Below are positions 1 to 64,000 of a stretch of 64,000 nt of DNA, in pieces. A program made the position numbers and the translations under genes. How positions within the stretch are numbered: position 1 is the stretch's first letter; each line of letters starts with the position of its first letter. The DNA is from Mobula hypostoma (taxonomy: Eukaryota), in the NCBI RefSeq assembly GCF_963921235.1, contig NC_086097.1, positions 154,692,001 to 154,756,000 of the forward strand, given 5' to 3'. The notes below the pieces were generated by a model. The model saw nothing but the letters and a program-made list of their open reading frames with translations. It was not told the origin of the DNA and made no database searches.

Positions 1-410
1 TCTGGGCCTGTACTTGCTGGAATTTAGAAGAATAAGGGGGAATATCATTGAAACCTATTAAATATTGAAAGGTCTAGACAGAATGGATGCGGAAAGGATG
101 ATTCCTATAGTGGGTGAGGCTAGGACCAGAGGGCACAGCCTCAGAATTGAGACATCCATTTAGTACAGAGATAAGAAGGAATTTCTTTTGCCAGGGGGTG
201 GTGGATCTGGGGAATTCATTGTCATGGACGGCTGTGGAAGCCAAGTCATTGAGTATATTTAAAGCGGAAGTTGATAAATTCTATATAGCTCAGGCCAGCA
301 AAGGTTACGGGGAGGAGACAGGAGAATGGGGTTGAGAGGGATAATAGATCAGCAATGAGGGAATGGCAGAATAGGCTTGACAGGCCGGGTGGCCTAATTC
401 TGATCTTACA
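1..410 (+). mobile_element. CR1-clade LINE, 3' fragment
   Basis: ORF remnant FSTEIRRNFFCQGVVDLGNSL...IFKAEVDKF matches the CR1 ORF2 C-terminus. It is followed by the 3' UTR motif ggcctaattctg seen in other copies here. Confidence 0.85.
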
Positions 411-1300
411 GTAGTGTAAATGATTTAGATTAGAATGTACGAGGCATGATTAATAAGTCTACAGTTGACACTAAAATAGGAGGTGGTGTTAACATGAATA
501 TGTTTATCTGAATTTACAGAAGGGAACTTGATCTGCTGGGGAAGTAGGCCAAGGAATGGAAAAAATGTTTACTTCAGATAAGTGGAGAGCTTTGCATTTT
601 GGGAAGACAACTGATTTTACAGTGAATAGTAAGGCCCTAAGGAGTGTTGTAGGACAGAAGGATTGAGAAATGCAAGTACATGGTTCAGTGGAAGTGGCAT
701 CACGGGTGGGGTGACGGCCTTCATCAGTCAGCTCATGGAGTACATGAGTCAGGATGTTCTGTTGCAGTTGTACAAGGCACTGGTAAGGCTACATTTGAAA
801 TTCTATGTTCCGTTTTAGTCCCCTAATACATCAAGTTGGAGCAGATAAGGATAAGATTTATGAGAATGTTGCTGGGACTAAAGGGACTGAGTTATAAAAA
901 AAAGATTGAGCAAATTGGGACTTTTATTAGCAAGTAGAATGGGGACTGATCTATAAATGGGGACTGATCTATAAAATAATGAAGTTCATAGATAGAGTGA
1001 ATGTGCACTGCCTTTTCCCCAGGGTGGGGAATCAAGAGCTGGAGGACATAGGAATGTGGTGAAAGGAGGCAAATTTAATAGAAAACTGAGGGGTAACTTT
1101 TGCACCCAAAAGGTGGTCAGATTGCCAGAGGAACTGGTTGAGGCGGCTAGATTAACAAGAATTAAAAGACACTTGGACACCATTGATAAGAATGGTGTAC
1201 AGGGATATGGACCAAATGCAGGAAAATAGACTAGCTTTGTTGTAACTGTTGGTCAGCATGAACCAGTTTAGCTAACTAGTCTGTTTCCATGCTATACAAC
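411..1300 (+). mobile_element. Degraded CR1 LINE 3' fragment (end of RT to tail)
   Basis: Decayed RT C-terminal sequence (ttgcagttgtacaaggcactggtaagg, LQLYKALVR) with many stops. Confidence 0.75.
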
Positions 1301-1944
1301 TCTACAAAACGGCAACTTTAATAGCAATGATCACCTATAAATGGAGTCCATTTTTAAGAACTGCAAGAGTATGCTCTGCATCTACAAAGATTGACTGCTT
1401 TATTAACAGGATCATAATTCAAAGATGCCATGTCATTTTGACATGCAATCATATTTCACCTTTCATGGTATGTTAATTACCTTGATGTAATATAGTTGTC
1501 TGTGTTTTTATAAAAAAAACTTTGTTCCTTTTACCGAGACAATATTAATATGTCATAGCTGCAGATTTAATGAAACATTGTCCATTAATTATTCAAAGGG
1601 TTCTTATTTCCCATAAGGTTTGAAGTTACTGCCAAAAATGATATATGATCATCATTGAGGTTAATTTTATTTGTCTTTGAGGTGAAATAGTCATTTGCTA
1701 AATTTAAGGAAAGCATATTTTTAGCATTCCAACCAATAACTCTAGAGAAGGCAGTGCTTGAGGTGATGGCAAGTAGGGATTGATGGTCTTATGCGCATTT
1801 CCCTCTTCTAATCTAGGCAATAAAAGTTTTTGTCTTTTTTTGCATACCTTTCAACAGAGGAAAATCTCCTTAATAAATTTATGCCTAATACCATGGTAGC
1901 TTGGTGCTCCAAAACTACTACTCAAATTGTGACATGATGTCCTG

Positions 1945-2693
1945 CATGTAGCCACTTTATCAGGTACACCTGAATGTAAATACAAGTATCTAATTAGCCA
2001 ATATGTGACAACCACTCAATGCATAAAAAGCATGCAGATATGGTTGAGAGGTGCAACACACACAAAGTGCTGGAGAAACTCAGTAAACCGAGCAGTATCT
2101 ATGGAAAAAAGCACAGTTGACATTTCAGGCCAAAATGTCGACTGTACTTTTTCCATAAATGCTGCCTGGCCTGCTGAGCTCCTCCAGCATTTTGTGTGTG
2201 TTGTTCAGATTTCTACATCTGCGGATTTTCTCTTGTTTGTGGTTAAGAGGTGCACTTGTTGCCCAGACCAAAAATCGGAATGGGGAACTAATGTGACCTA
2301 AGTGATTTTAACCATGGAATGAATGTTGGTGCCAGACAAGGTGGTTTGAATATCACAGAAATCACTGATCTCCTGGGATTTTCACACACAGCAGTCTCTA
2401 GAGTTTACAGAGAATGGTGTTAGAAACCAAAAAAGAAACATCCAGAGAGCAACAGTTCTGTGGGCAAAAATGCCTTGTTAATGAGAGAAGCTGCAGGAGA
2501 ATGGCCAGATTGGTTCAAGCTGACAGGAAGGTGACAGTAACTGAAGTAATTGTGCATTACAACAAGAGCATGTCTGAACACACATGTTGAACCTTGAAGT
2601 GGATGAGCTACAGCAACAGAAGACAACAAACATACACTCATTGGCCACTTTATTTGGTACAGGAGGTACCTACTGAGCTGGTCACTGAATGTA
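1945..2693. mobile_element. Non-autonomous Tc1/mariner-type MITE with a nested palindromic element
   Basis: gccactttatcaggtac at 1951 and an inverted counterpart gtacctactgagctggtcactgaatgta ending at 2693. The same family occurs at 30666-31815. Confidence 0.65.
2053..2240. mobile_element. Palindromic Penelope-derived non-autonomous element
   Basis: Arms acacacaaagtgctggagaaactcag and ctgagctcctccagcattttgtgtgt are inverted copies. They match the termini of the GIY-YIG-bearing fragment at 48380-49240. Confidence 0.7.
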
Positions 2694-2924
2694 CAGTGTG
2701 TCACAGCGTGATGGGCACGACCCTAAATCAGGCTTCGGGAGGGAATGTGCACTGTAATCATTACATTTGTTATTTCTCAGAGCTGTCGTGCTTAGATGCT
2801 GAGTGTATGTATCTTCAATTTATGAATGTAAACCAGTTGTTCTGATACTAATTTTTTTTTAATTCACCTCATTATTTAAGTGTTGCAAATCTAAGATACA
2901 TATATTAGGATGCAGATTATCGAA

Positions 2925-4092
2925 TGTCATCAGCCCCTCAAAGCTAATCAATAAGCTTCAAGACCTTTGCCTCAATACCTCCTCGTGAAATTGGATCCTC
3001 GTTTTCCTCACTTGCTGACTCCAGTCAGTTCAGATTGGCAAAAACATCTCCTCCACAATCTCCATCAGCATAGGTGCATCACAAGGCTGTGTGCTTAGCC
3101 CCCTGCTCGACTTGCTTTATACCTGAATGTGTGGCTAACCATTTCCATATTCAAGTTTGCTGATGTATGCCGATATATGATGAATCAGAATATAGGAGGG
3201 AAATTGACAATCTGGCTGAGTGGTGCCATAACAACCACCTCTTATTCAAAATCAGCAAGACGAAAGAGATGATTATTGACTTCAGGAGGAGGAAACCAGA
3301 GGACCATAAGCCAGTCTCCATCAGAGGATCAGAGGTGGTAAGGGTCAGCGACTTTAAATTCCTTGGTGTTATAATTTCAGAGGACCTGACCTGGGCCCAG
3401 CAAGTAAGTGCAATTACAAAGGAAGCACAACAGCACCTCGACTTACGCAGTAGTTTGCAAAGATTTGGTATGACATCTAAAATTTTGACAAACTTCTCCC
3501 GATGTGTCGTGCAGACTGGCTGCATCATAGCCTGGTATGGAGCACCAATGCCCTTGAATGGAAAATCCTAGAAAAAGTAGTGGATTTGGCCCAGTCCATC
3601 ACAGGTAAAGCCCTCTCCACCATTTAGCACATTTACACAAAGGGTTGTTGCAGGAAAGCAGCATCCATTATCGACGACCCCCACCATTGAGGTTATGCTC
3701 TCTTCTCACTGCTGCCATCAGGAAGAAGGTATAAGAAACTCAAAACTCACACCAGCAGGTTCAGGAACAGTTATTACCCCCTCAACCATGAAGCTCTTGA
3801 ACCAAAGAGAAAAACTTCACTCAATGTTCTCACAACCTATGGACACACTTTCTGGGACTCTTCTCATGTTCTCAATATTTATTGCTTCTTAATTTATTAT
3901 TATTTTTTCTTTCTTTTTGTACTTGTCTTTTGCACTCTGCTTGAACGCCCAAGTTGGTGCAGTCTTTCAGTGATTCTTTTATGGTTACTTTTCTATTATG
4001 GATTTATTGACTATGCCTGTAAAAAAATGATTCTCAGGGTTGTATATGGTGATTTATAGGTACTTTGATATAAATCTTCTTTGAACTTTGAA
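2925..4092 (+). mobile_element. Rex1/Babar-type LINE 3' fragment
   Basis: RT remnants GASQGCVLSPLL and EYRREIDNLAEWCHNNHLLFKISKTKEMIIDFRR...FKFLGVIISEDLTW, with a ttgaac-type tail at about 4080-4092. Confidence 0.8.
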
Positions 4093-4145
4093 TTTTCTTA
4101 AACTTTAAGGAGAAGCTCTAACTACGTTGTGTTAAATGCCCACAG

Positions 4146-4200
4146 GGCAAAGATGCAAGTGAGCACTGGATCAGGGAGGTTTGCATGAGCATAATTTAAA
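4146..4200 (+). CDS. Collagen IX-like FACIT gene, NC2 exon (55 bp), with in-frame TAA at 4197-4199
   Basis: ccacag|exon|gtgagt. Reads GKDASEHWIREVCMSII*, similar to the recalled NC2 of COL9A3 (GKEASEQRIRELC) and COL9A1 (QHIKQVCMRVIQ). The phase 1 end fits the next exon. Confidence 0.8.
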
Positions 4201-4981
4201 GTGAGTGAGTGTCAGATTTTGAAATATTCCATGTTAAAGTTATCTTAAGATTTGACCCTCCAACTCTGTGGTACTCTTCTCTCTCACTGATTTTTATGGC
4301 TTTGGAATTATCCGGAGAAAATCTTTAACTAATGTGTATAAAATTCCATTGTCTTCAACTTCATTTAAAGGTTTTTATTTCTTTAAAATAATCAACAGAA
4401 AATATGCATATGAATTCGTCAAGTGTGTGTATAAGCATAGTGAAATTTCATGGCTTCTCTGTATTCCAATTTCTTGTACAAAGTATAAGTATAAAATTTG
4501 ATAGTCATTTTCTGCAGAAAATTGAATATCAAGAATATCTGTTTTGTAATAGCAAATTAAAGATAATCTATTCTACTTAAATAATGTTCATCTATTATTC
4601 TATCATTTTTGGCTTCAGATTTTACTTAAAATTCTGTCAAAGTCTGAACAAGTTAACTGTTAGATAGGGGACTGCAAAAGCAATAAAATATATGAACATA
4701 AAAATAGCAATTTTCTAATCAACCTTTCAAGTCTGTATTAGCCTTCAATGATATTAGAGCTATGTATTCTTGAGATGGGAAAATCTGGTAAAGGTTCTTT
4801 GTTCCAATCAAACAAGCATTTGCGGAGATTTATTCATATCTGAGATATTTTCATCACCATTTATGCCGGCATATATAGCCCATTTCTAATTACCCTTGGG
4901 TAACTGATAGTGACTCATCTTATTGAAGCAACCACACCATTAAAATTTAATGAGTCCTCATTTCCATTATTTCCTTTTTAG

Positions 4982-5146
4982 AGCAAATGTCTCAGCTGTC
5001 TGCTAGCTTAAGACTACCAGTTATGCCAGGAAATCCAGGCGGGCCTGGATCACCTGGACCTCCAGGAGAAGCAGGGCATCCAGGTGCTGTAAGCCCAAAA
5101 GGTGTCAAAGGTCACCAAGGTTACCCTGGTCAGCCAGGATCAAAAG
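4982..5146 (+). CDS. Collagen IX-like gene, NC2/COL1 exon (165 bp)
   Basis: ttcctttttag acceptor. Reads (K)[54 protein letters not shown]. Donor AAG|GCAAGT (GC type), phase 1-1. Confidence 0.9.
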
Positions 5147-6551
5147 GCAAGTAAAATAATCAGTGCAACGAGATGTGTGCCTAGTTCCAGTAAACTTATT
5201 GGCAAGACCTCTTGATGGGTGGATGAGGAGCCATGACAATCCACTGATCTCAGCTCTGTTGTTCTGAAAATATTTAGCAGTTGTTGCTTCCTCATTGAGC
5301 ATTACCATGGGACGACTCTAATTCTGCAAGCACCTAAAACAGTACAGTTAGGACCATTGTTCCCCAAATAATTTAGACGAATATGGTCTACACCATTATC
5401 CACCTTTCCTGCAAAGTACAGGTGGGCATGGATAATACCAGGCAGTGTGCTGGTCTGTAAATGACATGTCCATGTGCAACAACTATACCTTGGATTTGCT
5501 TTAACTATTGATCCTCCAGAAATTCCGGTTCGTGTGCCTTGTAATTGTCAGAGTATATATGCCATCAATGCAAACCCAGTTTGTCTAGATTTTGTTCATA
5601 CACATCTTCAAAAAGAGTACCAAGTGTCCAGTCACTGATTACCATCACCTGCCTTACAACATCTTTCAGACTTAGAGGTAAGTCTTAAGAACTTCCACTC
5701 GAGATTTTGTATCAATTGATGTACTCCACTAGTGTCCAATACTAAAAATTTCCCAGAGTCCCAGTAAGCGCCAGGCTGTACCTGCCCTTGTTTGCTTATG
5801 AACCTGTTGACATTTATGAAGTAGATGTTGAGTCAAGACAAATGGCCATTTGATGACTGTAGGAAATGCATATATGCTACACCACAGCAAAAGGAGCTAG
5901 ATAAAGTGGTACTGTTAAGTTTTGTAACTCCAAAATTAAGCTAAAGGAAAATATGAGAGCCAGAAGATGAGTGTCTACTTCATTTTAATTTAGTGAGGCA
6001 CGCACATAAGATCCAGTGGCGTAATGATGTATGCTATTCACGTACTTTTACATATAACTCGTAATAAATTATGCAAACACCAAAGGATGCTTAATCACAC
6101 GATATATTTACAATATTAATCAAATATTGTTGAAATATTAAATATACAACAGGTACAAGTTTCTTTGATACCATTTCCCGAAGGGTGCAGGCCTCAACTT
6201 TACTTTAAACCACTAATTTGTCTCCACAACCAGCAAAAACTGGAAACGTTGTCACTGAAGACAAGTCTTCCAAAATTCTCAGATCTAATAATCAGACCAA
6301 ATGGTTTGTAAGTGTCAAAGGTGGCTTTATCATTAATGGAATCCGACAGCAAAAGGTGAACTGTTGGAACAACCCGTCAGGGTCAAGCTGCATCTGTGGA
6401 GGCAAAAGGATGGCCAACATTTCAGGTTGAGACCCTGCATCAGGATCAGATTAAGAAGTGTCAATAAATCTCCTCAGAAATATTGGATGTTAATTTCATT
6501 CTGATTTTCACCACTGAAATGGAGCTGAAATTTTGAATTTATATATGACAG

Positions 6552-6620
6552 GGCAGCAAGGTGAAAAGGGTGAGAAGGGCGAAAAAGGTATTGGACTTCG
6601 CGGACCACAAGGGGCACCTG
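6552..6620 (+). CDS. Collagen IX-like gene, penultimate exon (69 bp)
   Basis: gacag|exon|gtaaat. Reads GQQGEKGEKGEKGIGLRGPQGAP, Gly-X-Y with the FACIT GIG imperfection, phase 1-1. Confidence 0.9.
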
Positions 6621-7202
6621 GTAAATATTAAGATTTCCTGTTTTAATATTGCAACACTTCTTCATACAAACTTTCATTTCAGTGAAATATAATCCATTTG
6701 GTATTGGTTACACCACAGCATAAGATGCTGGATAAGGTCAGAGCAGAATTGATAGGAAAATGTGCACACAGAACATGATTCCATGTACTCAGTGTCTGTA
6801 AGAATTTCAAGGTTACTGTCAGTTTCACGTGCACAGTGATATTTATTTCACTCATAACATGAATGAATATTGTTGATCTCTCCTCACTTGAGAAACTTGT
6901 AATAACTGGATTTAAAGTAGAAAACATAACTGGCATAAGACCATAAGACATAGGAGCAGAATTAGGCCATTCAGCCCATTGAGTTTGCTCCACTATTCCA
7001 TGATGGCTTATCCTGGATCCCACTCAACTCCATACACCTACCTTCTTGCCATATCCTTTGATGCCCTGACCAATCAGGAAATTATCAACTTCTGCTTTAA
7101 ATAGACCCACCGACTTGGCCTCCATTGCAGTCTGTGCCAGAGTATTCCACAGATTCGCTACTCTTTGGCTAAAAAAATTCCTCCTTACCTCTGTTCTAAA
7201 AG

Positions 7203-7392
7203 TCCCGCTTGATGGCACAATAATATCAGTGCCGGACTCCGGAACGAAGGTTCCCGAATTCGAATCCAAGTCGGGTTGAGCGTCGAGCTAGCAACTCGGC
7301 CTCGTAAACACAAGAATAGCTTGCTATGGAAACACCGTCATGACGGTGCCCCAATAACTCCACTGCCGAGTTAAGGGCTATTCTTCTTCTCT
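7203..7392 (+). mobile_element. tRNA-derived SINE with RTE-like body and (TTC) tail
   Basis: Box A-like tggcacaat and box B-like attcgaatcc. 13-bp TSD tctg(t/c)tctaaaag at 7190-7202 and 7393-7405. CpG-rich. Confidence 0.7.
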
Positions 7393-7818
7393 TCTGCTCT
7401 AAAAGGTCACCCCTCCATTTTGAGGTTGTGCCTTCTAGTCCCCACCATAGGAAACATCCTCACCACATCCACCTTATCTAGTCCTCTCAACATACAGTAG
7501 GCTTCAATGAGATCCCTGCACCCCCCCCCACCATATTCTTCTAGTGTTAATCCCTTCATTCCCGGAATCATCCTCGTGACCTCCTCTGGAATCTCCAATG
7601 ACAGCACATCTTTTCTGAGATATGGGGCCCAAAACTGTTGCCAAAGCTTTTATATTCTATTCCCCTTGGGAAAAAAATGCCAACATTGCATTTGCTGCTT
7701 TTACCACAGACTCAACCTGTAAATTAACCTTGTTGGAGCCTTGTACAAGAATTCCTAATTCCCTATGCACCACTGATGTTTAAGTTTTCTCCCCATTTAG
7801 ATAACAGTCTGCACTATT

Positions 7819-7956
7819 AACAGTCCTGACGAAGGGTCTCGGCCTGAAACGTCGACTGCGCCTCTTCCTATAGATGCTGCTTGGCCTGCTGCGTTCACCA
7901 GCAACTTTGATGTATGTTGCTTGAATTTCCAGCATCTGCAGTATTCCTGTTGTTTT
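7819..7956 (+). mobile_element. Short Penelope-derived insertion
   Basis: Perfect 13-bp TSD agtctgcactatt at 7806-7818 and 7957-7969. The sequence matches the terminus of the Penelope fragment at 48380-48520. Confidence 0.8.
7821..7858 (+). ncRNA. Minimal type I hammerhead ribozyme motif (Penelope-type)
   Basis: CAGTC-CTGACGA-A-GGGT CTCG GCCT-GAAA-CG-TC-GACTG: stem I CAGTC/GACTG, intact CUGANGA and GAAA core, palindromic ACGT in place of stem III, GUC cleavage triplet. Confidence 0.65.
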
Positions 7957-8565
7957 AGTCTGCACTATTGTTCTTTTTACCAAAATGCATTAACAGTATA
8001 AAGAGAAAGTATTAACAGAGTAAACTAGAACCTGTTTGCCATGCTAATTACTTGTGGAATATACTGTAAATATTTACTTTAAGTGCTGTGTGTGCAAGGA
8101 TACCCTAAACCTTGCGCATAATTTCTCACAATTTAAGTAGTTCCATCTTTCCAACTTTTTCACTTCTTCCAAAAATCAAATTCACTTCGATTTAATCGGA
8201 ATTGAGCAGTGGCAAGATAGCAGTGAATATGAAGGCACTGTTCAGGTTAAAACCAGTCAGCTACTAGTCTTCAGCTTCAATTGCATTAAATGTTCTGATA
8301 AATCTTATGTTTGCTAAAAGAAAGTTTATTCATTTTGATTGCCAGTTTTAAAAGGTTTGGTACTAATACTTTCACTTGATGTTTAAGTTAATTTTGGCAG
8401 TTTTTAACACTTAGGTGGGTTTATAATTTCAATAAGATAACTTGCTTCTTTAGGACTCAGTATTATCCCAATTTACTTTCAAGCAACATGTCTATATTAA
8501 AAAAAAACAAGCATTAGTAGTTTTTGGGATTGAAAGGATTTTACTGCGTTTGTTGTCTGTTGCAG

Positions 8566-8777
8566 GTGTTGATGGTATGCCTGGTATTGGAAAGGATGGC
8601 CGTGATGGCGCCCGTGGTGAAACCGGCCTCCCAGGTGAACAGGGACATCCTGGTCCACCCGGTCTAAGAGGCTTTCCTGGTACCTGTGATGCTTCTTCAT
8701 GCATGGGTCCACCTCATCTCTACATGGGAATGGGGATTGGTAAAACATCTCTGAGCATGAAAGGGCCAGCCAAATAA
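8566..8777 (+). CDS. Collagen IX-like gene, last coding exon (end of COL1 plus NC1)
   Basis: tgttgcag acceptor. Reads GVDGMPGIGKDGRDG...GFPGTCDASSCMGPPHLYMGMGIGKTSLSMKGPAK*, with the FACIT CxxxxC motif and terminal KGP. Confidence 0.93.
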
Positions 8778-9391
8778 TAGAAAACAGATTATAATGTGTT
8801 AACTTTTGTTCATCAAATCCAAAGGTATCAAGAGTTTAATTAAAATCTAGATATTTAAAAAATTGTCTTGATTCCTGGAATGTTATACTGTATTGAACAA
8901 GTAGTTTCTCTTTCTCAGGAATACTTCCAAGTTTTGAGGGCGGAACCATGTATATTTGAACTTTTGATTATCAGAGGAAGCTTGATGTCTCTAATGAACA
9001 TTTAAAAAGATTGCATTGTATTACCAACTTAATTAAATATACTTTGTTGAGAATCTGAATTGCATTTCAAGTACTGAAAGTGATTGTTTTTCATCAAATC
9101 ATAGTTCTGTGCTTTGTTGTTGTACCTTCTGTTAAAACTCCTTACCAGCTGCACACTGACCTAAAGTGAACAACCTCATTTACAGGAACTTCGCATTACA
9201 TGTGTGGATTAATCTTCAGGAGTATGTGGTTTGAGAGTTGATGTGATGATGATTAAGTCAGGAAAACATGTCAAAAGCTGATTCTAACCTTTCAGTATCT
9301 ATATTTTTTTCTGAACCATCCAAGCCAAAGGACAAACAGTTAAAGAGGAAGGATAGCATTTAAAATCTGTTTGTGTAGATGTAAACCATTC

Positions 9392-12300
9392 CATAAGATA
9401 TTGGAGCACAATTCGGCTATCTGGCTCAGCCATGATCAAATGGTGGAGCACATCAAATCTGCTCCACCATTTGATCATGGCTGAGCCATTTCCCCCTAAA
9501 CCCTGTTCTACTGCCTTCTCTCAATAAACTTTAATGCTCTTTAAATACACTCAATGATCTGGCCTCCACAGCTGTCTGCAGCAACAAATTCCTCCTCTTC
9601 TCTGTACTAAATAGATGCCCCTCTATTCTGAGGTTGTGTCCTCTGGTCCTAGACTCCCCCACTATAGGAAACATCCTCTCCACAAGTACTCTATCTAGAC
9701 TCTTTCAACATTCCATAGTTTCAGTAAGAATTGCACCCTCCGCCCCATCTTCTAATTTCCAGCACATAAATGCACAGAACCATCAAACGCTCTTCATATG
9801 ATAAGACTTTCAATCCCGGCTGAATTTTCATAACATCCTTTGAACCCTCTCCAAGTAAGGCCTCACCAGTGCCTTTTAAAGCCTTAGCATTACTTCCTAG
9901 TCCTCTTGAAATGAAGGCAAACATTGCAGTTGCCTTCCTCACCACCGACTCAACCTGCATGTTAACCTTTGGAGTTCTTGTACAGGATTCCCTAAAGTCT
10001 CTTTGCACTGTGGATTTTTGAGTTTTTTCCCCATTTAGAAAATAGTCTGTGCTTTTATTCCTTCTACCAAAGTGTACGACTGTATATTTCCCAAAACTAT
10101 ACTTCAACTACCACTTCTTTGCTCAGTCTTCTAATCTGTCTAAGTCCTTCTTGCAGCCTCCATGTTTCTCAACAGTACTTTCACAACCATCTACCTTTGT
10201 ATCATCCAAAAACTTGGCCGCAAGGCTATCAATTCCATCTTTCATATCTTCGACATACAATGTAAAAAGAAGACAATACACACCACAAGATGCAAGAGCA
10301 GAATTAGGCCATTTGACCCATCATGTCTGCTCCACCATTCAATCATGGGCGATATTTCTTTTCTTTTCTTTTCTCAGTCCCACTCCTGGGCCTTATCCCT
10401 ATAACCTTCCATGTCATTTCCAATCAAGAATCTATCAATCTCTGCCTTAAATACACCCAACAACCTGGCCTCCACGACTACCTGTGGTAATAAATCCCAC
10501 AAATTCACCACCCTTTGGCTGAAGAAATTTCTCCTCATCTCCGTTTTAAATGGACACCCCTCTATCCTGAGACTGTGCCCTCTTGTCCTAGACTCCCTCA
10601 CCATGAGAAACATCCTTTCCACATCTATTCTGTCCAGGCCTTTCAGTATTGGACAGGTTTCAATGAGATCTCCCCTCATCCTTCTAAATTCCAGCAAGTA
10701 CAGAGCTATCACATGATCCTCACATGATAACCCTTTCATTTCCGGAATCATCCTTGTGAACCTCCACTGAACCCTCCCCAATACCAGCACAATCTTTCGT
10801 AGATGAGGAGCCCAACCTGTTCATAATACTCAAGGTGAGGCCTCAATAGTGCCTTATAAAGCCTCATCATCACATCCCTGCTCTTGTACTCCAGACATCT
10901 TGAAATGAATGCTAACATTGCATTTGCCTTCCTTGCCACTGACTCTACCTGCAAGTTAACCTTTAGGGTGTTCTGCACCAGGAGCCTAAATAAGATTTTT
11001 GGATTTTCTCCCCATTTATAAAATTAAATGTACATTTATTTCTACTACCAAAGTGCATGACCATGCATTTTCCAACATTATATTTCAATTGCCACTCTCT
11101 TGCCCATTCTCCTAATCTGTCTAAGTCCTTATGCAGCCAACCTGTTTCCTCAACAATACCTGCCCCTCCAGAAAACTTCATATCATCTGCATACTTGGCA
11201 ACAAAGCCAGCTATTCCATGATGTAAATCTTTGATATACAACTTAAAAAGCACTCCCAACACCGACCCCTGCAGAACACTACTAGTCACTGCCAGTTAAC
11301 CAGGAAAGGGTATAAAAGGATCCTCGCTACCTCCTACCAATCAGCCAATGCTCTAACCATGCCAGCAACTTTCCTATAATACCATGGGCTCTAAATTTGG
11401 GTAAGCAGCCTCGTGTAGCACCATGTCAAAGACCTTCTCAAAGTCCACATATACAACATCCACTGACTCCCTTTTATCCATCCTACTTGTAATCTCCTCA
11501 AAGAATTCCAACAGGTTTGTCAGGGAAGATTTTCCCTTTAGGAAATCATGCTGACTTTGTCCTACCTTGTCCTGTGTCAGCAAGTGCTCCATAACCTCAT
11601 CCTTAATACACTCAAACATCTTCCCAACCACTGAGGTCAGGCTACCTGGTCTATAATTTCCTTTCTGCTGCCTTCCTCCTTTCTTAAAGAGTGGAAGCAG
11701 TCCCAATACTGACCCCTCTGTAATAGCACCAGTGTGTCAGAAAAGGCTCTCTTTATTTCCATTCTTTGCCTCCTGCCAATCAATCAATGCTCAATTGATG
11801 CTAGTATCTTTCCTGTAATACCATGGCAATTACCTTGCAAAGCAGCTGTCTGAAAATCCAAATACACAATATTCACCAATTCTCCTTTTCTATCCTGCTT
11901 GCTATTTCCTCAAAGAATTCTAACTGATTTGTCAGACAAGATTTTCCCTTAAGGAATGAACAGGTTACCATATGAGGAACATCTGGCAGCTCTTGGGATG
12001 TATTCCCTGGAGTTCAGGAGAATGAGGGTGGATCTCATAGAAACATTGGAAATGTTAAAAGGCCTAAACAGAATAGATATGGCGAAGTTACTTCCCATGG
12101 TAGGGGAGTCTAGGACAAGAGGGCACAACTTCAGGATTGAAGGAAGTCCATTTAAAACAGAGATGCGGAGAAATTACTTTAGTCAGAGGATGGTAAATCT
12201 GTGGAATTTGTTGCCTTGAGCAGCTGTGGAGGCCAAGTCATTGGGTGCATTAAAGGCAGAGGTAGATAGGTTCTTGATTACCCAGGGCATCAAAGGGTAT

Positions 12301-15300
12301 GGGGAGTAGGGATGACTGGAAGAATTGGATCAGCCCATGATTAAATGGCAGAGAAGACTTAATGGACCAAATGGCCTACTTCTGCTCCTATATCTTATGG
12401 TCTTAAGGAAACCATGCTGACTTTGGTCTACTTTATCACGTGCTTCCAAGTACCCTGAAACCTCATCCTTAACAATCAACTCCAACACCTTTCCAGCCAC
12501 TGAGGTCAGGCTATCGGGCCCATAATTTCCCTCCTTCTGCTTCTCTTCCTTCTTGAAGAGTGGAATTCTCCAGTCCTCTGGAACCATCCCAGACACTAGT
12601 AATTCTTAAAAGTTCATAACTAATGTCCCCACAATCTCTTCAGCTACCCTGGGGTGTAGTTCAACTGGTCTAGGTGACTTATCAGCTTCAAAAGCACCTT
12701 CTCCCTAGTGATACCAATGGCACACACTTCTGCTCCCTGACACTCTCGAACATCTGGCAAACTACTAGTGTCTTCCACAGTGAAGACTGATGCAAAATAC
12801 TTAATATGTTCATTTGCCATTTCCTTGTCCCCCATTATTACTTCTCCAGCATCATTTCCAACAATCAGATATCTAATCCTGCATCTCTTTTATCATTTAT
12901 ATGCTTGGAAAAACTTTTGATATCCTCTTTGATATTACTAACTAGCTTATCTTCATATTTCATCGTTTCAATCCTGATAGATTTTTAGTTGCCCTCTGTT
13001 GGTTTTTAAAAGCCTCACAAATCCTCTAACTTCCCATTATTTTTTGCTCTATTATATGCCCTTTCCTTTGCTTTTATGTTGGCTTTGACTTTACTTGTCA
13101 GTCATGGTTCTGTAATCCTGCCTTTAGAATATTTCTTTAGCTTTGTTATGTATCTATCCTGCACCTAATTGCTCTCAGAAATTCCAACCATTGCTGCTCT
13201 GCCATCCTCTCTGCTAGTGTTTTAGCCAGATCCTCTCTCATGTCTCAGTAAACCCCCTTACTTCTTGTAATACTGATACATCTGACTTGAGCTTTTCCAC
13301 CTCAAGTTGCAAGATGAATGCCAGCATATTACTATCACTGTCCCTTAAGAATTCCTTTACCTTAAGCTCCCTATTCAACTTTGTTTCATTACACAACACC
13401 CAATCTGGAACAGCTGATTCCCTAGTGGGCTCAACCAAAAGCTGCTCTAAATGGTTATTTTGCAGGCATTCTACAAATTCCCCCTCTTAAGATCCTGCAC
13501 CATCATTTTCCCAATCCACCTGCATATTGAAATCACCCATGACGATTGTAACATTGCCCTTTTGACATGCATTTTCTTTTTCCCATTGTAATTCATAGCC
13601 TGCATCCAGGCTACTGTTAGGAGCTATGTATAAAACGCACATCAGAGTCATTTTACCCTTGCATTTCCTTAACTCTATCCACAATATTTCTACATCTTCT
13701 GATCCTATGTCACTTCTTTCTAAGGATTTGATTTCCTTTTTTACCAACTGATCCATGCCTACCTCCCTGTTCTTACAATACAACGTGTGTCCCTGGATGC
13801 TAAGTTTTCAGCAATAATCTTTCTGTGATGCACACAACATCATACCTGCCAATCTCTAACTGCGCTACAAGATAATCTACCTTATTCCTTACACTGTGTG
13901 CTTTTAAATATAACACCTTCAGTTCTACATTTGTCACTCTTTTTGACTTTGTCCCCGTTACACTGCAACTCGACCCCCTTGTTTGCAATTATCCCTTATC
14001 ATCTGCCTGTCCTTCTTCACAGTTTCACTACACACTGCCTTTGCTTGTATACCAACTGCGCCTTCCTCAGTTCTATCACTCAGTTTCCCATTCCACCACC
14101 AAATTAGTTTAAACCCTCCCCCAAAAGTTCTAGCAATCCTTCCTGCAAGTATATCAGTCACCCTTGGGTTCAGGTGTAATCCATCCATTTTGTACAGGAC
14201 ATATCTTCCTCAGAAAAGATCCCAATGATCCAGAAATCTGAAACCATACCCCCTGCACCAGTTCTTCAGGCACTCATTCACCTGCCAAATAATCCTATTC
14301 TTACCCTCCACGGCACATGGCAGAGGCAGCAATCCAGAGATTACTACCCTGGAGGTCTTGCTTTTCAACTTTCTACCTATCTCCCTAAATTTTTTCTTCA
14401 GGACTCCCCCTATTTTCCTCCCCATGTCATTGGTACCAATACATACCAAGATTTTATAGATCTGAGACGTCCCTCACCCTGCTGCCTGGAAGGCAACATA
14501 CCATCTGGGTGTCTCTATCATGTCCACAGAATCTCACATCTACTCCTCTAACCATGAAATTACCTATCACTGCTGCATTCCTCTTCCTCTTCCCTCTGAG
14601 CCACAGAACCAGACAGTGCTAGAGAGCCAATCACTGTGACTTCCCTGTATAGGTCACAGAATCCAAAGTGGTATACTTATTATTGAAGGGAATGGCCATA
14701 GAGGTACTCTGCACTGGCTGACCATTTCCTTTCCCTCTTCTGACAGGAGGTACTTGCCTTCTGCAACTTAGGGGTGACTACCTCCCTGTAGCTCCTATCA
14801 CCACCTCAGTTTCCTGTGTGAGCTGAAATTCATCCAGCTGCATCTCTAATTCCTTAACACGTTCTCTGAGGAGTTGCAGCTTGGTGCACCTGCTGCAGAT
14901 GTGGTTATACTGGAGACTGGAGGTCTCCCAGAATTCTCACATCTCTCACAAAATACACAACATAGCCCATGGAGCCATCCTCACTGCACTGAACAAGAAG
15001 AACAAAGAAGAGACTTACCGGATACTGATCTCACCCAAGCCTGATGAGCCAAAGCCACCCAACACTAATCCACTCATACAATGGACACTCCGCTTGTCCC
15101 TGCCTTATTTTAATTTGCCCTTGCTATTAAAACACGATTTGATTGGGCTGCCAAAAAAAAAGCCCATAAACACTGCTTTTAAAACTCTCACTCCCGTACC
15201 TGTGAGTAGCCTTCTCTCTTGCTCCCAATTCGACTGGGCCACAGGAAAATGCCGGAACCCCACAAGTGCTCCTTTTTTACAATCTCACACATGGATCACA

Positions 15301-15480
15301 AGTAGCTTCCTTTCTCATTCCCGATTCGACTGGGCTGCCGGAAAGACGGCGGAAGTTCGCAAATGCTCCTTTTTAAAATTGCATTCATGGACTTGTAAGG
15401 AGCATCCCTTCTTGTTCCAGATTTGACTAGGCCACCAGAAAAACACCAAAAGCCCAAAAACACCTTGTTTTAATGGTCCT
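9392..15480 (-). mobile_element. Near full-length decayed CR1 LINE with nested CR1 fragments
   Basis: Read right to left: repetitive 5' UTR, ORF1 SGNH-esterase remnants (CIGTNDMG, DGLHLNP), APE endonuclease (LKVLYLKAHSVRNK, VMGDFN), RT remnants, tail. A second minus copy lies at about 10285-11700. Confidence 0.85.
11957..12401 (+). mobile_element. CR1 3' fragment inserted in opposite orientation into a CR1
   Basis: ORF 11956-12219 matches the CR1 ORF2 C-terminus. 9-bp TSD cttaaggaa at 11948-11956 and 12402-12410. Confidence 0.85.
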
Positions 15481-16934
15481 ACTCACTCCTAGGGTCAGGC
15501 ATTTGACCATTATTTGGCATGGCTGGCAATTAAGAGTTATTCAGGGCACACAGTGTGGAGTTAAAATTTGGAAACATCAGGTTACAACAAATTTACTTTT
15601 CTCTGTGCAGTCTATCCCAGTTAATATCTAGGTCATTGTATGTGGTGAGTAGAACTGATTGGAGGCAACTTATGACCCTGTACACTCATGCATCTCTACA
15701 CCATTTCAGTGGCAAAATAATGAAGGGGTATAGTAGATATTCTCCTGTTCTGTAAATGGCAATGTCACCCAATCATTAAATGTTTTGATTATTTCAGAAT
15801 CAGAATCAGTTTATTGCCAGTATGTGAAACACACCAGAATTGATTGTGGTTCAGTACCAAGCATAAAACACAGGTTGACATTGTAACAGATAACACAATA
15901 GCAACCAACAATAGTGCAAAAAGAGCATGAACAATCAACAGTTAGCACAAATGTATATATCAAACTTAAGAAAATGTGAACATACAAGCAGACTAAATGA
16001 GTATCAACAGAACAAAGAGCAGGAAATACCCTTTAATGGATGTTGTGCAGGGACAATTAGTGTGAGTTTTGTGGAAAAGCTGGATAGCTGCAGGAAAGAA
16101 GTATTGGAGATAACATGTAATTCTGGTGGTGATGGATTTGTAGCAATGATATGTAGTCTTAGTGGGGACGGATTTCTGCCTAAATTTGAACCAATTTGGA
16201 GATACTCTTGCATATTTGTGCTGTAGGTTTCCTATGTTTCTATTGTTCGGCACAGCATTGTGGGCCAAAAGGCCTGTATTGTGCTGTAGGTTTTCTATTT
16301 CCACAAATTCTTAATATTATAATTGCTCTGTTCAAATTCCAACATAATTAAATGTTAAAAATGCCTAAGGAAGGTATTTTATAAAATTAATCCAAAACTC
16401 TCTAGATATGGACCAAATAATCGGACCAGTGAATTGATAGTGCTGGAAAATTCTACAATAAACAACAAGTAATATCATTAAAATTAAACATTTATTTCCA
16501 TAAGATATTTTTATCAAGTACATTTATTATCAAAGAATGCATAACTTATATAACTGTGAGATTTGTCTGCTTACAGGTAGCTGCAAAGCAAGAAACCCAA
16601 AATAATCCAATTTAAAGAAAATAAAGACCAACCCCCCCAATGCGTAGAGAAAGAGAAAAAAAAACATAAATCATGTGAACAATAGAAGCGAGCAGCACAA
16701 CAGCATTCCGAACCAAATTGAGCCCTTAGATACAGATCTCCGGAGCAGCTGGAGCTGGCCCGAAGCCTCAGTATTCAGTTCATCATATTAGCAGGGCAAA
16801 CTGCCACAAAGTTTGCAGACATGAAGCACAGCAGCCAGGGGTAGCCTCACAGCCCCGGAGTCACAGAGAAAGGAGCCCCCAGTCTATCTAGACCGGCATT
16901 AAAATTGTTCAAATACCGGATCCTACCTTGCATT

Positions 16935-19150
16935 AGATACAGGAGCAGAATTAGACCATTTGGCCCATCGAGTTGGCTCCATAACTTCATCACGGCTGAT
17001 CCAATTCCCTCTCAGCACCCATCTCCTGCCTTCTTCCTGCAACCTTCCATACCCTGACAAATCAAGAATCGATCAGCCTCTGCGTAAATATACCAAATGG
17101 CTTGGTCTCCACAACCACCTGTGGTAACAAATTCCACGGATTCACCACTCTCTGGCTAAAGAAATTTCTTCTCATTTCCATTTTAAATGGCCATCCACCT
17201 ATTCTGTGGCTGTGTCCTCCAGTCTGACCAGGTTCATTTCCCAATACCAGATTAAGTACAGCCTCTCCTCTAGTTGTCTTATCTACATATTGTATCAGGA
17301 AATTTTCCTGAACACTCTGAACAAACTCCACCCCATCTAAACCCCTTGCTCTAAGAAGCCACTCAATACTAGGAAAGTTAAAATCTCCCATCACAACAAC
17401 CCTACTATTATTGCACCATTCCAGAATCTGCCTCCCTATCTGCTCCTTGATGTTCCTGTTACTATTAGGACGTCTGTAAAAAAAATACCCAGTTGAGTTA
17501 TAGCCCCCTTCCTCTTTCTGGCTTCCACCCACACTGACTCAGTAGATAACCCTTCCACGACTTCCTCCTTTTACAGGACACTGCCCGTAAATAGCAATGC
17601 CATGCCCACCTCCTTCCCTGTCCTTTTTGAAACATCTAAAACCTGGCACACTCAGCAACTATTCCTGCCCCTGAGACATACAAGTTTCTGTAAAGGCCAC
17701 AATGTCACAGTTGCACGTATTGATCCACGCTCTAAGTTCATCCACCTTGTTTATATACTCCTTGCATTAAAATAAACACATCTCAAACCATCAGGCTGAG
17801 TGCATCTTTGCTCTAACATCTGCCTGTCCTTCCTCACAAGCTCCCTATAAGCTGTCTCTACTTGTGCACCAACCACCCCATCCTCTGCCTCTTCATTTCA
17901 GTTCCCATCTGCTGAAAATCTAGTTTAAACCTTCCCCAATAGTGTTAGCAAACCTCCCCGCCAGGATATTGGTCCCACTCGGATTCAAGTGCAACCTGTC
18001 CATTTTGTACAAGTCCCAGGTCTCAACGATCCAGAAATGTGAATCCCTGCTCCAATCCTTCAGCCATGCATTTATCCGCCACATAACTCTACTCCTATAC
18101 TCACTGTCATGTGGCACAGGCAACATCCCGAGATTACTACCCCTGAGGTCCTGCTTCTCACTATCCTTCCTAACTTCTTGTATTCTGCTTTCAAGAACTC
18201 CTCCCTTTTTCTACCTCTGTTGTTTGTACTAATATGTACCATGACCTCTGGCCGCTCGCCCTCCCCTCCCATTTCAGGATAATGTGGACACATTCAGAAA
18301 CATCACGAACCCCGGCACATGGGAGGCAAATTTCCATCCATGTTTTGTTTTCATGCCCAGAAAATCGCCTATCTGTTCCCCTAACTATACAGTCCCCTAT
18401 TACTGCTGCTATCCTCTTCCATTCCCTACCCTTCTGAGCCACAGGGCCAGACACAATGCCAGAGGCACAGCCACTGTTGCTTCCCCCAGGTAGCACCACC
18501 ACCATCAGTACTCAAAATGGAGTGCTTATTGTGAAGGGGGACGGCCACAGGGGTGCTCTCCACTACCTGATGCTCTCCCTTCCCTCTCCTGACAGTCACC
18601 CATTTATCTGTCTCATGTTCCCTGCTGTGACTGCCTGCCTTGTAGCTCCTGTCTATCACTTCCTCACTTTCCCTAACAAGCCGAAGGTCATCGAGCTGCA
18701 GCTCCAGTTCCTTAACCTGGACTCTAAGGAACTGCAGCTCGATTCACCTGCCGCATATGTGGCCATCAGGGAGGGTGGAAATCTCTGGACATCCCACATC
18801 TGACACGCAAAGCAGAAAACTGGCCTTGCAGACATATGCACTACTCTTAAGTTAAAGGAACAAAGAGATATGAAAGTCACCTACCTCCTTACCTCACCTA
18901 GGCCCGTCCTCGCCAAAGCCCTACTACTCTGCCTCACGCTACTCCGATGACCGCTCCTTCGATGACCACCCACTAGGCAGTGTCACCCTTTTATCCCGGA
19001 ACCTTCTCAGTGACCTTGCGTGATCATGAGCTACTGCATCTGTACATTTCTCCCAATCGAACCTTCCGCTGAAAGAGACTCCTTCCTTTTTAAATCTTCT
19101 CAGCGGCCTTGTGCAGTGATGAGCTACTACATCTGTGCACTTCTCCCAAT
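16935..19150 (-). mobile_element. Internally deleted CR1 LINE (ORF1 zinc finger/esterase, endonuclease, 3' end)
   Basis: VFCFACQMWD, AVIGDCIVRGTDRRF, DRLHLNPSG and VVMGDFNFP, joined directly to FKMEMRRNFFSQ. Confidence 0.8.
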
Positions 19151-21663
19151 AAGCTTGCTGTAATTTACATTTTATTTTTTCTCCTTTCTATACTATCATG
19201 TATTGCACTGAACTCCTGCTGCAAAGTTACCAAATTTCACGACACATGCCAGTGATAATAACCCTGACAAACGTGAACATTGCATTTGCTTTCCTCACCA
19301 CCTACTCAACCTCAAATTGACCTTTAGGACTCTCAAGTCCCTTTGCACCTCAGATTTTTGAATTTTCTCTTGATTGAGAAAATAGTCCACGCTTTTATTT
19401 CTTGCCAAAGTACATGATCATACACTCTCCAACACTGTATTCCATCTGCCACTTCATTGCCCATTCTCCTAATCTATTCAAGTCCTTTGTAGCTTCTCTG
19501 TTTCCTCAGTGCTACCTGCCTATCCACCTACCTTTCCCCTTTCATGACATATCAGTAAACTATCTTCACTGTCAATAAATCCATAATGAGAATGGAATGC
19601 CCACTTTCCATTGTCATCTCATCCAAAGATACTCATCCAGAATCCAGTTTAGAATGCAACATAAGGTGGTATTTCTAGATAAATAGCTATATTTGATTTG
19701 TATCTATGTATGCATCCTCCTCTTCCAAATGTGGACATATAGAATATCAAATCAAGTACAATATTACAAGTACTCAAAAAGAATGAGATGTAATTATGTA
19801 TGGGATAGCCAAAGTAGAGGGCACAATGGAGAGGGTGTAGAAGAAGTTTACCAGGATGCTGCTTGGATTAGAGAAAATGTACAACAGGGAAAAGTTGGAC
19901 AAACTAGGACTGATTTCTCTGAAAGGTACAGGCTGATGAGAAACCTGATAAAAATTTATAACATTTATGAGAGCAAAGTTAGACAGCTGGTACCTTTCTC
20001 CCCCAGGGTCTGAAGTCTAATACTATGAACATGCATAAAAGATGATGAAGGAAAGTTTTTCTGTACACAGAGTGTAGGAATGCGAGGAAAGGTTGTGGAG
20101 ACAGATGTGATAAAGGTGTTAGATAGGCACATGAATGCACAGAGAAGTAGGGATATGAACTATGAGCAAGCAGAAGAGATTAGTTTAATTAGAGATCTTT
20201 TGCCTAATTATTTTGATACATTATAGGTTGAATGGTCTGTTGCTGCACTATTCCATATTCTACTGTATAATACCAAGCCATCAACCTTTTTAAAAAATGC
20301 CTGCCTCCTTATCTACGCTGGTAGAAATAATATTTGGGCTGGTGAACAACGGCATAGACAGGGTGAATCTTCCAGAGCTAATTATAACCTCAAGTGGTAT
20401 CTGTGTGGATTTTGCTGCATGGTTTCATAATCATGTTGATGTCCTCTCATATCTCAAGGACATACTGGCTGGTTAATGGACTATTGTAAATTACTACTAG
20501 CAGCAACAAACAAAAATCCAAAAAAGGGATTTCTGAGGAATCTTATAGAGTAAAGAGAGAGAATAGTACTCATATGATTGCTTTCTTTGGGAGGCAGCAT
20601 GGACGTGATCATTGAAAGACTATTTGAAGGTAGAGGTCAATTGAAGTGTATCGCACTTGTTGTCCTCCTTTTGGCCAATGTGTGTTCCATCTGCTTGTAA
20701 ATAGTAAATATTTAACCATCTCAGACTGTCAAGGTGTCTCATTAATACAGTACAGTGTTGGATTTATCAAAATAGCATCATGACAACATGTGCAAGTGAA
20801 TTATAATTTTAGATATTGTAGGAACTATAGTTGACTTAAATTTTGTTGAATATAAAATCTTGCCAAACTGGAACTGTGTGGCTTCAGGCTGTAGGTGGAC
20901 TCAAACTTGAACTTGTCCACAATTCATTTTAGCTGGTTAATTGGTTTCAAAATCAATTCCTATACATTGACAATGCCAGCACAGAGACCAATACAATTTT
21001 TTTTAAATCTGTTTGTGTGTCTGGTGTTATTTTTTTGCGTTGTGTACCAGGACCAATCAATCTGAATAATTCTCAACCAACAAATCAATTATACAATATT
21101 TTATTGTCCTCAGAAGTTGACATGACACAGAATTGTTAGTCAACAGTAACATCCTAAAGTGCTCATATTTAGAAGCAGGGTACCTCTCTCTCTGATCACT
21201 ATTTTTATTTATTTTCCCATCATATCACTTTCCTTTATTGTCCAGTTCATGTTTTATTTTGTGCTGATTTTGTAATTTCTATAGAATTGGGAATTCCTTT
21301 GCCAATCTTGTTTTCTGGCATGAACTTCATAAGGAATGTAAGTCTCTTCCAGTTGATCAGCAAAGCAAAACATCAAATAATAGCAACTAATGGGTGTGGG
21401 TGGCGTTATGGTCAAACATGACCCATCCTGATTAGGGGAAAGTAGCAAATCATGCAAAAGATAGACAATTGGGAGAAATGATTTGGATTATTATAGCACT
21501 CCTAAATCGATGAAAAAAGTGTTCTTTATAGACAACACTATAATATCATTTTGAAATTTGCTACTGAGTTTGTTTTTGTCAACCTTCATGGATCATGTAC
21601 AGAACTTAATTTCATTTTTTTTTTTGTTTCACCAAGTACCTTAATTCTGTGTCTTCTGCTTAC

Positions 21664-22471
21664 TGTTACGTACCCCGTAACTGGGTTGCCAAACCAGCAG
21701 AAATGGAACGCTCGTTGGAGTCTGGATTACTAGGAACTAATAAAGTTTTATTAAAGAAATAAGTAATACAGTACACTAATCGTAACGATATAAATGTAAC
21801 AGGTTAGCAATGATAATGCACACATATACACAGAACTAGGGTAATAGGAATCAACCAAGCTCTGTCGCAGTCTAGGGGTAAAATGATTAGTCTTAAGTGA
21901 AGCAGAGTTCAGTTCAGTTCACAGCAATCGCTGTTGTTGTACTGTTAGAGAGAAAGATGCAATTTGATTTCAGGCAGACCTTTTGATGTCTTCGCAATTG
22001 TTTTCGGGCAGACCTTCTGATGTCCTCTATCCCGCTGTGGTCACCGACTGTGACCCCTCCGTTCTGGATATGATCGTTCTTCCACGGTGAACCCGGCACC
22101 CAGGCAAGGGCGGACACACACCCCAGGTTCCCACCGATCATACCTTTACACCCTATGAGCCTCTGGTAGGTTCCCGCGAACCGGTCCTCTAAACTTCCAC
22201 CAACTTGTGGGGGCACACTGCTCTTTTCAGGGTCTCGTGGTGTGTCGCGTGCCTTAGCAAACCTGCTCCTTTTGTCCCCCTGCTGGGGTATCACCTGTCC
22301 ACAAACTTCAAACAGTTCAGGTTCAAAGCAACCGGTCTGTCAATATCTGAATTGTGTTTCTTTCCTGTTAATCCCTCTCTTCTCTCTTATTAGCATTTTG
22401 AATGTTTCTCCATTGTCTTTCTTATCTGTCTCATTAGCATCATCCATCCGGTAGCTCCACTGGGCGTCACA
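21664..22471 (-). mobile_element. Probable solo LTR (about 808 bp)
   Basis: Begins TGTTACG and ends CGTCACA (TG...CA with near-inverted termini). CpG-richer than its flanks, with AATAAA on - near 21747. No clean TSD seen. Confidence 0.5.
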
Positions 22472-22479
22472 CATGACAT

Positions 22480-23262
22480 TACATAGAAACATAGAAAATA
22501 GGTGCAGGCATAGGCCATTTGGCCCTTCAAGCCTGCACCGCCATTCAGTACGATCATGGATGATCATCCAACTCAGAACCCTGTATCAGCCTTCCCTCTA
22601 TACCCACTGATCCCTTTAGCCACAAGAGTCATATCTAACTCCCTCTTAAATATAGCCAATGAACTGGCCTCAACTGTTTCCTGTGGCAGAGAATTCCACA
22701 GATTCACCACTCTCTGTGTGAAGAAGTTTTTCCTAATCTCGGTCCTAAAAGGCTTCCCTTTTATTCTCAAACTGTGACCCCTCGTTCTGGACTTCCCCAA
22801 CATCGGGAACAATCTTCCTGCATCTAGCCTGTCCAATCCCTTTAGGATTTTATACGTTTCAATCAGATCTCCCCTCAATCTTCTAAATTCCAACGAGTAT
22901 AAGCCTAGTTCATCCAGTCTTTCATCATATGAAAATCCTGCCATCCCAGGAATCAACCTGGTGAACCTTCTTTGTACTCCCTCTATGGCAAGGATGTCTT
23001 TCCTCAGATTCGGGGACCAAAACTGCACACAATATTCCAGGTGTGGTATCACTAAGGCCTTGTACAACTGCAGTAGTACCTCCCTGCTCCTGTACTCGAA
23101 TCCTCTCACTATAAATGCCAGCATACCATTCGCTTTTTTCACCGCCTGCTGTACCTGCATGCCCACTTTCAATGACTGGTGTATAATGACACCCAGGTCT
23201 CGTTGCACCTCCCCTTTTCCTAATCGGCCACCATTCAGATAATAATCTGTTTTCCCTCCTTC
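22480..23262 (-). mobile_element. Young 5'-truncated CR1 LINE
   Basis: Uninterrupted ORF 22573-23286, mostly CR1 ORF2 C-terminus (HLEYCVQFWSP...RTRGHSLRI), with a catagaaa tail at about 22482-22497. Confidence 0.9.
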
Positions 23263-24302
23263 CACTAACAAACAGTTTTTCCTCAACTAAATCATAATTC
23301 TGAAGATTTTTTCTTGGGTTGGTAAAGATTCTGATTTTAAGGCAAATATCCCTCTGATCTGAAAATCAAAATCTGAAGACATTAGAGATTTGAAATAGAA
23401 TTTGCTAAGTACATTCAGCAGGTCACATTGCATTCTGTGGACAGAGAATGATGCTTCCTGATTTGCTAAATATTTTCAATAGCTTGTGTTTTTAGAACAA
23501 ATAACTCTGGGCTGTGGACTCCTATATCTTAATTTACTCCTGAAAATGTAATTGGCAGCTGAGCTGTCCTGCTCTGATAAGATATCCACACAAAAGAAGT
23601 ACATCTTATTGGGTCCTAATACTGGCTGAGAAGCTTGAAGAGAATAATATGTGCAGCTTGAACACTGTATTCCGCCCACAGTTGCCCAAGGCTTTCAGGA
23701 GATTAGCAGCACTATTTTAACACTACAAAGATCTCTCAAATTGGGTTTATTCCCCTTCTTCTAGCCATTCTCTTTCCAATCTCTTAACCAACAAAATTTG
23801 AGAGGAGTTGGGAAAAATTCCGAGTTTGTTGACTTGAAATACCTAATACTGACTGCCAACTTCAAAAGCAAAGGCACTGATGTATTTTTGGGGTTGGAAG
23901 ATGGGTGCCTTGGTAGAGGAGCACACTAATCACTTATCTTCCATCCATTTAGTAGCCCTAAGTGCTAATCAAGCCAGTTCCTTGCTGTGCTGATCAACTC
24001 CTGTGGAATTCTAACATGCTCAGTCTTTGCATCAGGACATTGCTTCCGTTCTGACAATCCCCAAGAAGTTTCCTTTTTTTGTCCTTGGACTGAAGAATAA
24101 CAAGAGGTCTAAGAGTGACACCCTCAGAAGGAATGGACTCTCAGTGTCCTTCACTTCAAAGGCATCAATTGGCAGGCTGCACAAGAACTTGGTGTTAAAT
24201 TTCATTCGCTTCTCTTTTGATAGCTGATTGCATCACATTGGCCAGAAACAAATGTTACTTTTTCCAGCTAACGATCAGCATACAGAAATAACACTATAAA
24301 AG

Positions 24303-24715
24303 TCGAGTGAACATGGCCTTTTCTCCTTGGAGCAACGAAGAGGTGACCTGATAGAGGTGCATAAGATGATAAGAGGCAGTGATCGTGAAATGGCTAACAC
24401 GAAAGGGCACAGTTTAAAGTGCTTGGAAGTAGGTATAGAGGAGTTGTCGGGGCAAGTTTTTTTTTACGTAGAGAGTGGTGAGTGCTTGAAATAGGCTGCT
24501 GGTGACAGTTGTGGAGGCGGATAAAATAGAGTCTTTTAAGAGACTCTTGGATAGGTACATGGAACTTAGGTCTTTTAAGAGACTCTTGGATAGGTACATG
24601 GAGGGCTATGGGTAACCCTTGGTAACCCTTGGTAATTTCTAAAGTAACTACATGTTCGGCACAGCATTGTGGGCCAAAGGGCCTGTATTGTGCTGTATAT
24701 TTTCTATGTTTCTAA
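24303..24715 (+). mobile_element. CR1 3' fragment with local tandem duplications
   Basis: CR1 3' end with a tttctatg tail. A 33-bp unit gtcttttaagagactcttggataggtacatgga is duplicated and ggtaaccctt is repeated. Confidence 0.75.
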
Positions 24716-25021
24716 AAGTCAGTTAACTCCATTATGTGGTACAGCACAATCACTAGTTTCCAACTGCTGTATAACTGTTAGTATTTTCTAAGTTCTCCAT
24801 TCATTAATTCCTTTCACAAAAATGCATAATTTTCTAATCTGACAACAACCATGAGTTGTTTTTGTTTGTTCCTTGGAGATAGGTGACCTCATTTTGTTAT
24901 TCAGAGAAACGTAACTTTTTTTTAAGAATTATTAGTTCAATATAGTGAGGTACCTGTGCACTGTGCTAATTATAAATTTACACTTTCCAAAATGAATGAC
25001 TTGGTCTTCTGCCTCAGTCAT

Positions 25022-25825
25022 TCACATAGCGAAGTAACGACTGATCACTTCAGGTCCACCCCTGCATACTTTAGGAGGAGGGGATTCGAGTGGATTACCC
25101 TCAAAGTTTGAAGAAGAGTGGCTGCAGCCCCAATCAAGATTGACGAGGTGCCCAAATTGGATGGGAAGGCTCCTTAGGCTATTATTTCCCAGCCAGAGGG
25201 TGCGCAAGTTTGTGAGACTGCAGATAGAATCAGGCAGGCTCTGCAATGCATTAAAATACAGGAGCATGATCTCCAAAGACTTTAGGTTGCAAATGCTGTG
25301 GGGGATGAACTTTATCTTGTTGTCACAGGCATCCAGAAATTTTAAGCGGCGGAGCTGGCACACCTGGCCAGGGATCTCCAGGAAATTATTGTTGGCCAAA
25401 TGCAGGCTCTGCAACTTTTGCAGCTTTTCTATTTCAACAGGCAGGCAGATCAGCTGGTTGTTACTGAGGGTCAGAGCTTCCAGGTTTTTCAGGGCCCCAA
25501 TCTCAGGTGGGATCTCCCGCAGTTCATTGGTGTCCAAATTCAGCACAGTAAGGGCAGACAGCTGACCAATTTCTTGAGGGACAGTGCCCATCCTATAATT
25601 CAAGCAGCTTTCCCACTTTGGACTCATCTCCAGCACTTGAAGCTCCCTCAAGTCAAATATCTCCTGAGGAACTGATTGTAGCTCTTTGCCCTTTAGCTTT
25701 AATTTCTTCTTGCCATTGTTAAAGGCATCATCCTCAATCCTGTACTTCCAAAAGTTTTGCACGGCGCCACCAGCAGAATAAAGTAACTGACTGCTCTGAG
25801 AGGATTTCAATTGCTGTGCAGACAT
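25022..25825 (-). CDS. Leucine-rich-repeat protein, 267 aa, intronless CDS (about 8 LRRs plus C-terminal cap)
   Basis: Intact ORF with repeated LxxLxLxxNxLxxLP units and a C-cap [23 protein letters not shown] splice acceptor ttctgtaaatgtag lies 13 nt upstream of the ATG. Confidence 0.9.
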
Positions 25826-26099
25826 TTTGGAGACTTCCCTACATTTACAGAAATTTAAATGTATTTAACTTTCTCCAAAAAAAAAAGGCACATCTACTTA
25901 CAGATAAACACAATACTGTGTGGCAGGATCCTGAACTATCCCTTTCAGTTTTGAACAGTGTTTCAACACCCTGAATCTTATACATTGTTCTGAAGTTTAA
26001 CAAATCCTGAAAAACATATGCAGAGAACCATAACTGCCAACATGGAAATCACAAACTTCGTAACAGGTTATTGCTATGATTATACTTCCTGCTCTTCTG

Positions 26100-27420
26100 A
26101 CCATTAATCACTTTTGCCACCGATTTCCACCTTGCCCTCAAATTCACCTGGTATTCATTTTCTTTTCAGGATCTCTCTCTCTCCCCAACTTTGGAGATCC
26201 GCGATTAACCAATATCTACTAAACACCCATGAACTCCCAATAGCAGATCCTCATACCCTGTCTCCTGAAATGACAGAATCCCCTTTTCTCAAGTTCTCCA
26301 TCTCCACTCCATGTATTGACAAGATAAAATTTTCTGCTCTGACTTCTGAAGTATCCCTCTCCTTCTGGAAACATGACTTCCCCTCTGCTGTGGTTGATGG
26401 AATCCTCACACATTTTCCTCCATTTCCTGTGCTCTCATCCTCCCCTCTCCTCACACAGAACAGAGGCCCCCCTGGTCCTTTCACTTCTGCATCTCAGCCA
26501 TTTCCACCAGCTCAGATGGAATCCTATGACTAGACATATCTTCCCCTCTTCCCGACCATCCATCTGCTTTCCATACTGGCTATTCTCTCTGTGAATCCCT
26601 GCCCTGCTCACTCACCCCTCCCTGTCCCCTCGTGCTTTCCCCTGCAACCGTAACAGGTACAACACCTGTCCCTTCACCTTCTCTCTCAACACCACCCAGA
26701 TCTAAACAGCTATTCCAATTAAGCTATAGACTTCAATGCACCTCCTCCAATCTGATAAATTGCATTTGATGTCCTCGAAATAAATGGCCTGCTCTGCATG
26801 TTGAGACTAGTGTAAACATTTTTAGAGCACCTGCACTTCAACTATATCAGCCAACTTGAACTTAAGTCAAAAGTCATGCAACTCCTTTTCCCATTCCGAC
26901 TTGTCTGACCTCAGCCTTCTCTACTGCAACAGTGAGGCCAAACACAATACTAAATAAAAACACTTCACATACTGTCCAGATGGTCTACAGCCATGTTACA
27001 CCTTTTCCATTCCTTCCCCACTCACTGCTACGACCTGTTATCCTCCTCACCTGGTTCCATCTGGCCATTACCTCATTCTTCTAAACTTAGTTTGCTTCTT
27101 CCTTGATTCACCTTCCTATCTTTTCCCACACCTGATTCTATCTGCCCATGATCTCTTCCTTACCAGCCTCCGTATCAGTGCTTCCCCTACCCAAACCTGG
27201 TTCCATCTGCCCAAATTCAAGACCTCACAGCCAACAACTTGGTTCCACTGATCACGTACCATCCTCTGTCTCACCCCTGTCTTTCACTTTTATATATCAG
27301 CCATCTTACATCAACACTCTCAGTCCTAATACAGGGTCTCAACTTTAAATCTCAACCATCCATTTTCATTCACATGTTATTTGACCTGCTGAGCCCTACC
27401 TACAGTTCATGCTTAGCATT
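26100..27420 (+). mobile_element. Heavily decayed Penelope-like element 3' fragment
   Basis: Remnants resemble the GIY-YIG region at 48820-49240 (ccctgcaacc..., cagtgaggccaaac...), followed by a pyrimidine-rich tract and the terminal motif. Confidence 0.55.
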
Positions 27421-27624
27421 TGTCCTTCTCCTTTTGGTCAATGTGAGTCCCACAAAGAAATAAAAAGGTGTGAGTTAGCCTCTTTTCTTCAGACTAACAA
27501 ACTTTTGAATGGCGCCGTGTAGTCCTTCTGGATTTGCAGGGTGGGATTGTGGCACCACTGTCCAAGTGAACTACAACTTTTAGATATTGTGTGTGGTCAT
27601 TCCAGAAAAAATGTTCCTTTTGGA

Positions 27625-29345
27625 ATCAAAAGGTAGAGCATAGTGCAACTAATGTTCTGAGCTGTGTATATTTAAAAGCAAGTAATATTATAGAAAAGGC
27701 AGGTGACCTCAGGGCATGGATCAGTACATGGAATTCTGATATTGTAGCCATTAGTGAGACTTGGCTTCAGGAGGGGCAGCTCAATATTCTAGGGTTCTGC
27801 TGTTTTAGATGTGACAGAGTGGGAGGGATTAAAGAGGGAGGGTGGCATTAGTCACAGAAAATGTCAGGGCAATGCTCAGCCAGGACAGACTGGAGAACTC
27901 GTGTAGTGAGGCTTTATGGGTGGAACTGAGGAATAAGAAAGTACAACCATGTTAATGGGGCTATGCTACAGACCATGCAATAGTCTTCAGAACCAAGAGG
28001 AAAAAGATTATAGAAAAATCACAGACTTTTGCAAGATATATGAGTATTTGGATCGCCATGGATTGGTTAGGGATAGTCAGCATGGCTTTGTGCATGGTAT
28101 GTTGTGTCTAACTAATCTCAAAGATGTTTTTGAGGAAGATACCAGGAAAGTTGATAGAGCAAGGCAGTGGATGTTGTCTACATGGATGTTAGCAAGGCAC
28201 TTGACAAAGGCACTGATTCAGTCACTTGGTATTGAAGATTAGGTAGTAAACTGGATTAGACACTGGCTTTGTGGGAAAAGCCAGAGAGCGGTAGTAAATG
28301 CTTGCTTCTCTAACTAGAGATCTCTGACTAGTGGAGTGCCACAAGTATCGGTGCTGGGTTAATTCTTGTTTGTCATCTGTATCAATGATCTGGATGATAA
28401 TATGGTTAACTGGATCAGCAAATTTGTGGATTTCACCAAGGTTGGGCTGTTCTGGACAGCAAGGAGGATGATCAGAGCTTTCAGCAGGACCTAGACAAGG
28501 TGGAAAAATGGGCTGAAAAATGGCAGATGGGATTTAATGCAGATAAGTGTGAGGTGTCACACTTCGGTAGGACCAACCAGGATAGGTCTTATACAGTGAA
28601 CAGTAGATCACCGAAGGGTGCAGTAGAATGAAGAGATCTGGGAATACAGGTCCATAATTCATTGAAGGTGGTGGCACAGGCAGATAAGGTGGTAAAGAAA
28701 GGTTTTGGCATATTGGCCTTCATAAATCAAAGTACTGAGTACAGGAGATGAAATATTATGTTGAAATTGTATTAGACATTGGTGAGACCTAATTTGGAGT
28801 ATTGTGTGCAGTTTTGGTCACCTACCTGCAGGAGAGATGTAAACAAGTTTGAAAGAGAACAGGGAAAATTTACAAAGATGTTGCCGGGTCTGGGGGACCT
28901 GAGTTACAGGGAAAGATTGAATAGGTTAGGACTTCATTCCTTGGAATGTAGAGATTGAGGGGAGATTTGATAGAGGTATACAAAATTATGAGGGGTACAG
29001 ACAGGGTAAATGCAAGCAGACATTTTCACCATGGTTGGGTTGAACTATAACTAAATATCATAGGTTAAGGGTGAAAGGTGAGAAGTTTAAGGGGAACATG
29101 AGGGGAAACTTCTTCACTCAGAGGGGTGTAAGGGTGTGGAACAAGCTGCCAGCACAAGTGGTGCATGCCAGCTCGATTTCAATATTTAACAGAAGTTTAG
29201 ATAGATACATGGATAGTAGGTGTTTGCAGGGCTATGGTCCTGGTCCAGGTCCAGGTCGATGGAAGTGGGGAGTGGGCAGTTTAAATGGTTCGGAACAGAC
29301 TAGACGGGCCGAAGGGCCTATTTCTGTGCTGTATTTTTCTACTGG
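27625..29345 (+). mobile_element. Decayed, internally deleted CR1 LINE ORF2
   Basis: DIVAISETWL (endonuclease), SQHGFVHG and GVPQ (RT), and the C-terminal MRGNFFTQR. Confidence 0.85.
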
Positions 29346-29379
29346 TGCGTTTGGAGTTAAACGCAATCTACACTAGATA

Positions 29380-30130
29380 GAATTTCGTGACCCAGATGAA
29401 CTTTGCAACAAGCTAGTTGCAATCACTAAAAAAGAGCTGTGTTGTTTTTGCGAATTAAACGTTAATTGCATTTAATTCCACAGTTGCTATAAATAGGCTG
29501 CCTAATGGTAGACCTTTTCCATTCCTTCTCCGGTCGCTATCAAGACCTGTTACCCAGTTTCCCACGAAACGCGATTGTACTCAGTTCAACTTCAAGCGTT
29601 TCATTATCATAAAATATAATTATCATACTATTCATATGTATAAACTATCAATATAAACGTAAAGGGCAGTAAACACCTACCTTCACTCTGCCCGACAACA
29701 CCCTACCTCCAGCCACTCGGCCGTTGCCACCATTTTCCAGTGGTTGTAACTTTCCGCCAGCGGGCCAGAGCTCGGGGGTTGGAGGAGGCAACAGCCAGAA
29801 GCGGTGATGGACAAGCTGGCGACGGCAGATCGCTCGGAAACTGCTCGAGTCGCGTCCTGCCGTTGCCATGGTGCTCAGAGCGGTGCACCGACACTTGCAT
29901 TCTTTTTCGCGTCGTGGTTGATTTATTCATGAATTTCAATGTCAGTTTATTCATAAACCCCAGAAATGTGCAATGTTTTGTTTCTTTGGAGCTGTGACTG
30001 TGAAATCGAATCCAAATGTTGGATAGACACATAGTGAATCAAACTTTTTCGATGTCAATTTTCAGCTGCTGACTACGAGCTCCCATTGCAAGAAAAATCT
30101 CCTGAATACCGGGCGGGCGTGTGCGTGTGC
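29380..30130 (-). promoter_or_regulatory. CpG-rich non-repetitive island; putative promoter and non-coding first exon of the LRR gene
   Basis: Marked CpG enrichment against the AT-rich background. GC box gggcggg at 30111, X-box-like GTTGCCATGG at 29862, and minus-strand donors GAG|GTAGGG (29707/29706) and AAG|GTAGGT (29681/29680). Confidence 0.6.
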
Positions 30131-30665
30131 AGGTGTTCATTAAACAAAAAGTAGCCAAGAATAATTATTGTTCTACCCTACTTGACTCTTCCCTATCTTG
30201 ATCGGTCGCAGCTCAGCTGTAATGGTAACTGCTCTGCTCTGGACCGACAGGGAGTGGTAAACACAGCCCAATCTACGGGTTTATCACGCTTCCTTCCATC
30301 TAGGCCATCTTCACTCTGTTTGGCTTCAGTAAGACTCTTGGTATTGTCAAAGATGCCTGCTAACCTGGCCATTCCCTTTTCTCTCTCCTATTTTCTGGCA
30401 GAAACTACTGGAGCTTGCAAACATGGACACTGAGATTTTAGAACAACCTCTGCACTGCAATCTCCTCTTTCACAGACGCTTCCTGCTGGTACTGTCATTC
30501 TTTGAACTCTTAATTCAACTTTGTCAATTTTCCATTATTGTCACAAGAGCATTTCTTTGTGGTCTACTTCATGCTATACTGTTTGTTGTCGTATTTATTA
30601 CTACAATGTAGAATATTTACTCTGTGAGCTACATGCAAGCAAGGAATTTCATTGGATACTGTTGT

Positions 30666-31815
30666 ACACTCAATGGCCACATATTAGACAATTTGCTACA
30701 CCTGTTTGATAATGCAAATATCTACTTAGCCAATCATGTGGCAGCAACTCAATATATAAAAGTATGAAGACATGGTCAAGAGGTTTTGTGTTATGAAATT
30801 GTGGATGGCATTGCAAAGTCTTCCTTACAGAGCAGGCAAATAGAAATTAGAGTTCCCCTAGGCCGAGCAGAATTGAGAAGTCGGATTAAAAAAGGTATAG
30901 AGAAGAAGTGGCAGGAGGATTGGAAAAATGAATTAAGGGGCAGGCATTATTTTTCTAGTCACCCACTAGTTAAAAATGTCTCAGACTGTTACCTTTTAAG
31001 TCGTAGAGATATGGTGAAATTTACAAGACTTAAGTTGGGGCATTGTGGGCTAAGCTATTATTTAAAGATAATAGGAAAACATCCTACTGGATTATGTGAC
31101 TGTGGTAGTCCAGAGACAGTCCAGCATGTTTTGCTGAGCTGTAATCGATACAAAATTGAAAGAAGCATGCTGTTCAAGAGGCTATCTGGCTTAAATTTAT
31201 TTTGGTTTTCTATTCAATCTTTGTTTGGCCATCAAGAGAATCAACATCTGATTGAAGAGTCTATTATTCAGTTTATACGTGAGACTAGGTTGTGTTCGAG
31301 AATTTGAGTTCCTTGAAGTTCTGTAATTAATTATACATCCTGTGGAGGGCTGTAATATGCCTAGATGTGGCTAAACAGCCCGAAATAGAAGAAGAAGAAG
31401 AAGTTGTTGTTGAAGTTGTTGTTGTTGTTCTGTTGTTGTTCAGACCAAGCATCAGATTGGGGAAGAACTGTGATCGAAGTGGCTTTGTGGATTGATTGTT
31501 GATGCCAAATAGGGTGGATTGAATTTCTGCCTGGGATTTTCGCACATAAGAGTCTCTAGACTTTACAGAGAATGTTGTGAAAAACAAACAAAAACATTGA
31601 ATAAGCTGCAGTTCTGTGAGTGAGTACCCCTTGTTAATGAGAGAGGTCAGGGAAAAATGGCCAGACTGGTTCAAGCTGACAAGAAGACAATAGCATAGTG
31701 TGTGAAAGAGCATCTCTGAGTGCACAGCATATTGAACCTTGAAGAGGCTGGGCTACAGTAGCAGAAGATCTGGAGCATACAGAGAACATGCCCTCAATGG
31801 CTTCTTTATTAGGGA
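30666..31815. mobile_element. Tc1-type MITE interrupted by a LINE fragment
   Basis: Starts tacactcaatggccac. The body matches 1945-2693 (ccttgttaatgagag...ggttcaagctgaca). Confidence 0.65.
30787..31403 (+). mobile_element. I-group (Nimb/I-like) LINE 3' fragment
   Basis: ORF ...KWQEDW...TRLKLGH...LCDCGSPETVQHVLLSC (post-RNase H region and CCHC knuckle), with a (GAA)n tail at 31388-31403. Confidence 0.75.
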
Positions 31816-31837
31816 GCTCCTGTATTTCAAAAAAATA

Positions 31838-32952
31838 TTTTTTTTATTTCAAAATATACTTTATTCAAAAATAAAATTATAAACAATAAACCATTCAATA
31901 ACTTTCCATCCTTTAAATACATTTCCATTATAGTCTGTACATAAGGCCACCCATGTGGCACTCCAGTAGTTCAGCTTACTATATCATTGTTGAGGGGTAT
32001 ACTCCCCGCCACCCGACCCCTCCCACTCCCACGGGTGGAGAAACCTACACCACGGTCCTTCCCTACCGGGCCCTTGCGGTGGCTGCACTGAGTTTCAGTG
32101 CGTCCCTCAGCACGTACTCCTGCAGCCGAGAATATGCCAGTCGGCAGCATTCTCCCACGGACATCTCCATGTGCTGGTAGATCATCAAGTTTCGGGCTGA
32201 CCAAAGAGCATCTTTCACCGAGTTGATGATCTGCCAGCAGCACCAGATGTTGGTCTCCGTGTGCATCCCCGGGAACAGCCCGTAGATCAGGGAGTCCTCT
32301 GTTACACACCTGCTGGGGATGAAACGTGACACTAGCCCATCCATCCTCCTCCACACCCTCCCTGCGAACTGACAGTGTGCGAAGAGGTGGGTCACAGACT
32401 CCTCCTCACTGCAGTCCTCCTGTGGGCAGTGGGGTGCGGAGACAACGTTCCGGGCATACAGGAGGGCTCTAACTGGGAGGGCCCCTCTCACCGCCAGGTC
32501 TTGGTGCCTGTTGGTGAGATCTGGCGATGAGGTATTTTGCCAGATGAACTGGACGGTCTGCTCAGGGAACCACCCCACTGTGTCCATCACGTCCTTCTCA
32601 CCCGAGCTGTCTTCAGATTCATCTGGGGATCCAAGATGGAGCGGGTGAGACAGACCGTCATGCACAAGTCCCTGGACAACGGGGGCAAGAACGTCCCCAA
32701 TGTCGCCCTCACCCTGATGGCCAGCTTCGTATGTGGCTGCATCAGGTTGTGTGTAGAACCCAGGTATGTGGGCACCAAGTACCACTATGTGTCCAGGTTC
32801 TACCTGTCGCCCTGGCTACGAAGGATGAGTCTGGCCCCACTCCCGCGCAACACCCCTGTCAGCTGGTCGTTGCTGGCATACCTGTCCTACATAGAAAAGT
32901 TCTTCCAGGAGAACGCCTTTGACCACAGGGCCATCAGGCAGTGGTCGACACG
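31838..32952 (-). mobile_element. Tx1/L1-clade LINE, 5'-truncated, with 5' inversion
   Basis: Minus arm carries a zf-RVT motif CPQEDCSEEESVTHLFAHC, AATAAA and a poly(A) remnant. Plus arm reads RAVFRFIWGSKMERV...DNGGKNVP. Approximate TSD tcaaaaaaa(a)tat. Confidence 0.85.
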
Positions 32953-34704
32953 TAATCTCAAAAAAAATATACAACAATAAACTAATTGAAATCTTGTCTT
33001 TGAATTGTCTTGCTAAGCTATTTAAGAGGGCAGATAAATGTTAACCACATCATGGATCTGATAGGCCAGAGCAAATAAGGCAGGTTCTCTTCATCACAGA
33101 ACACTAATAACCCCTATAATGGAAAAGCAGGAAAAACAGTACCCTGGGTGAAGTGGAAGAGAGTAATTTTAAACAAAGATTTTATAATTTTTCTGCAAAT
33201 TTAACACTATTGCATAATTCACTGGGCATAAACATTGTGATATATAATAAGCAGCACTTTTTTCATCTTGTCAATATTTCATTATAATTTAAAAATTCAA
33301 AAGAAACTATCGGCTGCCCAGGTCTATATTTATCCTAATTTTACACCTAGCTGTTCAGCTGAGGTAATTCAGAGATATGAATGAATGTAGGACCAGATCA
33401 TATTATACTTGTCTCGCTGCCTAGATTCATCACTTACGATTGCTGGCTGGACCTAATGTCACCTGATGCAGAGGGTTTGGGCTTGAAGCATTGAGAGCAG
33501 ATCTCAGGCAATATATTATGAAGCCCCATACCCAGAATATTGTGACAGTGTTACCATAAACTCACTGTCAATGACATTTGAATTCATTTTAAGTGCCTAA
33601 TTGAAATGTCTAAAACTATTCAAATATATTTAAATTATGAAATAAATACATTTGATTAAAAATACCTTAAAAGCCAAAAATCATTAAAGTTAAACAATGC
33701 ATACATTTGCCTGCACTCACCTTTACAATTAATTTTGATGTCCCCCATGCCAATTAATTCTCATCTGTACACCAGCACTCTGCCACAAAGCAAGAATCAG
33801 ATGTAGAATGTATCTACATCCTCTCTTTGACATGTTCAACATTTCATTTCTTGAAATATCACAATCTGAAAAAAAAATTTCCAATAGCATTCCACAAATT
33901 GTTTTTCTATGATATCATTGCTAGTTTGGCTAGTCCAATCAATAAGTAGATTAAAATCTCCCATGAAAATTACAATTCCCTTCAAGCATGCACTTGATAT
34001 TTCCCTGTTTATCTCTGACCCTTTGAGAAGTCATAGCTTGGGTGTTTATAGACTGTTCCCACCCTTGTCTTCCTTCCCCTGCTGCTCGTTTAAACCCAAA
34101 CTGATTTCACATCATTACTCACTGCCTTTATAGCATGATTCAGCACTGCTCTGGTATCTTCCTTTAATAACAATACCTCCCCGCCTCCTTTCAGCAAGAT
34201 TACAGTGAACCTGGGTGTCTTGAAAAAAATAGATGTAATTCTGAGGATAGTTGGGATGCTACAGAAGTACTTTAGCTGGGCCAGGAAGACAACTAATACT
34301 TTGACTAAGCACAAAAGAATAAGGTGTAGAGTTAGCCTGACTGGATAGGCACTGCATTTCAAAATGGTCCAGTTTGGGTTATTTTAATCACGTATAGTTT
34401 GTGTTACATGAGGTTACACACAACACTCCAGATAGCTAATAATTACTACTTAAGCATATAAGTACAGGGTTCTGTTGAGGACCATGAATTAAACTGTTAT
34501 ATTGAATGTATGGCGCAGAACCATGTTACCTTAGATCTACAGAGGGATTTTAACAATATCATCAGATGCCAAATGCATGAGGTTATGAATTTTGAGCTGC
34601 CCATATTCATGATGAGAATGAGAATGTTAGCAAGCTGGATTTTAGTTAGAAAAGAGTGACACGTGATATGTTACTATGTAACCCCATCCCTACCTAACTA
34701 ATAG

Positions 34705-35130
34705 AAGACCATAAGGCATAGGAGCAAAATTAGCTCATAGACTATCGAGTCTGTTCCACCACTTGATCATGGCTGATCCATTTTCCTCTCAACCCCATTC
34801 TCCTGCCTTCTTCCTGTAACCTTTCATACCATGACTTATCAAGAATCCATCAATCTGCCTTAAATACAGCTAATGACCTGGTCTCCACAGGGGGCAGTGA
34901 ATTCCAAAGCTTTTCCACTCCCTAGCTGAAAAATTCCTCTTCATCTCCATTCTGAATGGACTCTGTTCTATTCTGAGGATGTGTCCTCTGATCCTAGACT
35001 TCCCCCACCACAGGAAATATCCTCTCTATTGAGGCCTTCCAACATTCGATAGGTTTCAATGAGATCCCCCCTCATTCTTCTGAATTCCAGTGAGTACAGG
35101 CCCAGAGCCATCAAATGCTCCTCATATAAA
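34705..35130 (-). mobile_element. CR1 3' fragment (outermost layer of a nested cluster; resumes at about 42380-42510)
   Basis: CR1 tail at 34705-34730. The sequence breaks at tgctcctcatataa and continues at gcctttcaatcccagaatc. Confidence 0.75.
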
Positions 35131-36226
35131 GGCATGCTGCAATTAAATCAAAAAGCAACAAATACTGGACAGAAAGTGTTATATTTGAATGCACACAGCA
35201 TAAGAAATAAAATGGACAATCTTGAAATTCAGCTACAGATTGGCAAGTGTGACGTTGTGGCCATCTCTGAAATTTGGCTAAAGGATGGTTTCCACTGGGA
35301 GCTGAACGTCCAAGAATATATGGTGCTTTGGAAAGACAGGTTAGTAGTCAGAGGGGGTGGCGTGGCCTTGTGTATAAGAAATAATGTTAAATTGTTAGAA
35401 AGGGATGACATAGGATCAGAATGTGTAGAGTCTTTATGGGTTGAGTTAAGAAATGGCAAGGGTAAAAGGACCCTAATGGCAGTTGTATACAGGCCTCCAA
35501 ACAGTAGCTGGAATTTGGATTACACATTATAACAGGAGATTGAAAAAGTGTGTCTGAAGAGCAATGTCATGATAATTATTTGGGATTTTAACATGAAAGT
35601 GGATTGGGAAAACCAGGCCAGTACTGGACCTCAAGAGAGAGACTTTGTAGAATGTCTAGGGGATGGCTTTTTAGAACAGCTTGTTGTTGAGCCCACAGGA
35701 GGATCGGCTGTGCTGGATTGAGTGTTGTGCAATGATCCAGCGATGATAAGAGACCTTAAGGTTAAGGAACCCTTAGGGAACAGTGATCACAATATGATCA
35801 AGTTCACTTTGAAATTTGAAGAGAAACTAAATTCCAATGTGTTGGTATTTCTGTGGAATAGAGGAAATTACAATGGCGTGAGAAGGGACTGGCCAAGGCT
35901 GACTGGAAAGAAACTCCAGCAGGAAGGACAGCAGAGCAGCAATGGTTGGAGTTTCTTTAAAAAATGAGGGAAGTGCAAGATAGATATATTCCAAATAAGA
36001 AAATTTTGAATGGAAGAACCGTGGCTGACAAGTGAAGTTAGAGCCAAAGTAAAAGCAAAAGAGAGGGCAGACAAGGAAGCCAGAGCTAGTGGGAAGATAG
36101 AAAATTGGGAAGCTTTTAAAAATTTGCAGAAGGAAACTAAGAAAGTCCTTAGGAAGGAAAAGATGAATTATGAAATGAAGCTAGCAACTAATATCAAAGA
36201 AGATACTAAAAGCTTTTTTTTAAGTA

Positions 36227-37830
36227 CAAACTCCATTTCCAGAAAAGTTGGAATATTTTCCAAAATGCAATAAAAACAAAAATCTGTGATATGTTAATTC
36301 ACGTGAACCTTTATTTAACTGACAAAAGTACAAAGAAAAGATTTTCAATAGTTTTACTGACCAACTTAATTGTATTTTGTAAATATACACAAGTTTAGAA
36401 TTTGATGGCTGCAACACACTCAACAAAAGTTGGGACAGAGTTAAAATAAAATTGAAAAGTGCACAGAATATTCAAGTAACACCGGTTTGGAAGACTCCAC
36501 ATTAAGCAGGCTAATTGGTAGCAGGTGAGGTATCATGACTGGGTATAAAAGTAGCGACCATCAAAGGCTCAGTCTTTGCAAGCAAGGATGGGTCGTGGCT
36601 CACCCCTTTGTGCCAAAATTCGTGAGAGAATTGTTAGTCAGTTCAAAAGGAACATTTCTCAACGCAAGATTGCAGAGAATTTAGGTCTTTCAAAATCTAC
36701 AGTACATAATATTGTGAAAAGATTCAGAGAATTCAGAGACACCTCAGTGCGTAAAGGGCAAGGTCGGAAACCACTGTTGAATGCGCTTGATCTTCGAGCC
36801 CTCAGGCGGCACTGCCTAAGAAACCGTCATGCTACTGTGACAATTATAGCCACCTGGGCTCGGGAATACTTCGGAAAACCATTGTCACTCAACACAGTCC
36901 GTCACTGCATCCAGAAATGCAACTTGAAACTGTATTACGCAAGGAGGAAGCCATACATCAACTCTATGCAGAAACACCGGTGAGTTCTCTGGGCCCGAGC
37001 TCATCTCAGATGGACCGAAAGACTGTGGAACCGTGTGCTGGGGTCAGATGAGTCCACATTTCAATTAGTTTTCGGAAAAAACGGGCATCGAGTTCTCCGT
37101 GCCAAAGATGAAAACAACCATCCAGATTGTTATCAATGAAAGGTGCAAAAGCCAGCATCTGTGATGGTATGGGGGTGCATCAGTGCCCACGGCATGGGTG
37201 AATTACATGTATGTGAAGGTACCATTGACTCTGAGGCGTATATTAGGATTTTAGAGAGACATATGTTGCCATCAAGGCGACGTCTCTTCCTGGGACATCC
37301 ATGCTTATTTCAGCAGGACAATGCCAGACTACATTCTGCACGGGCTACAACAGCGTGGCTTTGTAGACACAGAGTGCGTGTGCTTGACTGGCCTGCTGCC
37401 AGTCCAGATCTATCTCCTATTGAAAATGCATGGCACATCATGAAGAGGAGAATCAGACAACGGAGACCACGGACTGTTGAGCAGCTGAAGTCTTATATCA
37501 AGCAAGAATGGACAAAATTTCCAATTGCAAATCTACTACAATCAGTATCCTCAGTTCCAAAACGATTAAAAAGAGTTATTAAAAGGAAAGGTGATGTAAC
37601 ACAATGGTAAACATGTCTCTGTCCCAACTTTTGTTGAGTGTGTTGCAGCCATCAAATTCTAAATTTGTGTATGGTTACAAAATACAAATAAGTTGGTCAG
37701 TAAAACTATTGAAAATCTTTTCTTTGTACTTTTGTCAGTTAAATAAAGGTTCACGTGAATTAACATATCACAGATTTTTGTTTTTATTGCATTTTGGAAA
37801 ATATCCCAACTTTTCTGGACATGGGGTTTG
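36227..37830 (+). mobile_element. Full-length Tc1-family (DD34E) DNA transposon, 1604 bp
   Basis: TA duplication at 36225-36226 and 37831-37832. Terminal inverted repeats (TIRs) of about 214 bp at 36227-36440 and 37617-37830, each with internal direct repeats aaaagttgg. Confidence 0.95.
36588..37610 (+). pseudogene. Tc1 transposase, 340 codons, two in-frame TGA stops (36981, 37137)
   Basis: HTH region, GRKP, SDES, VMVWG, FQQDNA and SPDLSPIEN, with 34 residues between the second D and E. No frameshift. Confidence 0.92.
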
Positions 37831-39573
37831 TAAAGAGAGCTGAGGGTAGGTATAGGACCAATAGAAAATGACGCTGCAGATATTGTAATTTGAGACGCAG
37901 AGATGGCAGAGGAACTGAATGCGTATTTTGCATCAGTCTTCACAGTGGAAGACAGCTGCAGTATACCAGACATTCAAGACTGTCAGGAAAGTGAAGTATG
38001 TGCAGTGAAAATTACAACAGAGAAGGTGCTCGGGAAACTTAATGGTCTGAGGGTGGATAAGTATCCTGGACCTGATGGAACGCACTCTCGGGTTCTGAAC
38101 GAAGTAGCTAGAGAGATTGCGGAGGCATAAATGATAATCTGTCAAGAATCGATAGATTCTGGCATTTTACTGGATGACTGGAAAATTGCAAATGTTACTC
38201 CGCTATTTAAGAAGGGTGGGAGGCAGCAGAAAGGAAACTATATATCTTTTAGCCTGACATCAGTGGTTGGGAAGTTGTTGGAATTGATTGTTAGGGATGA
38301 GATTACGGAGTACCTGGAGGCACATGACAAGATAGGCCAAAGCCAGCATGGTTTCCTGAAAGGAAAATCCTGCCTGACTAACCTGCTGCAATTTTTTGAG
38401 GAAATTATAAGCAGGGTAGACAAAGGAGATGCAGTAGATGTGGTATATTTGGACTTTCAGAATGCCTTTGACAGAGTGCTGCACATGAGGCTGCTTAGTA
38501 AGATAAGACCCCATGGAATTACAAGGAAGTTACTAGCATGGATGGAGCACTGGCCGATTGGCAGAAAACAGAAAGTAGGAATAAAGGGATCCTTTTCTGG
38601 CAGGCTGCCAGTTACCAGTGGAGTTCCACAGGGGTTAGTGTTGGGACTGCTGCTTTTTACGATGTATGTGAATGATTTGGACTATGGAGTTAACGGATTT
38701 GTGGCTCAGTTTGCCGATGATACAAAGATAGGTGGAGAAGTGGGTAGTGTTGAGGAAACAGAGAGCCTGCAGAGGGATTTAGATAGTTTAGGGCAATGGG
38801 GGAAGAAGTGGCAAATGAAAAACAATGTTGGAAAGTGTATGGTCATGCACTTTGGTGTAAGAAATAAATGGGCAAACTGTTATTTAGATGGGGAGAGAAT
38901 TCAAAATGCAGAGACGCAAAGGCACTTGGGAGTCCTTGTGCAGGATACCCTAAAGGTTAGTGTCTAGAATGAGTCGGTGGTAGAGAAGGCGATTGCAATG
39001 TTGGCATTCATTTATAGAGGTATAGAATATAAGAACATGGATGTGATGTTGAGGCTCTATTAAGCACTCGTGAGACCACATTTGCAGTATTGTGTGCAGT
39101 TTTGGGCTCCTTATTTTAGAAAGAATATACTGACATTGGAGAGGGTTCAGAGAAGGTTCACGAGAATGATTCCAGGAATGAAAGGGTTACTGTATGAGGA
39201 GCATCTGGCAGCTCTTGGGCTGTATTCCCTGGAGTTCAGGAGAATGAGGGGAGATCTCATAGAAACATTCTGCATGTTAAAGGACCTGAACAGATTAGAT
39301 ATGGCGAAGTTATTTCCCATGGTAGGGGAGTCTCAGACAAGAGGGCACAACTTCAGGATTGAAGGATGTCCACTTGGAATAGAGACGCAGAGAAATTATT
39401 TTAGTCAGAGGGTGGTAATTCTGTGCCATTTGTTGCCATGAGCAGCTGTGGAGGCCAAGTCATTGGGTGCATTTAAGGCAGAGATAGATATGTTCTTGAT
39501 TAGCCGGGCCATCAAAGGGTATGGGGAGAAGGCAGGGGAATGGGGATGACTGGAAGAATTGGATTAACCCATG

Positions 39574-42345
39574 TCAATAGACAATAGGTGCAGGAGTAGG
39601 CCATTCAGCCCTTCGAGCCAGCACCACCATCCACTGTGATCATGGCTGATCATCCACAGTCAGTACTCTTTTCCTGCCTTCTCCCCATATCCCTTGACTC
39701 CGCTATCTTTAAGAGCTCTTTCTAACTCTTTCTTGAAAGAATCCAGAGAATTGGCCTCCACTGCCTTCTGAGGCAGAGCATTACACAGAACCACAAACAT
39801 CTGTGTGAAAAAGATTTTCCTTAACTCCGTTCTAAATGGTCTACCCCTTATTCTTAAACTGTGGCCTCCAGTTCTGGACTCCCCCAACATCGGGAACATG
39901 TTTCCTGCCTCTAGCGTGTCCAATCCCTTGATAATCTTATATGTTTCAATCAGATTCCCTCTCATCCTTCTAAATTCCAGTGTTTACAATCCCAGTCGCT
40001 CCAATCTTTCAACATATGACAGTCCCGCCATCCCGGGAATTAACCTCGTGAACCTACGCTGCACTCCCTCAATAGCTAGAATGTCCTTCCTCAGATCTGG
40101 AGACCAAAACTGTACACAATACTCCAGGTGTGGTCTCACCAGGGCTCTGTACAACTGCAGAAGGACCTCTTTGCTCCTATACTCAACTCCCCTTGTTATG
40201 AAGGCCAACATGCCATTAGCTTTCTTCACTGCCTGCTGCACCTGCATATTTACTTTCAGTGACTGATGAACAAGGACACCTAGATTTTGTTGTACTTCCC
40301 CTTTTCCTAAATTGACATCATTCAGATAGTAATCTGCCTTTCTGTTCTTGCCACCAAAGTGGATAACCTCATATCTATCCACATTAAACTGCATCTGCCC
40401 ACTCACCCAACCTGTCCAAATCACCCTGCATTCTCATAACATCCTCCTCACATTTCACACTGCCACCCAGCTTTGTGTCATCTGCAAATTTGCTAATTTT
40501 ACTTTTAATCCCTTCATCTAAATCATTAATGTATATTGTAAATAGCTGCGGTCCCAGCACTGAGCCTTGTGGTACCCCACTAGTCACTGCCTGCCATTCT
40601 GTAAAGGACCCATTAATCCCTACTCTTTAACACAAAATAATCTGCAGATGCTGGGGTCAAAGCAACACCCACAACACGCTGGAGGAACTCAGCAGGTCGG
40701 GCAGCGCCCGTGGAAATGATCAGTCAACGTTTCGGGCCGGAACCCTTAGTCAGGACGAAGGGGTCCAGCCCGAAACGTCCACTGATCGTTTCCACGGATG
40801 CTAACCGACCTGCTGAGTTCCTCCAGCGTGTTGTGAGAATCCCTACTCTTTGTTTCCTGTCTGCCAACCAATTTTCTATCCATGTCAGGACCCTACCCCC
40901 AATACCATTTGCTCTAATTTTGCCCACTAACCTCCTACGTGGGACCTTATCAAAGGCTTTCTGAAAGTCCAGGTACACTACCCATGTCCATTTTCATAGT
41001 TACATTCTCAAAAAATTCCAGAAGATTAGTCAAGCATGATTTCCCCTTCGTAAATCCATGCTAACTCGGACCTATCCTGCTACTGCTATCCAAATATGCC
41101 GCTATTTCACCTTTTATAATTGATTCCAGCATCTTCCCCACCACTGATGTCAGACTAACTGGTCTTAATCGCCTGTTTTCTCTCTCCCTCCTTTCTTAAA
41201 AAGTGGGATAAGATTAGCTACCCTCCGATCCGCAGGAACTGATCCTGAATCTGTAGAACATTGGATAATGATTACCAATGCGTCCATGATTTCTAGAGCC
41301 ACCTCCTTAAGTACCCTGGGATGCAGACCATCAGGCCCTGGGGATTTATCAGCCTTCAGTCCCATCAGTTTACCCAACACCATTTTCTGCCTGATGCGAA
41401 TTTCCTTCACTTCCTCTGTTACCCTAGGTCCTCTGGCCACTACTACATCTGGGAGATTGTTTGTGTCTTCCCTAGTGAAAATAGATCCAAAGTACCTGTT
41501 CAGTTTGTCTGCCATTTCCTTGTTCCCCATAATAATTTCACCCGTTTCTGTCAAGGGCCCAACTTTGGTCTTAACTAATTTTTTCCTCTTCACATACCTA
41601 AAGAAGCTTTTACTATCCTCCTTTATATGCTTGGCTAGCTTACCTTCGTACCTCATCTTTTCCCCCCGTATTGCCTTTTTATTTATCTTCTGTTGCTCCT
41701 TAAAAGTCTCCCAATCCTCTGGCTTCCCGCTCATCCTTGCTATGTTATACTTCCTCTCTTTTATTTTTATACTGTCCTTGACTTCCCTTGACATCCACGG
41801 TCGCTACTTACTTCCCTTAGAATCTTTCTTCCTCTTTGGAATGAACTGATCCTGCACCCTCTGTATTATTCCCAGAAATACCTGCCATTGTTATTCCACT
41901 GTCATCCCTGCTAAGTTGTCTTTCCAGTCAACTTTGGCCAGCTCCTCCCTCATGGGTCCATAGTCCCCTTTGTTCAACTGTAATACTGACACTTCCGATC
42001 TTCCCTTCTCCCTCTCAAATTGTAGATTAAAACTTATCATATTATGGTTACTACCTCCTAATGGCTCCTTTACCTCGAGTTCCCTTATCAAATCTGGCTC
42101 ATTACACAACACTAAATCCAGAATTGCCTTCTCCCTGGTAGGCTCTAATACAAGCTGCTCTAAGAATCCATCTCTGAGGCATTCCACAAACTCCCTTTCT
42201 TGCACCCTATATCCAGGCTACTGTTTGGGGGCCTGTAGATAACTCCCATCAGGGTCTTTTTGCCCTTACAGTTTCTCAGTTCTATCCATACTGACTCTAC
42301 GTCTCCTGATTCTATGTCTCCCCTGGCAAGTGACTGAATTTCATT
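39574..42345 (-). mobile_element. Young CR1 LINE inserted into the 3' UTR of the plus-strand CR1
   Basis: Long ORF2 pieces ([32 protein letters not shown]), a caataga tail at 39575, and ccatg duplicated at 39569-39573 and 42346-42350. Confidence 0.9.
40629..40837. mobile_element. Palindromic Penelope-derived element
   Basis: Perfect 14-bp TSD aatccctactcttt at 40615-40628 and 40838-40851. Inverted arms, with two opposed degenerate hammerhead cores at the centre. Confidence 0.85.
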
Positions 42346-45300
42346 CCATGATTGAATGGTGGAGCAGACTCAATGGACTAGCCTTTCAATCCCAGAATCA
42401 TTTTTATGAATCTCCATTGAACCCTCTCCAGTTTCAGCACATCCTTTCTCAGATAAGGGGGCCCAAAACTACTCACAACACTCCAAGTGACGCCTCACCA
42501 ATGCCTTTCTCAAGAATTCCCACATCTCACACAATGAATACAACTAACAGATGAAGAAGAAACTTCGTAGAAATGTACCTCCTTAGTTATCTACCCTACC
42601 AGTTGCCTCTTCTCTTAATCCCGATTTGATTGGGTGGCTGGAAAGGAGTGAAAGCCTGTGAACTCTCTTTTTTAAATTTCACTCATGGACCCGTGGGTTG
42701 CTTCTCTTTTGCTTCTGATTCGATTTGGCCACTGGAAAGATGCTGAAAACCTGCAAATGCCCCTTTGTAAATCTCACTCATGGACCTGTGAGTTGCTCCC
42801 AATTTGATTGGGCCACTGGACATGTTTGAAACTGTTCTACATCCCCTCATCCCATCCAATGTTAAATTTTGTTTTAAAGAAATAGCTTATGCATTAATAA
42901 TATATTGACAACACAACACTTAACATTCATGCTCTATATTTTATACACATAAATGTACATACTTAAATAATAATTCTACAATCATGTTCAAGGAGTAGCT
43001 CCATGAGTTTCATCGGAAAAAAACATCCCAATCCGTGATAAGCAGAAGGAACTATACTGTTGAAGTGATCTTCCTTCGCAGATCAACGTTCTTTAAATTG
43101 TTGCAAATCTCACAAAGTACAGTAATAAAGCAAGCTTTTAAAAAAACTTAACAGTTACACCATAAGCAATCTCCATCTGCATGTAAAACACTCATGTTTC
43201 TAACATTTCCAATCAGTTATGTCAGGAGGCAATGACAGAGTGTGAACAGGAAGATTGAATACAGCGCTGAGCATCTGCAAACCTATTCAATTGTTAAAGC
43301 TCCATGCTTAATCTGTCTCTGAATATCATAAGAAAATAAAAGGAGATAATTTTATCACTATGTCTACCATTTACTTTATCCAACATAGGTATTTAAAATA
43401 GGTTGATAAAAATGCAAAGATGAAGTACATTAAGCAGTTTTTCTCAGTTATTGTCTAAAACTTATATATATAGGAAGAAACAATGGAGGGGGTGGGGTAG
43501 TCGAGAGCAGCTTTAAGGCCTTTGGAATCATTATTAAAAGTTTATTTGAGTCAAAGGAGCACCATGGAAACCAGAACAATTAAGAAGTCAAAGAAACAAA
43601 GTACAAGCACAAAATATTCATAACTTTGTAACACAGAATTCTATCACAGAATTAAGCTGTGAAGAGCACTGTTCATTGACAACTGTCCTGTGTCTACAAA
43701 TCAAATGCAAATCAAACAAGAAATGGAACCAGTCCACTTATAAAGCCAGGACAAACTTGGAAACATAAAGAAAATCTCATCCTTAACTCTAATGGGAAAG
43801 ACATTCAATGAGTCATGCAATAAAACACCCAACAACACACTAGTCAGTCGCTCCCAACAGCAAAAGAAAAACATTGGCTTACAAGTCTTTCTTGTGGTGC
43901 TGGGCCACTGAAAACAACATCAAAAGATGCATGACATAGGAGATTGCACAGAATATGGTTTTTCTTTAATCCCTTTTTGGAAAACTTTACTCACTACTTT
44001 GGTATTTTGTAGCATAATACTTACACACAAAAGATGTGAATGTACCCAATACATAAAAGTTTTCATTTAGGGTTGATACGAAATTCAGATTTTCTTTAGG
44101 AAAAATATATCACCTTTGAGAGCTTTATGTTTTGAAAGACATTCATAGTTCTATTAACTGTTGCCTCAATAATACAGACATTTGACTGTAAATTTATCCA
44201 ATCCAAGTAAGTTAATTAAAGCATATTTCTTCTAATTGTAAATATAGATCTATATTCTTTTTTATTATATTCCACTAGGTAGGCAATGGCACAGTCTTGT
44301 ATATCAGTTATCCATGTGGTAAAAGTTCTCCAAAGAAAAATTTTTCGAATTTCTGAAAGGATATCAACTGCTATGTCTGGGAATTCAATCAAGGGTATCA
44401 ATTATTTATCTAAGATCAATTCATACTGTTGAGTATTTTTACTTAGGTAATGATTTAGAATCTATTAATATATTTAAAATGTGACTATAATATTTTGTTT
44501 TATCAGTATTTTTCCACAGTACCATTGGCCCATTCCCAGGACTCTGATGGACCCTTGGCAGCTCATCAGTTTTACACCCAGTCTGATATTACTCCATCAT
44601 GACTTTTGTTGCAATTAACCGCTTCATACTACAACCACCTTCTTGCTACAAGTTAGAACACAGTAACATTTCAGTATACTTTCTAGATCACTTTGAATTA
44701 TACTGTGGTAGCTATGTATGTAGCGATATTACTTAATGGAATATTTACAATTCCTTTTCACGATACCTCAGTAATAAATAAGCCTATGTCATACTCATTG
44801 CACTACCATGTCATGTGAAGTAATATCAAATTAGATATATTGGACTAGGAACCTCCTAAATGTTAAAAACCTCAAAAGGCAATTGTGCATTACTTAATAT
44901 TTAAAATTGTAAATCAAATTAATGGAGTTTAAAAAAACATACATTAATGGCACATAAAGTATTATCACAGCTGTAGGTCACTTCGAGACAGGAAGGACTT
45001 CTGGCTAGAACTTCCTGATATAATGGAAGATATAGATGGGTATAGCCCAGAAGCACTTGCCCAAGAATCCATTATTTATTCCCTTTATTCTCTCTTTTGT
45101 TGAACCCTAAATGTTAAACGTGGTAACTGAATAGTTGCCCCTAGATTCAATATTTAAAGCAGGGCATATATTAAGAAGCACAGTTGCATTTTTGTATGCC
45201 TCCAGATGAGTCCTTGAATAAGGTAGTAGGTGAGTGGTGGTAGAGGCACAGCACCGTTCTAGTTATGTGGAGAAAATGGACTGGAAAGAATTGGCCAAAT

Positions 45301-46955
45301 TATTTATATTTTATGTTACCTATTTGAGGTATGGTGTGAGGCGATTCAAAATGATTATTTAATTAATAGATTCTGGTAATATTTGTTCAAAATACATTTG
45401 CTTTTGTGCTTATCCTTCCTAATACTGATATTATTCTTTGATTTAAAAAAACTGTTTATTTACATGATTAAGAGGCTTAATCTCTAAATACATAGTTAAG
45501 CAGCAAGCTATATAGATCCCATCTGTCCTGAGAAAGTGAATCTCAAATGAGATATATTAAGAGTGGAACAATATGTAATTGCTTATAAAGGGCAAGAGAA
45601 ATAAATCGCACTATTTTGTGTGGAATATATTTAAAGGCAGAATTGTGTTTGGCTAACCTGCTCACATGTGTTGAATGAATGCCAGAATGCTCTTGGCCTT
45701 AAGGTGATCAATGGTACCGTATGGATTAAGTGGGCTAGAAGTAGGTCAAGGCCACAACTTGCTGCCATACTTTGAAACCTAAAAGCTTACAGCAAATTGC
45801 ACTTCATCAACATTTTGCTGGAGAGCAGTGGATGGTATTTGGGGAAAGGCAGCTTGCTGATGTTGATGTGGAACAATTTAAACTAACTACTCATGTAGAA
45901 CAGCTATATACCCAGGACAAATATTATTTCTCTTTGTTTAAAATAACATATTTACATTTTTTTTAAAATTACTGTCTCCTGCAGTCCAATTAGGAAACAA
46001 GTAACTGCTTGGATCATTAAGCCTCTCACCTAAAATTCAAATAAATGAATATTTAATGACCTTTGCTAATATGCAGCTGCTGTAATGCATTTATAAAGAT
46101 CTGGCCCACAATTTGTATTTTTTCTTTCCCAATTCAAAGAGGAGAAATGAGGAGCAACTTTTTGCTCATCCAAATGCTTGGAAAAAAATGGGAAATAAAG
46201 TGACAGTGTGAAGATGAACAGGATGGCTGATTTGGGAAATGGATATAAAAAGCACATGCTTTGACATTTATCCCTGCTGAACGTGTTATATAGTCAATGT
46301 CAACACATTGTACTCTGCCTTTAAAATTCAGTTTCATTGACATTATTCAAATAAATTTTGGAGTGAGAACATATTGTGTGGATGATGCTGTATAACAGAT
46401 TTAGTGCTACTGATCAGAAATGAATTTTTAGGTGCAAAGGGCAGGATACTCTTTTGAAGTGGAGGTTTGATGGATAACCTTTTAGGGTGAGTGGAAGAGG
46501 TATTTTCTTTTAAATATTTTACGTGGAATTCAACACATTTGGTGGTACTTCTACTTCATATACTATATATTCACGACACTGAAATCAAGCACAATTGAAT
46601 AATCCAGAAATAGTAAATTGCACCATATATGTCACACGAGATTGCTGTGTAGTTGAGATGAAAATCTGGTGGAAAATAGCTGCAGAATTGGAAAATATGT
46701 ATAGTTAGAAAGCTTTAAAACCACACAGTTAAGTCACAATTAAGAGCTGGTGCAGATCTTCATAAGGAAGATTTGTGTGCTTAATGGCTAGGATCCAGTC
46801 CAAATCTCCAGTGAAAGAACAGGAACTTGCATCAAAGCACACCTGGCCAGCAGCAAGTGTATTTGGAGTGATCTTTGTTTAGGCTGCTAATTGTTATTGT
46901 ATTTCAAGCCAACAGCCTCAATCCTTCAATTTTTTCTAATCCTTCGCATCGTGAT

Positions 46956-47143
46956 TTAAGGTCCTTTTTGATTGGATGGCCGACTGGCCAGGCTTGCATA
47001 GAGAGCACACTGTGCCAGGTCACAGACTCCATTCTGCCCACGCGGTCCCTGTGCGCCAGCAATGCCAGGTTGGCCGGGCTCTCCTTGTGGTCCTGGAGTA
47101 CCAGGCAGTCCATCTTTTCCATAGCCAGGTGTTCCAGCGATGC
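46956..47143 (-). CDS. COL22A1: Collagen alpha-1(XXII), last coding exon
   Basis: Reads GIAGTPGYGKDGLPG...GVCDLAQCALYASLASRPSNQKGP*. The recalled human C-terminus is CDPSQCAYFASLAARPGNVKGP. tag acceptor, phase 1. Confidence 0.9.
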
Positions 47144-47906
47144 CTATAATTATGAAATACAATGTATAATTGCTGGTTATTTCAGATGTGTGAAGATTTG
47201 AACAAAAGAAGGAAGATTATGCATTTTTAAATAGCAGCGTAAAAAAAACACTTTGAAAGAGCTGGAAACTATGACATACTCAATGTGCCTAACCAAGGCA
47301 GAGGTGCAAATAACAAATCTAATTGGAAGAATAATGGTGTAGTCAATATAATAGAGTATGTACCAAAGGAACTGACATTCATTCAAAAATAATCCAGTAC
47401 TTTTGTCAGACCATAGTGTTCTGCTTATGAGTATTATCAGAGATATTTAAGCACTGAAATGCCTGCAAAGGAGATATATTTAAAGTATATTTAAAACAGA
47501 AGTTGATGGCACCTTATTAGTAAGCATGTCAATGGCTATGGGGAGAAGGCAGGAGAAGGGGTCGAGAGAGAAAATAAATCAGCCATGATTGGCTTAATTC
47601 TGCTCTTCTGCTTTATGATCTCATGGAGATTCACATGACGCTGCCCAGAGTGAATTTGCTTCTGGAAAATCATAGTATAATTTAATGAAGTCCCTAGCTA
47701 ACCATCAAGAATCCACTTACATTAACTTTGCACTGATCGTACTTTATTCTCCCATTACCTTCAAACCCCAGATTAAGTTCTGCAACACACATTGCCTAAA
47801 AAAGCAGATCCACAATCCTAATTTCAATTATTATAACTTCCACTAATTTCAAACCATATTTACAATATATAACAACTTTAAAGAAATGGAATAATGCATT
47901 TCTTAC

Positions 47907-47984
47907 CTGGAGGGCCTGGCAGGCCAGGATCACCCCTCTGTCCAATGCCCATTGCTCCTGGTTCACCTTTTTCACCTTTATCAC
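47907..47984 (-). CDS. COL22A1: COL22A1 exon (78 bp)
   Basis: cag|GDKGEKGEPGAMGIGQRGDPGLPGPP|gtaag, phase 1-1. Confidence 0.9.
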
Positions 47985-48379
47985 CTGCACATAACATTGA
48001 AGCAGTTATTACAAGGTAGAGGTGACAGATAAAATGTCAAAGATGTGTTTGTGAAAAAAGGTAGATCATGTAAAGCAAATCAAATTAGCTACATTGATGG
48101 ATCTCTTAATGTTTGACCAATACAAGAATATAAGAATATTAAAAAATAGGCGCAAGAGCAGACCAGTTGGAACTCTGAGCCGGCCACAACATTCAATATG
48201 ATTAGCCCCTGGCCTCATCTCCACTTCTGCATCAATTCCCCACAATTCTCAATTCCTTGATCTTTCAAAAATTTATCTACCTCCCCTGTAAGTACCCCAC
48301 TGATCTAGTGTTCACATTTTCTTGGTAGAATTCCAAAGAATCACCACTATCAGTTTTAAATGCTTGCTCCCTAATCTTG

Positions 48380-49240
48380 CAAACACGAGGAAACCTGCAG
48401 ATGCTGGAAATTCAAACAACACACATCAAAGTTGCTGGTGAACGCAGCAGGCCAGGCAGCATCTCTAGGAAGAGATACAGTAAACGTTTTGGGCCGCGAC
48501 CCTTTGTCAGGACTAACTGAAAGAAGAGCTAGTAAGAGATTTGAAAGTGGGAGGGGGAGGGGGAGATCCAAAATGATAGGAGAAGACAGGAGGGGGAGGG
48601 ATGGAGCCAAGAGCTGGACAGTTGATTGGCAAAAGGGATATGAGAGGATCATGGGACAGGAGGCCCAGGGAGAAAGAAAAGGGGGAAGGGGGGGGAAACC
48701 CAGAGGATGGGAAAGGGGTATAGTGAGAGGGACAGAAGGAGAAAAAGGAGAGAGAGAGAAAAAGAATGTGTGTGTATATAAATAAATAACGGATGGGGTA
48801 TGAGGGGAAGGTGGGGCATTAGCAGAAGTTTGAGAAGTCAATGTTCATGCCATCAGGTTGGAGGCTACCCAGACGGAATATAAGATGTTGTTCCTCCAAC
48901 CTGAGTGTGGCTTCATCTTCACAGTAGAGGAGGCTGTGGATAGACATATCAGAATGGGAATGGGACGTGGAATTAAAATATGTGGCCACTGGGAGATCCT
49001 GCTTTCTCTGGCGGACAGAGCGTAGGTGTTCAGTGAAATGATCTCCCAGCCAATATATAGAAGGCCACATCGGGAGCACCGGATGCAGAATATCACCCCA
49101 GCCGACTCACAGGTGAAGTGTCGCCTCACCTGGAAGGACTGTCTGGGGCCCTGAATGGTGGTAAGGGAGGAAGTGTAAGGGCATGTGTAGCATTTGTTCC
49201 GCTTACAAGGATAAGTGCCAGGAGGGAGATCGGTGGGGAT
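48380..49240 (-). mobile_element. Penelope-like element 3' fragment with GIY-YIG endonuclease remnant
   Basis: RHFTCESAGVIFCIRCSRCGLLYIG and EHLRSVR...HSHSDM...RLEEQHLIFRLGSLQPDGMN. 13-bp TSD ctccctaatcttg at 48367-48379 and 49241-49253. Inserted into an old CR1. Confidence 0.88.
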
Positions 49241-50254
49241 CTCCCTAATCTTGTAGCATTTTCTCCATGTTCAAGATACACCCACTAGTGGAAGCATTTC
49301 AACATCTACCTTGAAATGCTCCAGAAGGATGTTATATATTTCAACTCTACTCGACTCCAAAGAATATACATCTTATTTCTTTCGCTGCTTATAACTCTTG
49401 CATCCAGGAATTAGCTCCTTGAATCCCCTTTGGACAGCCTCAATACATATTTTTCTTAAATAAGCAGACCAAAATGATCCACAGTAGTCTTGGCTGTATT
49501 ATCACCAGTACTTTCTACAATAGCAATAACAATCCCCTTCAGTATTTCTAAACTCCAATTCTCTTCAATAAAGGTAAATGTGCTATTTGCCTTTCCAACT
49601 ACTTGCTGTAGTTGCCTGCTAAACTTCTGCAGTTCTTGCACAAGAAAACTTAAATCCTTTTGTACTTCACTCATCCACAATCTTTCTGACTAATAAGGTG
49701 CCTTTAGGTTCTTTTTACTAAAATGCACAACTTTTCATTTTCCCACATTAAACATCATGTACCATTTCTTTGCTCATTCATTTAACCTTTCTATATCCAG
49801 TTGCAGCATCCTTTCATTTTCAACACAACATGCCCTCCTGCCTATTTTCAAGTCATCGCAAACCAGGACACTTTAAATGCTGCCCCTTCTTTCAGGTTAT
49901 TAACATAAATTATAAATCATTCAAGGCCAAGAACTGATCGTCAGGGTTCTTTACTAGTTACATACATCCAGCCTGAAACATACCCTTTTTATTCTGACTC
50001 TCTGTTTAGATAACCTATTTCACTTTATACCTTAAGTGCAACAGCCTTTTACAAAACACCAAGTCAAATGACTTCTGAAAATATTGATTTCTCTTAATTG
50101 ACTCTGTCACATCTCAAAGATTTTTAGCAAATTTGTTAAACATGATTAATCAGTTTTAAAACCACATTGACCTGATTTAATTGCATTAAAGCTCACCTAC
50201 TTCTTCCTTAATTATAGACTCCAACATTTTACTTACAACAGATGTTAGGCTAAT

Positions 50255-50865
50255 AAAGTTCAAGTTCAAAGTACATTTATTATCAAAGTACAAATACTGT
50301 ATGTCACCACAAACAACATTGAGATTCATTTTCTTGTGGTCATTCAAAGTACAAGAAAAACAATAAAATCAATGAAAGACCACACTCTACAGGATGGACA
50401 AACAACCAATGTATAAAAGATACCAAACTATGAAAATACAGAAGAAAAGAAATAACAATAAATAAGTAATACATATTGAGAACATGATATAGAGAGTCCT
50501 TGAGAGTGAGTCCATATGTTATTGGAACATTTCCAGTGATGGGGCGATAGAAGTTGAGTGAAATTATCCCCAGTTTCGAGAGCCTGATGGTTGAGGGTTA
50601 ATACCTGTTTCTGAACCTGGTGGTGTGAATCCTGAGGCTCCTGTACCTTCTTCCTGATGGCAGCAGTGAGAAGAGAGCATGGCCTGTATGATAGGGATCC
50701 TTGATGATGGATTCTGCTTTCCTATGACAGTGCTCCATGTAGATGTTCTCAAAGGAGGGGAGGCTTTACCGGTGATGGACTGGGCCATATACAGTACTTA
50801 TTGAAGGCTTTTCCATTCAAGGGAATTGTTGTTTCCATACCAGGCTGTGATGCAACCAATCAACA
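50255..50865 (-). mobile_element. Rex1/Babar-type LINE 3' fragment
   Basis: GCITAWYGN and LLPSGRRYRS-type remnant, same family as 2925-4092, with an aagttc-repeat tail. Embedded in a decayed CR1 (about 48120-51340). Confidence 0.75.
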
Positions 50866-51479
50866 GACCTAACCTACAGTTCCCTGGTTTCTGTCTACCC
50901 CTCTCTTGAATAAAGGAATCACATCTGTGGTCTTCCAATTTGTGTTTTTCTACATTCAGGGAGTCCTGTAAATAATTAATCAATGGTTCCACCATCTCTG
51001 CAGACATGTCCTTTAAAACCATTGGTAACCAAGTTATGAGGACCTGGCTATTTGTCTACTTCTAGTCCCACTAGTTTTTCTCATGCCTTGCCCTTTGTGG
51101 TAGTTCTTTCACAATATTTGAAACTTGTCTGTTAGAACTATTTGGGATATTTGCAGTGTTGTGAAAATTGCTGTGAAATATTGATGTAATCTAGTTATTG
51201 TTTCCTTGTTTCATGTTATTGCATAGTCTCCAGTGGTCCCACACTTGCTCTTGCCATTCACTTCCTTTTGATACACTCATAAAAGTCTGTGACTTTTTAT
51301 ATTACATCAGTTTTTTGTCATAATCATTCTTCTCCCTGCCATAGTGACAGCTGTTTTTAAAGGGGACACTAAATTAGTCCCACAGCTTTGTTCTTTCTTC
51401 ATGGCTCTGAAATTTCTTCATTGCTCTACATTTCCTTTACGATATATGAAAAAAAATCTTTTTGGAACGTTACAACTGA

Positions 51480-52085
51480 ATTTGCTTCTCGATCCTTTGA
51501 GACATTGGAACCAGGATGAAAATAATTGCCCTATTTACTGCCGTTACGAGGCCAAACTTAGGCTGGAAGAACACCACCTCATATTCCATCCGGGTAGCCT
51601 CTAACCTGATGGCATGAACATCAGTAGCTCTAACTTCCAGTGATTTCTCCAGCCTCCCCGTCTTTCTTTTTCCATTCCTCATTCTAGTTACTCCATCTCT
51701 TCTCCTCATCTGCCTATCACCTCCCTCTGGTTCCCTTCCCCCTTCCCTTTCTTCACTGGTCCACTGTCTTGTCCTGTTAGATTTCTTCTCTGCAGCCCTT
51801 CACCACCTATCACCTCCTAGCCTCTCATTTCACCCCCCCCCCACCCATCCAACTTCCCCCTCATCTGGTTTCACTTATCACCCACCAGCTTTTACTCTTT
51901 CCCCTCCCTCAATGTCTTGTTTTGGATTCTGACACCTTCTTTCCCAGTCCTGGTGAAGGTCTCAGTCCAAAATTGTGACTGTTTATTTCCCTCCATAGAC
52001 ACTGCTTGACCTGCTGACGTCTTTCAACATGTTGTCTGTGTTGCTCTGGATTTCCAGTGCCTGCAGAATTTCTTGTGTTTATGAT
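51480..52085 (+). mobile_element. Decayed Penelope-like 3' fragment
   Basis: EAKLRLEEHHLIFHPGSL remnant, pyrimidine tract, and terminal motif cagtcctggtgaaggtctc. Confidence 0.7.
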
Positions 52086-52323
52086 TTGCTGTATCAAAAT
52101 TACCTCTTCAGTGAGCACATTTCCTTCAGAACTGAATGGAAAGTCGTAATGTATATGATGATACAAATGCATTTGAATTTGTAAGTCATAGTCTCAATCA
52201 TTTCACAGATACCAAGAAATGATTAATAAGTAAATCAGGATTTTTCTCATAAAACTGGTTCAATCAAGTGACTTTGAATAAGTTCTAATTAAGATCATGG
52301 TTTAAAATGAAACATGTCTGTAC

Positions 52324-52506
52324 CTTTTGGACCTACTGGTCCTCTGGCTCCCTCCAGACCTTGTTCTCCGGGTGGGCCAGGTTCCCCTGGAACACCAGGT
52401 CTCCCTGGAAATCCATCATTCCCTTGTGGACCAGGAGGCCCTGGCTTTCCAGGTGTTGACTTAACGGAAACTGGTTGAAACTGAGACATGAGATAGGACA
52501 ACCGAG
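52324..52506 (-). CDS. COL22A1: COL22A1 exon (183 bp; end of NC2, start of COL1)
   Basis: ttttcag|[26 protein letters not shown]...GPVGPK|gtac, phase 1-1. Confidence 0.92.
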
Positions 52507-53804
52507 CTGAAAACAAAATGAGCAAAGTATTTTTTTAAATAACTCATTGACATGGCAAAAGCATTTTCACATTTTTTTTTAACAAAGGTTCTGCAGTTTA
52601 GTTTATCATTGTATGCAGGAGGTATATTGATACATGCAGTCTAGTTGCATAACTGTAGATTTGATCATGACATCCACAGAGTTTTTTTTTAATAATAACA
52701 AAAATAAAAAATGCCAGCAAAACTCAGCAGATCAGCCAACATCTATGGAGAAAGAAATAGCGTTAACATTTTAACCAAAATTTTAATCAAAACCAAAATT
52801 AGAAATCAAATTAATTTGCAGAGAAGATGGAGAGGTAGAGGGAACAAATGGAATCAATGTGATTAGCGGGACACCAAGACAGATTGAATAATACAGGTGA
52901 CAGTGGCATTCACTGAAAGAAGACAGTGAAGAATTTTTAAACGTAATGTATCCCGAATTTTCTCCTGTTGTTTCAGATTTCCAGCATATGTGATTTTATT
53001 TCTGTAAATTGAATATATTTGAAACAATGTTACTGGAACTTAATAGAAAAAGAGTATCAGTCCCCAGCTATATCACTGTTGTCTGATTCATATTCTCTCT
53101 CTCCATCTCTTACGACTAAACTGAAATCATTATCAGAGTTTAATATCATATTGAGGGAACATGGATTTCACAACAGAATTAAATAGTATTCAAGTGGTTT
53201 ATTGCATTTCAATCTTTATTAAATGCATAACATTTCTTCATTGATGTTTTTATAAGCAACTTAGCTCACAAATGTTTCCACCTTACTAGCCTCATCAGGC
53301 TTGGCACAAACTGAGTAAAGCTGTAAACCAAGGAAATAGCCAACAGATTAGGCAGCATCTGTGAAGAAAGCAAATGAGCTTTGTGGCCTTCATCCTGTCG
53401 AAAATCTAAACTTGAGCAATTGTTCTTCTGATGATGCACTTTGAGTGTGAACATTTTCGGACTTTGTTTCAGATTTGTACAGAATGCTCTGTATGTATTT
53501 GGAGATTTTATTTCCCTTTTGAGATTTACATTCCAGTCTAACCTTCAGAAATGCACACTCATTGTTTGTGCTTTTAAAATTTTATTGTTCTTCTATGTGC
53601 TCTAAAATAATCAATTCTTTTGAAATGATAGGATTGTTTTGAACCTAACAGTTTAGGCAATTGAGAGTGCCCAAACAAATTTACCATAGTTAGAGAAAGA
53701 AGAATTTCTCCTTATTGCTTGAGATTAGGTTGAAAGTTGGCACCAGACTTCTATTCTTAAGCACGTGGAGCACAGTAATTACAGAAATATGAAGTGTAAC
53801 CTAC

Positions 53805-53871
53805 CATCAAGCTGCTTCGACAGCTCTTCCCTTATAAGTCTTCTCAAATACTCAGATGAAGGTGGCTCACC
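53805..53871 (-). CDS. COL22A1: COL22A1 NC2 exon (67 bp)
   Basis: ttccttag|GEPPSSEYLRRLIREELSKQLD|gtagg. The recalled human sequence is SPSMETLRRLIQEELGKQLE. Phase 0-1. Confidence 0.92.
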
Positions 53872-54444
53872 CTAAGGAAAACATCACCACGATATGTCAC
53901 TGTCTGGTCGGAGAGGGAGTTCTGCAAAACTGTTCATCTGACATGATTTTTGCCACCTGACATTAGATGCCAGGAGCGAAGACAAGAAATTTTAAATAAA
54001 CAGAAAAGATGTAAAAAAGCACATATCTAAATTCTTTCCTTTACCTCTTGTGCGCTGGTGGTTTGATCACACTAAATAACTCTTAAGTTTCTAAAATTAT
54101 CAAGTCCAAAATAGAAAACAAGGAAGACTGAAAATGAAGCAGAGTTCCAACTCTCTGGTTAGGGCAGCGTACAAGACTACAGGAATGTTGACGGGAATGA
54201 AAGATTGTAGCCATAAGGAAAGATTCCATTGCTTTGGAAAAGAAGTAGTTGCAGGGAGTCTTCACTAAGACATATAAAATGATAAGAGGCCCAGATCGAA
54301 AAAAAATAATAAGGGACAGTTTCCCTTAGCAGACCAGATTAAAAAAAGTGATATAGATTTAGAGGAAGATCTATAATAGCTATTTCACTTAATGGGTAGC
54401 AGGGTCTGAAAGGGTAGCAGAAGCAGAAGCCCTCTTCACATTAG

Positions 54445-54740
54445 GAGGTGTCACGGATGTGTAGCGGTTAGTATGACGTTAATACAGCTCAGTGGAAACA
54501 GTTTGGAATTCAGTTCCAGCACCATCCTGTATGGAGTTTGTACATTCTTCCCATGACTGTGTATGTTTCTTCTAGGTGCCTCCCACAGTCCAAAGACATA
54601 TCGGTTAGCAAGCTAATTGGTCATTATAAATTGTCCTGTGTTTGGGCTATGGTTAAACAGGTGGGTTGCTGGGCAGCATGGCTCGTTAGGCCAAAAGGGC
54701 ATGTTTGACACTATATCTCTAAATAAATAAAATAAAAAAA
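54445..54740 (+). mobile_element. tRNA-derived V-SINE-like element
   Basis: Head gtgtagcggttag, central tggagtttgtacattcttccc...ctcccacagtccaaagac, A-rich tail. Confidence 0.6.
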
Positions 54741-55345
54741 TATATAAATAACTACCTGGACATATACTTGAAGAGCAGCAGGTCTTGTACTGAATGACTC
54801 AGATTAGCTTATTGTCATTTACATCACTGCGTTTTGAAATTCCTTCCTCATGAGAAGCTCACAGAGTAACCAGTAGACGGTAGTAATAAATACAACAGGT
54901 GCAATACAGCAGAATGGCACAAGGATTCTAGTGCAAAAGGTCACTGGATAACGGTTGAAGGCAGGAATCCTGTTAATTTCCTCACCCTCACCTCCTTTAT
55001 CTAGTCATCAATTGAATTGGCCCTTCTGCCAGAGGGTAGTGACTTGATGGAATATGGCTATAGAGGGTTATGGAGGCCAAGTTATTCGGAGTATTAAAGG
55101 CAGATAATGACAAGTTGTTGATTAGTTTGGGGGTGAAGGGGTACAGTGAGAGGGCAGGAGAATGGATTGAAAATCAGCTATGACTGAATAATGAAGCAGA
55201 TTCTATGAGCTGAAAGGCCTAATTCTGCTTCTATATATTCTGATTGTATGGTGTAGTGGTTCCAAGTCTGAAGAAATCTTTTCATTTCTTGACAATTCTA
55301 ACTGACTTTAATGACAAGGTTGATAATCACTTTTAAGTTACTTAC

Positions 55346-55525
55346 TCTTTCCCCAGGTAAGCCAGGAGAACCTGGTTGACCTGGTGGGCCAGTTGGACCT
55401 CGTTCTCCAGGAGGCCCAGTTGGACCCATTATTCCAGTATGTCCTTTTATTCCTGGGAGGCCTGGATCACCAGATTGTCCTTTCTCACCCTGGTTTCCTT
55501 TTTCACCTTTAAAACCCCGGTCACC
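55346..55525 (-). CDS. COL22A1: COL22A1 exon (180 bp)
   Basis: aacag|GDRGFKGEK...[10 protein letters not shown]...GLPGER|gtaag, 20 perfect Gly-X-Y triplets. Confidence 0.92.
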
Positions 55526-55902
55526 CTGTTCAAAAGAAAGAAAATCATAATGAAGCAGTAATAACATCCTTCAAAAATAAAGGACTTTTTAAAAACATTT
55601 TTCATCATTTTTTCGGAAAAACCTATTTAACAAGTTATTTGCCAAACTTAAATAAGTCTGTTTCATGGACTTGATTGGAAGATTCAAGTTCATGAAACTT
55701 GAATCTCAATTTCTAATAAAATCATAAATGCATCAATTTCTAATAATCTCAATTTCTAATAAAATCATAAATGCATCAAGCTGGAAGATAAATAAAGGAA
55801 ACATTCCTTTATCATGATGACTCAATATATTTCACAGCAAATATACTGCTTACTAAGGTATTGTTAACTACCTCTACTGGTGTCAGTTGAGTTCTGAATT
55901 AA

Positions 55903-56456
55903 TAACACAAAATACTCTGCAGATGCTGGGTTCAAAGCAACACTCACAACACGCTGGAGGAACTCAGCAGGTCAGGCAGCATCTGTGGAAATGATCAGTC
56001 AACGTTTCAGGCCAGAACCTTCAGGCCAGAGACTGAAAAGGGAAGGGGCAGAGGTCCTATAAAGAAGGTGGGGGGGGTGGGGAGGGTGGTAGGTTCCAGG
56101 TGAAAAACCAGTAAGGGGAAAGATAAAGGGGTGGGGGAGGGGAAGCAAGGAGGTAATAGGCAGGAAAGGTGAAGACGGAATAGGGGAAAACACAATGGGT
56201 AGTAGAAGGAGGCGGAACCATGAGGGAGGTGGTAGGGATAGGGAAAGGGAGGAGGAGGGAATTACTGGAAGTTAGAGAATTCTATGTTCATACCAAGGGG
56301 CTGGAGACTACCTAGACAATATATGAGGTGTTGCTCCTCCAGCCTCAGTTTAGCCTCATCATGGCTGTAGAGGAGGCCATGTATAGCCCGTAACGTTAAC
56401 TGATCATTTCCACGGATGCTGCCCGACCTGCTGAGTTCCTCCAGAGTGTTGTGAAT
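55903..56456 (-). mobile_element. Penelope-derived element with inverted termini
   Basis: Inverted arms (ctggaggaactcagcaggtc / gacctgctgagttcctccag). Flanking duplication gttgagtt(c/a)tgaattaa at 55886-55902 and 56457-56473. Confidence 0.8.
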
Positions 56457-57114
56457 GTTGAGTTATGAATTAAGTTTATATCTATTAAGAAGTTAACCAA
56501 TCATGGGCAGGGATCTGGAAATACAAATTTATTTGTTAGTGTCTTTTGCTTTTGACACCTTTTACAGAATCTGACACTGTTTTCTGTAAATTCCAATGGA
56601 ATGAAAATGGATCAAAATTAAACTACTGGAAGAACTCAGTGAATCAAACAGGAGCTGTGGAAGGAAAGAAATGGTCAACATTTCAGATTGAGACCTTGGA
56701 TTAGGAATGAAAAATGATTGGTTTTGTAAATAGCGAGTTTTTTTCCAGCCATATTTTCTCATCTACATTCAGCTTAGCTGGTGCACAAACCCAGAAGTTA
56801 ATTACAGAAATCTTTGCCCATGCCTCAAGGCCAACAAACTATGCACCTACTTGCTTATTAAAACTGAACTGAATGTTACCTCAGTATTTTGAGGAATAAA
56901 TAAGTAAACTGAAACAGTACTTGGCTACTGAGAGCATACAAGTTTCTGACTGATATTTGGTCTTTATGGAATTGGCTTTGACTATAACATACCTTTATTT
57001 TGATGTTTTTATATTGACCATTCTCTTTTGAGGGGTCTTTGATAAGAACCATCATTTTATTTAGTACTCAAGGTCTTGAAATAGATCATTTATCTTCCAG
57101 ACAGAATCACTTAC

Positions 57115-57159
57115 CCTTTCTCCTTTGGACCCCTGTTCACCAGGTTTGCCAGGATATCC
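57115..57159 (-). CDS. COL22A1: COL22A1 exon (45 bp)
   Basis: aatcag|GYPGKPGEQGSKGER|gtaagt. Confidence 0.9.
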
Positions 57160-57295
57160 CTGATTAAAGAAGTAAAGCATCCATGAAACAGTGAAGTGAT
57201 ATGGTCTATTGTTTAGTTCAGTACAAGGTAAATAATAACTATGAAGAGGTGATTTCTATTAGAAAATGAAAGGAAATGCAGAATGTATGACTTAC

Positions 57296-57331
57296 TGTCT
57301 TGCCTGGAGCTCCTGTCTCTCCTGGAGGACC
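57296..57331 (-). CDS. COL22A1: COL22A1 exon (36 bp)
   Basis: aacag|GPPGETGAPGKT|gtaagt. Confidence 0.88.
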
Positions 57332-57924
57332 CTGTTCATGGAAGTATATAATTAGTATGTATAGCTATAAAGGCAAGATAGAAGGGAAGGAAATATTGGG
57401 TGACAAACAGATAAACAGGAGTAAGGATCTTACATTTAAGAGGCATTTAGACAGACATTTAAATAAGTAAGGCATAGAAGGATATGGTTCTAATCTGGCC
57501 AAATGATATTAATATACATGGACAAAAACAATAGCTTTCACATTATTTATTTATTATTATAACAACGTAGTAATTTTTTGTGTCTTGCACTGTACTGCTG
57601 CCAAAAACCAACAAATTTCATGATATCTATCAGTGATGATAAACCTGATACTGATGAATAAAGGACCAAAAGACCCATTTCTGCACTCTACAGCTCTATG
57701 AAACCAGTTGCCTTTTCAAGGTTAATCTATCATTTAATAAAATTATATTCAATCTCATGCCTCTCAATCCACCAGTTCAACATGCACATAATAATCAGCG
57801 ACAATTAAAACTTTGTAAATATTAAAACATGTTTAGGAGAAAAAATAATTTAAAGTAAGAATGAGTAAAATAAAAACACACACCTGCACTTTCCATTTCA
57901 GTACGTATTATTTACTTGTTTTAT

Positions 57925-58172
57925 TTTTTTTAAAAGATACAGCACATAACAGGTTGAAGAGCTTGTGCCACCAAATTACACCAATGTAACCAATCAACCT
58001 CCGAACCCGCATGTCTTTGGAATGTGGAAGGAAAGCCGAGCACCCAGAGGAAACCCACGTGGTCACATGGAGAAAACAGAAACTCCTTCAGACAGCGAAG
58101 GAATTGAATACAGCTGGTGTTGTAATAGCATTGCAGCATTGCACTAACCACGGTGCTATCATGCCACCCCAA
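57925..58172 (-). mobile_element. tRNA-derived V-SINE-like element
   Basis: Reverse strand reads gggtggcatgatagcaccgtggttagtgca...gtgggtttcctctgggtgctcggctttccttccacattccaaagac. Confidence 0.6.
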
Positions 58173-58854
58173 ATGTATCAGCAAAAGTAAATTCAAAACT
58201 TTAATATTTATGATCTGTGTTATCAATAAATATCAAAAAGTACAATGATTTTTTTATTACTTGAAATACTTGAGTTGAATCACTGAAATCAAAATATGAT
58301 TTTCCATAATTTTTATTTCATTACCAGCAGCCCTTGGTTATAGTTCCTTTAATACATCAGCCACTGCAGTCGTGGATTGCAGGATCCCCATGGGGAGTGA
58401 TTTATGCTCTCAGGCCACATCAAGCCCATTTCCCTTGCTTCCTTTCAATGCTTCATGAGACCGTGATGGACAGATCACCTTAACAGCCCTAACTATTTCA
58501 CATGGGTCAAGTACAAATCTCATTACTGCCACTGTCAACTCGAAAGCAGCAGAATATGTGAATCATCCAGGTTTGCTTTAAGTATTTTTTACAACAATAA
58601 CTCCTTTTTAAATCAGAACATTACAGATTATAGTAACTTCTGATTTGGCGTTAGCATACATTTAGCATACTGTATATCTAATACAATAAGAATGTGTGTA
58701 ACCCAATTTCTTGAAATAAAGTTCATAAGAGGTTTAAATGGAGATTACAATCCTGAAAATTCCATGTAGAGTGTGGATGAACAGTATTGTTGTGAAAAAT
58801 CAAATAATTTAAGATGCAATATTTGTATATTGAGAAGTCTTAGAAACAGCCTGT

Positions 58855-59745
58855 CATAGAAACATAGAAAACCTACAGCACAATACAGGCCCTTCGGCCC
58901 ACAAAGCTGTGCCGAACATGTACTTAACTTAGAAATGACCTAGGGTTACCCATAGCCCTTCATTTTTCTGAGCTCCATGTACCGGTCCAGGAGTTTCTCA
59001 AAAGACCCTATCGTATCTGTCTCCACCACCGTCACCGGCAGCCCGTTCCATGCACTCACCACTCTCTGCACAAAAAACTTACCCCAGACACCTCCTCTAT
59101 ACCTTCTTCCAAGCACCTTAAAACTGTGCCCTCTCGTGCTAGCTGTTTCAGCCCTGGGAAAAAGCCTCTGACTATCCACACGATCAATACCTCTCATCAT
59201 CTTATACACCTCTGTCAGGTCACCTCTCACCCTCCATTGCTCCAAGGAGAAAAGGCTGAGTTCACTCAACCTGTTTTCATAAGGCATGCTTCCCAGTCTG
59301 GGAACATCCTTGTAAAACTCCTCTGTACCCTTTCTCTGGTTTCCACATCCTTCCTGTAGTGAGGCGACCAGAACTGAGCACAGTACTCCAAGTGGGGTCT
59401 GACCAGGGTCCTATACAGCTGCAACATTACCTCTCGACTCCTAAACACAATCCCACGATTGATGAAGGCCAATGCACTGTATGCTTTCTTAACCACAGAG
59501 TCAACCTGCACAGCAGCTTTGAGTGTCCTATGGACTCAGACCCCAGGATCTGTCTGATCCTCCACACTGCCCAGAGTCTTACCATTAATACTATATTCTG
59601 TCAACATATTTGACCTACCAAAATGAACCACCTCACATTTATCTGGGTTGATCTTCATCTGCCACTTCTCAGCCCAGTTTTGCATCCTATCAATGTCCCG
59701 CTGTAACCTCTGACAGCCCTCCACACTATCCACAACAACCTCCAA
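58855..59745 (-). mobile_element. CR1 LINE 3' fragment
   Basis: LQRDIDRMQNWAEKWQM, RPHLEYCAQFWSP and TRGHSFKV, with a catagaaa tail. Confidence 0.88.
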
Positions 59746-59764
59746 CTGACTGAATGATTTAAAT

Positions 59765-60124
59765 ATAAACACGACAAAGTCGACAGATGCAGGAAATCTA
59801 AAGCAACACACACACAAAGTGCTGGAGGAACTCAGCTGGTCAGGCAGCATCTATGGAAATGAATAAATCAATATTTTGGACCAAAACCCTTCTGAGAAGG
59901 AAAGGGGAAGATTTCAGAATAAAAAGGTGGAGGAGGGCAAGAATGCTAGCTGAAAGGTAATGGGTGAAGCCAGGTGAGCATAAAAGGACAAGGGCTGGAG
60001 AAGAAGGAATCGGACAGGAGAGGAGAGTGAGCAATAGAAGAATGAGAAGGAGGAAGGAATCTGGGGGAAGGAATAGGCAGGTGAAAAGAGGTAAATGGTC
60101 GGAGTGAGGAATAGGGAACATTTG
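59765..60124 (-). mobile_element. Penelope-derived insertion
   Basis: Same terminus as the other copies. 14-bp TSD tgaatgatttaaat at 59751-59764 and 60125-60138. Confidence 0.75.
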
Positions 60125-62134
60125 TGAATGATTTAAATTATGGTTAGAATTTGCTCCAGATTCCAACACCTGCAATCTCTTGTGTCTCCATGGTTAGGAT
60201 TTTAATTGGTCATTCAAAACAAAAATAGTTGTTTATCTTTGTCTTTAGGAAATGTAAATTGTTACAATACATGTAGTGAAATTATGATCAAGTTGTGATG
60301 GGAAACAAGTGCTCTACAGTTTCTGGTTATTTTAAGTGTAGTTTAAGTGTGATAGTGAAAGCTTATGAGGCTCTTTTGCCTTGCAGCAGTTTGATTTCTT
60401 GTTCCATATTCCAGCATCTACCTCTCTTATGTCTCCAGAAATAGATGAATACTTGATAAGCAAGGGGACGAAAAGTTACTGTGGCTAAACAGGAATGTGC
60501 AATTAAGGTCACCATCAGAACAACCACAAACTGATTAAAGGTGCAGCAGGCCAAATTCAATAGTTCCACTGCAAGCTCCTTTCCCTTCGGCTTGTAATTT
60601 ATTTCTCACCATATAATTATCCAATTCCTTCTGGAAGACCACAATGGAACCTCCCTCCATCACATCTGCAGGCAGTGAGTTTGAGAATCTAAATACATGC
60701 CGTGTTAAAAATAGGTCACTCTTGTTCTTAATAATCTTCCCTTTTATCTTACACTTCATGTCCTCTAGTTCTTAACATTTCATCAATTCATATCTACCAG
60801 AAAATACACTCACTCACTCACTCTACCCAATCCTTGTAACTTTAGTGAATACACAAGAGACTGCAGAGGCTAGGTTCTGGAGCAATAACAACCTACTAGA
60901 AGAACTCAGTGGGTTAGGCGGCACCTGTGGGAGAAAAGGAATTGACAATCTTCTGAGTGGAAAACCTGAATCAGAACTGGTGAGTTTAAGGTTGAAACTC
61001 TGCATCAGTTCCAATGCAGGGTTTCAATCCAAAATGGGAGAATTACTGTCTGCCCATAGATGTTGTCTGATGTGCTGAGTTCCTCCAGCAGATTGTTTGT
61101 TGCATGTAATTTTAGTCCCTCATCCTAGGAACTAAGGAAGTCTTTTTTGGACTCTCTCCAATGCTTTCATGTCCTTGTTTTAATTATGTGGCCAGATTTG
61201 AACAGAATATTCCAATTAATATTTAAGTGATTGAAAGGATCAGGGTGACTTCTCTCTTTCCTAGTTCTCATGAGTGGATAGCAATTGTCATCCTAGTATG
61301 TAAGGAAGAAGAAAGAATACAGAGAACTATTCCTTTGTTAGCCTAATGACAGTAACAGGGAAATGCTGTAATAAAGCATGTCAAAGTAGAACACTTTAAA
61401 GGCAATAAGAAGATTGAGCAGAGTCATTTTGGTTGGAAAGTAGGAGAGCGGAATATTTTGTAAATGTAGAAGATTTTAATTTTGATGTTCAGTGGCACTT
61501 ACAGTATGTGTTTTTGTTCACAAGTCACAATTAACTCAAGACAAATGGTATGTGGGTCTTTGTTATAAAAGTGGAGTAAATATATCTTGTAGTAATTATA
61601 TTGGCTGTTGGTGAAAATGCACATGAAGCATTGTCTACAGTTTAGCTGCCTTATCCAAAAGAGGATATGTTTGCCTTGTAAAGGGTGCAGGGAAAATTCA
61701 CTAGAATGATTCCAAAGATGGCAATTTTTTTCTTTGCTTGATGAGATATTGAGCAGATTGGGTCTACATTCTCTTGAGTTTAGAAGAATGACATATCTCA
61801 CTGAAAATTAAAGATCTTGCAGGTTGGATCCAGGAAGAATGTTCTGCTGAGAAATCTATAATCAGGGGTTATGGCATTCAGAATCAGTAGTAGATTACTT
61901 AAGAATGCAATAAGGAGGAACTTCAAGTTATCTTCACCAGAAGGCTGTGTGAGTCGAGCCATTATGTCCAGATATACAGCGAAAGGATGGATGAGCTGGC
62001 AAATCAGCTATGATTTATATTATCGTCAGAACAGGCTTGAAATGCAAGATAGCTCACCATTCTTGCTTCTGTTCCTTACATTTTTTAACAGAACCATTCA
62101 GTTTTGAGAATGGAATAAAACGAATGATACTCAC

Positions 62135-62206
62135 ACGAGATCCTGGTAGCCCTAGAACTCCTGGAAACCCTGGATCTCCATTTGATCCTTTTGAACCCTT
62201 TGGTCC
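62135..62206 (-). CDS. COL22A1: COL22A1 exon (72 bp)
   Basis: ttttag|GPKGSKGSNGDPGFPGVLGLPGSR|gtgagt. Confidence 0.9.
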
Positions 62207-63118
62207 CTAAAATTCAAAATAATTTCTAATAATACAGTAATTTCTAATAATTTCTAATAATACTAGTTTAATCTCTAAAATAAGATAAAAGTAGATAAGT
62301 CAATTAATCAGTACAAAATTCATGTTTTTGGCATAGACAAAGTACTTTATGAAGAGGGTTACTTAACACAAAAAAAATTTGTTTTATAACATGAATGAAA
62401 AAAGGGCACAATTTTGAAATCTTGGCTCACTGCATGATTACAAAATGTTTGCTTTTAATTTTTCATATCTTTCTTCTCTTTTCTAAATAAGTTGTTTCTT
62501 TCTAGCAGGTGTTGATGATGAAGTTATTACTGTTAAAGTTGACTCTATCCTCACCAAAACAAAATTAAAAGGTGTGTCTACTAGGAAGTCTGCACAGGAG
62601 AGCCATTTGAATTTTCTGTCTCTGTTGTCCATGGACACTGCCATCAACAATGATAGTTTCATTAACATGACAGTTTGGTTCACAAAGCATAGATTAGAAA
62701 CCAAACCTGTAGCACTCATGAAATAATCAAAAACTGAACATATTAAAATTAATGATACCAACGTTAAAAATAATTATACTAATAATGGATACTTATTAAT
62801 GTCTAGTCTCCTAACATACAACCGTTCAATCTTTTGAATCATTCAGTCTTTTTGAGAAGTCTTTTTGTTTTTAATGGAACATTATAAGTTTCCGTGATCT
62901 GATCACCAGTTGGTGAAGCTTAATCAAATAACGCATCCAATAAACAATACCCTTTGTAAAATACATGCATTCAAAACAAGCAGAATTCACTCTTCCATCC
63001 CTACAGAAAAATGCACATATTTATTTTCATCAACCATTCTCCCACCCCCCATCACTTCCCAAAACCCAACTGCACAATGCACATTTTTCTTCTATTTATT
63101 GTTAACTGTGGGACCTAC

Positions 63119-63172
63119 CGGTAGACCTGGTTCACCGGGCTTTCCTTCAGGTCCAGAAGGGCCAGGTTTACC
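63119..63172 (-). CDS. COL22A1: COL22A1 exon (54 bp); the gene continues beyond the window
   Basis: ctttacag|GKPGPSGPEGKPGEPGLP|gtaggt. Confidence 0.9.
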
Positions 63173-63194
63173 CTGTAAAGAATTACACACGTTA

Positions 63195-64000
63195 TTTCAA
63201 AGTTCAAAGTAAGTTTATTATCAACATACTGTACATATATGTCACCATACACAGTATAATCCTGAGATTCATCTCTTGTGGGTGTTCACAGTAGATACAA
63301 GAAACACAGTAGAATTAATGAAAGACCATATCCCACAAGACTGACGAACTCCTAATATGCAAAAGACAATAAACTTTGCAATAAAAAAGAGGGAAAAAAG
63401 AGAGAAAGACTAATAAACAAACAAACAAGCAAGCAAACAATAAATAATTAAATAAATAGATAAATAAGTGATAAATATGAGAACATGAGATGAATTGTCC
63501 TTGAAAGTGAGTCCATAGGTGTGAGAACAGTTCAGCGATGGGGTGAGTGAAGTTGATTGAAATTACCCCTTCTGGTCCGATAGCCTGATGGTTGAAGGGT
63601 AATAACTATTCCTGAACCTGGCGTTGTGCGTCCCAAGTCTCCTGTACTTCCTTTCTAATGGCAGCAGCAAGAAGAGAGCATGGCTCGGATGGTGGGGATC
63701 CCTGACGATGAATGCTGCTTTCCTGCAACAGTGCTCCTTGTAGATGTGCTCATTGATAAGGAGGGTTTTACCCATGATACACTGGGTTGTATCCACTACT
63801 TCTGTCGGCTTTTCCGTTCAAGGGCATTGTTGTTTCCACACCAGGCCATGATGCAACCAGTTAATATGCTCTCCACCACACATCTATAGAAGCTTGACAA
63901 AGTTTTAGATGTCATGTCAAGTCTTCACAAACTTCCAAAAAAGTAGAGGTTCTGTTGTGCTATGTTAATAAGGACACTTAAGTGCTGGACTCAGAACAGA
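63195..64000 (-). mobile_element. Rex1/Babar-type LINE 3' fragment, with an (AAAC)/(AAAT) microsatellite at about 63413-63465
   Basis: RKAAFIVRDPHHPSHALFLLLP...RFRNSYYPSTIRL remnant. Confidence 0.8.

Follow-up and report, generated by a model that had tools for sequence, protein, structure and literature searches.

Why does an exon with good splice sites, in a gene for a collagen IX-type chain, end in a stop codon? The exon lies in a 64,000-nt stretch of DNA, the window. Positions are given relative to the window; negative positions lie upstream of it, and adding 154,692,000 gives the coordinate on contig C1 of the assembly (G000). Three features define the problem:

4146..4200, plus strand: exon for the first half of NC2, 55 nt, with a cag acceptor and a gtgagt donor, ending ATA ATT TAA A
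4197..4199, plus strand: premature TAA, ancestrally CAA, present in organism A and not in organism B
4159..4164, plus strand: candidate cryptic donor GTGAGC, which would give a 13-nt open in-frame exon

The original prediction described a 55-bp exon with good splice sites and an in-frame TAA, and this is what we found: cag and gtgagt flank a reading frame that translates as GKDASEHWIREVCMSII*, with the stop codon TAA at 4197-4199. It also held that a donor 4 nt downstream would not remove the stop, which is correct, as the resulting 59-nt exon still has the TAA. NC2 exons of equal size and phase occur in the COL9A1- and COL9A3-like genes of the same genome. The 170 bases around exon 4146-4200 have a single occurrence in the genome, and a search of the flanking introns for a second copy of the 55-nt exon gave none (best match, 27 of 55 positions). 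A LINE-like fragment seen in the sequence at about 2950-4090 ends just before the acceptor of the NC2 exon.

The stop stayed in place when 4197-4199 was checked against sequencing data. A 2023-nt contig from run X3 (organism A) is identical to the assembly over the 1111 bases of 4090-5200, and no other letter at 4197 was found among the run X3 contigs; this run probably comes from the source sample, rare variants drop out of contigs, and the comparison covers one organism A individual. Organism B, the sister species, reads CAA G before the gt of the donor (C at 4197, G at 4200), and the catshark protein P0001 reads ..CMSMIQEQ at the NC2 position. Both agree with the earlier expectation of a sense codon such as CAA at 4197. 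The TAA at 4197-4199 is real and arose from CAA by a C>T change.

The stop belongs to a gene of about 130 kb that starts far upstream of the window, near G000:C1:154,569,600. In the 200 kb examined upstream and in the window we mapped 32 exons totalling 2,720 nt and, near -122 kb, a signal-peptide exon. Together they encode NC4, COL3, NC3, COL2, NC2, COL1 and NC1, the FACIT collagen IX order, with Cys in NC3, NC2 and NC1, and the assignment agrees with Pfam Collagen and Laminin_G matches and with the PDB hits of the ortholog. Around the NC2 exon, the gene is arranged as follows:

1..4145, plus strand: intron sequence (3' part) leading up to the NC2 exon; farther upstream the gene has 28 more exons, with 7 hard lesions
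4982..5146, plus strand: second half of NC2 and start of COL1, 165 nt, with a GC donor and a Gly>Ser change at 5092-5094
6552..6620, plus strand: COL1 exon, 69 nt, open, 3 codons fewer than in catshark
8566..8777, plus strand: last coding exon, for the end of COL1 and for NC1 (two Cys); 78% identity to catshark P0001; natural stop at 8775-8777

The downstream exons had been described as keeping frame and splice sites. They are indeed open; they are not pristine, given the Gly>Ser change, the GC donor and in-frame COL1 gaps of 6 and 3 codons relative to catshark. Compared with organism C, exon 4982-5146 lacks 18 nt, and compared with catshark it lacks 6 residues. Its GC donor (5147-5148) is apparently common to organisms B and C and is therefore probably ancestral and no lesion.

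The original prediction had also called for a search for further lesions in the upstream exons, and seven more hard lesions were found there:

-91327: stop TAG in COL3, the first stop of the gene
-60124: frameshifted phase-0 exon, 55 nt, ending in a stop
-50340: donor changed from GT to TT
-28022: stop TGA
-27161: stop TAA
-10138: acceptor missing
-841: frameshifted phase-0 exon, 128 nt, about 700 nt before the window

The total is thus eight over about 95 kb: four stops, two frameshifted exons and two lost splice sites. With a frameshifted exon located about 700 nt upstream of the window, the reading frame is disrupted ahead of the 4197 stop. A shortened chain without half of NC2, COL1 and NC1, as first proposed, would not be made, as the first stop falls in COL3 about 95 kb upstream; any transcript would end there and be a target for decay, which would make the 4197 stop a late secondary lesion. 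A TGA near the signal-peptide exon was left out of the count because it may fall in an intron. Among helical Gly slots, 4 of 173 are replaced (the audit counted 175, of which two that are located before the helix were dropped).

Three smaller irregularities accompany these lesions. A 35-nt piece of the first COL3 exon stands four times in tandem at about -95,210 to -95,100; we considered it as a frameshift and rejected it, since its three additional copies amount to 105 nt and leave the frame intact; the gain interrupts the helix and is no hard lesion. Two shark exons were not found between -67996 and -60124. Just upstream of the NC3 exon, at about -60,270 to -60,205, lies a partial, decayed copy of that exon with its acceptor, which keeps Gly where the main copy has Arg.

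One and the same exon finder returned 3 stops in 21 exons here and none in 45 exons of the COL9A1-, COL19A1- and COL22A1-like genes (20, 20 and 5, respectively); one non-Gly and one non-GT call in the COL19A1 control look like boundary artefacts. DNA and protein searches, which score best candidates only, place the gene at one locus, with the next-best NC4 match at 39-40%. Several lesions thus sit in the ancestral exon-intron structure, and no functional duplicate was found. The gene is a real unitary pseudogene; that it is a pseudogene at all we regard as nearly certain.

An assembly error, or a single heterozygous null allele, is extremely improbable by comparison. Such an explanation draws on the facts that the confirming run is probably the source sample, that contigs lose rare variants and that one organism A individual was seen; the X3 contig nevertheless matches the assembly over all 1111 bases, the three stops that could be compared across species are each C>T changes from the relatives' codons, and the neighbouring collagen genes are clean. 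The seven upstream lesions cannot be explained by a lone null allele at 4197. Among the options first offered, recent pseudogenisation is the one that holds, with eight hard lesions and a sister species that has none of the tested stops.

Could the gene still work, by stop readthrough or by heavy exon skipping combined with the 4159 cryptic donor? The seven damaged upstream exons are of phase 0-0, so that the frame would be kept if they were skipped, and the frame also survives in the NC2 exon's 13-nt form. Such a rescue would, however, require seven skips together with use of a weaker donor: the GT at 4159 scores 6.1 against 8.85 for the real donor, with a lower quartile of 7.8 among 44 true donors. 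Most of the damaged exons also keep good splice sites, skipping would remove half of NC2 and the NC3 cysteines, and readthrough would have to act on stops of three kinds (TAG, TGA and TAA). We consider a working gene very improbable.

Which collagen IX gene has been lost? The names COL22A1-, COL9A1-, COL19A1- and FAM135-like are assigned from human motifs and arrangements. The neighbour on the 3' side is:

46958..63172, minus strand: 3' exons of a COL22A1-like gene, tail-to-tail with the pseudogene; named from a motif

This neighbour has no stops and none of 39 Gly slots changed in five audited exons. About 490 kb upstream of the pseudogene lies a DUF676 gene (FAM135-like), one of only two DUF676 matches in the genome, so contig C1 carries FAM135-like and then the pseudogene tail-to-tail with COL22A1-like. 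Contig C2 has the mirror order, COL19A1-like tail-to-tail with COL9A1-like and then FAM135-like. Human COL9A1 also lies tail-to-tail with COL19A1. We therefore rejected the gene as the canonical COL9A1: the COL19A1-facing slot on C2 holds another, clean gene, and the pseudogene faces COL22A1. Separate COL9A3-like and COL9A2-like NC2 exons are present on C2 and C76. With COL9A1-, COL9A2- and COL9A3-like genes all elsewhere, the gene is a fourth collagen IX ohnolog, beside COL22A1. The earlier label, collagen IX-like, was right as to chain type and needs correction only where it suggested COL9A1, the gene being the COL22A1-linked paralog of the col9a1c type. Databases label this ohnolog COL9A1 or COL9A3, which can cause false claims of COL9A1 loss.

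The best named matches are white shark and catshark proteins (81-82%), followed by sturgeon, paddlefish, coelacanth and teleosts (55-64%); tetrapod proteins were absent from the 12 and 16 matches listed in the homology searches. Batoid proteins were absent from three homology-search match lists, an absence that says little, since the matches are mostly partial or mis-framed models. Orthologous shark and fish proteins do exist, mostly as database models that are partial or partly out of frame. The host itself is a ray of stingray type: two of its globin exons match PDB 1cg5, a stingray haemoglobin, best (98-99 bits), and the alpha exon matches 1gcv, a shark haemoglobin, at 58 bits. Against PDB entries, the catshark ortholog matches the alpha-1(IX) NC4 at 204 bits, and its C-terminal part matches alpha-3(IX) best (140 bits vs 107 for alpha-2 and 93 for alpha-1).

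Zebrafish col9a1c primers (PMC10119692) encode LDLNRLD, GDTVC and a C-terminal NIKGP; these motifs are primer translations made in this analysis, and the match to the ray gene runs via teleost and shark hits. Teleost matches carry LDLNRLD and GDTVC, and catshark P0001 ends NIKGPSK. The N-terminal motif is found in four of six non-osteoglossid teleost-type models (P0006, P0008, P0010 and P0012), with a close variant in P0005, while P0007 is without the region. The ray gene is thus most similar to proteins that bear the zebrafish col9a1c terminal motifs, and motifs and similarity together make it very probably the ortholog of col9a1c.

Two known systems resemble the gene. With zebrafish col9a1c (prp locus; LC546948; PMC10119692 and PMC11409509) it shares a collagen IX-type chain with an N-terminal NC4/TSPN, and the primer-encoded terminal motifs recur in the family that it matches best; it differs in that the ray copy is disabled. 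With vertebrate COL9A1 and COL9A3 (PDB 2uur, 9wxp and 5ctd) it shares the NC4-COL3-NC3-COL2-NC2-COL1-NC1 layout and the 55-nt NC2 exon, but it lies at another locus, beside COL22A1, in a genome with its own separate COL9A1-, COL9A2- and COL9A3-like genes.

A search for an NC4/TSPN exon of the COL9A1-like gene returned none between its first COL3 exon and FAM135-like (G000:C2:96,570,001-96,750,000), nor genome-wide. COL9A1 may exist in this ray in the short form only, and the dead gene would then have been its only NC4-bearing collagen IX chain. Two more FACIT-type genes, each with a single large TSPN exon, were seen at C1:126.79 Mb and C2:87.50 Mb; each lies about 100 kb from a COL21A1-like TSPN exon.

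When was the gene lost? Lesion states were compared in 6 of the 24 listed runs, on two stretches that cover three of the eight hard lesions. Organism B has none of the three stops covered (4197, -28022 and -27161). The stop at -28022 is also absent from organisms C, E and G, and that at -27161 from E and G, the site lying outside the coverage of C. The three tested stops are private to the organism A species, and each is a C>T change relative to the relatives' codons. Organism B carries a hit of its own:

4180..4180, plus strand: 1-nt deletion in organism B, an independent frameshift in the same NC2 exon (one contig, depth 15.9)

The null state of organism B rests on this one frameshift in one contig, and the cryptic donor at 4159 could bypass it.

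Other changes are shared. Both Gly>Ser substitutions that could be compared (-28043 and 5092) are common to A and B, as is the 18-nt gap in exon 4982-5146. At -28043, Gly is found in organisms C, E and G; organism C also keeps the 18 nt as well as a shark-like Lys at 5034 and Arg at 5041. At 5-6% divergence these three organisms look open where seen, in short coding stretches only. No exon indels are listed for them; the substitutions considered were 40 of 47 and 40 of 79, so that changes specific to C or G could have escaped notice. The 544 bases compared carry 16 changes on the A+B stem, 3 on A alone, 11 on E+G and 3 on E alone, and A and B differ at 24 of 1,941 bases.

We placed the loss on this tree with a rough Poisson single-loss model, which assumes indel rates, treats sites as equal and serves as a guide only. 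The model dates the loss to the final 0.8-0.9% of a 2.9% stem (95% range 0.3-2.1%), with the best fit in the stem's last third. Loss only after the A-B split would give P of 0.001-0.005 for at least eight hard lesions. The model predicts that some of the five other hard lesions are common to A and B. The combination of private stops, shared Gly>Ser changes and a shared 18-nt gap, and open relatives suggests that constraint ended late in the A-B ancestor. None of the three hard lesions tested, out of eight, is shared. Function was likely lost late in the common ancestor of A and B and not at the origin of rays.

These data bear directly on the opposite timing, an early death in rays that accompanied the loss of pectoral ceratotrichia, with all related species carrying a dead copy. 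The NC4 exon is only 81-82% identical to those of two sharks, themselves 96% identical over a similar region; this divergence exceeds the approximately 1.5% expected of neutral decay and suggests long relaxation. The two shark exons that were not found and the old, decayed partial exon duplicate nearby point the same way. Against an early death, the tested sites hold Gly and sense codons in C, E and G, organism C retains the 18 nt and the two shark-like residues, and most splice sites survive. Had the gene died at the base of the stem, the model would give three private stops out of three with P = 0.005 and so few Gly changes (4 of 173) with P = 0.007, the latter even at 3.5% neutral divergence. 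We consider early death improbable. The excess NC4 divergence from sharks hints at an earlier relaxation, in a comparison where the query regions differed.

Loss late in the A-B ancestor leaves the question of cause. In zebrafish, Col9a1c is located on actinotrichia, which become disordered when the gene is knocked out (PMC10119692); a role in actinotrichia is also given in PMC11409509 and PMC13120675. The presence of the product in fin fibres is documented in zebrafish only (PMC10119692). Actinotrichia are called homologous to ceratotrichia (PMC4764851 and PMC11681717), batoid pectoral fins are described as lacking ceratotrichia (PMC13543312), and the actinodin genes are said, after Zhang 2010, to have been lost at the fin-to-limb transition (PMC4764851 and PMC13120675).

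We found only two actinodin-like loci genome-wide, on C67 and C9. The label rests on the C(N/D)PXXDPXC motif given in PMC4764851, for which 17 of 45 genome-wide matches cluster at C9. The gene on C67 (G000:C67:51,148,247-51,159,994) has a 1-nt frameshift and an in-frame TAG in its last exon, as read from the assembly only. The gene on C9 (G000:C9:73,664,650-73,670,260, minus strand) has 17 motif repeats and a TAA after 747 open codons, followed by about 85 in-frame codons with a degenerate repeat. This late stop removes only the last approximately 85 codons and may not create a null. Searches with the C9 frame gave no usable ESM Atlas hit and no Pfam hit, and catshark And1 primers gave no convincing match.

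The following account would fit these observations. The intact gene would have supplied an alpha chain with an NC4 domain, which decorates the collagen fibres of the fin fold and keeps them in line; these fibres are the actinotrichia of teleosts and the ceratotrichia of cartilaginous fish. Selection may have ceased in a lineage in which cartilage radials support the pectoral fins; Gly substitutions and in-frame deletions would have become fixed in the shared ancestor, with stops and frameshifts following later and separately in each sister. Relaxed need for fin fibres is our preferred cause, held at a little under even confidence, and a link to the loss of ceratotrichia is plausible. Because C, E and G are open where seen and presumably have the same ray fin plan, a ray-wide loss is not supported. 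If C, E and G are rays too, which is likely at 5-6% divergence, they would also be without pectoral ceratotrichia, and this weakens a simple link of cause and effect.

The same pseudogene could also have arisen without any connection to fin fibres, through drift, in one small clade, of a fourth collagen IX ohnolog for which there was little need. That relatives only 5-6% away are intact where seen, and that one actinodin keeps most of its frame, speak for such drift. The broken actinodin on C67 and the late stop on C9 speak against it, as damage clusters on fin-fibre genes while COL9A1, COL19A1 and COL22A1 show no stops in 45 exons. Drift of this kind is a real but minority possibility. The main reading, a unitary pseudogene of the col9a1c type, lost late in the A-B ancestor, we consider quite probable.

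A wider suggestion, which we put forward tentatively and with some doubt, is that a small ray clade is now dismantling its fin-fibre kit, col9a1c and both actinodins, in parallel with the fin-to-limb losses, while close relatives keep the genes. The likeness to actinodin loss at the fin-to-limb transition is that fin-fibre genes decay where the endoskeleton carries the appendage; the ray loss differs in being recent and readable in its remnants, in looking limited to two sisters, and in that one ray actinodin may still partly function. The cross-species lesion states and the sister's independent hit set a limit on this analogy. Primate GULO and UOX, unitary pseudogenes that are single-copy and disabled in place, offer a second comparison. 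They share with the ray gene an in-place, single-copy loss with independent later lesions in sister species, but differ in that the founding lesion of the ray gene is not identified.

No report of this loss was found in our literature search, which left most subscription papers outside, and the main text of a 2026 preprint on manta and devil ray genomes does not mention collagen or pseudogenes. Textbooks count the loss of fin-fibre genes among the steps toward limbs, but tetrapods lost theirs too long ago for the process to be followed. In rays, a recent loss that can still be read, with relatives that seemingly have the gene, would make it possible to test in which order the genes are lost and which anatomical change goes with the losses. 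If a collapse of the kit confined to this clade is true, it would give a living, dated comparison for the loss of dermal fin-skeleton genes and its order.

One further observation was made elsewhere in the genome: a globin cluster at C36:102.3-103.2 Mb holds 22 of 26 globin exon matches, one of them with three stops.

Follow-up and report, generated by a model that had tools for sequence, protein, structure and literature searches.

Several fish genes encode collagen IX-type chains close to the one considered here. In zebrafish, both the localization of Col9a1c to actinotrichia and the requirement for it have been shown, and a bridging of these fibres to the matrix or to cells was suggested by the same authors (col9a1c, prp gene, LC546948; PMC10119692); the primers with which it was cloned encode the peptides LDLNRLD and GDTVC and a C-terminal NIKGP. 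According to the passages of two further papers considered here, an extra COL9-type gene beyond col9a1, col9a2 and col9a3 is found in bichir ('col9a1-like', LOC120515855; PMC12923738) and an extra COL9-type gene in bowfin ('col9a3-like a/b', AMCT00021755/6; PMC8423624), and in both cases expression accompanies that of actinodins within the fin-ray domain. The bichir paralogue is stated in the first of them to be 'absent from tetrapod genomes' (PMC12923738), so that, as far as these passages go, the zebrafish gene and a paralogue absent from tetrapods are already known. Neither a tree nor synteny nor an orthologue from sharks is given in the same passages, and their genes are not linked by identifier to the proteins compared here.

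We analysed a window of 64,000 nucleotides of Mobula hypostoma DNA (GCF_963921235.1, NC_086097.1, positions 154,692,001 to 154,756,000), in which the 3' part of a collagen gene is found. The reading that we prefer, and hold to be fairly probable, is that of a TSPN-bearing collagen IX gene, likely the cartilaginous-fish orthologue of zebrafish col9a1c and, likewise with some probability, a fourth COL9 copy of ancient origin that is sister to COL9A3; through a premature stop codon, the copy in the window is likely a recent null.

Four collagen exons and their neighbours

On the + strand, the region 4146-8777 contains four exons with AG acceptors and mutually compatible phases (Table 1), and their encoded product is an NC2-COL1-NC1 FACIT C-terminus in which the CDASSC and KGP motifs are present. 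The donor of exon 2 is of the GC type (AAG/GCAAGT). Relative to the catshark protein scyTo_0007509 (P0001, GCB64248.1), exon 2 encodes 6 residues fewer and has one Gly to Ser change, and exon 3 is 3 residues shorter. Exon 4 is 78% identical to P0001 (E 5.4e-25) and the whole region matches it at 127/166 residues, and the exons are therefore not due to chance. The features of a FACIT chain that are present here include a short C-terminal COL1 with interruptions, an NC2 preceding it (stop codon aside) and, at the COL1/NC1 junction, a cysteine pair with a spacing of four residues (CDASSC, exon 4). No collagen-like exon appeared when the + strand was scanned over 1-4145. The initial annotation, which had proposed four spliceable + exons encoding a FACIT C-terminus, is confirmed by the acceptors, phases, motifs and catshark identity; its unbroken coding frame is not, given that an in-frame TAA lies within the stretch that it had elided.

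Table 1. Coding features located in the window
Feature	Positions	Strand	Basis and remarks
NC2 exon (exon 1), 55 nt, phase 0 to 1	4146..4200	+	AG acceptor, GTGAGT donor; aligns with catshark P0001 NC2; contains the premature stop
In-frame TAA, codon 18 once the C-terminal region is spliced	4197..4199	+	Gln in catshark protein
Exon 2, NC2 end and COL1 start, 165 nt	4982..5146	+	Splice sites, catshark alignment
Exon 3, COL1, 69 nt	6552..6620	+	Splice sites
Last coding exon (exon 4): COL1 end, Cys-x4-Cys junction, NC1, TAA at 8775-8777	8566..8777	+	Catshark match
Intact single-exon LRR ORF, 267 aa	25022..25825	-	Pfam LRR_8, E 1.6e-22
COL22A1 last coding exon	46956..47143	-	Placed with teleost COL22 at 98/94
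COL22A1 penultimate coding exon, 78 nt	47907..47984	-	C-terminal tree
COL22A1 NC2 end and COL1 exon, 183 nt	52324..52506	-	C-terminal tree
COL22A1 NC2 exon, 67 nt	53805..53871	-	tblastn E 1.5e-7, splice sites

The minus-strand collagen of the window groups with teleost COL22A1 (98/94), and its NC2 exon is in open frame with the other three. The two genes are convergent, with their stop codons 38.2 kb apart. The tail-to-tail arrangement proposed at the outset thus holds as to orientation, distance and the identity of COL22A1, but the genes are not adjacent, since the LRR ORF, which matches the Atlas cluster 'LRRC40-like' (score 0.99, 315 members), lies between them. In human, COL9A1 presumably adjoins COL19A1 at 6q13. 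Of the genes expected around a genome-duplication copy in the 8q24 block, COL22A1 is confirmed here, and FAM135B, KHDRBS3 and KCNK9 would lie beyond the window.

Relationship to the COL9 chains

P0001 was the closest protein to the window gene, and in the C-terminal tree the two grouped at 98/94. The C-terminal region groups with the COL9 chains, away from COL16, COL19, COL21 and COL22, and orthology to COL21A1 was rejected by this tree. Orthology to COL9A1 was likewise rejected: the AU test excludes a grouping of window, catshark and COL9A1 (p=0.03), and the TSPN clades are separate. A COL9-family chain distinct from COL9A1, COL21 and COL22 is supported by these comparisons. COL9A1 and the present gene are alike in the TSPN (NC4) domain (catshark orthologue against PDB 2uur, E 3e-59), but COL9A1 forms a TSPN clade of its own. 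The TSPN exons of the Mobula gene lie outside the window, and its clade membership is taken from the catshark orthologue, whose TSPN groups at 100/99 with 11 other fish rows and apart from 7 COL9A1 rows (99/95). Proteins of white shark (XP_041045237.1), coelacanth, paddlefish, bichir and teleosts are in this clade, and the lineage extends from sharks to coelacanth and teleosts.

In the TSPN clade, the peptide that the col9a1c primers encode is found in the teleost members, and the window gene is therefore likely the orthologue of this actinotrichia collagen, the link to zebrafish being made through short primer-encoded peptides and relatives instead of the zebrafish protein itself. Of 280 stored proteins, 7 had the pattern L..LDGDT..C, each of them obtained in the TSPN searches, and P0001 was the only one of the 280 to end, as the zebrafish chain does, in NIKGP. 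In addition, catshark, bichir and teleosts have separate gene models in which the TSPN type occurs together with the C-terminal type. Unlike their TSPN domains, however, the C-termini of the teleost proteins evolve fast and stay apart from those of sharks, which they joined in 0% of the bootstrap C-terminal trees; an AU test holding the two together did not reject this arrangement (p=0.148). In the joined tree, the position of tetrapod COL9A3 among the members is not resolved, and col9a1c was monophyletic in 21% of bootstrap trees. These trees are composed without COL9A2 and without shark COL9A1, COL9A2 or COL9A3 proteins.

The searches of the protein collection are to be read with its content in mind. 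The C-terminal search gave 2287 hits swamped by COL21, and among the best 120 there was no canonical COL9A1, COL9A2 or COL9A3 and no zebrafish col9a1c; the collection seems poor in collagens, and an absence from it says little. Of 646 TSPN representatives, 150 were listed, among which 18 had a best hit to the col9a1c clade of at least 82%, in every case to a fish reference, with no representative between 47% and 82%; as these representatives are clustered at 50%, a tetrapod member could be hidden in them and they are no test of loss. PDB searches with single exons did not discriminate the chains.

COL9A3 is the nearest named tetrapod chain, with a similar NC2 and Cys-x4-Cys pair. Window, catshark and bichir group with tetrapod COL9A3 at 96/95 in the C-terminal tree, and col9a1c with COL9A3 at 89/99 in the joined tree. 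Against P0001, the C-terminal chains of PDB 9wxp scored 140 (A3), 107 (A2) and 93 (A1) bits, whereas 264 bits are reached when a true COL9A3 is set against its own chain. COL9A3 differs in that it presumably has no TSPN domain, none being present in P0006 or P0017, and in its neighbour, which in the turtle model is an OGFr-domain gene fused to it. The mosaic origin read by the initial annotation into a COL9A3-like NC2 and cysteine motif with a KGP tail must be discarded, because the COL9A1, COL16, COL21 and COL22 rows likewise end in KG[PT] and a Ciona protein also carries TSPN, so that both tail and domain are ancestral.

The grouping with tetrapod COL9A3 at 96/95, and a catshark-turtle COL9A3 identity (94/169) near that between the catshark and bichir proteins (90/153), would also suit the cartilaginous-fish COL9A3 itself, with the ancestral TSPN kept and no fourth chain; the joined tree taken alone would accommodate it. 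We judge this very improbable, since the TSPN domain from catshark falls among teleost proteins of the col9a1c type (100/99), bichir lists col9a3 and 'Col9a-like' as separate genes, and the turtle COL9A3 model has its OGFr fusion while the window gene lies near COL22A1. Transcripts labelled by their authors as COL9A1, Col9a2 and COL9A3 are reported in catshark (PMC13188829), and COL9A2 and COL9A3, again under the authors' own labels, in bamboo shark (PMC7932699). What would be expected of a COL9A3 orthologue, namely absence of TSPN and an OGFR-side neighbourhood, was not found, the catshark orthologue having TSPN and the window neighbours being the LRR gene and COL22A1.

A fourth ancient COL9 copy, as we prefer, would be expected to combine affinity to COL9A3 with proximity to COL22A1, and this combination fits the topology published for the linked KCNQ family, ((Hsa20,Hsa8),(Hsa1,Hsa6)) (PMC6585022). 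The authors of that work prefer segmental over whole-genome duplication for the paralogon, and a duplication that took in COL9A1 or COL9A3 as a single gene or within a segment, before the shark-bony fish split and without genome duplication, would likewise agree with the one neighbour class seen, COL22A1, and with a TSPN domain common to COL9A1. Such an origin seems improbable to us, in view of the match to the pattern of KCNQ2+KCNQ3 versus KCNQ4+KCNQ5 and of a TSPN domain that is ancestral and not particular to COL9A1. The ancient paralogue first proposed for this locus is upheld as a COL9-type chain, apart from COL9A1, COL21 and COL22, grouping with COL9A3 and near COL22A1, but it is very likely the named col9a1c; as orthology to a named fish gene was allowed from the start to lower the novelty, the likely identity with col9a1c and the published bichir paralogue do so. 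The evidence shifts the origin of col9a1c to before the shark-bony fish split and suggests that its name is wrong, the gene being nearer COL9A3 and not a teleost duplicate of COL9A1. Our literature search, whose scope excluded some supplementary files, returned no four-paralogue COL9 tree, no col9a1c-col22a1 synteny, no shark col9a1c and no loss of col9a1c in rays.

The premature stop codon and the state of this copy

A contig of run X1, which is possibly the source sample and hence not independent of the assembly, matches 4050-6045 with 0 differences, stop included; this identity makes an assembly slip improbable, and the TAA is probably not one. The stop would likely disable the window copy. 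Since its position is well upstream of three exon junctions, degradation of the mRNA is predicted, and a protein, if made at all, would be without COL1 and NC1. Readthrough was rejected, TAA-A being a weak context for it. Besides the TAA, the signs of decay are two in-frame deletions, both of which preserve the Gly-X-Y frame, and the one Gly to Ser change. The terminal branch of the window copy (0.23-0.26, against 0.05 for catshark) also points to decay; against a dead gene, the relative-rate excess was significant with 1 of 4 outgroups. Compared with catshark, 1/35 glycines and 21/66 other sites are changed (p=0.0007); with the glycines so conserved, the stop would be recent, if it disables the gene. 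A contig of organism B shows 31 differences from the window.

Run X18 comes from another organism and is RNA by guess. A contig of 344 nt from it aligns to 8565-8787 with 10 differences. The observed bin depths over exons 2 and 3 were 0.49, 1.92 and 3.44, the last in exon 3, and those expected if one X18 contig is spliced are 0.49, 2.02 and 3.39; by this arithmetic, about 50 nt of the 3' end of exon 2 are covered. The X18 contig fits exons 2-4 joined by splicing, and the relative appears to splice the gene. Over exon 1, X9 and X18 gave no coverage except at a repeat, and no RNA run was listed for this species itself.

A copy that is functional here, with the identity of the gene unchanged, would agree with the strong glycine conservation, the frame-keeping deletions, the relative's apparent splicing and the three private changes of exon 4, all synonymous, found among the 40 rows listed of a longer table. 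The TAA would then be a private or heterozygous allele or a consensus error, or would be skipped by another donor, and an in-phase GTGAGC following 4158 would indeed bypass it. Use of that donor, however, would yield a 13-nt exon and cost NC2 14 residues, the conserved Cys among them, and the X1 contig is identical to the window across the stop. We regard a functional copy as rather unlikely, and keep a recent null as the preferred reading.

Possible role in fin fibres

Triple-helix assembly of collagen IX starts at NC2, and the NC2 of the intact protein would initiate it here. In the fin fold, the chain would then form a coat on the collagen I/II fibres, which are actinotrichia in bony fish and the homologous ceratotrichia in sharks, and the coated fibres would be tied to the matrix or to mesenchymal cells and so aligned; for sharks, this role is inferred. 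If true, a collagen would join the actinodins in the fin-fibre kit of jawed fishes that was lost when fins gave way to limbs. The pectoral fins of rays are without ceratotrichia (PMC13543312), and a stop fixed across rays would mean a second, independent loss in animals with such fins; a stop private to one animal would leave an ordinary orthologue, its name made tidier. The widest version, doubtful in our view, is that col9a1c is a misnamed fourth genome-duplication copy of COL9, sister to COL9A3 within the COL22A1 block and specialised in all jawed fishes as a homotrimeric organiser of the fibres of the fin fold, lost with the actinodins in tetrapods and at present being lost independently in one ray lineage without pectoral ceratotrichia, its convergent losses tracking those of fin fibres.

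Assembly of the chain probably does not involve the cartilage chains, and may yield a homotrimer. Three copies of catshark residues 620-700 were modelled and reached 0.50 (best control, 0.01), with 92% of contacts agreed and pLDDT of at least 74; this weakly passes a mark that, on eukaryotes, was met by 17/29 solved pairs and 0/30 single chains, and as like complexes are already solved (5CTD) the pass may merely reflect those known structures. In the portions of the expression studies considered here, col9a1b, col9a2 and col9a3 are in the endochondral top 50 of bichir (PMC12923738), a separate 'Col9a-like' is second, behind and1, in its fin-ray top 50 (PMC12923738, supplement file 9), and bowfin 'col9a3-like a' is up 417-fold together with actinodins (PMC8423624). 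Bichir expression, to that extent, sets the extra gene apart from col9a1b, col9a2 and col9a3, the set of the alpha1-alpha2-alpha3 heterotrimer of cartilage fibrils.

Exons and orthology of the collagen IX-type gene

Six-frame scanning of the window located Gly-X-Y runs on the + strand at 5.0-8.7 kb and on the − strand from 47 kb on. The four + exons proposed in the initial annotation encode NC2, COL1 and NC1, and the FACIT C-terminus claimed there was borne out by the splice sites, the matching phases and this product. The intron after exon 2 is of the GC-AG type, with donor AAG/GCAAGT at 5147-5148, and is apparently spliced in sequencing run X18, which is from another organism. A 344-nt X18 contig (RNA by guess) covers 8565-8787 with 10 differences over exon 4 and stops short of exon 1; X18 depths at exons 2 and 3 agree with its being spliced.

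Features located in the window
Feature	Position	Strand	Remarks
Exon 1	4146-4200	+	AG acceptor, GT donor, phases match
Exon 2	4982-5146	+	AG acceptor, GC donor, phases match
Exon 3	6552-6620	+	AG acceptor, GT donor, phases match
Exon 4	8566-8777	+	AG acceptor, phase match
LRR ORF	25022-25825	−	intact, single-exon, 267 aa; between the two collagens
Transposon remnants	32066-32815, 35053-35529, 37140-37607, 38131-38964		intergenic; zf-RVT, endonuclease (weak), DDE_3 transposase, RVT_1 matches

Among 84 candidates, the search with exon 4 returned only catshark protein scyTo_0007509 (P0001; 78%, E 5e-25), which is identical to the window C-terminus at 127 of 166 positions. At its N-terminus is a TSPN domain that matches structure 2uur, the NC4 of COL9A1, at E 3e-59; its middle part is apparently mis-framed in the gene model. 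Searching 160 candidates with this domain gave 12 proteins: P0001 and those of white shark, paddlefish, sturgeon, bichir, coelacanth and six teleosts. In a 30-row tree they formed one TSPN group (100/99) apart from seven COL9A1 rows (99/95; five named by source or C-terminus, two without name), with Ciona outside both. Of the peptides encoded by the zebrafish col9a1c cloning primers, LDLNRLD and then GDTVC belong near the N-terminal end, and NIKGP is C-terminal (PMC10119692). Among 280 stored proteins, the N-terminal pattern was present in seven, all of the P0001 TSPN type, and the NIKGP end in the catshark protein only. Since the P0001 match, the TSPN group and the primer-encoded peptides agree, the window gene is very likely the orthologue of col9a1c, as judged from its relatives' proteins.

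It must be noted that col9a1c is already a known gene and that its absence from tetrapods has probably been stated in the literature. Our search of the accessible literature found no paper putting it in sharks or beside col22a1, or making it sister to COL9A3. Public models for genes of this orthogroup frequently show a wrong frame or a truncation in COL2 (P0001, P0126, P0127, P0129), and their names range over alpha-1(IX), alpha-3(IX)-like and hypothetical; this may explain why the orthogroup is overlooked.

Place in the COL9 family and neighbourhood

In the 22-row NC2-COL1-NC1 tree, the window and catshark sequences paired (98/94), and bichir and tetrapod COL9A3 joined this pair (96/95). Teleost rows of the col9a1c type made up a separate long branch; constraining all six col9a1c-type rows together was not rejected (p=0.148). 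The joined TSPN and C-terminal tree set col9a1c plus COL9A3 (89/99) against COL9A1 (91/91), with the placement of COL9A3 inside its group not settled. All trees were without COL9A2 and shark COL9A1/2/3 proteins. Orthology to COL9A1 was discarded, given that constraining window and catshark with COL9A1 was rejected (p=0.03). On the PDB 9wxp chains, the catshark C-terminus scored 140 bits for COL9A3, 107 for A2 and 93 for A1, whereas turtle COL9A3 reached 264 bits on the A3 chain. That the gene is a plain COL9A3 orthologue is very improbable in view of the TSPN tree, its neighbours and the separate col9a3 entries, by source labels, in catshark, bamboo shark and, in the accessible part of its source, bichir. 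The features of this col9a1c-type gene initially described as "mosaic" are instead ancestral, because Ciona also has TSPN and KG[PT] tails occur in COL9A1, 16, 21 and 22.

Additionally, one electric ray, Narcine bancroftii, has two "collagen XXI-like" proteins (P0050, P0095); P0095, with long branches (1.15 in the C-terminal tree, 0.67 in the TSPN tree), is possibly a second ancient COL21 paralogue.

Four exons of the minus-strand collagen assemble into an open frame, whose product grouped with teleost COL22A1 at 98/94. Thus, the proposed tail-to-tail arrangement stood as regards convergence and COL22A1 identity, but the two collagens are not neighbours, because the intact 267-codon LRR ORF lies between them. 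This ORF falls in the Atlas cluster "LRRC40-like" (315 members, chordate-dominated, score 0.99) and would be a useful synteny marker if kept at the same place in other fishes. On the human COL9 and COL22 map positions that we assume, the COL9A3 affinity and COL22A1 neighbourhood of the window gene fit the topology of the KCNQ genes. These, at 20q13.3, 8q24, 1p34 and 6q14, show ((20,8),(1,6)), and segmental duplication has been argued for them (PMC6585022).

Premature stop and proposed fin-fibre function

The protein quoted in the initial annotation omits codon 18 of the spliced C-terminal region, which is TAA (4197-4199) where P0001 has Gln. Run X1, which may be the source sample and so is not independent, includes a contig with 0 differences over 4050-6045; therefore, the TAA is present in read-derived sequence. 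Stops upstream of exon junctions are predicted to cause mRNA decay. Because the TAA precedes three junctions, the mRNA would be degraded, and any protein from this copy would lack COL1 and NC1. Compared with catshark, the window gene lacks 6 residues at one place and 3 at another and carries one Gly>Ser; its end branch is 0.23-0.26 vs 0.05 for catshark in the C-terminal and joined trees. Nevertheless, only 1/35 glycines had changed, against 21/66 of the remaining positions (p=0.0007). The rate excess was significant with one of four outgroups, and the three exon 4 changes private to Mobula hypostoma among the matches listed were all synonymous. These sequence comparisons argue that most of the divergence arose under selection and that the TAA, if disabling, would be recent.

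Tagged zebrafish Col9a1c is located on actinotrichia, which become disordered upon its loss (PMC10119692; accessible parts of PMC11409509 and PMC13120675). The portions available of two further sources report bowfin "col9a3-like a" up 417-fold together with actinodins (PMC8423624) and ceratotrichia as homologous to actinotrichia (PMC11681717). The shark protein may coat and align ceratotrichia, likely working without the cartilage chains. When three copies of the catshark NC2 region were modelled together, the score was 0.50 vs 0.01 for the best control, which adds little because like complexes are already solved. Batoid pectoral fins are stated to be without ceratotrichia (PMC13543312), so a second loss of col9a1c, in rays, would be plausible; a convergent loss, the gene being lost again independently in a ray lineage without pectoral ceratotrichia, seems rather unlikely. 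Bowfin col9a3-like a and b bear consecutive identifiers (AMCT00021756 and AMCT00021755; accessible part of PMC8423624, supplement file 9) and are either tandem copies or a single gene whose model was split in two.
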